DNA of 64,000 bases from an uncultured Chthoniobacterales bacterium (GTDB lineage Bacteria > Verrucomicrobiota > Verrucomicrobiia > Chthoniobacterales > CALDSX01), in NCBI GenBank assembly GCA_964652295.1, contig CAZZCL010000001.1, forward strand, positions 14,759 to 78,758. Reading direction: 5' to 3'. Below, piece by piece: positions 1 to 64,000 of the stretch. Numbering within the stretch: the first letter of the stretch is position 1; the number at the start of each line of letters is the position of its first letter. A model generated the notes under the pieces. That model was given only the letters and a program-made list of their open reading frames with translations. It did no database searches and was not told the DNA's origin. The position numbers and the translations under genes are program-made.

Positions 1-155
1 ATCCCAATGGCGGTGGAAATGGCAAAAGCAAAGGCGGCGGCGGTCGCCAGCATCCCACAAGTCCGTGGGGCCAGTTGGCAAAGGGCTTCAAGACCCGGAA
101 GAAACACAAGTCCAGCAGCAAGTTTATCGTTACCCGCCGCAAACCCCGCAAGTAA
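1..155 (+). CDS. rplB: 50S ribosomal protein L2, C-terminal fragment (gene begins upstream of window)
   Basis: Frame 3 reads ...[48 protein letters not shown], stop TAA 153-155. This matches the conserved L2 C-terminus (HP.SPWG..KG.KTR). It lies 2 nt upstream of rpsS. Confidence 0.9.
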
Positions 156-157
156 TC

Positions 158-436
158 ATGGCACGCTCCCTGAAAAAAGGTCCTTTTGTTGAACTTCATC
201 TTCTCGAAAAAATCGAAAAGATGAATGATGTCGGCCAGAAAAAGCCGATCAAAACCTGGTCGCGCCGTTCCATGATCACGCCGGATTTTGTTGGGCACAC
301 GTTTCTTGTGCACAACGGCAAAGTCTTTAACTCCGTGTTTGTCACGGAAAACATGGTTGGCCACAAGCTGGGTGAATTTTCTCCGACACGCACTTTCAAG
401 AAGCACGGTGCGCACACTGCCAAGGTCACCAAATAG
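158..436 (+). CDS. rpsS: 30S ribosomal protein S19
   Basis: ATG at 158 inside ORF 65..436. Reads [19 protein letters not shown]...[29 protein letters not shown], the canonical S19 sequence. Confidence 0.96.
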
Positions 437-512
437 TGTGGACACTGCGGCAACGACACACACCCAATATTCTTATCGCGAAACGCCCTGATCCCGAGCC
501 TCCGTTTTTCCA

Positions 513-1535
513 ATGGCACCCGTCTTGAAAATCTTCATCCTCGCCAGCGTAGCGACATTCCAATGGTTTGCCGCGACGTTACCGGCTGCCGGTGCGCCGG
601 CGACGCTGGAGGCGGACGAGACTGGGCAAGGCCGCGCAGAGATCGGTTTTGGCGCAGGGCTTGAAGCGGTTCTGCCCAGTCCCGTCGTGTTGGATTCGAC
701 TCCCAGTATGGAAATCGGGTCAGCATGGCCCGGCGTGGAGCTGTCTCCTGCGCCAATTGCGCGTGCGCCTGGGGTTGCAATCTCTGCAGTGGAAGAGCCG
801 TCGATCGTAGTCGGGCCGACCATTGAGTTTGTCGATCCAGCCGCAGCGGAACGTTTGCTGGTGGAGCGAACATTGGAGCTGGAGATGCCGCGCCCGGACC
901 TCGCGAGCGACCTTGCGCGGGCAAACGAGACGGTCCGTGTGCTTACCGAAAGCCTGGCCATTGCGAACAGTGAAGCGGAGTTGTTCAAGCGGAAGTTCAG
1001 CGAGCTGAAGCTGCGCATGGAAGCGTTGGGATTGGATTCGGCAGATCCGGATCGCGCAGCGCTTGAGCAACGCGTCCTGCATGCGGTAAACGACCTGCGG
1101 CTGGAGCGCGAGCGGTCTGAGAAGTTGCGCGAGCAGTTGATGTTATTGGCGGAAGCCATGTTGCCCTATCTTTCTGCCAGCGAAGTGTCCAATGCTGAAT
1201 TGCGGGCGGCGGTGGAGGCCGAAATGCGGGAGGCCGCACAGCTTGCGTTCCCCGATGCCGAGCCAACCCCTGTCGCTTCGCGCGATCATCTTACGAGCGC
1301 CCGCGTATTGAGCGTGAAAGACGAGTGGTCGCTTGTCGTCGGGAGTTTGGGCGGCAGCCAGGGAGTGCGTATCGGCATGCCCTTTCGCGTGTTGCGCGAC
1401 GGGCAGGAAGTGGCTCATGTCCGGGTCGTCGATGTGCGCGACCGCGTTTTCGGAGCAGTTGTGGAGCCGCCGCAGGACGGGTCAGCAGCTGAGGCAGTCA
1501 TGGTAGGCGACATCCTGCAGGTGGCGATGCAATAA
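513..1535 (+). CDS. Hypothetical exported coiled-coil protein (no family recognised), embedded in the ribosomal operon
   Basis: 340-aa ORF on the same strand, 76 nt after the rpsS stop and 17 nt before the rplV ATG. N-terminal hydrophobic stretch VLKIFILASVATFQWFAATLPAAGA looks like a signal peptide. A central E/R/L-rich heptad-like block follows (ELFKRKFSELKLRMEALG...LRLERERSEKLREQLMLLAE). The C-terminal ~80 aa are beta-rich. Confidence 0.7.
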   Translation: MAPVLKIFILASVATFQWFAATLPAAGAPATLEADETGQGRAEIGFGAGLEAVLPSPVVLDSTPSMEIGSAWPGVELSPAPIARAPGVAISAVEEPSIVVGPTIEFVDPAAAERLLVERTLELEMPRPDLASDLARANETVRVLTESLAIANSEAELFKRKFSELKLRMEALGLDSADPDRAALEQRVLHAVNDLRLERERSEKLREQLMLLAEAMLPYLSASEVSNAELRAAVEAEMREAAQLAFPDAEPTPVASRDHLTSARVLSVKDEWSLVVGSLGGSQGVRIGMPFRVLRDGQEVAHVRVVDVRDRVFGAVVEPPQDGSAAEAVMVGDILQVAMQ

Positions 1536-1552
1536 CAAAAGAGGAAGAGATC

Positions 1553-1999
1553 ATGGAAGTCCGTTCGATAACCAAGTATGCGCGAATCTCGGCGTTTAAA
1601 GCGCGGGAAGTAGCGAGGGAGATTCAAGGTCTGCCTGTGGCGGACGCCTTGGACGTCATCCGATTTACACCAAAGAAAGCCGCTCGCTTAATTGAAAAGA
1701 CGCTCAAGAGCGCGGTGGCGAACGCAGAGCACAACAACGAGCTTGCGCCCGATTCGCTGGTCATCAAGGAAGCGACCATTGGAGAGGGGCCGACCATCAA
1801 ACGGCATCGTGCGCGTGCGCGAGGCAGCGGCAGCGCGATTCGGAAACGCACAAGCCATATCCGTATTGTCTTGAGTGACGATGCGCCCGCCCGGGAGAAA
1901 CCACCACGGGATACCCAACGCCGTCGGCATCGTGCCGAAAACAGGCTGCCCACCGAACCCGTCGGCACGGCGGTGGCACCGGAAGAACCCCTCAACTGA
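1553..1999 (+). CDS. rplV: 50S ribosomal protein L22 with ~35-aa basic/Pro-rich C-terminal extension
   Basis: MEVRSITKYARISAFKAREVAREIQGLPV..AL..L.F.PKKAA..I.K.L.SA.ANAE matches L22. AGAGGAAG Shine-Dalgarno sits upstream. At 148 aa it exceeds the ~110 aa typical of the family. Confidence 0.95.
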   Translation: MEVRSITKYARISAFKAREVAREIQGLPVADALDVIRFTPKKAARLIEKTLKSAVANAEHNNELAPDSLVIKEATIGEGPTIKRHRARARGSGSAIRKRTSHIRIVLSDDAPAREKPPRDTQRRRHRAENRLPTEPVGTAVAPEEPLN

Positions 2000-2008
2000 A
2001 CCGAGATT

Positions 2009-2728
2009 ATGGGACAAAAAGTTAATCCGATCGGATATCGCCTTGTGATGAATCGTGACTGGCGTTCGCGCTGGTATGCTTCAGCCAAGGAATATCCGGA
2101 ATTTTTGAACAACGACATCGTCATTCGCAATTACGTGAAGAAAAAACTGATGTCGGCTGCAGTCGCGAGGATCGTCATCGAACGCGCATGGAACAGTCTG
2201 CGCGTCACGATTCATACGGCGCGCCCGGGTGTCGCCATCGGGCGGCGTGGGCAGGAGATCGAGACATTGACAAACGAGATCAGCCGTTTGTCCGGAGGCA
2301 AACAAGTAAAGATCGATATCCAGGAGATCAAGAAGCCGGAGATCGAAGCGCAGTTGGTTGCCGAAAACGTGGCCCTGCAGCTTGAACGCCGCATTTCCTT
2401 CCGGCGCGCAATGAAGAAGGCCGTTCAGATCACCATGGATATGGGCGCTCTCGGGATTAAGCTCCGCTGCGCGGGGCGACTTGGAGGAGCAGAGATTTCC
2501 CGCGCGGAATGGTATCGTCAGGGCAAGATTCCCCTCCAAACTCTCCGCAACCCCATTGATTACGGATTCGCGGAGGCCAATACGGTTTATGGCAAGATCG
2601 GCGTGAAATGCTGGATCTGCCGGGAGGAAGACACGCTGCCCGAGCCGGCGCAACAGCCTTCCGGCGGTGCAGCCAACGCGCCTGCCCCCGACTCGCCTGC
2701 AACCTTACAACCCGCCGCAGCCGTTTAA
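2009..2728 (+). CDS. rpsC: 30S ribosomal protein S3
   Basis: [12 protein letters not shown]......W.S.WYA...Y..., KH domain, and [29 protein letters not shown] motif. Confidence 0.96.
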
Positions 2729-2757
2729 GGCGCACTGTTTAAACATAAGAAATTGCC

Positions 2758-3183
2758 ATGCCATTGATGCCCAAACGTGTGAAGTATCGCAAGACCCAGC
2801 GGGGCAGCCGCTCGGGAAATGCGACGCGCAATGTCCGGATCGATTTCGGGGAGTACGGCCTTCAGACCCTGGAGCGCGCGTGGATCACGAACACCCAGAT
2901 TGAAGCCGCCCGCGTGGCCATCAACCGCAACATGAAGCGCAAAGGCAAACTCTGGATCCGTATTTTCCCGGATAAATCTGTAACCTCCCGGCCACCGGAA
3001 ACCCGCATGGGCAAAGGTAAAGGCGCGCCGGAATACTGGGTGGCCGTGGTGCGTCCCGGCAATATTCTCTTCGAGGTGGACGGCGTTTCGGAGACGATTG
3101 CACGCGAATCGTTGCGCCTTGCCGCCAACAAGCTTCCGGTGCGAACCCGCTTTCTGAGCCGGCATCACGCCACTGCCGCCTGA
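2758..3183 (+). CDS. rplP: 50S ribosomal protein L16
   Basis: [15 protein letters not shown]...G.A.....FGEYGLQ......[33 protein letters not shown]. Confidence 0.96.
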
Positions 3184-3194
3184 GTCTCGCCATC

Positions 3195-3437
3195 ATGAAA
3201 ATCAAAGAAATCAAAGAATCGACGCCAGCCGAACTGTTGAAACAGCGGCGTGATCTTCGCGAGGAAGCCTTTCAACTTCGTTTGCAGCAAAAATCCGGCC
3301 AACTCGAAAACACCGCGCGCCTTCGCGCCATCCGGCGGGAAGTGGCCCGCATCGAAACGGTGCTTGGCACCAAACGGCGCGCTCGGGCAGAGGATAATGC
3401 CGCTGCCAAATCTGCAGTTGCCGAAGCCACCGCCTAA
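3195..3437 (+). CDS. rpmC: 50S ribosomal protein L29
   Basis: [57 protein letters not shown], in the canonical position between L16 and S17. Confidence 0.93.
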
Positions 3438-3457
3438 TCTGGACCTGCCTAACATTC

Positions 3458-3742
3458 ATGAGCAACGAAACCGTCTCCCAAGCCGCGGAACACCAGCGGC
3501 CAAATCTGCGCAAGTCGCGCGTGGGCATTGTCGTCAGTGACAAAGCCAGCAAAACGATCGTGGTCAGCACAGTCACGCGCGTGCCGCATCCGCGCTTCGG
3601 CAAAATTGTGAAGATCAGCCGCAAATTTCATGTGCACGACGAAAACAACGAAGCGAAGCTCGGCGATAAAGTGCGCATTGTCGAGACGCGGCCCTTGAGC
3701 CGACTTAAACGGTGGCGCCTGGTGGAGGTGTTATCGCACTGA
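3458..3742 (+). CDS. rpsQ: 30S ribosomal protein S17
   Basis: [13 protein letters not shown]......[43 protein letters not shown]. Confidence 0.95.
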
Positions 3743-3797
3743 GGGAGTCCTGCGGCGTGTTGGGCTGCCTCTTTTTACCCCCACGCACAATTTCGTT

Positions 3798-4163
3798 ATG
3801 ATCCAGATTCGTTCCAGATTGAATGTAGCCGACAACACCGGCGCCCGCATGGCGACGATGATTGGTGTTATTGGCAAAAAAACGCTGCAGGCCCGTGTTG
3901 GTGACGTCATTACCGCCAACGTGAAGGAGGCGTCCCCCAATGGCGCCGTAAAAAAGGGCGATGTGGTTCGGGCCGTGGTTGTGCGCACGCGTCAGCCCAT
4001 CCGGCGTGCCGACGGTTCCTGCCTGCGTTTCGATAACAATGCCATCGTGATCATCGACAAGGATTTGAACCCCCGCGGCACCCGCATTTTTGGACCGGTC
4101 GCCCGCGAGTTGCGCGAGCGCAACTTCATGAAAATTGTGTCTCTCGCCCCCGAAGTCTTATGA
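3798..4163 (+). CDS. rplN: 50S ribosomal protein L14
   Basis: [17 protein letters not shown]........G.......VGDVI.A.VKEA.P.G.VKKGDVV.AVVVRT...IRR.DGS..RFD.NA.V. Confidence 0.96.
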
Positions 4164-4471
4164 GCAGGAGCAATTATCACGTTTCCAAAGGCGACATCGT
4201 CGAGGTGATTTCCGGGAATCACCGGGGTTCGCAGGGTAAAGTGCTGCAGGTCATCGCGCGCAAGGATCAGGTGCTGATCGAAGGCGTGCGTCTGGTCAAG
4301 AAGCACCTGCGCAAGTCGCAGGACAATCCCAACGGAGCCATCGCCGAGCGCGAGGGACCCATTCACGTGTCAAATGTGCGGCTGGTCGAGCGCGGCGAGA
4401 AAGTGCAGGACGAAGGGCCTGCGAAAGGTGGCAAGCACACGAAGAAAGACAGGGAGGACGCAGCGGGTTAA
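4160..4471 (+). CDS. rplX: 50S ribosomal protein L24
   Basis: ATGA overlap with the rplN stop. KOW motif [24 protein letters not shown], then EGV.LVKKH....Q.NP.G.I.E.E.PIH.SNV. Confidence 0.94.
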
Positions 4472-4511
4472 CGGCCCCCGCCCCTATCGCATCCAACCCG
4501 CGCATCAGGTT

Positions 4512-5117
4512 ATGAAAACGGAATTGTACAATTTTTACAAGCAGCAGGTTGTGCCCACCCTGAAGGAGAGGCATGCCCTCAGGAACATTCATCAGGTGCC
4601 AAAGGTCGAGAAGGTCGTGGTGAACGTATGCGTCGCCTCTGCGCAGGACGTGAAAGCTGCCTTGGACGACGCAAGGGAAGAACTCGGGCGGATTACCGGA
4701 CAGCGACCTGCCGAAACGCAGGCCAAGAAGAGCGTCTCCAATTTCAAGCTTCGCAAGGGACAGCCCATCGGGGCAAAAGTAACCCTGCGTGGCGAACGCA
4801 TGTACGAATTTCTCGAGCGCCTCATTAAGACCGCGTTGCCTCGCATCCGCGATTTTCGTGGCGTTTCACCCAAGGCATTCGATGGCCGCGGGAATTACAC
4901 GCTTGGAGTCAACGACCAATCCATTTTTCCCGAAATCGAACTCGACAAAATCAAACGCAACATTGGGTTCGACGTTACCATTGTCACCTCCTGCCACTCG
5001 GATGCGGAGGCGAAATCCCTGCTGACGGAACTCGGGATGCCGTTCAGCGACAAAAAGAAACCCGAACCCGCACCTGCACCTGCTGAAAGCATCGCAGAAG
5101 GAGAAGCCAATTCATGA
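4512..5117 (+). CDS. rplE: 50S ribosomal protein L5
   Basis: Internal ATG 4512 of ORF 4374..5117 gives MKTELYNFYKQQVVPTLKE...NIHQVPKVEKVVVN....A....KAL..A..EL..ITGQ.P, typical L5. The upstream ORF extension overlaps rplX and is rejected. Confidence 0.93.
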   Translation: MKTELYNFYKQQVVPTLKERHALRNIHQVPKVEKVVVNVCVASAQDVKAALDDAREELGRITGQRPAETQAKKSVSNFKLRKGQPIGAKVTLRGERMYEFLERLIKTALPRIRDFRGVSPKAFDGRGNYTLGVNDQSIFPEIELDKIKRNIGFDVTIVTSCHSDAEAKSLLTELGMPFSDKKKPEPAPAPAESIAEGEANS

Positions 5118-5512
5118 GTGTTGTTACCGATCCCATCGCCGATTTTCTGACCCGCCTGCGCAATGGCGTACGGGCGCGCAAGCCGGACATCTATGTGCCG
5201 TACTCGAGGATGAAGCGTGAAATTGCGGCCATCCTCGAGCGCGAAGGTTACATTGCATCGTTTGAGCTCGATTCCACCGGGCAACACCCGCGCCTGCGCA
5301 TTGTGAACAAGTTTGTCGACCGGCTACCCGCCATTACTGGCATAAAACGCGTCAGCCGGCCTGGTCTGCGGAAGTATGTTGGCTACGAGGACGTGCCGCG
5401 GGTTCTCGGCGGCATGGGCATTGCCATCCTTTCTACCTCACGCGGGATCCTGACGGGGCAAGAGGCGCGTTACCGCAAAGTTGGCGGTGAAATTCTTGCG
5501 TTTGTGTGGTAA
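5114..5512 (+). CDS. rpsH: 30S ribosomal protein S8
   Basis: MSVVTDPIADFLTRLRNG......D..VPYS..K..IA.IL.REGYI..F, ending ...GGE.L.FVW. The ATG overlaps the rplE stop (ATGA). Confidence 0.96.
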   Translation: MSVVTDPIADFLTRLRNGVRARKPDIYVPYSRMKREIAAILEREGYIASFELDSTGQHPRLRIVNKFVDRLPAITGIKRVSRPGLRKYVGYEDVPRVLGGMGIAILSTSRGILTGQEARYRKVGGEILAFVW

Positions 5513-5559
5513 TAAGACCGTTCTGCCAAAGCATCTGTTATACAAACCAGCTTTTTAAT

Positions 5560-6099
5560 ATGTCACGCATCGGTCGAACTCCCATCCAATTGCCGGACAA
5601 AGTCAAAGTTACCTTTGACGATGGTGGCGCTGTGCAGGTCGAAGGGCCAAAAGGCAAGCTTGCCTGGCAATTGCCGGGCGGTGTGAGTGCCGAAATCAAG
5701 GAGAATACTGTTTCACTTGCCCGGCAGGGCGACTCCCGCCAGATCCGGGCTAAGCACGGACTTAGTCGCGCGCTTCTTGCCAACATGATCGCCGGCGTAA
5801 GCGAAGGCTTCAAAAAGAACCTCGAAATTCAGGGCGTCGGCTTTCGCGCTGCCGTGCAGGGAAATGTCCTCAATCTCAGCCTGGGAAAATCGCATCCGAT
5901 CAATTTTCCGATTCCCGACGGCATCAGGATTGCCGTGACCGACAACACCAAAATCTCTGTGGAGGGCATTGACCGCCAGGTAGTGGGGCAGGTCGCCGCC
6001 GACATCCGCAGCTATTACCCACCGGAACCTTATAAAGGCAAGGGGGTCCGGTACGAAGGGGAGCAGGTCCGCCGCAAGGAGGGCAAGAAACAGGCCTGA
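5560..6099 (+). CDS. rplF: 50S ribosomal protein L6
   Basis: ATG 5560 inside ORF 5506..6099 gives MSRIGRTPIQLPDKVKV......V.VEGPKGKL, with C-terminal YYPPEPYKGKGVRYEGE.VRRKEGKK. Confidence 0.95.
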   Translation: MSRIGRTPIQLPDKVKVTFDDGGAVQVEGPKGKLAWQLPGGVSAEIKENTVSLARQGDSRQIRAKHGLSRALLANMIAGVSEGFKKNLEIQGVGFRAAVQGNVLNLSLGKSHPINFPIPDGIRIAVTDNTKISVEGIDRQVVGQVAADIRSYYPPEPYKGKGVRYEGEQVRRKEGKKQA

Positions 6100-6191
6100 G
6101 GCGTCTTTGCCAACCCTCCCAAAACATTCACCGTTCTCTTCTCATTTCCGTCATTTCCTACCGAGTAAACTCTCAAACAACGAATTTTCCT

Positions 6192-6554
6192 ATGTCTGTT
6201 TATGTTCGCAAAGCAGTCCGTCGCCGGATTCACAACCGCATCCGCAAGAAACTGAGCGGCACTGCGGCGCGCCCCCGGTTGAGCGTACATTTTTCAGGGC
6301 GCCACATCTATGCGCAGGTCATCGACGATGAGGCTGGGGTGACGTTGGTGTCCGCCTGCACACGCGAGCCGGGTCTGCGCAAGAATCCGGCTCATGCAAG
6401 CGCCGATGTGGCCGCCGAAATCGGGCGCACGCTGGCGCAACGGGGTCGCGAAAAGAATATCGAAAAGATCGTTTTTGACCGCGGCGGATTCCATTTTCAT
6501 GGCAAGGTGAAAGCTCTTGCCGATGCTGCGCGTGAGGGCGGTTTTCAGTTTTGA
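6192..6554 (+). CDS. rplR: 50S ribosomal protein L18
   Basis: RRRIHNRIRKKLSGTAARPRLSV..S.RHIYAQVIDD..G.TL.SA.T, ending ...VFDRGGF.FHG.VKALADAAREGG..F. Confidence 0.95.
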   Translation: MSVYVRKAVRRRIHNRIRKKLSGTAARPRLSVHFSGRHIYAQVIDDEAGVTLVSACTREPGLRKNPAHASADVAAEIGRTLAQRGREKNIEKIVFDRGGFHFHGKVKALADAAREGGFQF

Positions 6555-6594
6555 CCGAAAAAAGCGTCTCTTTTAACCTTCTTATTTTCATCAT

Positions 6595-7173
6595 ATGGCA
6601 TTCGACGACAGACGATCTTCATCCCACCGCGGTCATGCATCAGATTCCGCTTCCGATTCCGGCGCACCGGAGATTGTGGAAAAGGTGGTGTTCATCAACC
6701 GCTGCGCAAAGGTCGTCAAGGGCGGGCGACGCTTTAGCTTTAGCGCTCTGGTAGTGAGCGGCGATCTTTCGGGAAAGGTGGGCTATGGCTTCGGCAAGGC
6801 CAATGAAGTCTCCGAAGCCATTCGTAAAGCTACCGACTCTGCGCGCAAGGCCATGAAGAAAATCGAGACGGAAGGTTCCACCATTCCGCATGAGGTCATT
6901 GGTGAACACGGCGGCGGGCGAGTGCTCCTCAAGCCGGCATCGCCTGGCACAGGCGTTATCGCGGGCGGTGGTGTGCGTGCGGTGCTTGAGGCGGCCGGTG
7001 TGCGCGATGTGCTGGCAAAGTCGCTGGGGTCGGGCAACCACGCCAATGTGGTTAAAGCCACCATGACGGCGCTGGAAAGCTTGCGGAGCCGCGAATTTAT
7101 TTACAAAGTGCGAGGTTTAAAAGAGCCTGCGGCGCGTCGACGCGGCCCTGTGGAGGAGCCTGCGGCCGCCTGA
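6595..7173 (+). CDS. rpsE: 30S ribosomal protein S5 (with Ser/Asp-rich N-terminal extension)
   Basis: [39 protein letters not shown], then ...[30 protein letters not shown]. Confidence 0.95.
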
Positions 7174-7285
7174 TGCTTTCGGGTTTCTGTCCTGCAGGCT
7201 GCACGGCAGACCTCCAGAAAGGGAGGCAGGTGCAACCCGCTGGTTTTGTTACATTATTTCGAGGCTATTAAGAATTTTTGGATTT

Positions 7286-7783
7286 ATGAGATTGCACACA
7301 TTGAAACCCAACCCCGGTGCTAAACACCGCCGCAAGCGTCTTGGTTGTGGCGAAAGTTCAGGGCACGGCAAAACGAGCGGGAAGGGGCATAAAGGTCAGA
7401 AAGCCCGTTCGGGCGGGACGATCCGTCCCGGTTTTGAAGGCGGGCAGATGCCATTAATCCGACGTCTGCCCAAGCGCGGATTCAGCAATGCAGCCTTCCG
7501 GAAGAAGATTGCAGAGGTGAATCTTGACAACCTCAGGGTGTTCGGAGAAGGCGAAACGGTGAACGAATCCACGTTGCGCGAAAAGCGGGTGATTAAAGGG
7601 CGTTACGATCTCATCAAGATTCTGGCGCGCGGTGAGGCGGCAAAGGGATTGGCTGTGGAAGTCGATCTCATCAGTGATGCAGCCCGCGAGAAGATTGAAA
7701 AGGCGGGGGGCACGGTAACGCTCCGCACGGCTGCTTCGGTGGCCAGCGGAGACGACAAAGGCGCGACGGACACCGCTGCATAA
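7286..7783 (+). CDS. rplO: 50S ribosomal protein L15
   Basis: MRLHTLKPNPGAKHRRKR.G.G.SSGHGKTSG.GHKGQKARSGG..R.GFEGGQMPL.RRLPKRGF. Confidence 0.95.
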   Translation: MRLHTLKPNPGAKHRRKRLGCGESSGHGKTSGKGHKGQKARSGGTIRPGFEGGQMPLIRRLPKRGFSNAAFRKKIAEVNLDNLRVFGEGETVNESTLREKRVIKGRYDLIKILARGEAAKGLAVEVDLISDAAREKIEKAGGTVTLRTAASVASGDDKGATDTAA

Positions 7784-7843
7784 ATTGCGGATCCTGCTCC
7801 GTGCTCCGGCGCTGACAAGCCGGCTGCCGAGAGCACCGAGGCC

Positions 7844-9343
7844 ATGCTCAACGCGTTCGCCAACATCTTCAAGATCCCGGAGCTGCGGCAGCGGGTGTTG
7901 TTCACCCTGGCCATGGTTATTGTTGCCCGTGTCGGTGCGGTGATTCCCATTCCTGGTGTCAACTCCGGCGTTTTGAGCACATGGCTTGCTGACCGTTCGC
8001 AAACCGACACAGGGCCCTCAGCCCTGCAATTGCTCAACCTCTTCAGCGGCGGTTCGCTTGAGCAATGCGCCATCTTCTCCCTCGGCATCATGCCGTACAT
8101 CAGCGCGTCCATCATTATTCAGATGATGACGGCGGTGATCCCGCGGCTGAGCAAGCTTTCGAAAGAAGACGGTGGTCGCCAGAAGATCATGCAGTACACC
8201 CGGTATGTCACATTGGGCTTGTGCATCCTGCAGGGCTACTTTTTCGCGTTCACACTTCAACATCCGGAGCAGAACCAGTTTCTGCCTGGCATCGCCGACA
8301 CGATCCAGCGTCTGGGTGTGGATCTCGTACCCGATCGTGGGCTCGGCTTTGTCATTGTCTGTGTGCTGTGCGTTACCGCTGGCTCCATGACGTTGATGTG
8401 GATTGGCGACCAGATTACCGAGCGCGGCATCGGCAATGGTGCATCGCTGATTATCACGATCGGCATATCGGCCGCCCTGCCGGGCGCGCTTTATCAGGCT
8501 TGGGTCACGTTCATGGGCACGGGAGGAGAGGAAAGCCGCCTTAGCCCCGTGGTGCTTGTTCTTATGATCGGCGCGCTATTCTTCGTGATTGCCGCCGTTA
8601 TTTCCGTAACGCAGGCACAGCGCAAAATCACAGTGCAGTACGCGAAGCGTGTGGTGGGCCGTAAAGTTTACGGTGGCCAGACGCAATATCTGCCGCTCAA
8701 AGTCAACTATGCGGGCGTGATGCCAATCATTTTCGCCCAGGCCATTCTGATTTTTCCCGCAACCATCGCGAAATTCGTTTTTCCCCAGTCTAAAGAAGCC
8801 GCGCAGTTTGCGGACTTTCTGACTCACGGCTGGTTTCATTACGTGTTCATCGCGATGATGATCTTCTTCTTCAGCTATTTCTGGGTGGCGCTGCAGTTTC
8901 AACCCGGTCAAATCGCTGATGATTTGAAGAAATACGGGGGATACATTCCCGGTCAGCGCCCTGGAAAACCGACTGCCGATTTCCTCGATTACACCATGTC
9001 GCGTCTGACGTTCGCCGGGGCGACCTTTCTTGCGCTCATCGCCGTCATGCCACAGTGGCTTCAGGTGCAGATGAACGTTCCGTATCTCACCGCCTCCTTT
9101 TTTGGCGGCACGAGCCTCCTGATTATCGTTGGCGTTGTGCTCGATACCATGCGGCAGATTGAAACGCATTTGATTCAGCGGCACTACGATGGATTTTTGC
9201 GCAAGGGCAAGATCCGGGGTCGATTTGAACGCGCGAGCGGCCAGACGGGTGCGCCTGTGTCGACGGGTGTCCTGATTTTTTTGTATGCCGTGCTGGGTAT
9301 CCTGATCATCGCCGGCGCAACCATCCTGCTGGGGCCGCGCTAA
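7844..9343 (+). CDS. secY: Preprotein translocase subunit SecY
   Basis: 499 aa, ten hydrophobic segments. Reads ELRQRVLFTLAMVIVARVGAVIPIPGVN...LFSGGSLEQCAIFSLGIMPYISASIIIQ, and lies in the canonical position after rplO. Confidence 0.95.
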   Translation: MLNAFANIFKIPELRQRVLFTLAMVIVARVGAVIPIPGVNSGVLSTWLADRSQTDTGPSALQLLNLFSGGSLEQCAIFSLGIMPYISASIIIQMMTAVIPRLSKLSKEDGGRQKIMQYTRYVTLGLCILQGYFFAFTLQHPEQNQFLPGIADTIQRLGVDLVPDRGLGFVIVCVLCVTAGSMTLMWIGDQITERGIGNGASLIITIGISAALPGALYQAWVTFMGTGGEESRLSPVVLVLMIGALFFVIAAVISVTQAQRKITVQYAKRVVGRKVYGGQTQYLPLKVNYAGVMPIIFAQAILIFPATIAKFVFPQSKEAAQFADFLTHGWFHYVFIAMMIFFFSYFWVALQFQPGQIADDLKKYGGYIPGQRPGKPTADFLDYTMSRLTFAGATFLALIAVMPQWLQVQMNVPYLTASFFGGTSLLIIVGVVLDTMRQIETHLIQRHYDGFLRKGKIRGRFERASGQTGAPVSTGVLIFLYAVLGILIIAGATILLGPR

Positions 9344-9359
9344 CGGGGAGCGGCGAGGC

Positions 9360-10025
9360 GTGAAACGGCGGCTTGTCATGCTTGGCCCGCCTGCGTCGGG
9401 CAAAGGCACGTTCGCAGGTCTGATCTCGCGCGACTATCACATCCCTGCGACCTCGACAGGAGCGATCCTGCGGCGCGAGAGCGAGCTTGGCACTCCGTTG
9501 GGGCTCGCGGTGCATGAACTGACGTCAAAAGGGCGCCTCGCTCCCGATGACGTCGTTATTCCGCTTGCGCTGCAATGGGTGGACCGCCAGTCCGACGGAT
9601 TCCTGTTCGACGGATTTCCAAGAACGCTCCCTCAGGGTGAGGCCTTGCAGCGTCATCTGGCTGACACTGGACGAGGGCTGCAGGCGGCCATCCTGCTCGA
9701 TCTCCCTTTGGAAGAGATTCGCAGGCGCGTGTTGGCGCGGCGTGTGTGTTCACAGTGCCGCCGTAATTTCAGCGCCGGAACGCATATCCCGGAGAATGCG
9801 TCCGAATGTCCGGAATGCGGAGGCGCCCTGTTTCGGCGTGCTGACGATACTCTGGAAGCGCTGGACGAACGCATGCGGTTGTACGAACGCATCACTTTGC
9901 CGCTGGTGCCCTTCTACCGGGCGCAAGGGTTGCTTGCTACGGTGGATGCGTGCGGCGCAATGGACCTTGCCATGGGTCGCATTAAAAAAGCGCTTCAGAA
10001 CGGCAGCGAGTCGGCAGGGTTATGA
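9360..10025 (+). CDS. adk: Adenylate kinase (Cys4 zinc-lid type)
   Basis: GTG start. P-loop LGPPASGKGT, FLFDGFPRT motif, and a lid with CSQC...CPEC. Confidence 0.92.
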   Translation: MKRRLVMLGPPASGKGTFAGLISRDYHIPATSTGAILRRESELGTPLGLAVHELTSKGRLAPDDVVIPLALQWVDRQSDGFLFDGFPRTLPQGEALQRHLADTGRGLQAAILLDLPLEEIRRRVLARRVCSQCRRNFSAGTHIPENASECPECGGALFRRADDTLEALDERMRLYERITLPLVPFYRAQGLLATVDACGAMDLAMGRIKKALQNGSESAGL

Positions 10026-10816
10026 AAGCGATTCCCATTAAGAACAGCCGCGAGATTGAGCAGATGCGCGATTCGGCGCGTCTGGCCACCTCCATTCTTG
10101 AGCGGCTTGCAGCAGCGATCGCTCCTGGAATGACGACGAAGGAAGTCGACGAAATGGCGGCCGGCCTGATGAAGGATGCCGGAGCCCGAAGCGCCTTTTT
10201 GGGCTATAAAAAATTTCCCGGCCACATCTGCATCTCGCTGAACGAAGAGGTTGTTCACGGCATCGGCGGACCGCGCCGCATTCAGTATGGCGATCTCGTC
10301 AAGCTGGACGTGGGTGTTGTCTACAATGGCTGGGTGGGGGACACGGCGACAACCGTTGCGGTCGGGCTCGTAGACGCCGAGTCGCGCGCGCTGATGGATG
10401 TGACTGAAGCGGCGCTTTACCATGCCATCGCTTACGCCCGGGAAGGACGGCGTCTTGGCGATTTGTGTGCGGCGGTTGACGATTTTGTGAGCCCCCGCGG
10501 CTATGGTGTCGTCAGGGAGTTTGTTGGTCACGGTGTGGGGCGCAAACTGCATGAGGAACCGCAAGTGCCGAATTTTGGAAAGCGCGGCACGGGACCGAAA
10601 CTGAAAGCCGGCATGATCATGTGTATTGAACCGATGATCACAGCGGGGGATCCTACCGTGCGCGTGCTCGGCGACAAATGGACGGTAATCACAGCTGACC
10701 GTTCGCTCTCGGCGCATTATGAGCACACGGTGTTGGTAACGCGTGGCGAACCTGAAATCCTCACCCTGCGCGGAGAGCGTCCTGCGCGCTCTGCGAGAAC
10801 CAGACGGGTTTCCTGA
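10022..10816 (+). CDS. map: Methionine aminopeptidase, type I
   Basis: ATGA overlap with adk. Metal-ligand context matches MetAP-I: VVHGIGG...GDLVKLDVG....GW.GD.A.T, FVGHGVGR.LHE.P.V.N, and ..IEPMI. Confidence 0.93.
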   Translation: MKAIPIKNSREIEQMRDSARLATSILERLAAAIAPGMTTKEVDEMAAGLMKDAGARSAFLGYKKFPGHICISLNEEVVHGIGGPRRIQYGDLVKLDVGVVYNGWVGDTATTVAVGLVDAESRALMDVTEAALYHAIAYAREGRRLGDLCAAVDDFVSPRGYGVVREFVGHGVGRKLHEEPQVPNFGKRGTGPKLKAGMIMCIEPMITAGDPTVRVLGDKWTVITADRSLSAHYEHTVLVTRGEPEILTLRGERPARSARTRRVS

Positions 10817-10969
10817 CTGGCAGGGTCCGGGGCCGACCCCTTTGTCCCGAACGCCCTCAGCCGCCTGCATGGAGGCGGCGGACAAGCGGCGCCGGCGGAG
10901 CATGGAGGAAGGAAGGAAGCGCGTATGGTCTTGCGTTCTCCTGCGGGTTCCCGGCAGACTTGTCGGACG

Positions 10970-11974
10970 ATGTCTTCGGATTATGACGGTGCGTGGAAAG
11001 AAGTCCTGCATGACAATCTGCGCGATGCCCTGCGGTGTTTCTTTCCGGGTGTCGAGTCGGGACTCGACTGGTCGCATCCGCCGGAGTTCCTGGAACAGGA
11101 ACTCCGCGCTCTGTCGATCGAAGGATGGAACAGGGACAACCGGGTGGATGTGCTGGTGCGGGTTGCCGGACTTGAAGGCGTGAAGCGGCTGCTCTATCTG
11201 CACTTGGAAATTCAAAGCTTCAAGGAAGCGGATTTTGCTTCCAGAGTGTTCCGCTGTTATCACGGTTTGCGCAGCGCCTGCGGGGCTGAAGTGGTGACGC
11301 TCGCGGTGCTTGCCGACCTCGATCCGCAGTGGAAACCCGCCGAGTACCGTCATGAACTGTTCGGGTGTGAAATTTTCTTCCGGTTCCCATGCTGTAAGTT
11401 GATCGAGATCCTGCCGCGCCTTGAAGGCGAGCGCTCGCTTCCGGCGCTGGCCGCGCAGGCGCAGATTGAAGCGCTGGCCACCAGCCGGAATCCGGACAGG
11501 AGATTGGCGGCACGCTGGCGGCTGACACGGCGGCTTTATGAAAGCGGCTACAGCCGCAGTGAAGTGCGGGAAGCCTTTGCGTTGCTGGCGCGCATGATGA
11601 GGCTGCCGGCGGCGGCGGCGTTGACTTTTCGGGACATGGTCATAGCCTACGAAAAAGACAACGCCATGCCATACGTGACAGACATTGAAGAGATGGCCAT
11701 CGAGAAAGGCCTGGCTCAGGGGCTTGAGCAGGGGCTTGAGCAGGGGCTTGAGCAGGGACTTGAGCAGGGACTTGAGCAGGGACTTGAGCAGGGGCGCATT
11801 GTTTCGCTGCAGGAATCCATTGTGGAAGTGCTGGCAGCACGTTTTCGCCGGGTGCCGCAAGAGTTGCGGACGAAAATCTTCGCGTTGTCCGACGCGGCGA
11901 AGCTGCAGGAGATATTGCGCGCAGCAGCGCGGTGCAACAGCCTTGAGGCGTTCGCCGCTTCGCTGGTTCTCTGA
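10970..11974 (+). CDS. Rpn/YhgA-like PD-(D/E)XK recombination-promoting nuclease / putative transposase with DUF4351-like C-terminus
   Basis: ATG 10970 inside ORF 10925..11974. N-terminus SDYDGAWKEVLHDNLRDALRCFFPGV...DWSHPPEFLEQEL. Nuclease-core-like RVDVLVRV....G..RLLYLHLEIQS. MPYVTDIEEMAIEKG is followed by a Gly-Leu-Glu-Gln repeat and a C-terminal helical tail, an architecture I recognise from cyanobacterial and other DUF4351 proteins. Confidence 0.7.
   Translation: MSSDYDGAWKEVLHDNLRDALRCFFPGVESGLDWSHPPEFLEQELRALSIEGWNRDNRVDVLVRVAGLEGVKRLLYLHLEIQSFKEADFASRVFRCYHGLRSACGAEVVTLAVLADLDPQWKPAEYRHELFGCEIFFRFPCCKLIEILPRLEGERSLPALAAQAQIEALATSRNPDRRLAARWRLTRRLYESGYSRSEVREAFALLARMMRLPAAAALTFRDMVIAYEKDNAMPYVTDIEEMAIEKGLAQGLEQGLEQGLEQGLEQGLEQGLEQGRIVSLQESIVEVLAARFRRVPQELRTKIFALSDAAKLQEILRAAARCNSLEAFAASLVL
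11708..11791 (+). repeat. Perfectly phased 12-bp tandem repeat x7 (GGNCTTGAGCAG), coding (GL[AE]Q)7
   Basis: Read directly: ggcctggctcag, then gggcttgagcag x3, then ggacttgagcag x3. In frame within the Rpn-like CDS. Confidence 0.95.
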
Positions 11975-12038
11975 TTCGTCAGCGCCCGGGGTTCATGACG
12001 GAATCTGGAGGGTGGGAGATGGCGGATGCTCCAGGCCG

Positions 12039-12529
12039 TTACGGCAACCATTTGGGCCGCAGTTGCGTGGCGGATTCAGGAGGCGGGGGGATGCGGCACT
12101 TTTCCGCTGGGCTTTTCCCTGCGCTCCGGCAGGTAGGGGCGACGCGTTTGAAGTCAGCAAAGCGTTTTATGCTCTCCGACGTTTCGTGTGCGCCGTGTTG
12201 GCTAAGGCCGGTGGGATGCAGCCGCGCACTCGTCCACCAATTGTATTCCTGGAGGAGGACGAAGGCGCATTCGCGCAAGAAATCCCCCGTCCAAAGCATC
12301 CGGGCAGGCGGGCTGTGCGAAGTAGTCGACGATCCAGTTTACGCCTGAGATCTCCGGGGGGTCCGGTGGAGCCGGATTCAATAGCCGACTCGGGTGGTTG
12401 AGCGTTAGTGACCGTGGAGAAGGCGAGGCAAACGGACACGACGGAGAGCAGTGCACGAAGTGGTGCCGTGGTTCCGGGCAGGCGGCGAAGCAGGGAAGAA
12501 CAGGTACGGCTGGTTGGGTGAGACGCCAT
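12039..12529 (-). pseudogene. Remnant of a small secreted protein, split over three reading frames
   Basis: Frame A (12167..12529) carries a signal-peptide-like LRALLSVVSVCLAFSTVTNA. The protein-like sequence continues in frame B (EISGVNWIVDYFAQPACPDAL) after a 6-nt G/C homopolymer at 12356-12361. It continues again in frame C (GDFLRECAFVLLQEYNWWTSARLHPTG) after a 5-nt run at 12284-12288. Confidence 0.3.
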
Positions 12530-12668
12530 GGGTTTATAAGCCGCCGGGATTAGGAAGAGTTCGGAGTCTGCCGGGTTGCGGGCGTGTTGACAAGTACGAA
12601 GTCAGCCTCCGCCCGGGTGGCACCGACTATGCCGCTGCGAGCCAGCCTGCCGGCGTGACGCTCTCCAA

Positions 12669-12929
12669 TCAGGCGCTGCGCAGCGCCGCAAGCAGTCGAT
12701 CCCGCCGGCGGCGAGCGAGATCCAAGTCGGCGGTGCCAAGAGAGCATCTGATGCGCCGCTTGGTGTAGTCTGGCAGGTGCAGGGTGTAATGGCACCACCA
12801 GGAACCGTTGTTGTTCCAGAGATGATGATTGGGATTGTTGCGGTCGATCCGCAAACTGGGTGTGCTTTGGGTCATTGGGATGCGTTGAGGAATCGGCGTT
12901 CTGTTCAACGCATCAGGAGACGCAAACAT
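12669..12929 (-). pseudogene. Tyrosine-recombinase (phage-type integrase) N-terminal stub, catalytic domain missing
   Basis: 86-aa ORF RIDRNNPNHHLWNNNGSWWCHYTLHLPDYTKRRIRCSLGTADLDLARRRRDRLL resembles the N-terminal arm region of integrases from memory. The ORF stops at 12669 and no frame downstream continues as a catalytic domain. Confidence 0.4.
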
Positions 12930-13193
12930 CCGCGGCGGATCTTCGCGTGGAGAGCGGCTTTGTTTTCACGGCGCCGACAAGTCCGGCGGAGGAAAACCGC
13001 ATCGCCACCGGCGCGAATCAACGATTTCGCGCAGGAAGCAGGCACCTCGAGCTCTCCAACCCAGGTTGCCGGGCTGTTTGCACTCTGCGAACGGACACGC
13101 CGTTTGCCTGAGGTGTAAAAAGCCACTCCTGATGCATGAAATCAATCCGACAGGCCGGTTGCAAATGCAAGCGGCGGTGTGTCATAAAGCCAG

Positions 13194-14411
13194 CTAGCGC
13201 GGAGGGGCCAGCCGGGGCTGAGCCGGCTGGGGAGGAAGATTTCCAAGGGGCAGTTCCGCGGTGGCCGGGCGCTTAAGGCGTTGATCGCATTCCATGTCCA
13301 TCCAACGCACAAGCGGGGCAAGGCTTTGCCCGCCGTCCTGATGCCATGTGGCGGGCGGAAATTGCATGCGTCCGAGGGGGCAGATGCGTGAGAGGCCTGT
13401 TACCCGGGCGAGCAGTTGCCCGTACTCCATGGAGGCGGGATAAATGCCGGCTGCACTCAGCTGATGGCGGACAGGAAATACGGCAGCGGACACGGATCCG
13501 GGCAAGGGTTTCACGAAGACCACGCGGTTGAGACAACTGACGCCGAACGAAGGATCTTCCTCGTAAATGACGGTCCAGTCGGTTCCGGGATCGGAATGCC
13601 AGACTCGCACGGTACTGTCGTTTCCGGCCCGGAACCGGTAGCTGGCGCGGATGTTGGCGATCATCGCGGCGCTGTCGGCGTCGAGTTTGCGGCGCGGAGT
13701 ATGCCGGTTGAAATCGGCCATAGCATGGGCAAGACGCTGGGCATAGGTCATGGCGTCGATGCGACCGTTTTCATTCACGTAAATTGTATGGGGGGAAAGA
13801 CAGCCTTGTTGATCGTAAAGCGAGACATCGCGTGCGGCGAGCCGGGGCGATTCGTACATGGGATCGTCGTAGATAACGGCGAAACTGACGCGATGACCGT
13901 GGGCGACGAAGACCTGTCCGGGCCGGACCAGCTTGCGGAAATGTGCAACGGTGTCATCGCCACCAAAGGCCACAACGGCTTCGCTCTCATCCAGCCAACG
14001 CTTGGGGAGGTCGGTTGAAATCTCGATCTCGTAACACAACGGCCGTGGGAGCGCATCGCGGAATGCAGCGACTTCCGGCAGGCCGGCGGACGGGATCTTA
14101 CAGAAGTTATGGGCGCCGAGCAGCAGCCCGCGAATCAGGGATTGGATGGCCGCATGGGGGGTGTTGCCCGCCATGATATGCAGGAGGCTGACGGGTGGAA
14201 TGGCGCGTGTGAACTGGAGGTAGGCCGGCTTTCCTGTCTTGCTCTGCCCAAAGCTATGGTAGATGCAGAAGCGGTCGAGAATTTCTCCGTGGCCGAGTTC
14301 GGCCTCGACAAGGGCGAGCAGGTCGCGGGCGCCAATCTCGCCAAGCCACGGGAACTTTACTGCCGCCACGGCGATGCGTTCTGCGATTTCATGTGTGGCG
14401 AGCGTCGTCAT
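13194..14411 (-). CDS. LuxC-family acyl-CoA (acyl-protein) reductase-like protein
   Basis: ATG 14411 inside ORF 13194..14534 (405 aa). Reads LLHIMAGNTPHAAIQSLIRGLL.G, has the active-site-like DQQGCLSPH, and is ALDH-fold sized. The start overlaps the stop of the upstream luxE-like gene (ATGA at 14408-14411). Confidence 0.7.
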   Translation of the reverse strand: MTTLATHEIAERIAVAAVKFPWLGEIGARDLLALVEAELGHGEILDRFCIYHSFGQSKTGKPAYLQFTRAIPPVSLLHIMAGNTPHAAIQSLIRGLLLGAHNFCKIPSAGLPEVAAFRDALPRPLCYEIEISTDLPKRWLDESEAVVAFGGDDTVAHFRKLVRPGQVFVAHGHRVSFAVIYDDPMYESPRLAARDVSLYDQQGCLSPHTIYVNENGRIDAMTYAQRLAHAMADFNRHTPRRKLDADSAAMIANIRASYRFRAGNDSTVRVWHSDPGTDWTVIYEEDPSFGVSCLNRVVFVKPLPGSVSAAVFPVRHQLSAAGIYPASMEYGQLLARVTGLSRICPLGRMQFPPATWHQDGGQSLAPLVRWMDMECDQRLKRPATAELPLGNLPPQPAQPRLAPPR

Positions 14412-15547
14412 GGCACGGCATCCCCGGCGCTGTGAGGTGTTACATGTTCGTTGGCGGAAAGCGAGCATCCGCGGGCAGGAGCAGACGGATTCCGGCCGAT
14501 CAACTGGAATCCGCCCGATTCCTGCGCAACACAAAGGTCCTGCGTGTCGATCGCGAACACCGACTCCACATTCGCGAGATCGTGCAACCGCGCGAAACCC
14601 ATTGTTCCCGGCTGGGCGTCTGTACCGGTTTCCGGGTTAATGACCCGCACCCGCAGCCAAGGCGGCGGGTAGTGCTCGCCATCCGCTCCGCGGCCGTAGC
14701 ATTGGGAGCTGAGTTCGGTCATACCATATTCGTTGACGATGGATGCATCCGGCACACCGAATGTTTCGGCAATGCGTCTGTAAAATGCACGTTTCGAGAG
14801 CGTGATGCGGGCACCTTTATACCCGCCGGTTTCCCAGATCCAACTGCCTGCCGGGAGAATCGAATTGGGTGTGTTGCCGCTGGAGACGATGCGCTCCATG
14901 AGCATCCACAGCGTTACGGCGGTGGTCATGAGCATGAGGGGCTCGCGCTGTTGTTCAAGGCGGGCGAGGACCGCATCGAAATCGGCGGTGCTCCGATCAC
15001 GACCATAGGCCTCGTGGGCTCCGGACAAACCGGCAGCCACCACGCCCACCATGTGCGAGAGCGACCAGTCTGGCGCCTTGTCGGGTGGAGGGAGCAGGCA
15101 GATGCGTGTCATTGAGGGCAGGCGGGCATGCTTCCAGCCTTCGAGAATGGCGAGATCGTACAACTGCGTCGACGCGAATTCATGCTGGCCGCGCGTCGCA
15201 CTTGTGGTGCCGCTTGTTGTAAAAATGCGCGTGGCACGGCCCTTTGGATAAATTGAAAGGCGTGCATGCTTAAAACCGTCCTGGGGAACGGCAGGAATGT
15301 CGCGCCACGATTGCGGACGGCTTGCGGGGGCGGGTAGGGATGTCACGTAAGCGCGGTAGGCCGCGTTGAGACGCATGTGCAGGCTGAAAAGTCCCAGCGC
15401 GAGCGAGTCGAAGGTCGCCTCCGTTTGTGGCGTGTGCCCCAGTATATACGCGGCAATGGCGCTGCGGATTGCATCGATCTCGTGGTCTGAATTGTCGCTT
15501 TGTGCTTCCGGGAAGGAGGTCACGATTTCCGGCTTGGCAATTCCCAT
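14408..15547 (-). CDS. LuxE-family acyl-protein synthetase (adenylate-forming) -like protein
   Basis: ORF 14408..15718. Start at ATG 15547 gives 379 aa, which is LuxE-sized. Adenylation motif FTTSGTTSATRGQHEF, plus ETGGYKG and NEYGMTE. Start choice is uncertain (15547, 15574, 15598 or 15718). Confidence 0.7.
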   Translation of the reverse strand: MGIAKPEIVTSFPEAQSDNSDHEIDAIRSAIAAYILGHTPQTEATFDSLALGLFSLHMRLNAAYRAYVTSLPAPASRPQSWRDIPAVPQDGFKHARLSIYPKGRATRIFTTSGTTSATRGQHEFASTQLYDLAILEGWKHARLPSMTRICLLPPPDKAPDWSLSHMVGVVAAGLSGAHEAYGRDRSTADFDAVLARLEQQREPLMLMTTAVTLWMLMERIVSSGNTPNSILPAGSWIWETGGYKGARITLSKRAFYRRIAETFGVPDASIVNEYGMTELSSQCYGRGADGEHYPPPWLRVRVINPETGTDAQPGTMGFARLHDLANVESVFAIDTQDLCVAQESGGFQLIGRNPSAPARGCSLSANEHVTPHSAGDAVP

Positions 15548-15572
15548 ATGTGCAAGGCAGTTTATCTCACGC

Positions 15573-18404
15573 ATGCAGAGCGCCAGATACGTTTGCATTT
15601 TGCTTCTGAGCGGCACATTCGCGGCGTCGCTGGCCTGTGTCGAGGGACAAAGCCCACCACCAGCCGAGGGCGGGGAAGGGGCCAACCTCGGCACGCTGAC
15701 GGCAGAGGAGCTGTTCAATGAAGGAACGCTCGCTTATACGGTCGGACGTTTCCAGGATGCAGCGGCTGCGTTCGAGAGGTTTCTCGCTTCCTACGGAGAA
15801 AGTGCGGACGCAGCAGAGATCCTGCCAAATCTGCTGCCGTCTCTGGCCTTGAGTCGGTTGCGTCTGGGTGATTATGGGAAAGCACAGGAAGCCATTGGCA
15901 GGGCGCTTGAGTTGAGGGACCGGATTCCTGGCGAGGTTCGGGAGGAGCTGCAGTTCTGGAAAGGCGTATGCGCCTTGCAGACAGAGGATTTTGACCGGTC
16001 CCGAAGTGAGCTTGCCGCGTTTGCACGCACGTATCCCCGGTCTGCCAAGCGGCTTGAAGCAGAAATTCTCGCCGGAACCAGTCATGTGATCGAGAAATCG
16101 TGGGATGCCGCCGTGGTGGCACTGGACCCTCTGCTCGACAGAACCCGGGGAGAGGATCGGTCGCGCATTGTCATTCTTAGGCTGTATGCGCTTTCGCAGG
16201 CCGGACGGCACGATGAGGCGCGCGAGACTATCTTGGCCGAGTTTCCGAATCTTGATGCGATCACGCAGCTTGCGGCGTTCAACGTCATTGTGTTGGAAAC
16301 CGGCGCGCATTTCCTGGAGGCAGGCGAATTCCGCAAAGCCGTGTCCTGCCTGCAGCGCGTGCAGGATTCGGCACAGCTGTTGCAGCGCCAGCACGCACTG
16401 TTGGACAAACTGCGTGCTGCTCGCGCTGCTGCAGAGCAACGGAACGACGCATTCGCAACCTATCGGCTCGGGCAACTGCTGGCCAAGGTGGAGCGCGAGA
16501 TCGCTGAGTTTCGCAAGATCGACATGTTCGATTCTGCTCTTCGGATGCGACTTGCAAGTGCTTATCTGGGACTGAACCGATGGAGAGAGGCAGCCTTGAT
16601 TCTGGGTGCGATGCTGGAGGAATTGCCAGCTGACGAGATTGTGGAAGCGGCCTCGCTTTCGCTCCTGCAGTGCTGGAACGAAATCGAACGCTGGCCGCGT
16701 GTCGTTGAGAGTGCGGACAGATTTTTACGCCGATTCAAGGACTCTGCGCGGAGGCCGCTGGCGCTCTTTATGAAGGGGCAGGCGTTGCAGGAGGATAATC
16801 AGGCCGCAGAATCCGTGGAGGTTTTCGAATTGCTGGAGGCAGACCATCCCGACCATGAACTGGCACCGCGCGCAGCGTTCATGGCGGGGTTTGGCCATCT
16901 GCTCGCCGAGGATTACGAAGCCGGCCGCGAGCGCATGGAGAAAGTTCGCGCCGATTATCCGTCTCATGAAATGGCAGAGAACGCCGAGTATTGGAGCGCA
17001 ATGGCATTGTCATTTGCCAAGGAGCACGAGCCTGCTGCGGCAGCATTTCGCGAGTACTGCACCCGGCACAGGGTTGGTGGGCGCTATCTTGCTGAGGCGG
17101 CCTTCCGGGAGGCGTACAGCATGCATGCGCTTCAGGATTACACCCGTGGCATTGCGTTGCTTGAAGATTATCTTCGCCAATTTTCCGGGCATGAACAAAA
17201 CGACGAGGCTCTTCTGCTGCTTGGCGACGGGCTCGGCGCGGTCGGCCGGGTCGATGACGCAATTGCGGCCTATCGTCGCGTATCGGATGCCACAGTGCGT
17301 TTCCATGAGGAAGCGGTTTTTAAGGCTGCGAAAGCCATGCAGCTTGCGGAACGATCGGAGGAGGTGCGCAACCACCTTGAGCAGTTCGTGGCGGCAAATC
17401 CAGCCAGTGTGCGCCTTGCGGAAGCAATTCATCTGATTGGGCGTACCTGGATCGCAGAGGATCGCCTGGATACGGCGCGCGATTTGTATTGGCAAGCCAT
17501 CGACCGTCTCGGCAACGATCCTTCGCGGCGCTCTGTTGAAGATTTGCTTGCGGGCGTGATCCGGTTGTATCGCGAGGACGACGAACGGCGCCGGCTGATC
17601 GCCCGTCTCAATGATGGCATCGACGCTGCAGAAGAATCCGGAGAGACCGTGCGACAATCACGGTTGTTGTGGGCGCTGGCTCGAACCTTGGCCAGGGAAG
17701 AGCTGGATAAGGCGACGGATTTTGTGCGCAAGGCTGGCGCGCTGGCAGACGTCTCGACCGCAAACCCGATGCTGCTGGCCGACGCAGCGGGCGCGGCCCG
17801 CGCAGCAGGAGATCTGGAGGAGGCCCAACTGTTGTATGGTGAACTGGTGAGATGGAATCCCCGCGCTCCGCAGAAAGCTGAGGCATTGGCCGCGCTTGGC
17901 CTCATGGCGATGGAGGCGGGCGATGATCCCGCCGCTTTGGCGCATTTCGAACGTTTCGCGCGCGAGACGCAGGGCTCCTTGCACGCTTCGCAAGTGCGCC
18001 TTGCGCACGCGGAACTGCTCGCTCGCAGAGGCGAAACGGATGCCGCCGTGGATGTGCTTGAGGCGTTGCTCGCCGATGAGTACGCGCCCGCGCGCAAAAA
18101 GTCGCGCGCTCTGGTGCGCATCGGTGACCTGTTCAGCCGAAAAGGGGAGGAGAACAAAGCCTTCGCATATTATCAGCGGGTGTACGTGATGTATGGGCGC
18201 TGGACTGAGGACGTGGCGCGCGCGTACCTGAGGTGCGGAGAAATTCTCGAGGCACGCAACGATGCTGGCGGGGCGCACGCCACGTACAAGGAAATGCTTT
18301 TGCGGGCTGACGTGGCAGCCACGCCCGAAGGAGAGGAGGCCCGCCGCAGGCTGGAATCTTTGCCCGCGCCACCGAAGACGCAGGGTCGAGACGTTGGTTC
18401 ATGA
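15573..18404 (+). CDS. Large exported TPR-repeat protein
   Basis: ATG 15573 inside ORF 15366..18404 gives signal-like MQSARYVCILLLSGTFAASLACVEGQ. There are more than 15 TPR-like 34-aa helical pairs (e.g. LFNEGTLAYTVGRFQDAAAAFERFLASYGES; AEYWSAMALSFAKEHEPAAAAFREY). Confidence 0.8.
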   Translation: MQSARYVCILLLSGTFAASLACVEGQSPPPAEGGEGANLGTLTAEELFNEGTLAYTVGRFQDAAAAFERFLASYGESADAAEILPNLLPSLALSRLRLGDYGKAQEAIGRALELRDRIPGEVREELQFWKGVCALQTEDFDRSRSELAAFARTYPRSAKRLEAEILAGTSHVIEKSWDAAVVALDPLLDRTRGEDRSRIVILRLYALSQAGRHDEARETILAEFPNLDAITQLAAFNVIVLETGAHFLEAGEFRKAVSCLQRVQDSAQLLQRQHALLDKLRAARAAAEQRNDAFATYRLGQLLAKVEREIAEFRKIDMFDSALRMRLASAYLGLNRWREAALILGAMLEELPADEIVEAASLSLLQCWNEIERWPRVVESADRFLRRFKDSARRPLALFMKGQALQEDNQAAESVEVFELLEADHPDHELAPRAAFMAGFGHLLAEDYEAGRERMEKVRADYPSHEMAENAEYWSAMALSFAKEHEPAAAAFREYCTRHRVGGRYLAEAAFREAYSMHALQDYTRGIALLEDYLRQFSGHEQNDEALLLLGDGLGAVGRVDDAIAAYRRVSDATVRFHEEAVFKAAKAMQLAERSEEVRNHLEQFVAANPASVRLAEAIHLIGRTWIAEDRLDTARDLYWQAIDRLGNDPSRRSVEDLLAGVIRLYREDDERRRLIARLNDGIDAAEESGETVRQSRLLWALARTLAREELDKATDFVRKAGALADVSTANPMLLADAAGAARAAGDLEEAQLLYGELVRWNPRAPQKAEALAALGLMAMEAGDDPAALAHFERFARETQGSLHASQVRLAHAELLARRGETDAAVDVLEALLADEYAPARKKSRALVRIGDLFSRKGEENKAFAYYQRVYVMYGRWTEDVARAYLRCGEILEARNDAGGAHATYKEMLLRADVAATPEGEEARRRLESLPAPPKTQGRDVGS

Positions 18405-19417
18405 TTATGAGCGCGCCGAAATCGTTATACCGCCTGTTGTCCGCGCTGGCCGCAGCTCTGGCCGTTGTCTGCGCTGCAACTGCACCGGCCCGGGAACCTA
18501 CACAGGCGGACTCCAATCAAACCGGCGATGTTGTGTTTCTGCGCAATGGCGGCGTTCAGAAGGGAGAGTTGCTGGAGGTGACCGGTGGGAAGCTGCGATT
18601 CCGGGTTATCTTACGGGCCGATCAACCGCCTGCGACAATCGCGATTCCGATTGAAGCCATAGAACGCATCGAGTTGTTGCCGGATCGTGAGTTGGAGCGC
18701 ATTCTCGGTGCGCCGGAGAGCGTAAACCGCGAGGAACTGGTTTCTCGTTGGGATGCCATACAAGAGTTGCTGGGCGTGGCCTCTTCGCCTGCAGGAGCAC
18801 TCGGGCTGGCCGCCGCCGATGCTTTGCTCGCGGCTGAAGACATCGCGTCACGGCAGCGCGCCGTGGAGATCTTCGAACGCATCGAGAACGAAGATTGGAA
18901 TGAACAACGCCGGGGACGCGCCCGCAGTGGTCGATTGCGTGCAAAGATCGCTCTTGGACAGGGTGAAGAGGCGGTTGAGGAAGCGCGTCGCCTTGCGCTG
19001 GAAGCGGACTCACCCGAGGTGGCGATCGAAGCGAATCTTTTACTGGGTAACGCCGCATTTGCGCAGTTGCGCAAACTTGAGGAGGAACATCCGCGCTGGA
19101 GTGAGGATGTTTTTGTCCGCCCGGAACGTGCGCGGCTGTTTCATGATGCGCTCGACCGGCTTTTGTACCCGGCTTTGTGCCATGGCTGGCGCGAACCTGA
19201 TGCCGCCCGCGGATTGTGGGCGGCTGCAGGGGTCTATAGATTCGATGGGCGGATCCAGGAAGCTTTGGAGCTTGCCCGCGATATCGTGGAGCTGTATCCC
19301 GGAAGTGCGCAGGCGGAACCGGCGCGGGTTTTCATTTCCGAGAACGCCGAAGATATCTCTTTCAACGCAGACTCACAGGAACTCATTCCCAACCGATCTC
19401 ATGACGATCCCGATTAA
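18401..19417 (+). CDS. Exported helical-repeat (TPR-like) protein
   Basis: ATGA overlap with the upstream TPR gene. Signal peptide LYRLLSALAAALAVVCAATAPA, a small N-terminal beta region, then helical repeats. Confidence 0.7.
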   Translation: MIMSAPKSLYRLLSALAAALAVVCAATAPAREPTQADSNQTGDVVFLRNGGVQKGELLEVTGGKLRFRVILRADQPPATIAIPIEAIERIELLPDRELERILGAPESVNREELVSRWDAIQELLGVASSPAGALGLAAADALLAAEDIASRQRAVEIFERIENEDWNEQRRGRARSGRLRAKIALGQGEEAVEEARRLALEADSPEVAIEANLLLGNAAFAQLRKLEEEHPRWSEDVFVRPERARLFHDALDRLLYPALCHGWREPDAARGLWAAAGVYRFDGRIQEALELARDIVELYPGSAQAEPARVFISENAEDISFNADSQELIPNRSHDDPD

Positions 19418-20237
19418 CCTCTCAAATCCGATGCAACGGGTGCTTGCGCTGGCTGGCGCATGCTTCCTTGCAGTGTGCTGTCTTGTCGCACCCGTTCGCG
19501 CTCAGAATAAGCCCGCTGGAGAAACGGCGCAGACCATGGAGGGCTCCTCGGCAGCTTCTACAAAGACTCTCCTCGATCTCTATCGGACTGGCGGACTAAT
19601 GATGCATCCCATCCTGCTGTGTTCCATCGGAACCATCGCCGTGTGCGTGTATTGTTGGGTGCAGATTAATCCCAGGAAGATGCGGCCCAAGGCGCAGGTC
19701 GACACCCTCACGCATTTCTTAAGACAAAAGGACGCGGGTTCGGCTTATGAATTCTGCACGGCCAATCCAAACGCATTCACCAACACCACGGCGTCCGCAT
19801 TGCTGAAGGTGAATTTCGAGAAGGAAAGCGCGAATAAACCGGGTATGGAACAGGCTGCCGGAGAGACATTGCAAACAGAGGAAACGCGCCTGATGATCTG
19901 GGTGAATTATTTGAATGTTTTTGCAACGATTGCCCCAATGCTCGGGCTTCTCGGCACTGTGACGGGCATGATTCAAAGCTTCGATCAGCTTGCAGCCGGG
20001 CGATCCGAACCGCAGGATCTCGCGGGAGGCATCGGGCAGGCCATGCTTACGACAGCTGCGGGCCTCATCGTCGGCATCCCGGCAATGTTTTTTTACTTCT
20101 TTTTCCGCAACAAGCTCATGGTGGCCATAAACAATATTCAGAACTCCGTGACATTTCTCATCGACGTTCTGAGTGGCGAACTCAAACTGGAAGGCGCGTC
20201 CGCGCCCGCTGTGGAAGCGGCCACCGAACCCGCCTGA
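19401..20237 (+). CDS. exbB: MotA/TolQ/ExbB-family proton channel with N-terminal signal-like extension
   Basis: In-frame ATG 19401 of ORF 18753..20237 overlaps the previous gene's end. Reads LLDLYRTGGLMMHPILLCSIGTIAV, with NVFATIAPMLGLLGTVTGMIQSF and GIGQAMLTTAAGLIVGIPAMFFY, the family signature. Confidence 0.88.
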   Translation: MTIPINLSNPMQRVLALAGACFLAVCCLVAPVRAQNKPAGETAQTMEGSSAASTKTLLDLYRTGGLMMHPILLCSIGTIAVCVYCWVQINPRKMRPKAQVDTLTHFLRQKDAGSAYEFCTANPNAFTNTTASALLKVNFEKESANKPGMEQAAGETLQTEETRLMIWVNYLNVFATIAPMLGLLGTVTGMIQSFDQLAAGRSEPQDLAGGIGQAMLTTAAGLIVGIPAMFFYFFFRNKLMVAINNIQNSVTFLIDVLSGELKLEGASAPAVEAATEPA

Positions 20238-20256
20238 TTGCAGCCTTTCTCCGATC

Positions 20257-20664
20257 GTGCGCACCCGTCGCCGGTTCCACGAGGAAGTGAGCTTTCAGCT
20301 CGCTCCGATGATCGATATGACCTTTTTGCTGCTGGTCTTTTTCATGGTCACAACGCAGATCAGCAAGGAACAAATCAAGCTCGACGTGAAGCTGCCGGTC
20401 GCAAGCAACGCGGTCACTCCCGACGATCTGGGTGAACGCGATATCATCAACATCGACGAAGAGGGTCGGTACCATTTGCGGGACCGCACGGTGACTTCCG
20501 AAGAACTGGAGGAGTATTTGCGCATGCGTTTTGTCGATTTTCCACCGCTGCGCTTGTACATCCGCGCCGACCATCGAACGCCAGGAAGAACGATCAAGGA
20601 AGTCATGCGCATGGCGGCTGACGCCGGGGCGATCGACGTGATTTTCGGCAGTTACCAGCGCTAG
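20257..20664 (+). CDS. exbD: ExbD/TolR-family biopolymer transport protein
   Basis: ORF 20173..20664. GTG 20257, 20 nt after the exbB stop, gives (M)RTRRRFHEEVSFQLAPMIDMTFLLLVFFMV, the typical ExbD N-terminus. Start is uncertain. Confidence 0.85.
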   Translation: MRTRRRFHEEVSFQLAPMIDMTFLLLVFFMVTTQISKEQIKLDVKLPVASNAVTPDDLGERDIINIDEEGRYHLRDRTVTSEELEEYLRMRFVDFPPLRLYIRADHRTPGRTIKEVMRMAADAGAIDVIFGSYQR

Positions 20665-20961
20665 CCCGAATTCCGCAGTCTGGAGGACTCTCAGTATGAG
20701 TGGGTTACGCGAAGAAGTCTACAAAGACACAGATTTCATAATGAAAAATGCAGTTTGACTCAGTGGGTGCCGTTTGCGCTGGTGTGCCGAAACAGGAATA
20801 CTGTGTGCGAACTCACGTAGGCGGCCCGGCAGGCATGGCTGGGGCAACCTTACCACGCTATCGGGGGGAGTCTCCTGCGTGGCGTCGGATTTGTTGCGAT
20901 ACGTTAGCAGCCGATCTCACCCCGAGACGTATGGTGATCCCGGCCCGACCCGCATGCCGGG

Positions 20962-20997
20962 AAAAACAAACCGGCGGCTGCAAGCAGCCACCGGTTT
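20962..20997 (-). terminator. Intrinsic terminator on the minus strand with no minus-strand CDS upstream of it
   Basis: Minus strand reads AACCGGTGGCTG-CTTG-CAGCCGCCGGTT followed by TGTTTTTC. The stem is 12 bp with one mismatch and a 4-nt loop, then a U-tract. On the plus strand the same hairpin is followed by only TTT. Confidence 0.6.
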
Positions 20998-21322
20998 GAC
21001 CCCCAAAAAGCCGACGGCAAACAATCGCAAGCGATCAACGATTGTCGATGCCTCTCGGAACCCGCTACTGCGAGGTGTGCACAATTAAGGCAACCTTGTT
21101 CGCTAATACGAAATAAAATGTTGTTCTGGGGGAAATGCAAATGATTTGTGTTTGTTTGCAATAACGTTTTAACCACCTTCAAAGGCCGTTCAGACACCGT
21201 GGCTCTAGCTGGTTGCACAGTATCCAATGCGGTTTTTCTTTGCGCCGCGTTCCTTTTGGGTTCACGATCATATTCGACTTTGGGATGCCTAATAGGCTCT
21301 ATTACCCCCTTGTGTCGTCGTT

Positions 21323-22504
21323 ATGTTATCCCCGGCACCTCTTCGCGTCGCGTTAATTGGCGGTGGTTCAGGCTCATTTTTCGCAGCGCCACATCAACGC
21401 GCCGTCCATTTTGACGGCACCCGCAGAGTCGTTGCCGCGGCGCTGCGTTCCAATCCGGCAGCTGCCCTTGCCGATGCGGCCGGGTGGCCGTATCCGATCC
21501 GCGGCTATGCCAGCTACGACGAACTCATCGACGGGCAGGCGTCGTGTCCGCCTGAGGAACGCATCGATTATGCGATCGTGGTTACTCCAAACCATGCCCA
21601 TTTCGATCCCGCTTTGAAAGCTGTCAGCGCGGGGATTCCGGTTTTCTGCGAAAAACCCCTCACTCTCACCTCCCAGGAAGCGGAACGGCTGGTCGTGGCG
21701 GTGGAGAGTGCGGGCGTGCCGTTTGGGGTTGCGCATACCTATCTCGGACATTGGACTGCGCGGTTCGCACGCCATATTGTTCGTTCGGGGTTGCTTGGCG
21801 AGGTGCGTTGGGTGGACAGCTATTACATTCAGGGCTGGCTTGCCGGCAAAGTTGAAGAGTCCGGGATGCAGCAGGCCGCGTGGCGAACGGATCCTGCGAG
21901 AACCGGCATGTCCAACTGTGGCGGTGATATCGGCACACATGCGCTCATGATGCTGCGGTACGTAACCGGTCTTGAGATCGAAAGCCTGTCCGCGCAACTT
22001 GAGACCCTCGTGCCGGGGCGTGTGTTGGACGATCATTTCACCGTGTACACGCGGTTGCATGGCGGCGCGCGCGCTCTGATTCGGGCGTCTCAGATTTGTA
22101 TCGGCGCGCGGAATAATCATGGGCTCGTGGTTGCCGGAGCACGGGGGTTGCTGCGCTGGGAGCAGGAAGAACCCGAGCGGCTCACGGTTTGTCTGCCCGA
22201 CCGGCCGGAGAGAGTCTACTGGCGTGGTGCAGTCACGCCGCACGACGGCTTCCTCGGCGACGTCCCGCCGGAGTTGCTTTCGGAACCCACGCTGCCGCCC
22301 GGTCACAACGAAGGGTTTCACGATGCCCTTGCACGATTGCACCGATGTTTTGAGGAGGACGTGCGCTCGTGGAAGCACGGCGCGCACAGCTCGGCGGATG
22401 CGAGCAGATATGCTACGATTCATGACGGGCTCGTCGGGATGCGCTTTATTGAAGCGGCAGTTGAATCTTCCAAGGATAATGGCGCATGGAAATCTTTGCT
22501 ATAA
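21323..22504 (+). CDS. Gfo/Idh/MocA-family NAD(P)-dependent oxidoreductase
   Basis: N-terminal Rossmann LRVALIGGGSGSFF, D..IVVTPNHAHFDPALKAVSAGIPVFCEKPLT (the EKP motif), 393 aa. Confidence 0.85.
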   Translation: MLSPAPLRVALIGGGSGSFFAAPHQRAVHFDGTRRVVAAALRSNPAAALADAAGWPYPIRGYASYDELIDGQASCPPEERIDYAIVVTPNHAHFDPALKAVSAGIPVFCEKPLTLTSQEAERLVVAVESAGVPFGVAHTYLGHWTARFARHIVRSGLLGEVRWVDSYYIQGWLAGKVEESGMQQAAWRTDPARTGMSNCGGDIGTHALMMLRYVTGLEIESLSAQLETLVPGRVLDDHFTVYTRLHGGARALIRASQICIGARNNHGLVVAGARGLLRWEQEEPERLTVCLPDRPERVYWRGAVTPHDGFLGDVPPELLSEPTLPPGHNEGFHDALARLHRCFEEDVRSWKHGAHSSADASRYATIHDGLVGMRFIEAAVESSKDNGAWKSLL

Positions 22505-22548
22505 GTACCACCCCCTGAATCCCCTGGGATTTCCCATTTGTCGGTCAT

Positions 22549-23359
22549 GTGAAGGCCGTTGTTGGGGTACAGCGCCGACGTCAGTTTGTTTTGTCGCTCG
22601 CATCGCTGGCGCCTGGCATCGCGGCGGCGAATCCGGGCGCTCTACTCGCCCACATTCACGTCTCCGCGATTGACCATATCCTGGTGCCGGGGGTCGTCGC
22701 CGGCGAGCCGGACGGACCAAATCTGCGCACTGCCAAGTTAAAGGGTTTTTCGGCAGCGGCCAGTGGCAGCAATCGATGGCTTATCGTGGCTCTGGCAGCA
22801 GATGGCGTAAACGCTCCCGAGGGTGTTGTGGCAGCATCCGCGCGGTTCAATACTCAGCTAATGGAAACCGCAGCCGAGATATTGGAGTTATCGCACCCCC
22901 GTTCAAATGCGTATGCCACGATCTTCGCCCTGAAAGACCCCGCATCCAGCGGCGATCTGGAGATTACATTGGATGAGGGCGAACCGTTCCGGGGATTGGT
23001 TGAGCGTGCAGGCCTGTGTCGTGAGCGGGGTTGCCTCGTTGGAATCTGCCGAACCGCCTGGCGGGATGTCGCCTGACCGTCAGCCGTTTACTCTAGAGAT
23101 TGAGGCTGCAGCGCCAAGGCCGGGCACGCTCTTCGTGGGCTCCGCGTGTATTCGCGCGTCGGTTGATGCATTTTCCGATCCGGCATCTCCGCAGGAGCGA
23201 TTGACGGTGTTGATCGAGACAACGCAGCCGGGACATCTGGTCGATATCCTTCTGGCATCTTCCGTTGGAGAAATGCGCATCGTCTGGAGCAAATGGAACG
23301 AAGTTCATACCCCGGCGCCATACGCTATCGCCGCGGTGGTGTTGGTTCCGGCACCGTAA
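22549..23359 (+). pseudogene. Tat-signal hypothetical protein, apparently frameshifted (or sequencing error)
   Basis: ORF 22549..23076 starts MKAVVGVQRRRQFVLSLASLAPGIAAANP, which is twin-arginine-like. Its last ~27 aa are Cys/Arg-rich junk, while ORF 22973..23359 in the next frame continues protein-like (DWLSVQACVVSGVASLES...). The frames meet at a GGGG run at 22991-22994. Confidence 0.45.
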
Positions 23360-23411
23360 AGACGGGCGCGCCGCGCCGCGACCTCTACTGAGGGCGCGGC
23401 ATTATAAGTCT

Positions 23412-23888
23412 TCAGCCGGAAGCGGTGGCCGCGCGCTGCCTGTCAAGCCAGACTTTGCAGGCGGATTTCATCCGGGAAAGAATGTAATAAGTTGTTTGGC
23501 TACGTGCGCGCACGAGATCGGCCCCGACGATGCGCGGGACAAAATCGGCGGGAATATCCAGGATGCTCCGAGGGGTTTCGCCATCCAGACCGCGGCAAAG
23601 AATTGCAGTCATGGCGCGGGTTAACGTTTGGACCTGCGGCCCGAGTGTGATGCGAAAATGTGCGCCGCCGTGCTCGTCGACGGTCAGAAAGATTCCGACT
23701 GTGTCAGTGCATTCTTCGTCTTTGCGGACGTCTTCAAGGTCAAATGCCTCCCCATCGCGCGGCGCATGACGGGGAGCGTTGTCGGCATACGCGATCAGGT
23801 TCTCGCGTTTTTCCATATCCAGCAGGCCTTCGAACAGGCCGACGATTTCGCGGAGTTTCGGTGGGTAATCCGAGGTGTTTTCCGACAT
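23412..23888 (-). CDS. SufE-like (Fe-S metabolism associated domain) sulfur-acceptor protein
   Basis: ATG 23888 inside ORF 23412..24248 (158 aa). Reads LREIVGLFEGLLDMEKRENLIAYA, has a Cys in DEECTDTVGIFL, and ends with C-terminal ..R....Y.ILSRMK. This pattern is typical of SufE/CsdE. Confidence 0.7.
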   Translation of the reverse strand: MSENTSDYPPKLREIVGLFEGLLDMEKRENLIAYADNAPRHAPRDGEAFDLEDVRKDEECTDTVGIFLTVDEHGGAHFRITLGPQVQTLTRAMTAILCRGLDGETPRSILDIPADFVPRIVGADLVRARSQTTYYILSRMKSACKVWLDRQRAATASG

Positions 23889-23901
23889 GGGATGCGGGCA
23901 A

Positions 23902-24753
23902 TCAACGCTCAATGGGGGCGCGCACACGGTTGCCCCATTCCGTCCAGGATCCATCATAGTTGCGCACTTTGTCGTGGCCGAGCAAGTATTTAAGCACGAA
24001 CCATGTGTGACTTGAGCGCTCTCCGATGCGGCAATAGACGATGACGTCATCGCCGGGGCGGACGCCGTTTTCTTCGGTGTAAATGCGGCGTAATTCTTCG
24101 GCGCTTTTGAAGGTGGAATCTGCGTTGACGGCCGTCTTCCACGGCACGCTCCTTGCCCCGGGCACATGCCCCCCCCGCAGCACGCCTTCCTGTGGATATT
24201 CCGGCATGTGTGTGATCTCTCCGCTGAACTCGCCGGGAGAGCGCACATCGATCAACGGGCCTCCCGAATTGCTGTGAGCCAGCGTCTCGTCAAAAAACGC
24301 GCGGATTTCGGTGTCCCGCCGCGATGGTGGCACGGGATAATCGGTGTGTGGGAAGGACGGAATATCGCGCACAAGCGGGCGGCCTTCGGCGATCCATTTG
24401 TCGCGTCCGCCATTGAGGATACGGACGTGTTCATGCCCGAAGAGTTGAAATGCCCACAGCGCATAGCAGGCCCACCAGTTGCTTTTGTCTCCGTAAAACA
24501 CACAGACAGTGTCCCGACCGATGCCGTGGGCGGAGCACAACTGGGCGAAGGCTTCGGGCGCAATATAATCGCGCACGGTGTTGTCTTGCAGATCACTTCG
24601 CCAGTCGATGTGCACGGCTCCGGGGATATGACCGGTATCGTAAAGCAGCACGTCCTCGTTGCTTTCGATCACGCGGATTCCGGGATCGTTGAGGTGGTCG
24701 GACAACCATGTCGTGGAGACAAGGGCATCGGGATTGGAGTAGGCATCGCTCAT
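23902..24753 (-). CDS. Thiosulfate/3-mercaptopyruvate sulfurtransferase (tandem rhodanese)
   Basis: [30 protein letters not shown]...[11 protein letters not shown], and an active-site loop [16 protein letters not shown] in the second rhodanese domain. Confidence 0.88.
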
Positions 24754-24916
24754 GACACTCGTTCGCACGGGGTGGCGGGAGGTTCAAGCTGCAGAGTGTC
24801 ATAGTGTGCGCTCACTCGGCTGCGGGGAGCGAGTCATCATGCACTCACCATCCAAAGCGTCCTCGACCGAGAACTTGCTCTTGGCAAGTGGCGGGAATGC
24901 GTCGATAAACGGGGCG

Positions 24917-25327
24917 ATGGACAGCAGCCCGTTGCACAAGTTTTATCAACCCACACTTTATTTGGCTCAAACCGAGGCTCCCGCCCCGATGCCCGCCGCA
25001 CCCGGAGTTCCCGCTCAGCCGGGAGCCCCCGGCCAGCCGGCGCCTCCCCAGCCGGGGCTTGCGGACATGCTCATGCCTTTGCTGTTTATGTTCGCAATTT
25101 TCTATTTCCTGCTCATCCGACCGCAGCAGAAGAAGCAGAAAGAGCATCAAAAGCTGATTGGCTCGGTGAAATCCGGTGACCGCATCGTCACCAACGCCGG
25201 CATCCACGGCCTTGTTACCAATGTGAAAGACGCCACGGTGCTCGTGAAAGTGGCAGACAACGTGAAGATTGAGTTCGATAAAGGAGCCATTGCCTCGGTG
25301 ACCAAGGGAACCGAAGAGGCGGCTTGA
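24917..25327 (+). CDS. yajC: Preprotein translocase subunit YajC (Pro/Ala-rich N-terminal extension)
   Basis: LMPLLFMFAIFYFLLIRPQQKKQKEHQKLIGSVKSGDRIVTNAGIHGLVTNVKD..V.VKVADNVKIEFDK.AI. Start is uncertain (24917 or 24839). Confidence 0.88.
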   Translation: MDSSPLHKFYQPTLYLAQTEAPAPMPAAPGVPAQPGAPGQPAPPQPGLADMLMPLLFMFAIFYFLLIRPQQKKQKEHQKLIGSVKSGDRIVTNAGIHGLVTNVKDATVLVKVADNVKIEFDKGAIASVTKGTEEAA

Positions 25328-25410
25328 GGAAAGGGTGGCGCCCTCCGATTGGTTGGGGTTAGGCTCGCCGTGCCGTTAGCTTTCGTACAGCGTACGCCCG
25401 CAGCTTTGCA

Positions 25411-25806
25411 ATGACCACGTTGATTCTTGTGATGGTCGGTGGCGCTGTGGGCAGCGGTTTGCGTTATGGAATTTCTGCGGGGCTCGAACGAATGTTGGGC
25501 GCGGTGTTTCCCTGGGGCACCATGATGGTCAATGTGACAGGATCTTTTGCCATTGCTGCGGTCATGACGTTGCTCGGGCCATCTGGCCCCGTATTGGCTC
25601 CGGAACTGCGCGCGTTTTTGACAATGGGTGTGCTGGGTGGCTTCACAACGTTTTCCTCCTTCAGTTGGCAAACGATGGCATTGTTTGAAGATCGCCAGTT
25701 TGCGGCTGCGTGGTTTAACATTGCCGGAAGCGTAACGTTGTGTCTGCTTGCGGCGCTTGCTGGCGTATGGACCGCGCGCTGGCTGGAAGGAGGTGCATGG
25801 CGCTGA
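25411..25806 (+). CDS. crcB: Fluoride ion channel CrcB/FluC
   Basis: 131 aa with four TM segments: GGAVGSGLRYGIS...FPWGTMMVNVTGSF, and GVLGGFTTFSSFS. Confidence 0.92.
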   Translation: MTTLILVMVGGAVGSGLRYGISAGLERMLGAVFPWGTMMVNVTGSFAIAAVMTLLGPSGPVLAPELRAFLTMGVLGGFTTFSSFSWQTMALFEDRQFAAAWFNIAGSVTLCLLAALAGVWTARWLEGGAWR

Positions 25807-26159
25807 GGCAGGAACAGGAGCATGGCGGGGAGGAGGGGTGCTGCCTCCGCGTGTATATGGGGGAAACGGACCACGCCGGGCAGCGTCCTGCCTATGAACA
25901 ACTGGTGCGTCTTGCTCACGACAGGGGACTGGCTGGGGCCACCGTATTTCGCAGTCCCATGGGCTACGGAACGCACTCCCAGGTGCATACCGCGAAAGTA
26001 TTAAATCTTTCTGCGGATTTGCCTGTCGTGGTGGAGATTGTCGATGTGCGCCGCAAGATCGAGGACTTTCTACCGGTATTCCGCAGCCATTTGCCACTCC
26101 AGTTTGCAGTGATTTTACCGGTGGCAATCGTCCCGCGCGCGGGGGAAGCTGCGCCCTGA
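25797..26159 (+). CDS. DUF190 (PII-like) protein, typical crcB partner
   Basis: ATG 25797 overlaps the crcB end. Reads LRVYMGETDHAGQRPAYEQLVRLAHDRGLAGATVFRSPMGYG......H......LSADLPVVVEIVD...KIEDFL. Confidence 0.85.
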   Translation: MALRQEQEHGGEEGCCLRVYMGETDHAGQRPAYEQLVRLAHDRGLAGATVFRSPMGYGTHSQVHTAKVLNLSADLPVVVEIVDVRRKIEDFLPVFRSHLPLQFAVILPVAIVPRAGEAAP

Positions 26160-26288
26160 GCCCACGGCATAATTGGCACGGTCGGCATGCTTGCTGCCAG
26201 GCGGCCTTCATGTCACCGTTGTTTTATGAACAGATTTATAGGATGGCCGATTCAAAGTGGACAATGGTGCCCTTTCCGATGTGGTTGG

Positions 26289-27077
26289 ATGGGCGGGTGG
26301 CAGCGCCTATCTGCGGCCATACTCGCAACCGTGCTGACATTTGGTTTCGCCGCGGACGCCATGGCTCAGGTGCGTGCCGTACTGCCGGGGGGCGGGGAAA
26401 CAGATCAGCGCACCCGCAATCTTGCGGAGCGCGTGACCGACCTTATGCGCGACCGCGAGTACGATCTCGCGTCGAAGCTGATCGAAGAGGCGCTTGAGAT
26501 GGATCCGCAGAATTCTCAGGCCCGCAACCTGCTCGGCGCTGTGCGCACGTATCAGAAGCGGTACGACGAAGCAGCCTCCATTTACAATAATCTCCTTGAG
26601 GAAACGCCGGAAAGCATGAGCCTCGAGTGGAATCTTGCCGAAGTCGATTTTCTTCAGAAGCGCTACAAGGAAGCGCGGGAGCGGCTGGAGAAGCTGAGGG
26701 AGCGGGCGCCCCAGGATGAAATGCTGACTTACAAGATCGCATTGACCCATCTGTTCGCAGGGCAGGAAAAAGAAGCGCGGGAAGAGATCGAAAAAATTCC
26801 GTTTCCCAGTAACACGGCTGGATATTATTACGGCAGGGCTGCTCTGGATCTTGTGTCCGGGCGCCGTGAAGAAGGGCTGGAATGGGTGGCCGAGTCAGCG
26901 AGGATTTTTCCCGCCAATCACAACACCATTTTTGGCGATCCCCTCGTGGAAAAGAACCTCCTGACAGCCGAAGATATCATTAGGCCGGCAGCGCTGGCAG
27001 CGCCCATGCCAACGCCGGAAGAGGGGATTGAACCTAGTGAAGGCCTTGGGCTTACGCCATCGGCGCTCGGAGAGTAG
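26289..27077 (+). CDS. Exported TPR-repeat protein
   Basis: ORF 26187..27077. ATG 26289 gives the signal MGGWQRLSAAILATVLTFGFAADAMA, followed by TPR units (e.g. ASKLIEEALEMDPQNSQARNLLGAV). Confidence 0.75.
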   Translation: MGGWQRLSAAILATVLTFGFAADAMAQVRAVLPGGGETDQRTRNLAERVTDLMRDREYDLASKLIEEALEMDPQNSQARNLLGAVRTYQKRYDEAASIYNNLLEETPESMSLEWNLAEVDFLQKRYKEARERLEKLRERAPQDEMLTYKIALTHLFAGQEKEAREEIEKIPFPSNTAGYYYGRAALDLVSGRREEGLEWVAESARIFPANHNTIFGDPLVEKNLLTAEDIIRPAALAAPMPTPEEGIEPSEGLGLTPSALGE

Positions 27078-29760
27078 GCGCCGCTGCCTGCCTGTGAGGG
27101 CGTGGCTCGTTCCTGCCCGTTGAAGGTCGCATGGGTGGCTTGCCCGTGTCAGGCGCGGGATTTTCTCTTTCAGAACGCAGGCGGCGGACGGCAAGATCCG
27201 CGAGGATGAGCAGTCCTGCCAGGGTCAGGAGCGCCGGCCAAAGTTCATGGCGGCGTTGCGCAGCAATGCGTTCCGCAGTTCCGGCGTCCGTCGGAGTTTC
27301 GATGAAACGTCCGCCGCCGCGTGTCGCAATTTCTGCCAGGGCGAGGCGGTTTGTGCCCAGAGCAAGAAGTTCCTCAGGATAATTTCGAGCCACAGCCACC
27401 GCGGCCGGCGCGAGGCCCGCGGCGCTGACTGAGTAGAGCACCGAGCCAGTGTCCGGTCCGGGTACCACGACTTCGTAACGTCCTGGTGCAGTTTGTTGTG
27501 CGCGAACGGACGGGAACGCACCCGGAAAATCCGTGGCCGAAATCTCAGGGTCGATGTTGTCGATAAAGCGTCCGTCCCTGTCGACCGCATCCAAGATGAG
27601 GCGCACGTCGGTACCTTCCTGGAGCGCCTGAACGGACAGCGGCCCGGTTTCCGTGCCAGGAAGCAGAGTGCGCACGGTCTGCGAGAGAAACTGTGCGTAA
27701 CCCGGCCAGAGAAGCCAGTCTGCCGCCCAGCGATCTTTCAGGTCGGACGTAAAAGCGGCGCTCATGCCGAGTCCATGGCGCCAGATGGCAAGCAGCGGTG
27801 CGCCGCCTTCGGTGGAGAGAAGAATTTCTGCAGTTGGCTTGGGCTGCGTCATGTTATGCCCAAGCAGAAACGGCGTCTGGCTCCAGTCGATGCCCGCAGT
27901 GGCTTTCGAGGGTGCACCGGGCATTGGAAGAAAGGGATCCTCAAACAGGCTCGATTGGGTGACACGCAGCGTTTCAGTGGTAAAGATCTGCGGTAGGCTT
28001 AGGGCGTCGCCAGTCAGATAAAAACGTCCCCCCCCGCGGTTGGCCAGCGACGACAGAAAGCTGGTGTCGCGATCGGTTTCCGACCCCAACGCCACCACCG
28101 AGGTGGTGATGCCGCGGGCGTTCATGGCGGCGGCAAGATCGAGGGCGGAACCGGCGCCGGGCGATCCGTCGCCCATTTCGCCTGCCACCTTTTCTTCGGC
28201 ATCGGCGGCGTCGGCGAAGAGAATCAGATGCTTAACGCTGGCATCGGAGTCGTCCAGCGCGCGTTCGGCGCCTCGCAACGCGGTGTAGATGTAGATCCCG
28301 CCACCCGCACTGGCCACGGAGAGAATCCGCTGGGCGGCGGCCGCCTGAGCGGCGTCGCGGATGATAGGCACGACTTCATGGACGCGCGTGTCGACGGCGT
28401 GAAGCCCGAAGAGATCACGGGGACCGAGCACTTCCATGGCCAGCACAGCGCCTTGGTTGGCGAGTGACATCTTTGTTTGCCCTGCGACCGCCGCCTGCAT
28501 GGAACCGGAGCGATCAAGGCTGACGAGCAGCGCGACCGTTGGGCGTTCCTCCCGGTCAACCTGCTCCATGCGGACGGGCAGAATGCGTTCAATGGCGGTG
28601 TCGGCGTAACCGCCTGAGCCAAAGCTCGACTCACCGCCGGCAAGCATGAAGCCGCCTCCCAAGCGTGAGACCCAGTCTGCAATGGTTTGCATTCGCTGAA
28701 TGCCCACCCTTTCTGCCGGCACATCGCTGAGAATCAGAAGGTCGAAAGCTTCAAGCCCGGAAATCGATGCGGGCAGCCCTTCGGGTGGACGCACCTCGAC
28801 TTCAAGACCCGCCTGCTCGAGAATGCCTGCCGTGGCGCGCAGGCGTCCGGGTTCCGAATCGACCAACAGCACGCGGCGCCCGCCTGATTGTCCTGCGCTG
28901 GCCATTGCGCGGTTGTTTCCCGATTCGGTGTCGCGTGCTGCAACGAGTTCAACCGTGTACGTTGTAAAGGCATGAGGCGCTTTCAAGTTGGGAAACTCGG
29001 CACGGCTGCGTCCAGGCGTCACCCGCAATGTTTTAGTGTCCAGAATGAACCCGGCTGCGGATAAACGCACTGTGAGGTTTGTTTCCACATTGGAACGGAT
29101 TGGCACGCCGAGTGTGAATGGTTCCCCGGGAATGAGATTTGCGGGAATCTCCACAGACTCAACGAGGACCTCCGGTGTTTGTGGGTTCTCTGCGGCTGCC
29201 GTGTCCACGCGGATCCCCTCAGCAGCAAGCCGCGCCGCAGTATCTGCCCCGCGGCCTGCGGTATCGTTGCCATCTCCAATGAGCAGAATGCGGCGGCTTG
29301 CACCTTCGGGAAAAACAGCCGCCGCGAAATCGAGTGCGGCTCCGATGTCCGTCGCCAGCGGGGCGCTCTCCGGCAGCGGCGGCGCTGTTTCCGGGAATAA
29401 TGCGCCGGCTGCAGGAGGTACCCAAATGACCGGCTCAGCAGCGAAGCCGATCAGGCCGACCATATCTCCGGGTGCCAGCGCTGCCATGCCTTCCCGCGCA
29501 AATTGCATCGATTCGGCAAGCGCCTCCGGAGCGATGCTGTGCGAGGCGTCTACAAGAAACAGGGTGGTCGCCCGGTCGGTGTGGCGAATCCATCGCAATC
29601 CGGCCAGTGCCAAAGCCACGGCAACCAATGCCAGCACGCGGCAGACAAGACTTGCGATACGGCGGGGGGCGGGTAGGTCCGCCCGGGAACGTCGCCAGAT
29701 CGCCACGGCGGGAATGATCGTTGCAAGCAGCCAGAGGAAGGCGGGGTGCGTGAGTTCCAT
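27052..29760 (-). CDS. Large BatA-like double-TM N-terminus / VWA-domain envelope protein
   Basis: 902 aa. The N-terminus [24 protein letters not shown]...[13 protein letters not shown] is the two-TM anchor seen in Bat/aerotolerance-type proteins. VWA MIDAS-like contexts [11 protein letters not shown] and [14 protein letters not shown]-terminal [20 protein letters not shown]. Confidence 0.75.
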
Positions 29761-29889
29761 GATCGATGCGCCGCTGCATGGCGCGGTCTGAGCCTAAACC
29801 CTCGTGGCGCGACCTGCAAAGGGTCGCACACAAGCTCTGCTGCGGCATTTGCGCAATACCGTAAGGGCGGTTACATCTGCGCGGTCTTC

Positions 29890-31140
29890 ATGGTTATTCT
29901 TAACGAACATTATTATAAACTTCAGGCTGGATACCTGTTTCCCGAGATCGGGCGCCGGGTGAAGGCGTTTGCGGATGCCCGGCCGGAAGCTGCGGGACGC
30001 ATCCTGCGCTGCGGCATCGGCGACGTCACGGAACCGCTCCCAAAGGCGGTGATCGAAGCGTTGCATGTTGCGGTCGATGAAATGGGGAGTCGCGACACAT
30101 TTCGTGGCTATGGCCCCGAGCAGGGTTACGAGTGGTTGCGTCATGCCATCGCAGAGCACGATTATCGCGCGCACGGAATCGACATTGCCGATGACGAAAT
30201 CTTTGTCAGTGACGGTTCGAAATGCGACACGGGCAATATCCTTGACGTGTTGGGGCCCGGCAATCGCATCGCTGTGAGCGACCCCGTCTATCCCGTGTAC
30301 GTCGATACGAACGTCATGGCCGGGAATACCGGTTCGGCCACTGCAGACGGATCGTTTCAAGGGCTCGTTTACCTTCCCTGCACCGCTGCAAACGGGTTCG
30401 TCCCTGAGCCGCCCGGGGATCCCGTTGACGTCGCCTACCTCTGTCTGCCCAACAATCCCACCGGGGCAGTTGCCACCCGCGAGCACCTTGGTCGTTGGGT
30501 TACTTATGCCCGCGAACAGGGTGTCCTCCTAATGTTTGACGCCGCCTACGAGGCCTTTATTTCCAATCCTGAGATTCCGCATTCCATTTATGAAATTCCG
30601 GGTGCGGATGAGGTCGCCGTGGAATTTCGCAGCTTCTCGAAGAATGGCGGGTTCACCGGATTGCGCTGTGCCTTTGCCGTTGTGCCGCGAAAAGTCATGG
30701 GGCGCAGGGCTGACGGCACGCATGCGCCGTTGCATGCGTTGTGGCTGCGTCGCTCCACAACGAAATTCAATGGGGTGAGTTATCCCGTGCAACGAGCTGC
30801 CGAGGCGCTGTACAGCGAGGCGGGCAGAGCCCAGGTGCGGGATCTCATCGCGTATTACATGGGCAATGCCGCCATCCTGCGCGAGGCGCTCGGCGGTGGC
30901 GGGCTTGCCGTTTATGGTGGCGTGAACGCTCCATACATCTGGGTTGCGACTCCTGGTGGAATGAGAAGCTGGGATGCGTTCGACCGCATTCTTCACGATG
31001 CGCATGTGGTTGTGACGCCGGGCAGTGGATTCGGCGCAATGGGCGAAGGATACTTCCGTGTGTCGGCATTCAACAGCCGCGAGAACATCGAGGAGGTCGT
31101 GCGACGATTCGGCGCGTTGCGGTGGCAGGACCCTGAATAG
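29890..31140 (+). CDS. dapL: LL-diaminopimelate aminotransferase
   Basis: ATG 29890 inside ORF 29746..31140 gives [27 protein letters not shown]......[11 protein letters not shown]. Reads also SDGSKCD and PNNPTG, with the PLP-Lys context [14 protein letters not shown]. Confidence 0.9.
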
Positions 31141-31262
31141 GTCGTGCGGGATCGCAGGTGTGCGCGTCTCGGCCGCGGCGCAAACTTTGGGGTTTCCCCC
31201 CATGGCTGCACCGCTATGTTCTAAATGACGGCCGGATTCTGAACCCGGGACCGGATCGAATC

Positions 31263-32165
31263 ATGCGCACCATCGTCGATGCCATTCTGGAATCCTACCG
31301 CGACATTGGCGGACTCAACAATGTCGACGGTGCGAATCTGCCTTCCAAGCAGGCTGTTGACGCCATTTGTGCAGACCTGCTCCAGGTCATGTTTCCTGGG
31401 TATCACGATCAGGAACCGTTGCACTCCAGCGAGTTGCGCAGACTTACGTCTTATCGAATCTCCCGGCTGTCGGAGACGCTTCTTGAGCAGGTGACCAAGT
31501 GCCTGCGGTTGACTCGTCCGGATTGCCCGAGGGCGGACGCCGAGCGAACGGTAGGCCAATTTTTAGCGTCCTTGCCGATGCTGCGTGAATTGGTGGCTGG
31601 CGATGTCGAAGCCGCTGATGAAGGCGACCCCGCTGCCACCAGTCATGAAGAAATCATCGTGGCATATCCTTCCATCGAAGCTGTCGCTGTGCAGCGACTC
31701 GCGCACCGGCTGCATAGGCTGTGTGTCCCGCTTCTTCCGCGGATGATGACCGAGTGGGCGCATCGGCGCACCGGAATCGATATTCATCCGGGCGCATCGA
31801 TCGGCCCGCGGTTCTTCATCGATCACGGCACCGGCGTTGTCATTGGCGAAACCTGCCGGATTGGGTCGCGCGTCAAAGTTTATCATGGGGTTACCCTCGG
31901 AGCGCGCAGTTTTGAAAAAGATGCCGGAGGCCGGATAAAGAAAGGTGGGAAACGCCATCCCGATGTGGGCGATCGCGTCACCATCTATCCCAACTCGACG
32001 ATCCTCGGTGGGGATACTGTCATTGGCGAGAATTCCACCATTGGTGGCAATGTGTTTCTACAGCATAGCGTACCGCCCAATTCTCTCGTGTATTACGAGG
32101 AAAAGAATCTGCGGACTGTCCCGAAGCGTGACCGTGCGGTTGCGAAGATGGATTGGGTGATCTGA
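31263..32165 (+). CDS. cysE: Serine O-acetyltransferase (long N-terminal form)
   Basis: ATG 31263 inside ORF 31158..32165. Hexapeptide core GIDIHPGASIGPRFFIDHGTGVVIGETCRIG..V.VYHGVTLG, then HP.VGD.V.I....TILG. Confidence 0.88.
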   Translation: MRTIVDAILESYRDIGGLNNVDGANLPSKQAVDAICADLLQVMFPGYHDQEPLHSSELRRLTSYRISRLSETLLEQVTKCLRLTRPDCPRADAERTVGQFLASLPMLRELVAGDVEAADEGDPAATSHEEIIVAYPSIEAVAVQRLAHRLHRLCVPLLPRMMTEWAHRRTGIDIHPGASIGPRFFIDHGTGVVIGETCRIGSRVKVYHGVTLGARSFEKDAGGRIKKGGKRHPDVGDRVTIYPNSTILGGDTVIGENSTIGGNVFLQHSVPPNSLVYYEEKNLRTVPKRDRAVAKMDWVI

Positions 32166-32257
32166 ATCGAAGGAACGCAGTGGGCGTCGCGCCTTCCCTG
32201 ATTCCGCAAATCGTCCTTTGCCACGGCGGTTGGACGCGTTGTGGCTCCTGGGAGCAT

Positions 32258-32295
32258 AAAAAAACCACCCCGCTCCGGAAACCAGAGCGGGGTGG
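32258..32295 (-). terminator. Intrinsic terminator of groES-groEL
   Basis: Perfect 11-bp stem (CCACCCCGCTC / GAGCGGGGTGG, 32265-32295) with a 9-nt loop. On the minus strand it is followed by TTTTTTT (32258-32264), 48 nt after the groEL stop. Confidence 0.85.
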
Positions 32296-32342
32296 CAGTT
32301 CAGGTTAAGGCGTTTAAGGGCCTTGAGCCCCTTTGCGCGAGC

Positions 32343-34004
<1,662 letters not shown>

Positions 34005-34017
34005 TTAAGCGAAGCGA

Positions 34018-34311
34018 TCAATCGATGATGCCGAGGATGTCGTCCTCGCGCATGATCAGATGTTGTGCGCCGTCGATTTTCACTTCGGTGCCGCCGTATT
34101 TGCTGTAGAGCACCTTGTTGCCAATCTTCACGGTGAACTCGATTCTTTTGCCGTCGTCATCGAGTTTGCCCGTGCCGAGGGCGACGACTTTGCCCTCTTG
34201 AGGTTTTTCCTTCGCGGTATCGGGGATGATGATACCGCCCTGTTTGACTTCCTCTTCTTCGATCGGTTGCACGAGCACCCGGTCGCCAAGAGGCTGCAGT
34301 TTCGCTGCCAT
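34018..34311 (-). CDS. groS: Co-chaperonin GroES (Hsp10)
   Basis: ATG 34311 inside ORF 34018..35049 (97 aa): [55 protein letters not shown] Shine-Dalgarno upstream. Confidence 0.97.
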
Positions 34312-34525
34312 TGTTGGTTCTCCTTGTTTTGTTGTTGTGTTGTTTTGGACCGCGCGGCGCCCGGCATTACCACCGCACCCGCGGTGGCGCTCCGGACAAA
34401 CCGGCGCGGCATTCTGTCTTGCGTTCAGAGCCCGTTCCGCGGGGAAACGGGCGGTTCCTGAAACTCGATAGTACTGCTGCGGCAAGCTGCCGAGTGCGAT
34501 AAAGCGGATTGGAGCAGGCAGCGAG

Positions 34526-36586
<2,061 letters not shown>

Positions 36587-36853
36587 TTATGCAATGTGCG
36601 CCTTCATGACCCGCGAACGATGTCTGAAAGCGACAAAATGACTCACTGTACAATGCTTCAAATGTGTTTGGTCTATGAATGAGCACTTTGCATCCATAAG
36701 ATTCTCTTGCTTTTGTGGATGCCAATTCTCAGCATGGCTTTCGCTGTTCAATTCCTGCCAGGAAATGTCATGGATGGTGGAGCAGAGATTCTTTCTCCAC
36801 TGGCATATCTGACGTGTGACTCAAAGCTTTCGTTAATTACCCATTAAGTTTTT

Positions 36854-37441
36854 ATGAATACAGAACGCTCGCCTGCCTCCTCCCGGGACCATGGCCGCGA
36901 TATGCCGCGCAAGCGCGGCGGGTGGACCATCCTTTTCGGGGTTCTGACCCTATTCATTGGTCTAATGTTTGTATTCACGCCATTCATTGCGGGACTCGCC
37001 GCGACAATCTGGATCGGGGCCGGGTTGGCGGTTGGAGGGTTGTTCGCCATTTTTCATGCGTTTAGTGCTGGAGACTGGAAGTCCACCGCTTTCCAGGTGC
37101 TCTGGGGATTGCTCAGCGGAGGCGTAGGCATCTGGACCATCAATCAGCCGGTGCGGAGTCTTGCCATTCTAACGCTGGTCCTGGCGGCTTATCTCGCTGC
37201 GGAGGCAATCATGAAAGTTGTGCAAGCCATCCGCGCGCGGCCGAACGCGGCATGGCTATTGATATTGTTCGATGGCGTTACCACTGGGATTCTGGCCGCA
37301 TTGATTTGGTACAAATTTCCCGCAAGCGCCCTTTGGGCAATTGGCCTGCTGGTTGGCGTGAAATTCCTTGTCGATGGCATAGCCATGATTTCACTCGGGA
37401 CAACGGTGCGTCGTCTTGCCGTCGCGCCGGCTGCTCCATAG
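36854..37441 (+). CDS. HdeD/DUF308-family membrane protein
   Basis: 195 aa with six hydrophobic helices. WTILFGVLTLFIGLMFVFTPFIAGLAATIWIGAGLAVGGLFAIFHAF is typical of DUF308 repeats. Confidence 0.7.
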   Translation: MNTERSPASSRDHGRDMPRKRGGWTILFGVLTLFIGLMFVFTPFIAGLAATIWIGAGLAVGGLFAIFHAFSAGDWKSTAFQVLWGLLSGGVGIWTINQPVRSLAILTLVLAAYLAAEAIMKVVQAIRARPNAAWLLILFDGVTTGILAALIWYKFPASALWAIGLLVGVKFLVDGIAMISLGTTVRRLAVAPAAP

Positions 37442-37558
37442 GCGGTACAATTCGAATAGAGCTGCCGATGAGACCTGGCTGCGGATTTTCTGTGAAGCGA
37501 TTGGACTGACCAGCAGAGATGCCTCCGCGCTGGCGTAAAGCCGCTGCCAATCAAAGCC

Positions 37559-38458
37559 ATGCGCATTGTCTATCGCCTCGAGCACACGACGGTGTACCGG
37601 TACCGGCGTCCGGTCGTATTCGGGCCGCATCGCGCGGTGTTTCTTCCAAGTGGCGGTTATCGCGGGCGGGTGTTGTCGCACCGTATCGAGACGAACATCC
37701 CGCATTCGGCGACATGGTTCTCAGACACCCTGTCGAACAATGTGACAGTGTTGAAGTTTGACCGGGAAGCGGATGAGCTTTCTGTGCGTTTTGAAGTGAC
37801 CGGCGAGCACCGTGGGGCGCGGGAGACCGCAGAGTTTTCGTTGGAAGACCGGGCGCGTGCTGTGCCTGTGCAATACACCCCTGACGAATGGCTGGATCTG
37901 GCGGCGTTCATCCGACCGCATGCGGAGGATGCCGAGGGGACGGTCGCAGAGTGGGGGCGTTCATTTCTGGCGAAGGACACCGACAACGTGGAGTTGCTGA
38001 AGGATGTCATGAGCGCATTTGCCGGGTTCGCCTATTCGGCGCGTGAAGCCGAGGGAACCAACGTTCCGGCCATAACGCTTCGGGAACGTGGTGGCACATG
38101 CCGCGATTATGCCTGGTTGATGATCGAGACTCTTCGGCGTCTTGGCTTTGCCTGCCGGTTTGTGAGCGGATACCTTTACGATGAAGCTCTGGATGGTGGG
38201 GCCGTGGGAATGATTGGATCCGGCGCAACGCATGCCTGGGTTGAGGTGTATCTTCCTGGAGCGGGCTGGCGCACCTACGATCCCACGAATCAGATTAGCT
38301 CCGGTTACGAGCTGGCGCGTGTGGCTGTGGCGCGTCATCCTGCGCAAGTGCCGCCGTTATCGGGCACGTGGTCAGGCGATCCGTCGGATTACCTGGGCAT
38401 GGATGTGCGCGTGGAACTGCGAAAAATCGCTGCGTTCGCCGACGATCCGCAGGGGTAG
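37559..38458 (+). CDS. Transglutaminase-family protein (N-terminal bact. transglutaminase-like domain + core)
   Basis: MRIVYRLEHTTVYRYRRPV; catalytic Cys context RERGGTCRDYAWLMIETLRRLGFACRFVSGY; His/Asp context HAWVEVYLPGAGWRTYDPTN. Confidence 0.88.
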   Translation: MRIVYRLEHTTVYRYRRPVVFGPHRAVFLPSGGYRGRVLSHRIETNIPHSATWFSDTLSNNVTVLKFDREADELSVRFEVTGEHRGARETAEFSLEDRARAVPVQYTPDEWLDLAAFIRPHAEDAEGTVAEWGRSFLAKDTDNVELLKDVMSAFAGFAYSAREAEGTNVPAITLRERGGTCRDYAWLMIETLRRLGFACRFVSGYLYDEALDGGAVGMIGSGATHAWVEVYLPGAGWRTYDPTNQISSGYELARVAVARHPAQVPPLSGTWSGDPSDYLGMDVRVELRKIAAFADDPQG

Positions 38459-38480
38459 GCAAGTGCGGGGTGGGATTTTG

Positions 38481-39611
38481 TTAGAACGAGGCCGGAGCTG
38501 TCGGTGCGGCGTTCCTGCGTTCGATTTCCCGGGTCGCCCAGTCGGCATGTTCAGAGAGAAGAATGTCCGGACCGTGCGCGACGTTCTGCAACGCGGGAAG
38601 ATCGTTGGTTGTACCAGTGTTTCCCAGAGCAACAGCAATGTTGCGTTTCAATCCCCGCACACCTGCACGGGCAAGCGGCGTGCCGCGAATGAGCGGTTCG
38701 AGAGCGGCGTCTGGCATCGCGAGAAGGGTACGTAGTGGAACATCCTCGAGACCAGGTTTTGGCGAGAACTCCAGCTGGTTGGATGCTCGTGCGAAGCGAT
38801 TCCACGGGCAGGCATCAAGGCAATCGTCGCAGCCGAAAATGCGGGCGCCCATTAGCGGGCGCATTGCGGTTGGGATGGACCCGCGATGTTCGATGGTCCA
38901 GTAGGAGAGACACCGGCGCGCATCGAGTGTGTACGGGGCGACGATTGCGCCGGTGGGGCATGCCGTCATGCAACGTACGCAGCGCCCGCAGCGATCTTTT
39001 AGAGGTCGATCCGTTGGCAGGTGCAGCGTGGTCAGAATCACGCTGATCAGGAACCATGTCCCAAGCGTTTCGTTTAAGAGCATGGTGCTTTTGCCATGCC
39101 AGCCGATTCCGGCGAGTGCGGCGTAATCACGTTCGAGCACGGGACCGGTATCGGTGTAACAGCGCTGCGTTCCCCCTGCGGCTTCAAGAACGGCAGCCAC
39201 CCGTGACACCTTTTTTCTGAGGAGATTATGATAATCGCGACCGCGCGCGTAGCGGGCAACGATGCCACGCGGCGGCCCACCCGGAGCGCGGTTATCGGGG
39301 CCGCGCCAATAATTGGTGGCCAGGACGACAACCGATTGCGCACCGGGCAACACGTGGCGCACGTCAAGCCGGGCGTTAGCGGTTCGCTCAAGCCATCGCA
39401 TGTCTGCGTGGCGACCGAGAGCCAGCCATTGCGTAAAGGCCGCACCATGAGGTGCGGGGACGACTTCCGACACGCGGCATTGCGAGAACCCGGCAGCCGC
39501 AGCAGCCGCATCAAGCTCGAGGCGGAGCGGGGTGGCAACAGCCTGCTGGCTGGTTGATTGACGCCTCGCCGAAAGTGTTGTCGATGGAGTTGAGGATGGC
39601 AGCGGCGACAT
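38481..39611 (-). CDS. queG: tRNA epoxyqueuosine(34) reductase QueG
   Basis: ORF 38481..39647. Ferredoxin motifs CGRCVRCMTACPTGAI and CDDCLDACPWN, plus HG.M.WLER. Starts are possible at ATG 39611 or 39647, and both overlap the aroK 3' end. Confidence 0.9.
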   Translation of the reverse strand: MSPLPSSTPSTTLSARRQSTSQQAVATPLRLELDAAAAAAGFSQCRVSEVVPAPHGAAFTQWLALGRHADMRWLERTANARLDVRHVLPGAQSVVVLATNYWRGPDNRAPGGPPRGIVARYARGRDYHNLLRKKVSRVAAVLEAAGGTQRCYTDTGPVLERDYAALAGIGWHGKSTMLLNETLGTWFLISVILTTLHLPTDRPLKDRCGRCVRCMTACPTGAIVAPYTLDARRCLSYWTIEHRGSIPTAMRPLMGARIFGCDDCLDACPWNRFARASNQLEFSPKPGLEDVPLRTLLAMPDAALEPLIRGTPLARAGVRGLKRNIAVALGNTGTTNDLPALQNVAHGPDILLSEHADWATREIERRNAAPTAPASF

Positions 39612-40098
39612 GATCGTGATCAAGACCGGTCGTGTCGATGGTGACATGGGCTACTTCAGCATACCACGAGGCGCGTTCTGCAGCGAGGCGGCGTAAAACT
39701 TCCAGTGGATCTGTACCGGCCAGCAGAGGACGGTTCTTCGAGCGGGCCACCCGTTCAGCCAGGGTTGCGGAATCCGCCTGCAGCCATATGACGATACCCA
39801 ACTCCTTGAGCAAACGACGATTCAGCTCGGTCACGACAATGCCGCCCCCACACGAAATCACGAGGGAACGCTGTGGTTCAATGTGTCCGAGCGCATCCGT
39901 TTCGAGCGCTCGGAATGCGTCCTCGCCCTGATCCTCGAAAATCCTGGCGATGGGCATACCTGCCGAGCGCTGAATCTCCACGTCCACATCAACAAAGCGG
40001 CGGTTCGTCGCCTTCGCGAGACGCCGTCCGACTGAAGTCTTGCCAGAACCCATCAAGCCGATCAGAACAAGATTGGCTTGAGGTTCGGTGCGTTTCAC
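39511..40098 (-). CDS. aroK: Shikimate kinase
   Basis: GTG start overlapping the csp stop (GTGA). P-loop LIGLMGSGKTSVGRRLA, plus FVDVD.EI, and ISCGGGIV. Confidence 0.9.
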   Translation of the reverse strand: MKRTEPQANLVLIGLMGSGKTSVGRRLAKATNRRFVDVDVEIQRSAGMPIARIFEDQGEDAFRALETDALGHIEPQRSLVISCGGGIVVTELNRRLLKELGIVIWLQADSATLAERVARSKNRPLLAGTDPLEVLRRLAAERASWYAEVAHVTIDTTGLDHDHVAAAILNSIDNTFGEASINQPAGCCHPAPPRA

Positions 40099-40337
40099 GA
40101 TCGGCCGTTGTGTCCGTTGAGCTCTACACGGACAACGTTGCGCGCTTTTGCGCCCTTGTCGTCTGTGTAAAGTTCGTATTCAACTTCTTCGTTCTCTTTA
40201 AGCGTTTTGAAGCCGTCCGCCTGGATGGCGGAAAAATGGACGAAAATATCTCCGGCAACATTCGGATCGACAAGAAATCCGAATCCCCTTTTTTCATTGA
40301 ACCATTTGACTGTACCGCGGGCCATAGCGTTTTTCAT
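40095..40337 (-). CDS. Cold-shock domain protein (CspA family)
   Basis: GTVKWFNEKRGFGFL (RNP1) and DIFVHFSAI (RNP2). Start at ATG 40337 or 40325. Confidence 0.93.
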   Translation of the reverse strand: MKNAMARGTVKWFNEKRGFGFLVDPNVAGDIFVHFSAIQADGFKTLKENEEVEYELYTDDKGAKARNVVRVELNGHNGRS

Positions 40338-40378
40338 GGGAGTGTAATGCTCGCTCTTGTATTCCAGATCATGTTACG

Positions 40379-41011
40379 ATGACTTTTTCCAAGAAGATGC
40401 CGGAAGCGGTCGGATTCCGGCCAGGCGACACAAAGCTGGCCCGCAGTTCGCTCGGAACGGTGCTTCTGATTGTTTCCATGGGCAAAGACCCCGAGCGCCT
40501 CACAACGGTGGTGCAGGAGCGGCTCAGGGAATTTTCGGTAGTCGCACAGCTCCTGCGTGTGCGGGGCTGGTTACCCAAAGTGGGTCGCTTGGCGGCAGAG
40601 TTCGAACGCGCCTTTGCTGGAGCGCCTGCTATCGTGATCGAAGAAGGCGGGCGCGGGGGGAAGATATCGGGAATTGCATCAGGCATTGCCGACGCCGCGC
40701 CGGATTTACCCGTGCTTGGCGTCCCCATGGCCAAACCGCTCGGCACGAAGTCTGCAGGAGGAGTGAGCGAGGGCATTTGCGACGTGAAGGACGCGGTTGA
40801 GAGCGTGGAACGCCTGATGGAATTGATGTGTGGCACGGCTTCCAACCGGTCCGTCGGTTGGTTGGCTGTGGGTGAGGCTGGCGCCCAGAATGCAGCGCTT
40901 TGCGCCATTGCGATTCTCGCCCTGAACAACCCGGTCCTGCGCCGGAAACTGGTGGCGTTCCGCAAGCGGCAGCGTGCAGGTGTTTTGAGCCAAAAGCTTC
41001 CAACAAGATGA
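40379..41011 (+). CDS. PurE (AIR carboxylase/mutase) superfamily protein with degenerate catalytic motifs
   Basis: Collinear with PurE. LLIVSMGKDPE aligns to V.IVMGSKSD, LLRVRGWLPKV to VVSAHRTPDKL, and GGRGGKISGIASG to AGGAAHLPGMIA. LPVLGVPM and VGWLAVGEAGAQNAALCAIAILA are well conserved. The SAHR His and the AAHLPG loop are not conserved. Confidence 0.65.
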   Translation: MTFSKKMPEAVGFRPGDTKLARSSLGTVLLIVSMGKDPERLTTVVQERLREFSVVAQLLRVRGWLPKVGRLAAEFERAFAGAPAIVIEEGGRGGKISGIASGIADAAPDLPVLGVPMAKPLGTKSAGGVSEGICDVKDAVESVERLMELMCGTASNRSVGWLAVGEAGAQNAALCAIAILALNNPVLRRKLVAFRKRQRAGVLSQKLPTR

Positions 41012-42024
41012 TCACGGAAATCGTCTCCGGTTCGGAGGGTCGCGCGCGGATGATAGAAACGTTTCGGGCGGGACAAATTGCGGCTGTGCCCACCGAAACG
41101 GTTTACGGTCTTGCTGGAGCGGCGTTTGACGCCATGGCGGTGGCGCGCATTTTCGAGGCGAAACAACGACCCGCTTTCGATCCGTTGATTGTGCATGTGC
41201 CGGGAATTGAATGGCTGTGGCAAATTGCGCGACGATCCGACCTGGCAAACGCGACACTTGCCGAAGTGTTGGCGGAGCATTTTTGGCCGGGTCCGCTGAC
41301 GATTGTGCTGCCCGCACGGGATTGTGTGCCCTCGATTGTGCGGGCGGGTCTGAGCACAGTGGCCATCCGACAGAGTGTGCATCCGGATTTTCAGGCGATT
41401 GTGGAAGGCTTTGGCGCTCCGCTGGCTGCACCGAGTGCGAATCGTTTTGGCCGCCTCAGTCCCACCAGTGCGGTGGACGTCATGAAGGAATTGGAAGGAA
41501 AGATTCCGTTGGTTTACGATGGAGGGCGGTCGCGGCATGGAGTTGAGTCGACTATTGTGCGTCCGGAGGAGGGAGGAGTGGAGATCCTGCGCCCCGGTCC
41601 GATCGTGCGGGAGCGGCTTCAACAGGTTTGTCCGATTCTGGAGCGACCAACTGGAAAGGAAGGCCGCTTTCCGCAGGTGCCGGGGCAGCTGGCGTCGCAT
41701 TACGCTCCGGCGACGCCGCTAGTCCTGTTGGCGCCGAATCCGGGGGCAGGGGAGGCAGTGCGTGCCGCAGGCGGGCGGCGTGCCGCTTTGCTTGTGTACG
41801 ATGCAGCGCAGGTTTGGCAAGGGGCTGCGGCGGTTTTCGAGCAGATTCGTTGGCTCACAGGTTCCCATGACCCCGTTGAAGCGGCGGCAAACCTGTTTGG
41901 AGTGCTCCGCGAGCTGGACGAAAGCGGGGTGAAAATCGTAGTGGCGTTTCCGCCGCCGGAGAGAGGGGTTGGCGTCGCAATTCTGGATCGGCTGCGTCGG
42001 GCAGCCGCAACCGCCGAGCGATGA
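41008..42024 (+). CDS. tsaC: L-threonylcarbamoyladenylate synthase (Sua5/YwlC long form: YrdC + Sua5 domains)
   Basis: ATG 41008 overlaps the purE-like stop (ATGA). Reads FRAGQIAAVPTETVYGLAG.AFD..AV.RIFEAK.RP..DPLIVHV, with SANRFG and a C-terminal Sua5 domain. Confidence 0.9.
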   Translation: MITEIVSGSEGRARMIETFRAGQIAAVPTETVYGLAGAAFDAMAVARIFEAKQRPAFDPLIVHVPGIEWLWQIARRSDLANATLAEVLAEHFWPGPLTIVLPARDCVPSIVRAGLSTVAIRQSVHPDFQAIVEGFGAPLAAPSANRFGRLSPTSAVDVMKELEGKIPLVYDGGRSRHGVESTIVRPEEGGVEILRPGPIVRERLQQVCPILERPTGKEGRFPQVPGQLASHYAPATPLVLLAPNPGAGEAVRAAGGRRAALLVYDAAQVWQGAAAVFEQIRWLTGSHDPVEAAANLFGVLRELDESGVKIVVAFPPPERGVGVAILDRLRRAAATAER

Positions 42025-42102
42025 ATGCGGCGGTGCTCCGTTCCTGCGGGCTGCGCGGTTCGCTGGTTGTGTTTTGGTGCGGTACCGTTAACGTCTGAAC
42101 GT

Positions 42103-42576
42103 ATGGGGAAACCCGTGATACCCATTGGCGTACGGGCTGTCGTGCCGACATCCGGCAGTTGTGCTGTGTTTCTTGGCAACGACGAAAAGGTTTTCGTCAT
42201 TTATGTTGATCCCGGCGTTGGCGGGGCAATCGGCATGTTCATGAATGGCACGCCGAAAGAACGGCCGTTAACGCACGATCTGATGGCTCACATCATGGCT
42301 GCACTGGGTGCGAAAGTGGAGCGAACAATTATCAACGATCTGAAGACTTCAACTTTCTACGCCAGGTTGATCATCAGCGTTGAGAACGAGCTTCAGGAGC
42401 GAAAGCTCGTGGAAATCGATGCGCGCCCGAGTGACAGCATAGCGATCGCCCTGCAGCAGAAGGCACCGCTGTATGTCACCCATTCCGTGTGGGATGAGGT
42501 GGACGACATGTCGGAGGTGTTGCGCAGCATGGAAGAGAGCGGTGCGGAACCGTCTGCGGAAGACGAGGAGTCGTGA
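42103..42576 (+). CDS. Bifunctional nuclease (DUF151/BFN) family protein
   Basis: ATG 42103 inside ORF 42025..42576. Reads V.LG.DEKVFVIYVD...G.AI........ERPLTHDLM..I...LGAKVERTIINDLK..TFYARLI, then IDARPSDSIAIAL....P.YV. Confidence 0.8.
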   Translation: MGKPVIPIGVRAVVPTSGSCAVFLGNDEKVFVIYVDPGVGGAIGMFMNGTPKERPLTHDLMAHIMAALGAKVERTIINDLKTSTFYARLIISVENELQERKLVEIDARPSDSIAIALQQKAPLYVTHSVWDEVDDMSEVLRSMEESGAEPSAEDEES

Positions 42577-43055
42577 GCGTCGTCGCAGGCGCAGAGCCCC
42601 CACAACGGGCACCTTTGGGGCTGCATCCGCCCGCGTGGTTTCTGGCCGCCGTATTGTTAATGTTTTGCATTGAATGGATGGTGCCACCGCCTTGGCTGCC
42701 ATCTCGCGTCGCAGAAATCCTCGGTGCCGTGCTGCTTGTGGGCGGCATGATGCTTGTGGCATGGGCCGCATGGCAGTTTCGACGTCATCACACGCCGATC
42801 CTTCCGTATCGGCGTCCGGAGGCGATCATTGAAACGGGACCGTACCGCTTCACACGGAATCCGATCTACGGGGCACAGGTTCTGTTGCTCGCCGGACTGG
42901 CCTCAATGTTCGGGCCGGGTTGGTCGGTGGGGATCGTGCCGCTCTTCGCCGTTTTTATGGATGCCACGTTTGTGCGAACCGAAGAACGGTTGATGATTTC
43001 TGTATTCGGGAGGCGGTACGGCGATTATATGACGCGTGTGCGCCGATGGATTTAA
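42573..43055 (+). CDS. Isoprenylcysteine carboxyl / phospholipid methyltransferase-family membrane protein
   Basis: 160 aa, four TM segments, signature TGPYRFTRNPIYGAQVLLLAGLA. Overlaps the previous stop. Confidence 0.75.
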   Translation: MSVVAGAEPPQRAPLGLHPPAWFLAAVLLMFCIEWMVPPPWLPSRVAEILGAVLLVGGMMLVAWAAWQFRRHHTPILPYRRPEAIIETGPYRFTRNPIYGAQVLLLAGLASMFGPGWSVGIVPLFAVFMDATFVRTEERLMISVFGRRYGDYMTRVRRWI

Positions 43056-43081
43056 GCGAGGTGCCTTTTTTCCGGCGCGCT

Positions 43082-45001
43082 CTACAGGGAACTCGTATCC
43101 TCCAACGCGGCGGCCAGGATCGCCGCTTCCTCCTCGGTACTGAGCCCGGCGGATTCCCCGCCGCTTTCCGGATGGCGAAATTGCAGATCGTACAGGCGCG
43201 TGTAGACGGGAGAGCTGTCGAGTAATTCGTTGTGCGTACCCGTTGCCACAATCCGCCCGTGCTGCATGACGACGATGCAATCCGCCTTGAGGATGGTGGA
43301 AAGCCGGTGCGCGATGGCGATGGTGGTTCGGCCGGCAATAAGGTGTTCGAGTGCGCGTTGAATCATTTGTTCGGATTCCGAATCTAACGCCGAAGTCGCT
43401 TCGTCGAGCAGCAGGACGGGTGCGTTTTTGAGCAGCGCGCGCGCGATGGCAAGGCGTTGCTGTTGCCCGCCGGAGAGCAGGCAGCCTTTGTCGCCAACAA
43501 CCGTTTCGTAACCCTTGTACTGGGCCAGGATGAAATCGTGGGCATAAGCTTGTCGCGCGGCTTCCTCCACGTCTTTCCGGGAAGCGTCCAGACGCCCGTA
43601 AAGGATGTTTTGGTAAATGGTATCGTGGAAGAGGAATGTGTCCTGCGTCACGACGCCGATTTGTGAGCGAAGAGATTGTTGGGTGATGCTGCGCAGGTCA
43701 TGCCCATCAAGGCGGATTGCGCCGTATTGCGGGTCGTAGAAGCGCAGGATTAAAGACAGCAGGGTGCTCTTACCCGCGCCGCTCGAACCGACGAGGGCGT
43801 AATAACGCCCGGGGCGGATATCCAGTGCGATGTCGCGCACGGCGGGTTCCGTCGTGCGGGGGTAGGTGAACGAAATGCTGTCGAACTCGATGTGGCCCTT
43901 CACGGATTCCAATGTCGCCGCATTCGGCGCGTCCTGTACGGCCGGTTGTTCCTGCATCAGTTCGAAGACGTTGATTGTGGCCGAGAGGCATTTTTGCATC
44001 AGCACATGCAGGCGGCTGAGGATTTTAATCGGGTCATAGAGCAGAAACAGCCCGGTGAGCAACGCCATGAACCGCGCCACGGGTAGTCCGGCGAAGTAGA
44101 CGTACAAAAGGGCCATGCCCGCGCCTACCGCGGCGACCACCTCGACAAGCGGCCCCACGATGGCCATCGACTTGCGCACGCGCATGGCGCTGCGGAATTG
44201 TGCGCGGTTGGCCGCATTGAAACGGTCGATCTCGTAATCTTCGCGGGAAAACGATTTCACGACGCGGATGCCCTGCAAGGCTTCGGTCAGGATTACAGAC
44301 ATCATGCCCGCTTCTTCTTCCTCGTCGCGCCCGGACAGGCGAACCTTGCGACCGTAAACCGCCATGGGTATAAGGCACACGGGGAAGAGCACAAGCGCGA
44401 TGATTGTGAATTTCCAATCCAGCGCGAGGAGTACGAAGACTCCCGTGATAATATTGACCGGTTGCTTGATCAGGTCGCTGGAGATTGTAGTCAACGCCTG
44501 TTGCGCCATACGCGTCTGAATCATGACGCGCGTGACCAGCATGCCCGCCCGTTGAGTATTAAAAAACGCGAGACTCTGTCGCGTAATATGGCCGAACAGA
44601 TCGGCGCGAATATCGTTCAGGGACCGCAAGCCGACCCATGCGAGATAGTAGGCGTTGAGATACGAGAACAATCCGCGCAGGAGCATCGCTGCAGGAATCG
44701 CGAGGCACGGAAGAAGGAATTCCCCGACACCAGGCCCGCCACCGGACGTGGCCGCCTCCATCATGTTGCCCTCCCCGCCCTGAAAAATGTTTTCTGCCAC
44801 GAAATGCATAACCAATGGCAGCACACCGTTGACTGCCCCGGCCAGCGCGCCGAACACGAGCCCGAGCACAAAACGGCTCTTATACGGCTTCATGTATCGA
44901 AACAATTGCGAATACGGCATCCAGCTGGCGCGGATCAGCTCGAAGAGGCCCATTCTTTTGAGGGCTTCCTTGTCGATCTTTTTGGGCTTGTCCGTGGCCA
45001 T
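43082..45001 (-). CDS. ABC transporter permease/ATPase, MsbA-like exporter
   Basis: ATG 45001. Six-TM N-terminal half, Walker A GSSGAGKST, signature LSGGQQQR, Walker B LLLDEATSALD. Confidence 0.9.
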   Translation of the reverse strand: MATDKPKKIDKEALKRMGLFELIRASWMPYSQLFRYMKPYKSRFVLGLVFGALAGAVNGVLPLVMHFVAENIFQGGEGNMMEAATSGGGPGVGEFLLPCLAIPAAMLLRGLFSYLNAYYLAWVGLRSLNDIRADLFGHITRQSLAFFNTQRAGMLVTRVMIQTRMAQQALTTISSDLIKQPVNIITGVFVLLALDWKFTIIALVLFPVCLIPMAVYGRKVRLSGRDEEEEAGMMSVILTEALQGIRVVKSFSREDYEIDRFNAANRAQFRSAMRVRKSMAIVGPLVEVVAAVGAGMALLYVYFAGLPVARFMALLTGLFLLYDPIKILSRLHVLMQKCLSATINVFELMQEQPAVQDAPNAATLESVKGHIEFDSISFTYPRTTEPAVRDIALDIRPGRYYALVGSSGAGKSTLLSLILRFYDPQYGAIRLDGHDLRSITQQSLRSQIGVVTQDTFLFHDTIYQNILYGRLDASRKDVEEAARQAYAHDFILAQYKGYETVVGDKGCLLSGGQQQRLAIARALLKNAPVLLLDEATSALDSESEQMIQRALEHLIAGRTTIAIAHRLSTILKADCIVVMQHGRIVATGTHNELLDSSPVYTRLYDLQFRHPESGGESAGLSTEEEAAILAAALEDTSSL

Positions 45002-45131
45002 GATAATTAAGAGGTTAGCGTAGCCTGCGAATAGCGCCCGGCGCAACCCGAACCGGCGGATGCGCAGTCCCTGGAACGAGGCAGAAAATACCGCTGAAGC
45101 CCCGGAAAGCTAAGCGCGCGCCGACACGCGT

Positions 45132-46007
45132 TCAGGCGGCTGCAATCTCGCCCCTTGCAGCGTCGCCGGAGGCGAGATGAATGTTCCGCTGGGGAAACGG
45201 GATGGTGACACCCTCGTTGTCGAATGCCTTTTTTACCCGTTCGATCGTATCGAAGCGCACCGGCCAAAAATCGCCGGTGTTGACCCAGACACGAAAAATG
45301 AAGTTCACACTGCTGTCGGCCAGTTCATCGACCACAAATTCCGGCTGCGGATTCTTCAGGATGCGTCCGTCTTCTGCTGCGATGCGCTGGAAGATGGCGC
45401 GCACCTTGTCCATGTCGTCTTCGTACGCCACGCCGAAAACAAGATCCAGACGGCGTGTGTCCATCGCGCTGAAATTGGTCAGGATCTCATCGTTGAGTTT
45501 GCTGTTGGGCACCACGATCAATCTGTTGTCTGGCGTTCTGAGCCGGGTGTGAAACACGGTGATTTCATCGACTGTACCGCCAACACCGCCACCCTCGATG
45601 TAGTCACCCACCTTGAAGGGGCGCAGCACAATCATGATGATGCCGGCGGCGAAATGAGAGAGCGAGCCCTGCAGGGCAAGCCCGACTGCAAGCCCGGCGG
45701 CACCGATTACGGCGACGAACGATGCCGTGGGAACGCCGAGATTCTGAATCGCTCCGACAATCACAATGGCGAGGACCACACCCCCCGCGATGTTTGTGAC
45801 GAATTTCGTGACGATCGGGTCCACCTTGCGCGCGGTCATCCCGCGCTGCAGCAGATTCGCAAGTGCGCGCCCCGCCCAGCGTCCGATGACGATTATGGCG
45901 ATGGAACCCAGGATCCTGACACCCCAGGCGGCTCCCGCGGTTTTGAACCAGTCGGCGATGCTGGCGGCGTCTTCAGGCATGATTAAAACCCATGTTCTCA
46001 ATGACAA
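45132..46007 (-). CDS. Small-conductance mechanosensitive channel (MscS family)
   Basis: Three TM segments followed by FKVGDYIEGGGVGGTVDEITVFHTRLRTPDNRLIVVPNSKL. Alternative start at 45980. Confidence 0.88.
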   Translation of the reverse strand: MSLRTWVLIMPEDAASIADWFKTAGAAWGVRILGSIAIIVIGRWAGRALANLLQRGMTARKVDPIVTKFVTNIAGGVVLAIVIVGAIQNLGVPTASFVAVIGAAGLAVGLALQGSLSHFAAGIIMIVLRPFKVGDYIEGGGVGGTVDEITVFHTRLRTPDNRLIVVPNSKLNDEILTNFSAMDTRRLDLVFGVAYEDDMDKVRAIFQRIAAEDGRILKNPQPEFVVDELADSSVNFIFRVWVNTGDFWPVRFDTIERVKKAFDNEGVTIPFPQRNIHLASGDAARGEIAAA

Positions 46008-46025
46008 CGGGACACCGTTACCGTG

Positions 46026-46895
46026 TCAAGCTTCCGGAGGCGGTGTCAGCAGTCGGCGGCGGCCTTCAGCCAGTATTGCCCGCTCCTTGCGGGAAAGGGC
46101 GGCTGGTCCCTCGCGATGCAATTTCTCAAGCAGTGGATCGACAAACTCCGCAATGTAATCCCCGGCTGGCAGGACTGCGCGCCGATGGCATTCCGCACGC
46201 CAGGCAGACCAACGCCGTTCCGGCCATGTCGGCCCCGTGAGTCCTGCAAACCGCAAATAAAGCCAGGCCACAGCGCAAACTACGCCGGAGGAAGCAAGCG
46301 TCGCGCCAGCCTGCCTGAATGGCGCAATGCCACTGCCGAATTTGGCGGCAGCAAGCGCAACCGCCACCGCTGCGATTCCTGCCAGACACGCCGTCTTGGT
46401 GCGGACAATCCATGGCCCTGCAGGAAGCGGCATGAGCGGCAGGACTGCAGCGGCGCATGTCAATGCTGCAAGGGCAGGGGGGCCGGCCCCGCGTACCAGC
46501 GCCGCAGGATCCAGAGCGAGTTCCACCAGAGATCCAAGCGCGGTGCAGGAGAGCAGAACGACGGCCCAGTGCATTGAGCTCATTGCCGGTTCGACCAGCC
46601 GTCCCGCAAGCACTGCGACCCCCCCGCATAAAAAGAACAGGAGGACGCCGGAAGGCGCCAGCACGCATGTGAGCGGTTGGTACAACAGCCCTTGGCGCAA
46701 CCCGGCGCCGCTCAATGCCATCCATGCGTCGAGCGTTGAGAGGCCGCGCAGACTCAGAACGAGCGCGCAGGCTGCCGATCCGACGAGCGCCGCAGCAAAC
46801 CAGTTCGTAACACACTGAGGGCAGCTGGGCTTGTCACCGGAAACAGGTCGTAAACGGCGCAAGAAACGCTGCATTGAGGCAAAGGACTTTTTCAT
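46026..46895 (-). CDS. Polytopic membrane protein; rhomboid-like layout suspected but no catalytic GxSG seen
   Basis: 289 aa with about six hydrophobic segments. An N-terminal CPQC is present. YQPLTCVL...LLFFLCGG sits where rhomboids carry WR..T..F.H, and GAGPPALAALT sits where they carry GASGA. The cytoplasmic C-terminal tail is helical. Family call is weak. Confidence 0.4.
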   Translation of the reverse strand: MKKSFASMQRFLRRLRPVSGDKPSCPQCVTNWFAAALVGSAACALVLSLRGLSTLDAWMALSGAGLRQGLLYQPLTCVLAPSGVLLFFLCGGVAVLAGRLVEPAMSSMHWAVVLLSCTALGSLVELALDPAALVRGAGPPALAALTCAAAVLPLMPLPAGPWIVRTKTACLAGIAAVAVALAAAKFGSGIAPFRQAGATLASSGVVCAVAWLYLRFAGLTGPTWPERRWSAWRAECHRRAVLPAGDYIAEFVDPLLEKLHREGPAALSRKERAILAEGRRRLLTPPPEA

Positions 46896-46995
46896 GATCC
46901 TGCCAAGTCAATGCGTCGGCCACATCCCGGAGTGTCCGTCGGGCATGCCGCGTGGACATCCAACCCGCGGTATGCCGCCTTTTTCACCACGCGCC

Positions 46996-47805
46996 TCAAC
47001 GGGTCCAGCGCCCTCCGGGTGTGCTTAGGACAGGAATGTATCCCGGAGAATAATCGGTTTTGCCTATCGCACCGATCATCGGAATACCGACCGCTGTTCG
47101 CCAGTGTTTGCTCATGCTTTCGCCGGTATGACACCCCCAGCTCTTGATGAATGCACGCCGGTGAAACGCGTCGGCATTGATCCTGTTTAACTCGCCTTCG
47201 TGCAGCCACGCTTTGCTGGCGCTGTCGATCAGGCTGCTGTAGTCGAACATGAAACACGCCTTGTTGGAGTGGCCAAAATATTCGAAGCCGGTAATGCGAA
47301 GGGAACGCCGGTGCGGTGCGCGATTGATGTAATTGAGAAGCTGCGGAGTTGTGTCGAAGTAGATCAGTCGCAGCTGGTATTTGTCGCGGACCGATTCCAC
47401 AAGCGCGAGCAGGTCGCGCTGATCCTGTGCGCTGCGCGCAACGTAGCCCGGACGATAAACCAGCCAGCCGATCGGATATTCGGTGCCGCGCTGCTCGCGC
47501 AACGCCTGGATGCGGACTCTGGCTGTCCGAATGAAATTTCCCCACCAACGATCGTGTGGGACCTGCTTGTATTTTTCCCAGCGGATCAAGGATGGTCCGC
47601 CACTGACTACGATGTATTCGCCCCACGGATAATTGCCCTGCCGCGCAGTATCGGCCAGTGCCCCCGGCGCGTGGAGCAGAAGAGCAGCCAGCAGCGCGAC
47701 GGCGGATTGCGCGGGCAATGCCACGCGGCGATGAACGCCCTCTGACCCCGCAATGCCCATTGTCCTTAGCAGCGCACTCCACGCACACGGGAGCCGTCTA
47801 TCCAT
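46996..47805 (-). CDS. Hypothetical exported protein
   Basis: Probable start ATG 47760 (MGIAGSEGVHRRVALPAQSAVALLAALLLHAPGALA, signal-like). No family recognised. Contains FGHSNKA and WGCHTGES segments. Confidence 0.6.
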   Translation of the reverse strand: MDRRLPCAWSALLRTMGIAGSEGVHRRVALPAQSAVALLAALLLHAPGALADTARQGNYPWGEYIVVSGGPSLIRWEKYKQVPHDRWWGNFIRTARVRIQALREQRGTEYPIGWLVYRPGYVARSAQDQRDLLALVESVRDKYQLRLIYFDTTPQLLNYINRAPHRRSLRITGFEYFGHSNKACFMFDYSSLIDSASKAWLHEGELNRINADAFHRRAFIKSWGCHTGESMSKHWRTAVGIPMIGAIGKTDYSPGYIPVLSTPGGRWTR

Positions 47806-48233
47806 TCCTCAAACCGTTCCACCATGGCGATCTTCCATGTGCGACCCTCTCTGACCAGCAAATACAATCTTGGAACCACGCCGCCGTCCGGTGCCACGAA
47901 ATACACTTCGACCAGGGCAGCATCGCGGAAGGGGCGCACCGGCCCGTACTCAACCCGCATCCGGTTGCTTGTGCGCGCCGGATCCGCATGCAAGCCACGC
48001 TCAAACTCGACAAGTGTCATCCGATTCTGAAAGCGCACGGCCACATCCTCGTACGCGCCGACGAAATCCTTCTCGCGACAGTCGCGGATATGTTCGGATA
48101 AGGCCCGATACAGTTCGGCAGGAGTCGGTTGATGCAGGAGACCCTGCATAAACAGCAGGGCGAACCACCCCGACACGCACACGCTTCCACAGAAAAGCGC
48201 CACGATGATTTTTCCCGCTCGCGTCATGTGCAT
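47766..48233 (-). CDS. Membrane-anchored NTF2-like/DUF4864-like hypothetical protein
   Basis: N-terminal TM IIVALFCGSVCVSGWFALLF, then ELYRALSEHIRDCREKDFVGAYEDVAVRFQNRMTLVEFERGL, which resembles DUF4864. Family call is tentative. Confidence 0.55.
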   Translation of the reverse strand: MHMTRAGKIIVALFCGSVCVSGWFALLFMQGLLHQPTPAELYRALSEHIRDCREKDFVGAYEDVAVRFQNRMTLVEFERGLHADPARTSNRMRVEYGPVRPFRDAALVEVYFVAPDGGVVPRLYLLVREGRTWKIAMVERFEEWIDGSRVRGVRC

Positions 48234-48571
48234 TTCCCGATTCCACTTAAATTGTCCGGGAGATTTCGCAGGTAATCAAACGAATAAATCCCCGTGGAAT
48301 GTCCGTCCGCCCAGACGGGCCGCAGGGCATAAGCGCCCACGGCTTCGATGCGGAGGAGGCTGGCGTTTTCCGGCCGGTTGCGACTTCCGCGGCGCGTGCC
48401 CTCGAACAGACCATCCGGCTCACCAGAGCAAGCTGCGCACGGGCACTGGGCACGCAGCGCATCCAACGTGAGCACAGTTTCCGCGGCATCGTTCCAGATA
48501 ATGGCCAGATGATCGCCGATTATGTCGACGCGTTCGGGCTGTAAACCGGCGCTCATGATCGTATAAGACAT
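48224..48571 (-). CDS. DUF971 (gamma-butyrobetaine hydroxylase-like N-terminal domain) protein
   Basis: ATG 48571 (or 48556) inside ORF 48224..48649. Reads LAIIWNDAAETVLTLDALRAQCPCAACSGE, then LRPVWADGHSTGIYSFDYLRNL. Confidence 0.75.
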   Translation of the reverse strand: MSYTIMSAGLQPERVDIIGDHLAIIWNDAAETVLTLDALRAQCPCAACSGEPDGLFEGTRRGSRNRPENASLLRIEAVGAYALRPVWADGHSTGIYSFDYLRNLPDNLSGIGKCT

Positions 48572-48662
48572 GGCGGCAGTATGCAACGCAAGCGACTTGC
48601 AGCACCGCCCGGGCTTGCGCAGCGGTGGCGTTGGACGACGCTTGCTCACGGGTCGCCCCCGG

Positions 48663-49766
48663 ATGTCTCACGCCACAAGCCCCGCGTCTTACGTGCTTAA
48701 CGAGTTTTCCATCACGTCGTTCCGCAATATTGAGAGCCTCGAACTGGATTTCGGCGCCCGTTCCGCTCTTATCCTGGGACGCAACGCGCAGGGGAAGACC
48801 AGCCTTCTCGAAGCGGTATGCGTACTTGCCCGTCTGCAGTCTCCGCGCACCCGACGACTGGCCCAGACCATCCGCCACGGCAGCGAGCTGTTCCGGCTCG
48901 CCGGATTTTGCGGGGGGCACAAGCTTGCGTTTGGTTACTCCGCAAGGGAGCGTTCCCTCAGGCTCGACGGTGCCGATGTCGATCGCGCCTCGGACTATCT
49001 CGCCGTTGCTCGCGTAACATGGCTTGCCGGAGCCGATCTGCAAATTGTGCGGGGAAACGCCGAGGCGCGCCGGACATTCGCCGATTTTTCAGCTTCCCAA
49101 CTCTTTCCCGGTTATCTCGCTTCCCTGCGCCGATACCACACTGCATTGCGCCAGCGCAACCGCCTGTTGAAAGATAACCGGTCCGATCTTTGTGCCATCC
49201 GAGCGTTTAACGCACCGCTTGCAAGCTATGGCGCGGCCGTCGCCGGAACGCGAGCTGCGGCGTTGGACGCGCTCGCCCCGCATGCCGCCGCCGCATATGC
49301 GAAGCTTTCCGCGCGGCGGGAGGCGTTCTCGATACGATACTCCGGATGGAACGCTCCTCCCGAATCAGCTCCCTCGTCGGAAAACTTTGAAGATATGTAC
49401 GCAAAGACGGAAGAGCAGGATCTTCGGGCGGGTGCCACCACCGCCGGTCCGCATCGCGATACGCTTGAACTCGAAATCGAGGGGTGCCCCGCGGGTTCCC
49501 ACGCTTCGGAGGGCCAGCAACGCTGCGTGGCCCTCGCTTTGCGGCTTGCGCACCATCGCGCAATGACGGTCGCGCGAGGAGTCCCACCGCTTGTTCTCGT
49601 CGATGACGCATTCGGCGAACTCGACGAGGAACGTCGCAGGGCGCTGTTCGCCGAATTGGATGGCGCACAATGCCTTATCGCCACCACCTCCCCGCGCTGG
49701 CTTCCGTCGGCCGCCATGGATTTTCCCAGATATGTTGCCGAAAACGGGAGATTCACAAAACAATGA
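48663..49766 (+). CDS. recF: DNA replication and repair protein RecF
   Basis: ATG 48663 inside ORF 48570..49766. Reads L.ITSFRNIESLELDFGARSALILGRNAQGKTSLLEAV (Walker A), signature-like ASEGQQR, and Walker B LVLVDDAFGELD. Confidence 0.9.
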   Translation: MSHATSPASYVLNEFSITSFRNIESLELDFGARSALILGRNAQGKTSLLEAVCVLARLQSPRTRRLAQTIRHGSELFRLAGFCGGHKLAFGYSARERSLRLDGADVDRASDYLAVARVTWLAGADLQIVRGNAEARRTFADFSASQLFPGYLASLRRYHTALRQRNRLLKDNRSDLCAIRAFNAPLASYGAAVAGTRAAALDALAPHAAAAYAKLSARREAFSIRYSGWNAPPESAPSSENFEDMYAKTEEQDLRAGATTAGPHRDTLELEIEGCPAGSHASEGQQRCVALALRLAHHRAMTVARGVPPLVLVDDAFGELDEERRRALFAELDGAQCLIATTSPRWLPSAAMDFPRYVAENGRFTKQ

Positions 49767-49834
49767 CGACCGGAGCGTACGCCTCGCGGGGCGGTGGAAT
49801 GACGCCATGAAAAACGCATTCGTCTTCGGGGTCA

Positions 49835-49926
49835 TGGCGGTGAGGACAGGATTCGAACCTGCGGTAGGGGATAAAACCTACAACGGTTTAGCAAACCGCC
49901 GCTTTCGACCACTCAGCCACCTCACC
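49835..49926 (-). tRNA. tRNA-Ser (anticodon GCU), CCA encoded
   Basis: Reverse complement reads GGTGAGGTGGCTGAGTGGTCGAAAGCGGCGGTTTGCTAAACCGTTGTAGGTTTTATCCCCTACCGCAGGTTCGAATCCTGTCCTCACCGCCA. It has a 7-bp acceptor stem, anticodon loop TTGCTAA, a long variable arm and a GTTCGAATC T-loop. Confidence 0.93.
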
Positions 49927-50134
49927 GTGTATCTTTCGCTGCGTTATGTCTCTGCCCGTTTCAGTATTCGCAATAAAGTGGAATCCCGAATCTTCGAACA
50001 TCCAATTTTCCCGTCCACACGATGCGGAGTTGACGAATCCTTGCGAACAGGAGAGAAGAGGCGCTGTGACGATAAGAGCCCAGTCGGCGCAGGCCCCTAT
50101 TCCAACTCTCATCAGTCAAACGCGCTTCTAATCT

Positions 50135-50548
50135 ATGAAATACTGTCCCCCACGCAAACGTCCGTCAAGCGGGTGCCTGCAGAAATTCTCGCTTCTTTGC
50201 GGTCAGAAAACCGGTTGGATTTGGATCGTCATATTCGCGCTTGGCGCTGGTTCGTGCACTTCCAATAAGTGGCCGGACCGTAGCCTGCCCGATCCGAATG
50301 CTGCCCTTGCACCACGCAAAGACCAGCCGATCGGCACGGTTGTGCATACCGACAAGGAATTTGGGTTCGTCCTTGTGGACGTGGGAATGTTCACCGGGTT
50401 CGAGCCCGGCTCACAATTGGAATGCCGCCGGGAGGGCGAACGGGTGGCGCTCCTGAATATCGCGCAGCAGGCGATGCGCCCGTTTTTGGCCGCCGACGTG
50501 GTCGAGGGCAAGCCGCAGATCGGCGATCTCGTTTATAAAAACTTCTAA
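50135..50548 (+). CDS. Small lipoprotein, hypothetical
   Basis: Lipobox-like IVIFALGAGSC. The C-terminal ~70 aa (GTVVHTDKEFGFVLVDVG...GERVALLNI...ADVVEGKPQIGDLVYK) resemble the C-terminus of the 513..1535 product. Confidence 0.65.
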   Translation: MKYCPPRKRPSSGCLQKFSLLCGQKTGWIWIVIFALGAGSCTSNKWPDRSLPDPNAALAPRKDQPIGTVVHTDKEFGFVLVDVGMFTGFEPGSQLECRREGERVALLNIAQQAMRPFLAADVVEGKPQIGDLVYKNF

Positions 50549-52440
50549 GGGCCGCCAGCCACAGGGGCATTGGCCTCGGAGTTTGCTGTCTCATGCCATT
50601 GGGTCAGCGCGCGCATGGCCCATAAAAACTGACCGTGATTTGCCCGACCCAGACGGTGTTCTTCCCAGCGTTGGCGAGCCCAGCCCGCGTCCATGCCACA
50701 TGGAAGACTTTCCGGCGGGCGAAATGATTCGTCGCAGACCCATGAGGCAACGGGCACGCTGAACCCCTGCTTTGGGCGGGAGATAATGTGGGGGGGCAAG
50801 ATGCCGCGCAGGGTTTCCTTGAGAAGAAATTTTTTCGTTCGCCCGCACAATTTCAGCCGTGCAGGCAGTCGCCGCACGAAGTCGCACAGATCGATATCGA
50901 GAAAAGGTGCGCGCACTTCCAGCGAGTTGAGCATGCTGGCGCGGTCGACCTTGGCGAGCACACTATCCTGCAGATAGACGCGCGTGAAAAATTGTAGGGC
51001 ACAATCGACGGCATCGGCCTGCGATTCGGCGGCCTGCCATGCGTCGATGGCTTCGCTGTACAGCGCACCGGGCGCGATATCCACCTCGAACAATCGAGCC
51101 GTCTCGTTTGCGTTCAACGGCCCCAACCAGGCAGGCAGCCATGCCTCGGGCGGATGATCCAGACCGCGGAGCCAGCGATTGATTTTCAGGTCCAGACTTA
51201 AGTACCCTCGACCGACCGGCAGCGCGCTTGCTGCTTTCTTCACAAGGGCATGCAATCGGTTTGGAACGAACCGCGCGTACAAGGCTGCCGGCGCAAGAGC
51301 AAGAAACGGAGCATACCCCGCGAACATCTCGTCGCCTCCGTCTCCACCGAGTGCCACTGTGGCGCGTTCACGCGCAAACTGACATAAAAGAAATGTCGGC
51401 AACAGCGAGGCGTCGCCGTTGGGTTCGTCCATGCGCGAGAAAAGCCCGGGCAGGATGTTGCGCGCTCGATCCGGCTCAAGGATACGTTCGGCGTGTTCGG
51501 TGCCCAACCGCTGTGCCATCAGCCGTGCGTGACCCGACTCGTCGTAGGTGGCGTCCGAATACCCCACACAGAACGTCTTCAATCCCTGCGTCTCGCGTGC
51601 GGCCAGCGCCGCCACGGCGGAGCTGTCGATGCCGCCACTCAGGAACACCCCTAGCGGTACTTCCGACATCAGGCGCCGCCGGACCGCCGCATCCATCAGC
51701 AGCAACAGGCGTTCCTCCAGCTCATGCATCGGCGGGAGCACGCCGGGCTCGGGCTCGAGGATCAGCTCCCAGTACCGCTCAAACCTGAGCCCTCCACTGG
51801 CGCAATCGAAAATCAGATTGCAGCCTCCGGGCAGCTTGCGCACCCCGCGAAGGATGCTGTGCGGTGTGGGTACGAAATTGAACGCAAAAAACTTTTGGAC
51901 CGCCCCCGGATCAAGGTCGTGCGGCACATCCGGATGCCGGGTGAGCGAGCGTAGCTCAGAAGAAAACACGAACGTGGAGGCAGAGGGGTGTCCCGTTCCA
52001 TGCCAATAATAGAAGGGTTTCTTGCCAAATCGGTCACGGCTGCAAAAAAGTCTGCCATTTGCGCGGTCATAGATTGCAAAGGCCCACATGCCGTTGAGCC
52101 GACGTGGCAGCGCATCACCCCACATTCTGTAGCCGTGGAGCAACACCTCGGTATCGGACCGATCCGTAATGAAACGAGCGCCGTTGGCCTCAAGGTCCCG
52201 GCGGAGTTCTCTGTGATTGTAGATTTCGCCGTTGAACACCACGCCCAGCTGGCCGTCGGAGGTCCACATCGGCTGGGTGCCACCCTCCAGATCGACAATG
52301 CTTAAACGGCGATGGCCCAGAGACATCCTGTCGTCCTGCCATGTGCCGCGGCCATCGGGCCCACGATGAGCGAGTGCGTCGGTCATGGCGTCCAGCGCAG
52401 CGGAGTCCGGACGACCCGCAAACCCGGCGATCCCGCACAT
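50545..52440 (-). CDS. asnB: Asparagine synthase (glutamine-hydrolysing), AsnB family
   Basis: N-terminal nucleophile MCGIAGF, plus HRGPD, NGEIYNH, and the PP-loop LSGGIDSS. 631 aa. Confidence 0.9.
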   Translation of the reverse strand: MCGIAGFAGRPDSAALDAMTDALAHRGPDGRGTWQDDRMSLGHRRLSIVDLEGGTQPMWTSDGQLGVVFNGEIYNHRELRRDLEANGARFITDRSDTEVLLHGYRMWGDALPRRLNGMWAFAIYDRANGRLFCSRDRFGKKPFYYWHGTGHPSASTFVFSSELRSLTRHPDVPHDLDPGAVQKFFAFNFVPTPHSILRGVRKLPGGCNLIFDCASGGLRFERYWELILEPEPGVLPPMHELEERLLLLMDAAVRRRLMSEVPLGVFLSGGIDSSAVAALAARETQGLKTFCVGYSDATYDESGHARLMAQRLGTEHAERILEPDRARNILPGLFSRMDEPNGDASLLPTFLLCQFARERATVALGGDGGDEMFAGYAPFLALAPAALYARFVPNRLHALVKKAASALPVGRGYLSLDLKINRWLRGLDHPPEAWLPAWLGPLNANETARLFEVDIAPGALYSEAIDAWQAAESQADAVDCALQFFTRVYLQDSVLAKVDRASMLNSLEVRAPFLDIDLCDFVRRLPARLKLCGRTKKFLLKETLRGILPPHIISRPKQGFSVPVASWVCDESFRPPESLPCGMDAGWARQRWEEHRLGRANHGQFLWAMRALTQWHETANSEANAPVAGGP

Positions 52441-52444
52441 TGGC

Positions 52445-53413
52445 TCAGAGGACGCCGTTGCGCGCCGGTGGCAGGTTCAGAGTTTCGCGGACCAGATAAG
52501 TCGGTTTGCCCTGGGCTTCGTAAAACGTTCGCATGATCAATTCTGCGAGAAGCCCCATCAGCACGCACATTACCGCAAGCATGCCGGTTGTTACGACGAG
52601 CAATGGGAGCGGCGTTTCGATGAACGGAACGCGGGCCAACACTTTCAACCAGATTGCGTACAGTGTGCACAGGAAGCTTATCCCGAAAAATGTGAGCCCC
52701 ACGCCGCCGAATACGTACATCGGTTTCTGTGCGTGCCGGTCCAGAAACTTCACCACAAGCAGGTCCAGCAGCACTTTTAACACGCGTTCCAAGCCGTATT
52801 TCGACTTGCCATGGCGCCTCGGCCGGTGACTGACAACCACCTCCGAGATGCGTGCTCCATGCCAGCTTGCGTATATCGGCAGAAACCGGTGCATTTCCCC
52901 GTACAAACGCACACCGGTGATGATGTCTTTACGGTAGGCCTTCAGCGAACAGCCGAAATCATGAAGGCGCACGCCCGACACCGCGGAAATGAGTCGGTTG
53001 GCCATAATGCTCGGCAGATTGCGGCTGACGAAATCGTCCTGCCGATCCTTGCGCCAGCCAGACACTACGTCGAAGCCCTTTTCAATTTGCGCAAGCAGCA
53101 ATGGGATGTCAGCCGGATCGTTCTGAAGATCGCCGTCCATGGGGACGATAACATCTCCACGTGCATGGTCGAAACCAGCCATCATCGCAGCAGTTTGCCC
53201 ACTGTTCCGGCGGAAGAAAACCACTTTAACGCGCTCATCGCCCGCAGCCAGTTTTCGCAGCACCACATCGCCCCCGTCGGTGCTGCCGTCGTCGACAAGA
53301 ATCAGTTCCCAATGGTACCCCTCCACATCGAGCGCCGCGCGCACCTGCTCGTATAATGTCGGCAGGTTTTCCACTTCATTATGGATCGGGATGGTGACGG
53401 ACAGATTCGCCAT
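52445..53413 (-). CDS. Family-2 glycosyltransferase, polyprenyl-phosphate sugar transferase type (GtrB/ArnC/DPM1-like) with two C-terminal TM helices
   Basis: LSVTIPIHNEVENL, ELILVDDGSTDG, and MDGDLQNDP (the DxD motif). C-terminal hydrophobic pair. Lies 4 nt upstream of asnB. Confidence 0.88.
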   Translation of the reverse strand: MANLSVTIPIHNEVENLPTLYEQVRAALDVEGYHWELILVDDGSTDGGDVVLRKLAAGDERVKVVFFRRNSGQTAAMMAGFDHARGDVIVPMDGDLQNDPADIPLLLAQIEKGFDVVSGWRKDRQDDFVSRNLPSIMANRLISAVSGVRLHDFGCSLKAYRKDIITGVRLYGEMHRFLPIYASWHGARISEVVVSHRPRRHGKSKYGLERVLKVLLDLLVVKFLDRHAQKPMYVFGGVGLTFFGISFLCTLYAIWLKVLARVPFIETPLPLLVVTTGMLAVMCVLMGLLAELIMRTFYEAQGKPTYLVRETLNLPPARNGVL

Positions 53414-53446
53414 GAAGAGGTCATGTTCCGGTGTAGGCGCGGGGAG

Positions 53447-54420
53447 TCAAGCCCGGTCTGCTTTAGAGGCCGCCGGCAGCGAGGCGTTTGGGGATTCCAT
53501 ACTAGCTTCGGATGCAAGCGAAGCCCCCAGCTGATTCCGAATCCAGATCGTCCGTTCGAATACCGATGTCATGTCACACAATGGGGTCCGCTGCGTCGCA
53601 TCGAGTGGCTCGCTCCGCTCCTGCAATCCCGCACGCGCGGCTCGCATCATCTCTCCGCGGTCTCCGGTCATCCCGACCAGGATCTCGATGCCGAGCAAAC
53701 CGCGGGAGGCCATGGCGTCGATCGCAACAAGAGACCCGCCGTCCAGACTTTCCACCAACTGGCTCTGGAGTTCCTCCATCGCCGAAGAGAGGCTAGAGGC
53801 TCGCTCTCCCGACACCAGGTGCCATGTGCTGTGCTCCAACGCTTCGAGATGGCTCTGACGCCGCTCCAATTTTAGGACGCGCTCGGCGGCGTCTACCGTG
53901 GCGCCCGCTTCCAGAATATCTGTCAGACATGTTCGGATCTCGCGGGCAAGACGCCCCAGCGACAGATGCGTCGTAGCGGGATCGGGGTTCGTGCCCACCA
54001 GCGCGCCTTGACGCGAGCCATGCAGAAGATGCGGGATTAACCCCAGCAGCCGTTGCTGCTGCTGCTCCAAAAAATCCAGCGCGGTGGCAGGATCCTCGAG
54101 AATCTCGTCCAGCAGGTATTGAGGGCGGCGATGTCGTCCGCTGCCACAAAAACCAGAAGGGTTGCCCCGATGTTCGCCCATCCCGCGACCGGCAGGGGCC
54201 GCGCCAGTTTGATGAGCCCCCCCGGTACGAATCCCGACATAATCAACGCCACAGCGTTGGCGCTCTGCGTGATCGCCCCAAAGACGAATTCCGCCAGCGC
54301 ACTTAGACCCGGGATCCTCATCCATTTCGCCAGCACCCTGCGGAACTTCCGTTGTGCCATCTGCTGGAGATGGGTTTTTAATCCACGCAACCCTATGAAA
54401 AAAAGCCCAGTCCCGCGCAC
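53447..54420 (-). pseudogene. Degraded Na+/Pi-cotransporter (NaPi-II + PhoU-like tail) gene: internal deletion plus frameshift
   Basis: ORF 54037..54420 reads GLFFIGLRGLKTHLQQMAQRKFRRVLAKW...FVFGAITQSANAVALIMSGF...GWANIGAT. This parallels the first NaPi repeat (G.FLFGM..M..GL....G...R..L, then ..QSSSAT....G., then GANIGTT) but with the QSSSAT motif degraded. A different frame (53447..~54130) carries a PhoU-like helical C-terminal domain. Total length is about half of an intact family member. Confidence 0.5.
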
Positions 54421-54827
54421 AGCAAGGCAAGGGTTTCCACTGCCGACGGCACAAGCACCGCACGTGATCAGAACGCTATCCCTCGCGCAAACCGAATCCG
54501 GCCATCCTCAGCGCTCTGCACAAGGTGAAATGGGTGGCGGAGGCTTCGGGGCGTTCCCCAGCTCTGATGCCGCCTTCACGGGCGCACTGAAAGTTGTTGG
54601 ATGACCCCGTTGGCTCCTTTTCCGAAGGGTTCAGCGGTTTGTCCTTGCCCAAGCTGCAGATGGACGATTGCGTTGCGTAAATCACACCCCGGCGGATTTC
54701 CTGTCATCGAACTTTGCACTTGAAACACGGGGCTCTCGCCGCAAAGCATCTAATCCACCGCATCTTCCGGTCCGAACCGTTTTTTTTCAGTTCTCTCAGC
54801 TCAACACCTTTTTCATCATCCATTCCA

Positions 54828-55439
54828 ATGCCCGAAATCGATTCCAAACTCGTTAAACAACTCCGCGACCGGACCAATGCCGGCATGATGGATTGCAAGA
54901 AAGCGCTCGAAGAAGCCGGGGGCGATCTTGAGCAAGCCGTCATGGTCCTGCGCAAAAAGGGCATTGCCGGCGCGGCCAAAAAGGCCTCCCGGTCCGCGAA
55001 AGAAGGCCTCATCGCGAGCTATATCCACATGGACAAGGTCGGCGTGATGATCGAAGTCAACTGTGAGACGGATTTCGTTGCCAAAAACGAGGCATTTCGC
55101 GATTTTGTGAAAGATGTGCTGCTGCACATCGCGGCGGCTCAACCGTTGTATGTGTCCCGTGAAGAAGTTCCGCAGGCCGCTGTGGACGCCGAGAAAGAGG
55201 TTGCTGCCAGCCAGATCAAGGGTAAAAAGCCTGGTAATATTGTCGATCAGATTGTCAGCGGCAAGGTTGATAAATTCTACAGCACGGTGTGTCTGCTTGA
55301 TCAGCCTTTCATCAAGGATGGAGATCAAACCATCGGCGACTTGGTGAAGGCGAAGATTGCCGAGATCGGCGAGAATATTGTGATCCGCCGTTTTGCACGA
55401 TTTGCAGTAGGCGAAGGCATCGAGGAACCCGCCGAGTAA
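54828..55439 (+). CDS. tsf: Elongation factor Ts (short ~200-aa form)
   Basis: ATG 54828 inside ORF 54714..55439 gives MPEIDSKLVKQLRDRTNAGMMDCKKALEEAGGDLEQAVMVLRKKG.A.A.KKA.R.A.EG. Reads also EVNCETDFVAKNE.F. Confidence 0.95.
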   Translation: MPEIDSKLVKQLRDRTNAGMMDCKKALEEAGGDLEQAVMVLRKKGIAGAAKKASRSAKEGLIASYIHMDKVGVMIEVNCETDFVAKNEAFRDFVKDVLLHIAAAQPLYVSREEVPQAAVDAEKEVAASQIKGKKPGNIVDQIVSGKVDKFYSTVCLLDQPFIKDGDQTIGDLVKAKIAEIGENIVIRRFARFAVGEGIEEPAE

Positions 55440-55524
55440 GGGCGCTGCTCCGTCTTGGTGGAGGTCGCGCTACGGGATGTTTGTCGGCATGACGCACGGC
55501 CCAATGCACGATGTTGAAAGTTCG

Positions 55525-56553
55525 TCAGCGCGGCATGCGTCTCCAGAATTCCGCGTCGCGAAAGGTGCCACCGTTGGAGAGGCGCACGATGATTGTGCGT
55601 GTGGATGGAAGGATATAAAGCCGCTGGCCGCGTGAGCCGAGCAGGACGATCAGATCCGGCGGCCCGCTCGACGCCAGACACACGCGAGTCCATTCCCGCG
55701 CGCCAGCGGGCCACCGTAAGAGCGCTTCTTCAATGTCGGGTTCCCATGCGCGAGGCCGCCCCGAAAACGGGTTGAGCCAAAAAGTGAGTCCATAGGAGGG
55801 GTTTGGATCTGATCCCTTGAAGAGTTCGCCTGCTTCCGGATCCCGCGCATGTGCAAGTACCGCGCTTCCGAGCCGGAGCAGGTTGGGTGCTGTCGCACGG
55901 ATTCCAGACGAATACATGAGGCCACCGGTGCGGTCGCGTTTCATGGTTCGCAACTTGATGCCATTCGGCTTAAGGATTCGCTTTTCGAGATAATTTTCGG
56001 GGCTTTGACGCTGTGCGGCCAGCAGCCGCCGTATAAGTTCGCCGAACGCCTCCATGGATGCGGCCCCGTAATTGAACGCGTTTCCAGGCGAAAACTTGAG
56101 CGGTTGACTCAGTGCGTCCGCTGCATAACTGGAATCGTCGCCGTAAATTGCTGCGGCGCCAGAAGGCAATCCGGCTGTCATGGACAGAAGCTGGCGTATC
56201 GTGATGCGTTCCCGATCAGATCCGCGCCATTCGATCAGCGTGTCTGCGGCGCGCTCATCGAAGGCAAGCAGGCCGTCGCGCTGCATGGCAAACGCTGCAA
56301 GCGCCCACAGGCTTTTGGTGAGACTGTAAATGCGGTGATCGGTATGCGGGGAGCAACCGGCGCCATAATCTTCCACGAGCAGTTTGCCCTTTTGTTCGAT
56401 GAGCAGACACAACCCGCCTGTGGCCGCCGCGTAGGCGCGTGCGGCGTCAAAGGCTTTGGCACTGACAGGAACGCTGCCGAGAAGCGGCAGCGCAAGCATG
56501 AAGAACCTGGGAGCGAGGGAACGCATGGAATGGGAACGCCCCGATCTTACCAA
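55525..56553 (-). CDS. Serine hydrolase, beta-lactamase/transpeptidase-like (class C-type fold)
   Basis: Signal peptide LAPRFFMLALPLLGSVPVSA. SxxK motif in RIYSLTKSLWALAAF. 342 aa. Confidence 0.8.
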   Translation of the reverse strand: MVRSGRSHSMRSLAPRFFMLALPLLGSVPVSAKAFDAARAYAAATGGLCLLIEQKGKLLVEDYGAGCSPHTDHRIYSLTKSLWALAAFAMQRDGLLAFDERAADTLIEWRGSDRERITIRQLLSMTAGLPSGAAAIYGDDSSYAADALSQPLKFSPGNAFNYGAASMEAFGELIRRLLAAQRQSPENYLEKRILKPNGIKLRTMKRDRTGGLMYSSGIRATAPNLLRLGSAVLAHARDPEAGELFKGSDPNPSYGLTFWLNPFSGRPRAWEPDIEEALLRWPAGAREWTRVCLASSGPPDLIVLLGSRGQRLYILPSTRTIIVRLSNGGTFRDAEFWRRMPR

Positions 56554-56590
56554 TCCCCGGCCGCGCGGGCAACCCGACTACCCGCCGCGG

Positions 56591-57367
56591 CTAGTCGAAG
56601 CGAACGTTGTCAACCCGTTGCACATCCTTCCTGCCGAGTCCTGCGGTCCGAGACACAATGCCGTAGTAAAGAAAACCTCCGGAAGGCACAGGTAATGTGA
56701 CCTGGTTCAGTTCCCAATCCGGGGCTGCAGAATTGAATGACGCACCGTTCACAAGCACCGTGTGGGCAATGACGGTGGGACCGCCAGTGCGTGGTCCGCC
56801 AGTATCGAACAAGTTAAGATTGAACTCCTCGTTGACCCCGTAGAAATAGACTTCCAGTGTTTTTCCTGCACTGTTCACGACATCGAATCTGAGTGTGACA
56901 TCGCCTTGCGTCTGAAAGTTATCTCTTAGAATCTGGGCCATGTTGTCGGCACCGGCAATGTCGGCGTAGGCGAAGCGAGTTTCCGTATCCGGGTTCCAGC
57001 GTGAGCCGGCGCCGCGCACAACCCATCCTGCGCCAGTGTGCTTGTTTTGAAGAATCCAACCGTTTCCGATTATGAAGTCGGCGTCGAACGTGCCGTCCAC
57101 AATGGCAAAGGCGCCCGGGCAGACGCTTCCAGAACGAGGTAGGATCACGGCAATGTGGGCAAAAGTCCGGTCGTTTGCCGCGGCATCAATCCGAAACCTG
57201 GCGCGACCAGGGGCAGATGTTGTAGCGAGCGAGGCACCGCGCCCCATCGTCGTTGTGCCAGTCCACAAGCCAAAATCTGCGCTTGTCTCGAAAGAAAATC
57301 GAGAAGGAGAAACCGTATCCGGCAGAACATCGAGAGAGACCTCGAGTGTGCCAGCGCCCGCACGCAC
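56591..57367 (-). CDS. Hypothetical beta-rich protein (possible fragment; GTG start, no signal peptide visible)
   Basis: 258-aa ORF with Gly/Thr/Asn-rich beta-sandwich-like composition, ending VQRVDNVRFD. No family recognised. The reading frame stays open upstream of the annotated start. Confidence 0.45.
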   Translation of the reverse strand: MRAGAGTLEVSLDVLPDTVSPSRFSFETSADFGLWTGTTTMGRGASLATTSAPGRARFRIDAAANDRTFAHIAVILPRSGSVCPGAFAIVDGTFDADFIIGNGWILQNKHTGAGWVVRGAGSRWNPDTETRFAYADIAGADNMAQILRDNFQTQGDVTLRFDVVNSAGKTLEVYFYGVNEEFNLNLFDTGGPRTGGPTVIAHTVLVNGASFNSAAPDWELNQVTLPVPSGGFLYYGIVSRTAGLGRKDVQRVDNVRFD

Positions 57368-57870
57368 AGCCGCGGCGCAACTCGGTTACCGAGCGAATTC
57401 ACCGGCTGCGTTGCTCGCCTTGCAACGACATCGGCCTGCTGCCGGAATCGCCAACATTGATGTGACCGGCATCGGTGTGAATGCCGGTACGTAACATTTG
57501 TGGAAATCGTTCGCCGCCCATTGCGAGACGCTCGGCATCAAGGCACATGCGGATTCGACGAGTCAGAATTGTTGCAGGCGAATTGGCGCGCATTTGCGGT
57601 GGTAAAGAATACCCGTGTGATGCCTGGCTTGACATTCAACCTCGTGCGGCAAAGCGCGTTTGAGTTTTTTCTCTCCACCCTGCGGGGTGCGTTCGCCGCG
57701 GGGCATCGTAGGATCGCCGTTATTCTGAGCCCATCCGGCTTGCCCCACGACGATCTCGCGCGGCTTGGGGCGCTCCTTGCATTTCGTGAACGCGAAAAGC
57801 CGACGGGCGCAGTCCTTGAATACTTTGAGCCCCGCAGTGTTACTGGTCAGGTGCCGTGGTGATACGCTGC

Positions 57871-58818
57871 TCACCGTTCAGTAAGACACGAGGCAGCGGG
57901 TGGCTGCTTGCGCTGGCTGGCGAGTGCGCGCCGCGGGCTTTCTCCGTAGGCGGCTGTGAAACTTTTATAGAATTGTGCATAGCTCCCGAAGCCGGCGGCG
58001 AAAGCGGCCTCAAGCATGGTGGGCCGCACCGGCCTGCGTGCCTCTTCCCAGAATCGGCTTAGCCGCAGGGAATTCCTGTATCGAGTCAGCGGGATGCCGA
58101 CCTGCGACGCGAACAAGCGTGACAAGCGCGCCGGGCTGAGGCCGCATTTCCTGCCAAGGGATTGCAGACCGCAATCGGAGGACGAATTCTCCAGCAGTGA
58201 TAGTGCGCGTTCGACTGCGGGATGCAGGGCGACAGCGGGCGTGCCGACGCGTGCTCCGAGCTGATGAGCCCAGCAGAGCAGGAGGAGATGATGCAGGCCG
58301 GCGTTGAGAGCGTCCGGATCGTTATGGCGATAACGAAAATCAGAGCCGTCGCCGTAACCTGCCTCACGATTCAGCAGATCGGGATCGAGCGAACCCAGCA
58401 TGACCCGCTCCATCAGGCTTTTAAGAAACTGAAAATCCTCAAAGTTCAGTTGTGTACAAAGGACTCCCGGCTTTGTGGGGCGCCGACGTTTCAATTCGCG
58501 GTACTGTGACGATCGACAGAATTGCTGGATAAGTCCCGGTTTGAACACGGCCACGTAGTACGCCGCGTCGTCGGACCGGTCGACAAGGCGGTGCTCCTGC
58601 GCGGGAAACATCCAAAGTAATGTTCGCGCGGGGAACCGGAACCGTCCCTCACCGGTGACATAGGTCACATTTCCTTTGGACACGACATTGAGCTCAAGTT
58701 CGTCGTGGCGATGGCTGCGCAGACTCGGAGGATTCCTGACATTCTCCGCGAGGAAAAGAAAGCCGTCGTACTCTTTATCCAGCTTGAGATCGACCTGCAT
58801 GCGACAAAAAACGAACAC
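57871..58818 (-). CDS. AraC-family transcriptional regulator (cupin-like sensor + HTH)
   Basis: N-terminal HRHDELELNVV...FPAQEHRL (cupin). C-terminal double HTH L..L.R.CGLSPARLSRLFASQVGIPLTRYRNSLRLSRF, then AAFAAGFGSYAQFYKSFTAAYG.SP. Confidence 0.88.
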   Translation of the reverse strand: MFVFCRMQVDLKLDKEYDGFLFLAENVRNPPSLRSHRHDELELNVVSKGNVTYVTGEGRFRFPARTLLWMFPAQEHRLVDRSDDAAYYVAVFKPGLIQQFCRSSQYRELKRRRPTKPGVLCTQLNFEDFQFLKSLMERVMLGSLDPDLLNREAGYGDGSDFRYRHNDPDALNAGLHHLLLLCWAHQLGARVGTPAVALHPAVERALSLLENSSSDCGLQSLGRKCGLSPARLSRLFASQVGIPLTRYRNSLRLSRFWEEARRPVRPTMLEAAFAAGFGSYAQFYKSFTAAYGESPRRALASQRKQPPAASCLTER

Positions 58819-58869
58819 TTTTTGGCATTCTGCGAAAGGATTATTCTTCGGTTCGATACATATTAAATT

Positions 58870-60198
58870 ATGACCGAGCTGTCCCCCGCCCAGCCGACCC
58901 TAACCCCAGCTTCCTCCCCCGTGTCTCCTTCGGCTCTGGCGTCATCCAAACGGCGCGTCCGCGATGCGATCGAACACCGCACGCCAGACCGGGTGCCGAT
59001 GGATTTTGGCGGGTCGTTCATTACGGGCATGCATTGCAGCGTGGTTGAAGGGTTGCGCCATCATTACGGGCTGAGTGGTCGTCCTGTGAAGATCTGCGAT
59101 CCCTACCAGATGCTGGGTTGGATTGAGGACGATCTCGCGGACGCTCTTGGCATCGATACCATACAACTTCTGCCGTACCGCACCATTTTCGGCTTCCCCA
59201 ATCAGGGCTGGAAACCCTGGATGACTCCGTGGGGTCAGGAGGTGCTGGTTTCCTCGCATTTTGAAGTTGAGGAACGTGCCGAGGGGATCGCGATTTTTCC
59301 ACAGGGCGATCGTTCGGCGTCAGCCAGCGGTTTGATGCCGAGGACGGGCTTTTTCTTCGACACCATCGTCCGGCAGCCGGCGTTGGATGAAGACAATCTC
59401 GATGTGGAAGACAACCTCGAAGAATTCGCTGCGATGTCAGAGGATGAGGAAGCCTACTGGCGTCGGAGCGCAGGAGCACTCCGGGGGTCAGATCGCGCGG
59501 TGGTTGCCCATCTTAATGGCACCGGCCTCGGGGATATCGCACTCGTGCCTGCTCCGTTCCTCAAATCTCCGCGCGGGGTTCGGGATATCACGCAATGGTA
59601 CATGACGATCGCGTCCGACCCGGATTTTGTGATGGAACTGTTCGACCGACAGGTCGCGATCGCCCTCGGCAATCTCGAACGGCTCAACGCCGCCGTTGGG
59701 GATGCGATCGACGTGGTTGTTGTCTGCGGCACGGATTTTGGCACGCAGGAATCGACATTCTGTTCCGTGGAAACGTTCGAGCGGCTCTGGGCACCGCATT
59801 ACCGACGCCTGAACGATTGGATTCATGCAAACACATCCTGGAAGACCTTCAAACACTCGTGCGGCGCGGTGGAGCCGCTCGTGGAAAGCGTGATCGCGTG
59901 CGGATTCGACATTCTTAACCCTGTTCAGTGCTCGGCGCATGGGATGGCGCCCGAGGGGCTGAAAGCGCGTTACGGCCCCCGTCTCGCATTCTGGGGTGGG
60001 GGAGTGAACACGCAAAAAACCCTGCCTTTCGGAAGCCCCCGCGAGGTGCGCGAGGAAGTGCTGTCGCGCTGCCGGATTTTCTCGGTCAGTGGGGGATTCA
60101 TTTTTAATGCCATCCACAATGTGCAGGCCTTGAGTCCGATCAAGAACGTGGTCGCAATGATCGACGCCGTGCACGAGTTCAATGCTGCGGGCGGCTGA
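58870..60198 (+). CDS. Uroporphyrinogen-decarboxylase (URO-D)-fold family protein (MtaA/CmuA-like superfamily), function unknown
   Basis: 442 aa. Reads PDRVPMDFGG, DFGTQESTFCSVETFERLWAPHYRRLNDWIHANT.WKTFKHSCGAVEPLVESVIACGFDILNPVQ, and RLAFWGGGVNTQKTLPFGSPREVREEV. This pattern is typical of the URO-D TIM-barrel family. Confidence 0.65.
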   Translation: MTELSPAQPTLTPASSPVSPSALASSKRRVRDAIEHRTPDRVPMDFGGSFITGMHCSVVEGLRHHYGLSGRPVKICDPYQMLGWIEDDLADALGIDTIQLLPYRTIFGFPNQGWKPWMTPWGQEVLVSSHFEVEERAEGIAIFPQGDRSASASGLMPRTGFFFDTIVRQPALDEDNLDVEDNLEEFAAMSEDEEAYWRRSAGALRGSDRAVVAHLNGTGLGDIALVPAPFLKSPRGVRDITQWYMTIASDPDFVMELFDRQVAIALGNLERLNAAVGDAIDVVVVCGTDFGTQESTFCSVETFERLWAPHYRRLNDWIHANTSWKTFKHSCGAVEPLVESVIACGFDILNPVQCSAHGMAPEGLKARYGPRLAFWGGGVNTQKTLPFGSPREVREEVLSRCRIFSVSGGFIFNAIHNVQALSPIKNVVAMIDAVHEFNAAGG

Positions 60199-60258
60199 CT
60201 CCCATTGGCAAACACCGCCACGATCGTTTTCACTGCAAGCCGAACACAACACCCTTTG

Positions 60259-62538
60259 ATGAGCGAACTCACTGCCGTCCTTACCAAACCGGCGAAGCAT
60301 CTGGATTACAGTCTCACCGGCGAGAACTCAAAGCGCGCCGTAGAACTCGGGCTGGCTGAAGCCGACTGGTATCAATCGCCGGTGCCACGCGGCGAACTGC
60401 GCAAGTTGCTGGAGCGCCGCGACGGACCAGCCATCCGCGACACGGTTATATGGTTCTTCCTACTTGGCCTCACCGGCTGGGCAACTGCCGCGCTTTGGGG
60501 CACGTGGTGGGCTGTTCTGCCGTACTTGGCTTACTGCGTCCTGTACGCCACCGCCTCCGACTCCCGTTGGCACGAAGCCGGTCATGGTACGGCGTTTAGG
60601 ACGGATTGGATGAACAATCTGTTGTACGAGATTGCGTCATTCATGGTTATGCGGGAGTCGGTCGTTTGGCGCTGGAGCCATACCCGGCATCACAGCGACA
60701 CCATCATTGTAGGGCGCGATCCGGAGATTCAGGTGCAGCGTCCGCCGAACCTGCGCGAGCACTTCCTGAGTTTGTTCGCGGTCGGCGCTTACCGCGGGTA
60801 TTTTCCGGGTGTCTTTCGTCATGCTGCGGGAAAGATGTCTGACAGCGAGCGCACATTCATTCCCGAAAGCGAGTTCCCAAAAATCTATCGGAATGCGCGC
60901 ATGATTCTTGGCATCTACGCAGCGGCGTTCGCGCTTGCGGCCGCGTTGCAATCCTGGCTGCCGATCTTCCTGATCGTGCTGCCCCATCTGTTCGGCACAT
61001 GGCTGATGATCGTCCACAACACCCCGCAGCACGCGGGGCTTGCCGAAAACGTGCTCGACCACCGGTTGAACTGTCGCACGGTGTACATGAACCCGGCCAG
61101 TCGATTCCTCTATTGGAACATGAACTATCATGTGGAGCATCACATGTTCCCCTTGGTGTCGTTTCATTCGCTGAAGAAGCTGCATGAACTCATCAAGGAC
61201 GATTGCCCACCGCCGTACTTATCGATTGGCGCGGCATGGAAGGAGATTCTGCCAACGCTGCTGCGGCAGGCGAGGGACCCGGCCTATCATGTCAAGCGCA
61301 GGTTGCCACCGCCGAAAGCGCGCCGTGTCGACGGATTGGGCAGCGGCGACGCGCAACCGGACGCCGACGGCTGGATCGAGGTGTGCGCAGCCGCCGATCT
61401 CGGAACAGCCGACGTGCTGCGCTTCGACCATGGAAGGAAGACGTTCGCGCTGGTTCGCGATGAAGCGGATGGGCTCTACGCCATAGACGGCATCTGCACT
61501 CATGGCAACACGCATCTTGCGGACGGGCTGGTGAAGGAGGGCCAGATCGAGTGCCCCAAACACAACGGCCGCTTTCATCTGGCGGACGGATCACCCGCGC
61601 GGGCGCCCATCTGCCGTGGCCTGTGCGTTTACCCGATTGAAGATCGCGGCGGTCGTTTGTGGCTCAACATTGCAAAACCTGGAGGCAGCGGCGTGCGCCA
61701 GCAGGTCGCGGCAAGCTTCCGCGTGGTTTCCACCAGGAACGTGGCCACATTCATCCGGGAACTGGTCTTGGAACCGGAGGGCGGCACAGCGGTCGGATTC
61801 TCGCAAGGCGACTACATGCAGCTCGACATTCCCGCGTATGACGAGATCCGGTTTTCCAATCTCGATGTGCCCGAGCCCTATGCCGCCGTTTGGCGTCGCC
61901 AGCATGTGTTCGATCTTGTCGCCCGAAATCCGGGCGGAGCCAGGCGCAACAATTACTCCATCGCCAGCAATGCGGCGTATGACCGCACCCTGATGTTCAA
62001 CGTCCGCATCGCCACGCCACCGCCGGGGCAGGATTGTCCTCCAGGCGTGGGATCGGCGTATGTCTGGTCGCTGAAGCCCGGCGACGTCATGACTGCGGTC
62101 GGACCCTTCGGCGATTTTCATATCAAGCCCACGCAGAAGGAAATGATCTACATCGGAGGTGGGGCGGGCATGGCTCCATTGCGGGCGCATCTTTCGCACC
62201 TGTTGGAAACGGAAGGGAGTGCTAGAAAGATCGCTTTCTGGTATGGGGCGCGCTCAAGGCAGGAGCTGTACTACACCGATTACTTCGAATCGCTCGCAGC
62301 CAGACATACAAACTTCACGTTTTACACTGCGCTATCCACCCCGTTGGAGGAAGACAATTGGTCCGGTCTGACGGGATTTATCCATGAGGTCGTGCTCGAC
62401 CATTGCCTGGAATCGCATCCTAAGGTTCAGGCCGTAGAGTTTTATCTCTGTGGACCACCCATGATGGTCAAGGCATGCACGAAAATGCTTGGAGACCTCG
62501 GCGTAACCGCCTCGCAGATTGCGTACGACGAATTCTAA
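60259..62538 (+). CDS. Three-domain fusion: membrane fatty-acid-desaturase/hydroxylase-like diiron domain + Rieske [2Fe-2S] domain + FNR/NqrF-like FAD/NAD(P)H reductase domain
   Basis: ATG 60259 inside ORF 60205..62538 (759 aa). His boxes HEAGH (60571-60585), HTRHH (60679-60693) and HVEHH (61129-61143) lie among four or more hydrophobic helices. Rieske motif CTH-x17-CPKH (61495-61563). The reductase part has RNNYSIAS (FAD), GGGAGMAPLRAHL (NAD(P)H) and YLCGPPMMV. Confidence 0.85.
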   Translation: MSELTAVLTKPAKHLDYSLTGENSKRAVELGLAEADWYQSPVPRGELRKLLERRDGPAIRDTVIWFFLLGLTGWATAALWGTWWAVLPYLAYCVLYATASDSRWHEAGHGTAFRTDWMNNLLYEIASFMVMRESVVWRWSHTRHHSDTIIVGRDPEIQVQRPPNLREHFLSLFAVGAYRGYFPGVFRHAAGKMSDSERTFIPESEFPKIYRNARMILGIYAAAFALAAALQSWLPIFLIVLPHLFGTWLMIVHNTPQHAGLAENVLDHRLNCRTVYMNPASRFLYWNMNYHVEHHMFPLVSFHSLKKLHELIKDDCPPPYLSIGAAWKEILPTLLRQARDPAYHVKRRLPPPKARRVDGLGSGDAQPDADGWIEVCAAADLGTADVLRFDHGRKTFALVRDEADGLYAIDGICTHGNTHLADGLVKEGQIECPKHNGRFHLADGSPARAPICRGLCVYPIEDRGGRLWLNIAKPGGSGVRQQVAASFRVVSTRNVATFIRELVLEPEGGTAVGFSQGDYMQLDIPAYDEIRFSNLDVPEPYAAVWRRQHVFDLVARNPGGARRNNYSIASNAAYDRTLMFNVRIATPPPGQDCPPGVGSAYVWSLKPGDVMTAVGPFGDFHIKPTQKEMIYIGGGAGMAPLRAHLSHLLETEGSARKIAFWYGARSRQELYYTDYFESLAARHTNFTFYTALSTPLEEDNWSGLTGFIHEVVLDHCLESHPKVQAVEFYLCGPPMMVKACTKMLGDLGVTASQIAYDEF

Positions 62539-63157
62539 ACACGGCGTCTTAAGTCATTGCGCATGTGTTTTCTTTCAGGTCTATGCTGATTGATGAAGCG
62601 ATTGAAGGTTCAGGGTGCCGAGGTTCACGACTCCAAGAGGGCGACAAAACCGGGCGATCAGGGCGCTTGTCTTCGGAGCATCTCCGTGCGATCGACAGGG
62701 CTCTTCGTTTATCGCCCGAAGCTGTGGGCGTGCAAAAGGCAGGGCTTTGTGAGGGCCCGCGCTCTCGGAGTTCATAAAAGGGCGCTTTGGCATTTCACTG
62801 AAGGTAGGCCAGTGCCCGCGGTTGATCTGATCCTCGGGGTTCCGGCTTTGCAAGGCTCGATCACAAGTTGGCCGCATCGATGTTCAAGCCAGGAGCGCAG
62901 TAAAAAAATCTCCGCATGTTGGCCAGGCGAAGTGCCGAACGTTCACCGGGCCTGAAATTCCAGCTCACCAGGTGGTTCACCCGGTGCAGAGGGAACCTTA
63001 ATGTTTGTTGACGATGCCGTATCAGCCTTCTAACGAATCCAGGTTTGAGAGGACGGATATCTTCAACAAACCTATCCGTTCGGAACCTCTCTTAGAAGAA
63101 GAGGCCCATCAACTGCGGGGGCACCTGCCGGCTTCGCACTGCCAAAGCGTCAACCTT

Positions 63158-64000
63158 CTAAACCAACGCTTCCTTTCCGACGGCATTTACCATGTCGCTG
63201 AAGATGTGGCGGTGGATCGGATACAGACTGTACCAGTACACCGCTCCGGCCATGCCTTTGGGCATGAAAATGGCCGTCTGCACCAGGCGGGTGGCTCCGC
63301 CATCAGGTACAGCTTCATACTGAAGCCAGGCTTTGCCAGGCAGACGCATCTCAGCGCGCAACCTCAACAGCGATGGTTTCTCGACCGCTTCGACACGCCA
63401 GAAATCCAGGGCTTCGCCCGGGTAGAGGTCCTGCGGGTGACGCCGTCCGCGGCGTAATCCGGGGCCGCCGACAAGTTTGTCGATCATCCCCCTCAAATGC
63501 CATGCCCATTGCCAGACCAACCAGCCTTTCTCGCCGCCCAACCTTGTGAATGCGTTAAAAACCGCTTCGGGCGATGTTGCAACCCGCAGCGAACGCACCT
63601 CGCGGATCGTGCCTTCCCAATCGACGAGATCGAATGTGGCATCGCCGCCGAGCGCGCCGCTCCACCGCGTCTCGACATTACCGGACTGGATTTTCGCAAG
63701 GGCAAGTTCAACAGCGCGTCGATAAGGTATCGGCTTAATGTCAGGCATAACCTTTTCGGTCTGCGCGGTGTCGCCGACCAGATCGTGAATGAGCCCTTTG
63801 ACAAGCGGCACTGCCAGACGGTTGGGAATTGGGGTGACGAGGCCCACCCACAGGGCGGCGAGTCCGGGGGCAAGCACCGGGAGTGGGACGATGAGGCGTT
63901 TGTATCCCTGCACGGAGGCGAAGGTCTCCATCATGTCTTTGAAAGTCAGCACGTCGCCCCCGATATCCAGCACAGCGCTGCCCCGGAGACCTAAGGCGCG
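63158..64000 (-). CDS. SDR-type NAD(P)-binding / DUF2867-domain protein, C-terminal part (5' end beyond window)
   Basis: The frame is open to position 64000. Reads DIGGDVLTFKDMMETFASVQGYKRLIVPLPVLAPGLAALWVGLVTPIP, with a DUF2867-like C-terminus WRVEAVEKPSLLRLRAEMRLPGKAWLQYE. Confidence 0.75.
   Translation of the reverse strand, partial: RALGLRGSAVLDIGGDVLTFKDMMETFASVQGYKRLIVPLPVLAPGLAALWVGLVTPIPNRLAVPLVKGLIHDLVGDTAQTEKVMPDIKPIPYRRAVELALAKIQSGNVETRWSGALGGDATFDLVDWEGTIREVRSLRVATSPEAVFNAFTRLGGEKGWLVWQWAWHLRGMIDKLVGGPGLRRGRRHPQDLYPGEALDFWRVEAVEKPSLLRLRAEMRLPGKAWLQYEAVPDGGATRLVQTAIFMPKGMAGAVYWYSLYPIHRHIFSDMVNAVGKEALV

Follow-up and report, generated by a model that had tools for sequence, protein, structure and literature searches.

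A predicted self-sufficient O-demethylase combining MocD-like, MocE-like Rieske and NqrF-type reductase domains in an AraC-linked locus of an uncultured Chthoniobacterales bacterium

We identified, in a 64,000-nucleotide stretch of DNA (the window) from an uncultured Chthoniobacterales bacterium, a gene encoding a 759-amino-acid protein which, judged by its sequence, is a one-polypeptide form of the MocD/MocE/MocF-type 'ferredoxin oxygenase' with the reductase swapped for an unrelated NqrF-type module. The original prediction could name no substrate for this fusion protein. It now appears not as an orphan but as the fused form of a genetically known system, and a tentative substrate class can be given: O-methylated sugars or cyclitols. 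The best explanation of the locus as a whole, which we consider reasonably probable, is an AraC-switched island that removes the methyl group from an O-methylated carbohydrate (a free methyl-aldose or methyl-cyclitol).

The three open reading frames of the locus are present as predicted (Table 1), including the 60-nt gap between the URO-D-like gene and the fusion gene and the AT-rich divergent spacer (31% GC, compared to 59% across the window). Neither a sigma-70-like site nor a repeat was detected in the 51-bp spacer, so its regulatory role is presumed from the gene layout, with which AraC control is in agreement. The program-made open reading frame of the fusion opens at TTG 60205, and homologues begin at ATG 60259. 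The URO-D-like protein may start at GTG 58921 (425 amino acids) instead of 58870, because homologues begin approximately 23 residues further on and the structural model shows residues 1-21 as disordered. The AraC protein starts at GTG 58818 or, more likely, at an ATG near 58800. No sugar transporter, epimerase, TIM barrel, corrinoid protein or RACo gene was found elsewhere in the window.

Table 1. Features of the locus, with positions in the window.
Feature	Position	Strand	Basis
AraC-family regulator	57871..58818	-	N-terminal cupin/AraC_binding sensor and C-terminal HTH_18 (Pfam)
Divergent intergenic spacer, 51 bp	58819..58869	.	Presumed shared regulatory/promoter region, by gene layout
URO-D-fold protein, 442 aa	58870..60198	+	Pfam URO-D, AF2 fold, orthologue neighbourhoods
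759-aa fusion, MocD-like::MocE-like Rieske::NqrF-type FNR	60259..62538	+	Pfam, NCBIfam, PDB/structure matches, homologue alignment
Membrane diiron (FA_desaturase-family, MocD-like) domain, aa 1-365	60259..61353	+	Pfam, identity to unfused proteins
Rieske [2Fe-2S] ferredoxin domain, aa 372-472	61372..61674	+	Pfam, NCBIfam MocE family, identity to MocE-like ferredoxins
NqrF-type FAD/NAD(P)H (FNR-like) reductase module, aa 488-759	61720..62535	+	TIGR01941, PDB NqrF match, Foldseek

Pfam profile searches supported each of the three domains predicted for the fusion above the gathering score: FA_desaturase (aa 82-324, 2e-34), Rieske (aa 372-459, 2.7e-16) and NAD_binding_1 (aa 632-741, 8e-18). The membrane domain carries the histidine boxes HEAGH (105-109; nt 60571-60585), HTRHH (141-145; nt 60679-60693) and HVEHH (291-295; nt 61129-61143), and four transmembrane helices were predicted from hydropathy and AF2 helices at roughly aa 59-108 and 203-259. 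The Rieske ligands are C413/H415 (CTH 413-415, nt 61495-61503) and C432/H435 (CPKH 432-435, nt 61552-61563), and the reductase motifs are RNNYS (563-567), GGGAGMAP (633-640) and CGPP (731-734). These motifs stand where they had been predicted, and every cofactor-ligand residue, including those of the Rieske cluster, is invariant across 47 homologues. The AF2 model of the fusion (pTM 0.52) is of low confidence around the His-box loops. The top NCBIfam model for the Rieske domain is the MocE family (102.6 bits, below the curated cutoff of 136). The reductase module matched the FAD domain of NqrF in the PDB (7qty, 4e-80), and Foldseek gave a TM score of 0.9 at 44-46% identity. T4moF was also among the PDB matches.

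Many homologues are named NqrF in databases, and the NqrF model TIGR01941 matched the fusion with 307 bits, over its cutoff of 295. That the fusion is subunit F of the Na+-translocating NADH:quinone reductase is nevertheless next to impossible: the match is limited to model positions 133-403, the FAD/NAD part, and no other nqr genes occur in the window or in the sampled neighbourhoods. This identity is refuted by the 365-aa diiron membrane domain and the Rieske domain, which replace the N-terminal transmembrane helix and the plant-type 2Fe-2S domain of NqrF. On the basis of its domain composition, the database name is a mislabel.

Relatives of the fusion are widespread: the same architecture is shared by more than 120 full-length proteins at 68-76% identity, and 595 relatives are present in species-representative genomes, mainly of Verrucomicrobiota and Acidobacteriaceae. 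The fusion is therefore no assembly artefact, and the concern that separate genes had been joined into a chimera is removed. Neighbourhood statistics of the fusion were taken from the 80 best genome loci, which include 40 from Verrucomicrobiota, 29 from Acidobacteriota, six from Bacteroidota and one each from Kiritimatiellaeota, Phycisphaerae and Verminephrobacter.

The membrane domain is 54-56% identical to unfused proteins encoded on Sinorhizobium meliloti pSymB, Mesorhizobium huakuii pMHb and Acidiphilium pACMV1, and the Rieske domain is 42-48% identical to unfused MocE-like ferredoxins, both ranges referring to MocD/MocE-like plasmid proteins and not to the authentic MocD of L5-30. The unfused membrane and Rieske relatives are adjacent separate genes in 287 plasmids, mostly of Rhizobium and Sinorhizobium, and one of the Rieske genes carries the annotation 'MocE-family ferredoxin'. 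The unfused operons also hold a FAD reductase of approximately 410 aa, to which the reductase module of the fusion showed no similarity. We found no paper describing an in vitro assay of any fused-family member or MocD-type enzyme.

The joining of electron-transfer partners to such a hydroxylase can be compared with several known systems. In xylene monooxygenase, a FNR-type reductase supplies electrons to XylM, a membrane diiron hydroxylase of the His-box type, and the example of T4moC proves that a diiron centre can draw its electrons from a Rieske ferredoxin. The components of XylM/XylA and T4moC/T4moF are separate proteins with aromatic substrates, unlike the fusion; the ferredoxin of XylA is of the plant type, and the hydroxylase of T4mo is soluble, its diiron site lying in a four-helix bundle. 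A precedent for fused, self-sufficient membrane diiron enzymes is ferr_ferrR_AlkB, an alkane monooxygenase of three domains (Nie et al., 2014; Williams et al., 2021; review: PMC8918992), in which a membrane His-box hydroxylase is joined to both electron-transfer partners and which is also mis-annotated. Its partners are N-terminal with a plant-type ferredoxin as Fe-S unit, whereas the order in the fusion is hydroxylase, Rieske, FNR, and its hydroxylase belongs to the AlkB branch with an alkane substrate, whereas the fusion belongs to the MocD branch in a sugar-gene context. This precedent, the FA_desaturase Pfam family and a weak match to the Delta(10) desaturase DesB could be taken to place the fusion among lipid or hydrocarbon enzymes that have acquired their own redox partners (fatty-acid/sphingolipid desaturases, AlkB-like alkane hydroxylases or carotenoid oxygenases). 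We regard this as very improbable: the DesB score (37.7 bits) is far under the cutoff of 500, no lipid or alkane genes are recurrent among the fusion neighbours, and the MocD-like orthologues of the fusion lie in sugar/cyclitol operons that also have LacI regulators.

Carbohydrate genes dominate the surroundings of both forms. An aldose 1-epimerase gene lies directly upstream of the fusion in 25/80 loci, a gene for a xylose-isomerase-like TIM barrel follows it in translational coupling in 28/80, and 12/80 have a MFS sugar transporter; GH78, GH2, GH3, GH31, GH9 and GH127 enzymes and sulfatases are also found near fused loci. The TIM barrel is homologous to the one following the unfused operon of Acidiphilium, where three Gfo/Idh/MocA genes and sugar-phosphate isomerase TIM barrels come next. 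Unfused operons have folate C1 genes or inositol-type enzymes; in M. huakuii the genes that follow are a PanB-like gene, purU and folD. A C1/folate gene set is a typical companion of formaldehyde-releasing demethylases. We read the fusion as a putative self-sufficient O-demethylase of a methylated sugar or cyclitol because of these C1 and inositol operons of the unfused orthologues, together with the epimerase, TIM barrel and sugar transporters of the fused loci. Given how often an aldose epimerase is a neighbour, a methyl-aldose seems a better candidate than an inosamine.

FA_desaturase-family enzymes catalyse desaturation, hydroxylation and other oxidations, and a sugar context alone does not specify demethylation. 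In addition, no formaldehyde-detoxification or folate genes are recurrent among the top neighbour clusters of the fused loci. The fusion might accordingly oxidise a ring C-H of a carbohydrate or cyclitol (hydroxylation or desaturation) with no methyl removed, passing a keto or unsaturated sugar to the TIM-barrel and epimerase partners. We consider this unlikely, since MocDEF, the nearest characterised relatives, act in methyl-ether catabolism, an unfused orthologous operon has purU and folD, and the repeated co-location with a corrinoid methyl-transfer module (see below) suggests that a methyl group is what these loci have in common.

MocDEF is needed for catabolism of the methyl ether 3-O-methyl-scyllo-inosamine, as cited in PMC10107442 and PMC5132102. 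Homologues of mocDEF were induced by a root exudate in which pinitol was the main component. The assignment of the MocDEF reaction rests on genetics, the detail being reported by Bahar et al. (1998). The fusion shares with MocDEF a FA_desaturase-family membrane hydroxylase, a MocE-type Rieske ferredoxin, a carbohydrate/cyclitol context with TIM-barrel and Gfo/Idh/MocA neighbours, and presumably an O-methyl ether substrate. It differs in being one protein instead of three, in its non-homologous NqrF-type FNR module in place of a FAD-dependent reductase of the glutathione-reductase type, in its regulator (AraC, compared to LacI or MocR) and in its hosts (Verrucomicrobiota and Acidobacteriota, compared to rhizobia).

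In the proposed O-demethylase mechanism, NAD(P)H would reduce FAD in the C-terminal NqrF-like module, and electrons would then pass singly via the Rieske [2Fe-2S] domain to a diiron centre held by the three His boxes at the cytoplasmic face of the four-helix membrane domain; such a chain within one polypeptide, as originally predicted, is plausible. The activated diiron-oxygen species would hydroxylate the O-methyl carbon, and the hemiacetal product would collapse to the free sugar hydroxyl and formaldehyde. Oxidative demethylation was among the reactions first named for the fusion. Marine Bacteroidota demethylate 6-O-methyl-D-galactose via a cytochrome P450 with ferredoxin and ferredoxin reductase (PMC6292453, PMC10033563, PMC9400963). 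Both that system and the proposed role of the fusion involve oxidative O-demethylation of a methylated, polysaccharide-derived monosaccharide with release of formaldehyde, and both are found among glycoside hydrolase and sulfatase genes. The P450 is an unrelated soluble haem-thiolate catalyst with three separate components, characterised biochemically and structurally, whereas the fusion is a membrane diiron protein in one polypeptide with a function predicted from genes.

The URO-D-like protein is predicted to be a corrinoid-dependent methyltransferase of the MtaA/O-demethylase superfamily, because MtaA is its closest fold, its HxC motif is invariant, and genes for a B12-binding protein, RACo and MtaB often lie nearby. 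Pfam URO-D matched above the gathering score in the C-terminal half only (6.6e-11). The AF2 model (pLDDT 82) gave MtaA as the top PDB match (4ay8/4ay7, E 6e-12). H329 and C331 form the HxC motif, H416 is also invariant, and HSCG lines up with HICG of MtaA; the third zinc ligand of MtaA, a cysteine, is replaced by an invariant histidine. NCBIfam MtaA/CmuA models scored 25-30 bits, far under their cutoffs of 235-400. The N-terminal RQAGR-type motif of UroD is not present. Family members occur in Verrucomicrobiota and Acidobacteriota, with the B12-binding protein adjoining in 11/50 loci and RACo, DUF1638, MtaB and a second URO-D also among the neighbours. The URO-D-like protein may be either the substrate-side (MT1) or the acceptor-side (MT2) methyltransferase. 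The gene order CP, MtaB-like, URO-D-like resembles MtaC-MtaB-MtaA, and one locus (L106) has a full corrinoid set including a pterin-binding methyltransferase and MTHFR. UroD-superfamily methyltransferases (PMC10418091) and the corrinoid systems OdmABCD/Vdm of Acetobacterium, MtoABCD and MtaABC share with this family the fold, the HxC motif and an operon setting that can include a B12-binding protein, RACo-type activase, MtaB-like protein, pterin-binding methyltransferase and MTHFR. Besides the low NCBIfam scores, the replaced zinc ligand and the lack of a corrinoid protein in this window, the differences lie in the hosts, Verrucomicrobiota and Acidobacteriota, and in the neighbours, which are sugar transporters and glycoside hydrolases, not aromatic or methylamine metabolism.

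The adjacent same-strand genes, the 60-nt gap, the single AraC and the existence of decarboxylases among URO-D-fold families had led to the proposal of a sequential pathway, in which the product of the oxygenase would next be decarboxylated by the URO-D-fold enzyme or give up a methyl group to it. This now seems improbable. The URO-D-like gene is a minority partner, present in only 6-10/80 fusion loci (the epimerase and TIM barrel are the usual ones), and is not an obligatory next step; the great majority of loci with its family (45/50) have no fusion gene. It travels with corrinoid genes, which among fusion loci are present in 4/6 with a URO-D-like orthologue vs 0/74 without. The MtaA-like fold and motif and the lack of the UroD motif argue in the same direction, and decarboxylation is dropped from the reactions considered. 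Furthermore, oxidative demethylation would leave no methyl group to transfer. The URO-D-like protein is probably a parallel B12-dependent route: it would most likely handle the same methyl group without oxygen, and would need a corrinoid protein encoded elsewhere in this genome.

The AraC protein matched HTH_18 (1.6e-13) and AraC_binding (6.4e-10) above the gathering score. Its sensor domain is 48-68% identical to those of AraC proteins beside fusion-only, URO-D-only and combined loci, suggesting that a single AraC orthogroup governs the fusion module, the URO-D-like module, or both. Of the originally predicted combination, the fusion architecture is recurrent and the AraC orthogroup is shared, but the URO-D-like gene is not a regular part. 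The AraC protein would sense the substrate presumably shared by both enzymes, or a close derivative. One membrane protein of this island unites all parts of the rhizobial MocDEF-type oxygenase.

The three open reading frames on which the original prediction was built, the 51-bp spacer between the divergent AraC and URO-D-like genes and the 60-nt gap between the URO-D-like gene and the fusion gene were all found again by ORF calling and in the sequence. The GC content of the spacer is 31%, compared to 59% for the window.

Genes of the module, with window positions and supporting evidence
Feature	Position	Strand	Evidence
AraC regulator	57871-58818	-	ORF call; HTH_18 aa 223-297, AraC_binding aa 34-107
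URO-D-like protein, 442 aa	58870-60198	+	ORF call; Pfam URO-D aa 236-437
Fusion protein, 759 aa	60259-62538	+	ORF call; Pfam FA_desaturase, Rieske, NAD_binding_1

The regulator is a member of the AraC/XylS family (HTH_18, 51.2 bits, 1.6e-13; AraC_binding, 39.3 bits, 6.4e-10; both above the Pfam cutoffs) and consists of an N-terminal cupin ligand-binding domain followed by a C-terminal double helix-turn-helix. An ATG near 58800 is an alternative start for this gene. The URO-D-like protein may start at the GTG at 58921 rather than at 58870, because the homologues lack about the first 23 residues of the longer form and the structural model shows residues 1-21 as disordered. Scans of the module and its spacer revealed no promoters, terminators or repeats above shuffled controls. 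The module is minimal and lies isolated among housekeeping genes (secY, groES/EL, dnaK, tsf, asnB). A tblastn search of the 64-kb window for corrinoid protein (CP), the reductive activase of corrinoid systems (RACo), DUF1638, MtaA/MtaB-like, epimerase and TIM-barrel partners gave no matches, and no transporter gene was found in the window. A stand-alone GFO/IDH/MocA-family oxidoreductase, of a type that accompanies MocDEF-like operons elsewhere, is encoded 35 kb from the module (21323-22504, +), and no tie between the two was found in the window. Several long ORFs in the window (258-621 aa) have no Pfam match. Four of them lie at 40369-41700, 46892-47788, 53447-54463 and 56591-57367 (all -), the last of which (258 aa) is just upstream of the module, and others at 513-1535 (+), 9995-11860 (-) and 25147-26211 (-). 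Some of these may be shadow ORFs of the 59% GC sequence.

Profile searches confirmed that the fusion protein joins a membrane diiron domain, a Rieske domain and an FAD/NAD(P)H module, each scoring above its Pfam gathering threshold. The FA_desaturase domain (PF00487; 120 bits against a cutoff of 29.7, E 2e-34) spans aa 82-324 and nearly the complete model (positions 2-250 of 253). The Rieske domain (PF00355; 59.7 bits against 20.3, E 2.7e-16) spans aa 372-459, and NAD_binding_1 matches aa 632-741 (E 8e-18). The predicted motifs were likewise all located. The histidine boxes are HEAGH (105-109), HTRHH (141-145) and HVEHH (291-295), and in an alignment of 47 homologues all eight box histidines as well as H258 and H268 are invariant. 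The Rieske ligand motif CXH-X15-17-CXXH is present as C413-T-H415, 16 residues and C432-P-K-H435, with ligands invariant in the same 47 homologues. The reductase module carries RNNYS (563-567; RxYS, FAD), GGGAGMAP (633-640; GxGxxP, NAD(P)H) and CGPP (731-734; CGP). Hydropathy analysis indicated hydrophobic segments at about aa 62-81 and 212-254, and the AF2 model contains long helices at aa 59-78, 83-108, 203-230 and 234-259. The model suggests four transmembrane helices in two hairpins, the usual desaturase topology, which would put the C-terminal extension at the cytoplasmic face of the membrane together with the histidine boxes. The domains are well predicted in the model of the whole protein (pTM 0.52), with low confidence in the histidine-box loops and linkers. 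Foldseek with this model matched the FNR module alone, with a TM score of 0.9 to the FAD domain of NqrF.

An assembly chimera, a concern raised in the original prediction, was excluded. The ORF is uninterrupted, and hundreds of independent assemblies contain the same architecture: the three domains occur together in more than 120 full-length proteins at 68-76% identity, and a scan with one genome per species identified 595 relatives. The best 80 of these 595 loci comprise 40 from Verrucomicrobiota, 29 from Acidobacteriota (mostly Acidobacteriaceae and Terracidiphilus), six from Bacteroidota, including the cultured Winogradskyella sediminis DSM 28134, and one each from Kiritimatiellaeota, Phycisphaerae and Verminephrobacter. 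When cluster representatives at 50% identity were searched exhaustively, the three-domain form was reduced to essentially a single full-length protein (P0242, 760 aa, 59% identity). The two-domain desaturase::Rieske proteins found in this search are more diverse (456-519 aa, 34-55% identity), and unfused hydroxylases of 320-370 aa were also numerous. The two-domain proteins, which lack the FNR module (P0245, P0248, P0258, P0261, P0263, P0266, P0298 and P0335), may be evolutionary intermediates of the fusion. Five further proteins of about 615-620 aa (P0345, P0361, P0364, P0382 and P0387) have about 340 N-terminal residues of unassigned type followed by an NqrF-like FNR module (aa ~343-619), so that this reductase module occurs in a further, uncharacterised fusion.

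NCBI and JGI systematically label the members of the fused family as 'NADH:ubiquinone reductase (Na+-transporting) subunit F' (P0008, P0013, P0017 and others). This name arises because the C-terminal 272 aa alone lift the NqrF model TIGR01941 past its cutoff (307 against 295 bits); the match covers only model positions 133-403, the FAD/NAD part. We rejected the NqrF assignment since the match is partial and the N-terminal 487 aa have another architecture, in agreement with the PDB and Foldseek searches. The N-terminal transmembrane helix and plant-type 2Fe-2S domain of NqrF have no counterpart in the fusion according to the TIGR01941 match and Pfam, and no nqr genes were found near it, either in the window or in the sampled homologue neighbourhoods.

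The origin of the first two domains became apparent from comparison with MocD, MocE and MocF, the rhizobial hydroxylase, Rieske ferredoxin and ferredoxin reductase. The top NCBIfam model for aa 372-469 is TIGR02377 (102.6 bits, below its cutoff of 136.15), which describes the MocE family of rhizopine catabolism, in which MocDEF reportedly carries out the demethylation step. A tblastn search of plasmids with the membrane domain matched 287 records, mostly of Rhizobium and Sinorhizobium. The matched genes encode stand-alone 'fatty acid desaturase family' proteins with 54-56% identity over about 95% of the domain, so that MocD-like orthology refers to stand-alone plasmid proteins encoded directly upstream of MocE-type Rieske genes. 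On S. meliloti pSymB, M. huakuii pMHb and Acidiphilium pACMV1, the desaturase gene precedes genes for a Rieske ferredoxin and then a FAD-dependent ferredoxin reductase of about 410 aa; the Acidiphilium ferredoxin bears the annotation 'MocE family'. With the unfused MocE-like ferredoxins, the fusion shares 42-48% identity in its Rieske domain. Its FNR module shows no similarity to the ~410-aa reductases, and an NqrF-type FNR is fused in place of a separate reductase of the MocF type. Because of these domain identities and the dissimilar FNR, the fusion is predicted from sequence to be a MocD orthologue and a MocE orthologue joined to a non-homologous NqrF-type reductase. Genetic evidence describes MocDEF as a 'ferredoxin oxygenase complex' needed to catabolise the methyl ether 3-O-methyl-scyllo-inosamine (Bahar et al., 1998, 2000, as relayed in PMC10107442 and PMC5132102). 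The mocDEF homologues of Rhizobium mesoamericanum were induced by a root exudate in which pinitol was the most abundant component. The searchable literature contained no in vitro characterisation of the fused enzyme or of any MocD-type enzyme, and literature searches for a methyl-sugar demethylase of Verrucomicrobia, a pinitol demethylase or a desaturase-Rieske fusion likewise brought up no paper that characterises the enzyme in either its fused or its unfused form.

Gene neighbourhoods were used to narrow down the substrate class. Downstream of the three unfused genes, M. huakuii has a PanB-like gene and then purU and folD; a folate C1-oxidation set of this kind (purU, folD) classically accompanies formaldehyde-releasing demethylases. 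The PanB-like '3-methyl-2-oxobutanoate hydroxymethyltransferase' directly follows the unfused genes on both S. meliloti pSymB and M. huakuii pMHb (L088:11963-12763, L089:11730-12530), and may handle formaldehyde or methylene-THF rather than pantothenate. The unfused genes of Acidiphilium are under a LacI regulator and continue into genes for a TIM-barrel protein, three dehydrogenases of the Gfo/Idh/MocA type and sugar-phosphate isomerases. For the fused form, ORFs from 80 genome loci (the best of 595) were clustered and recurrent families identified; since many loci end at contig ends, the resulting frequencies are lower bounds. A xylose-isomerase-like TIM barrel of about 305 aa is coupled to the fusion directly downstream (28/80 loci), an aldose 1-epimerase lies directly upstream (25/80), and an MFS sugar transporter and an SDR occur at 12 and eight loci, respectively. 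The TIM barrel is distantly homologous to the one behind the Acidiphilium operon. This commonest neighbour of the fusion (cluster C4, L028:12225-13142; L093:12662-13519, L142:4464, L151:987) is about 285-305 aa long, has a marginal Pfam match to AP_endonuc_2 (E ~1e-3) and often overlaps the fusion stop codon. Longer metagenomic contigs with the fusion add GH78 rhamnosidases, sulfatases, a sulfatase maturase, GH2, GH3, GH9, GH31, GH127 and a Gfo/Idh/MocA dehydrogenase. At one locus (L004:2757-8215) the gene that directly follows a fused homologue is a URO-D gene, and the neighbours include a BMC shell protein and a sugar-acid or deoxy-sugar catabolic set (DHDPS-like aldolase, Amidohydro_2, SDR, altronate/galactarate dehydratase-like and RraA-like).

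The contexts of the unfused operons and of the fused loci are two independent lines that point to oxidative O-demethylation of a carbohydrate. The aldose 1-epimerase points to a free aldose as substrate or product, and a methyl-cyclitol is a possible substrate. In the proposed reaction, NAD(P)H would reduce FAD in the C-terminal module, and electrons would pass within the same polypeptide to the Rieske cluster and on to the diiron site. Oxygen activated there would hydroxylate the O-CH3 group, giving a hemiacetal that would collapse to the sugar hydroxyl and formaldehyde.

The URO-D-like protein did not turn out to be a HemE/UroD. The PF01208 match (model positions 158-346, E 6.6e-11) covers only its C-terminal half, and the RQAGR-type motif, the N-terminal substrate-binding arginine motif of UroD, is absent. 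There is no NCBIfam HemE match and no haem-biosynthesis context. Sequence searches against the PDB, with the single sequence or a profile, gave no significant match, and only the structure-based search was informative. With the AF2 model (pLDDT 82, pTM 0.85), the top PDB fold match was the methylcobamide:CoM methyltransferase MtaA (4ay8/4ay7, E 6e-12), closely followed by true UroDs and, after these, by MetE. Since the scores of the curated MtaA/CmuA models are far below their cutoffs (NF040654, 29.8 against 400; TIGR01463, 25.2 against 235.4), the protein is assigned, from its sequence, to a distinct family within the superfamily. Its invariant H329-S-C331 aligns with the H-I-C zinc motif of MtaA in a weak sequence alignment (E = 0.29) that is supported by the fold match. 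In the same weak alignment (E = 0.29) the third zinc cysteine of MtaA aligns with the invariant H416; C401 is at least 90% conserved. The UroD superfamily includes corrinoid methyltransferases that demethylate O-, S- and halide substrates (PMC10418091).

Neighbourhoods of the URO-D-like family were counted at 50 loci of at least 6 kb. An adjacent B12-binding/corrinoid protein was found at 11, RACo at seven, DUF1638 at eight, a second URO-D at about 10, MtaB at four and the diiron fusion at five loci. Other recurrent neighbours are a CUT2-type sugar ABC transporter, an MFS sugar transporter, GH2 and a MetH-type homocysteine methyltransferase domain. Full corrinoid sets are present at L031, L040, L077, L078, L091 and L106. 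At L091 the order is B12-binding protein, URO-D-like, MtaA-like URO-D, DUF1638 and RACo. L106 carries a divergent AraC gene, B12-binding protein, URO-D-like, a second URO-D, CobW, DUF1638, RACo, MTHFR and a pterin-binding methyltransferase, with GH120 alongside. These neighbourhoods are decisive for the prediction that the URO-D-like protein is a corrinoid methyltransferase, part of a B12 system. Methyl transfer, one of the two activities proposed originally, is thus upheld as a prediction, but within a B12 system, whereas decarboxylation was rejected on the MtaA fold, the corrinoid-gene neighbours and the missing RQAGR motif. DUF1638 lies directly upstream of RACo at eight of the 50 loci and at 4/4 corrinoid-bearing fusion loci (L091:10303-11067, L106:12631-13350, L031:4234 and others), which suggests that it has an accessory role in these methyltransferase systems. 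The context at L092 (7017-11501) is of a third kind: genes for an SRPBCC (Polyketide_cyc2) protein and a Zn-dependent alcohol dehydrogenase come after the same AraC orthologue and URO-D-like gene, and no gene for the fusion or for a corrinoid protein occurs within 8 kb.

Co-occurrence of the fusion with the two other module genes, a point raised in the original prediction, was found in part: the AraC orthologue is present at 18-19 and the URO-D-like gene at 6-10 of the 80 fused loci, six of the latter being true orthologues (at least 49% identity). The URO-D-like protein was therefore rejected as an obligatory partner of the fusion. Four of the six loci with true orthologues (L031, L040, L077 and L078) also carry CP, MtaB-like, DUF1638 and RACo genes, a set found at none of the remaining 74 fusion loci. 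At L031, CP, MtaB-like, URO-D-like, DUF1638, RACo, epimerase, fusion and TIM barrel are all on one strand, and L093 is similar. The TIM-barrel partner also occurs next to URO-D-like, CP and MtaB modules, at L142 and L151 without the fusion. The AraC sensor domain is 48-68% identical whether it lies beside the fusion alone, the URO-D/corrinoid module alone or both. The idea that the URO-D-fold enzyme acts after the oxygenase is not sustained by the co-occurrence counts; the simplest reading is that both modules serve the same methylated substrate, one via O2 and the other via B12, and would not be consecutive steps. A shared substrate is about as likely as not in our judgement. The wider proposal, that Verrucomicrobiota and Acidobacteriota hold two unrelated routes for removing the methyl group from one sugar, an O2-dependent diiron oxygenase and a cobalamin methyltransferase system under one AraC sensor, is put forward tentatively, as less likely than not. 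The B12 route would then consist of the URO-D-like protein, corrinoid protein, RACo and MtaB-like or pterin-binding partners. Both routes would be wired to one sensor and sometimes merged in a single operon (L031, L093), and the window would represent a minimal version with the regulator and one enzyme per route.

Among known systems, MocDEF is closest to the fusion by descent, with the same hydroxylase and Rieske components but another reductase and no fusion. Closest by proposed function is the P450/Fd/FdR system for 6-O-methyl-D-galactose, although its catalyst is unrelated. To our knowledge, no carbohydrate O-demethylase other than this three-component P450 system of marine Bacteroidota has been characterised. 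Many sugars of plants, mosses and algae carry methyl ethers that block their breakdown. By design, the closest enzyme is ferr_ferrR_AlkB, a three-domain self-sufficient membrane diiron enzyme shown to be active (PMC8918992), which differs from the fusion in domain order, iron-sulfur type and substrate. According to the same review (PMC8918992), no ferredoxin-fused enzyme of the desaturase family has been reported. What would be new in the fusion is its architecture and sugar context, with a chemistry that, by analogy, would extend that of MocDEF. At least about 600 species-level genomes contain the fusion; they belong to Verrucomicrobiota, Acidobacteriota and Bacteroidota from soil, peat, freshwater and the sea. 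If the fusion is a single-gene membrane diiron demethylase, it would fill a gap in carbon-cycle enzymology; biocatalysis would gain a C-H oxidation system that consists of one protein and works without additional redox partners, and the systematic 'NqrF' mis-annotation would be corrected. The repeated occurrence of a B12 methyltransferase module under the same regulator leads to the prediction that these bacteria demethylate sugars both with and without oxygen. If the reading with two routes is true, it would be the first corrinoid-dependent O-demethylation of a carbohydrate and would reveal an oxic/anoxic dual design for polysaccharide degraders at redox interfaces.
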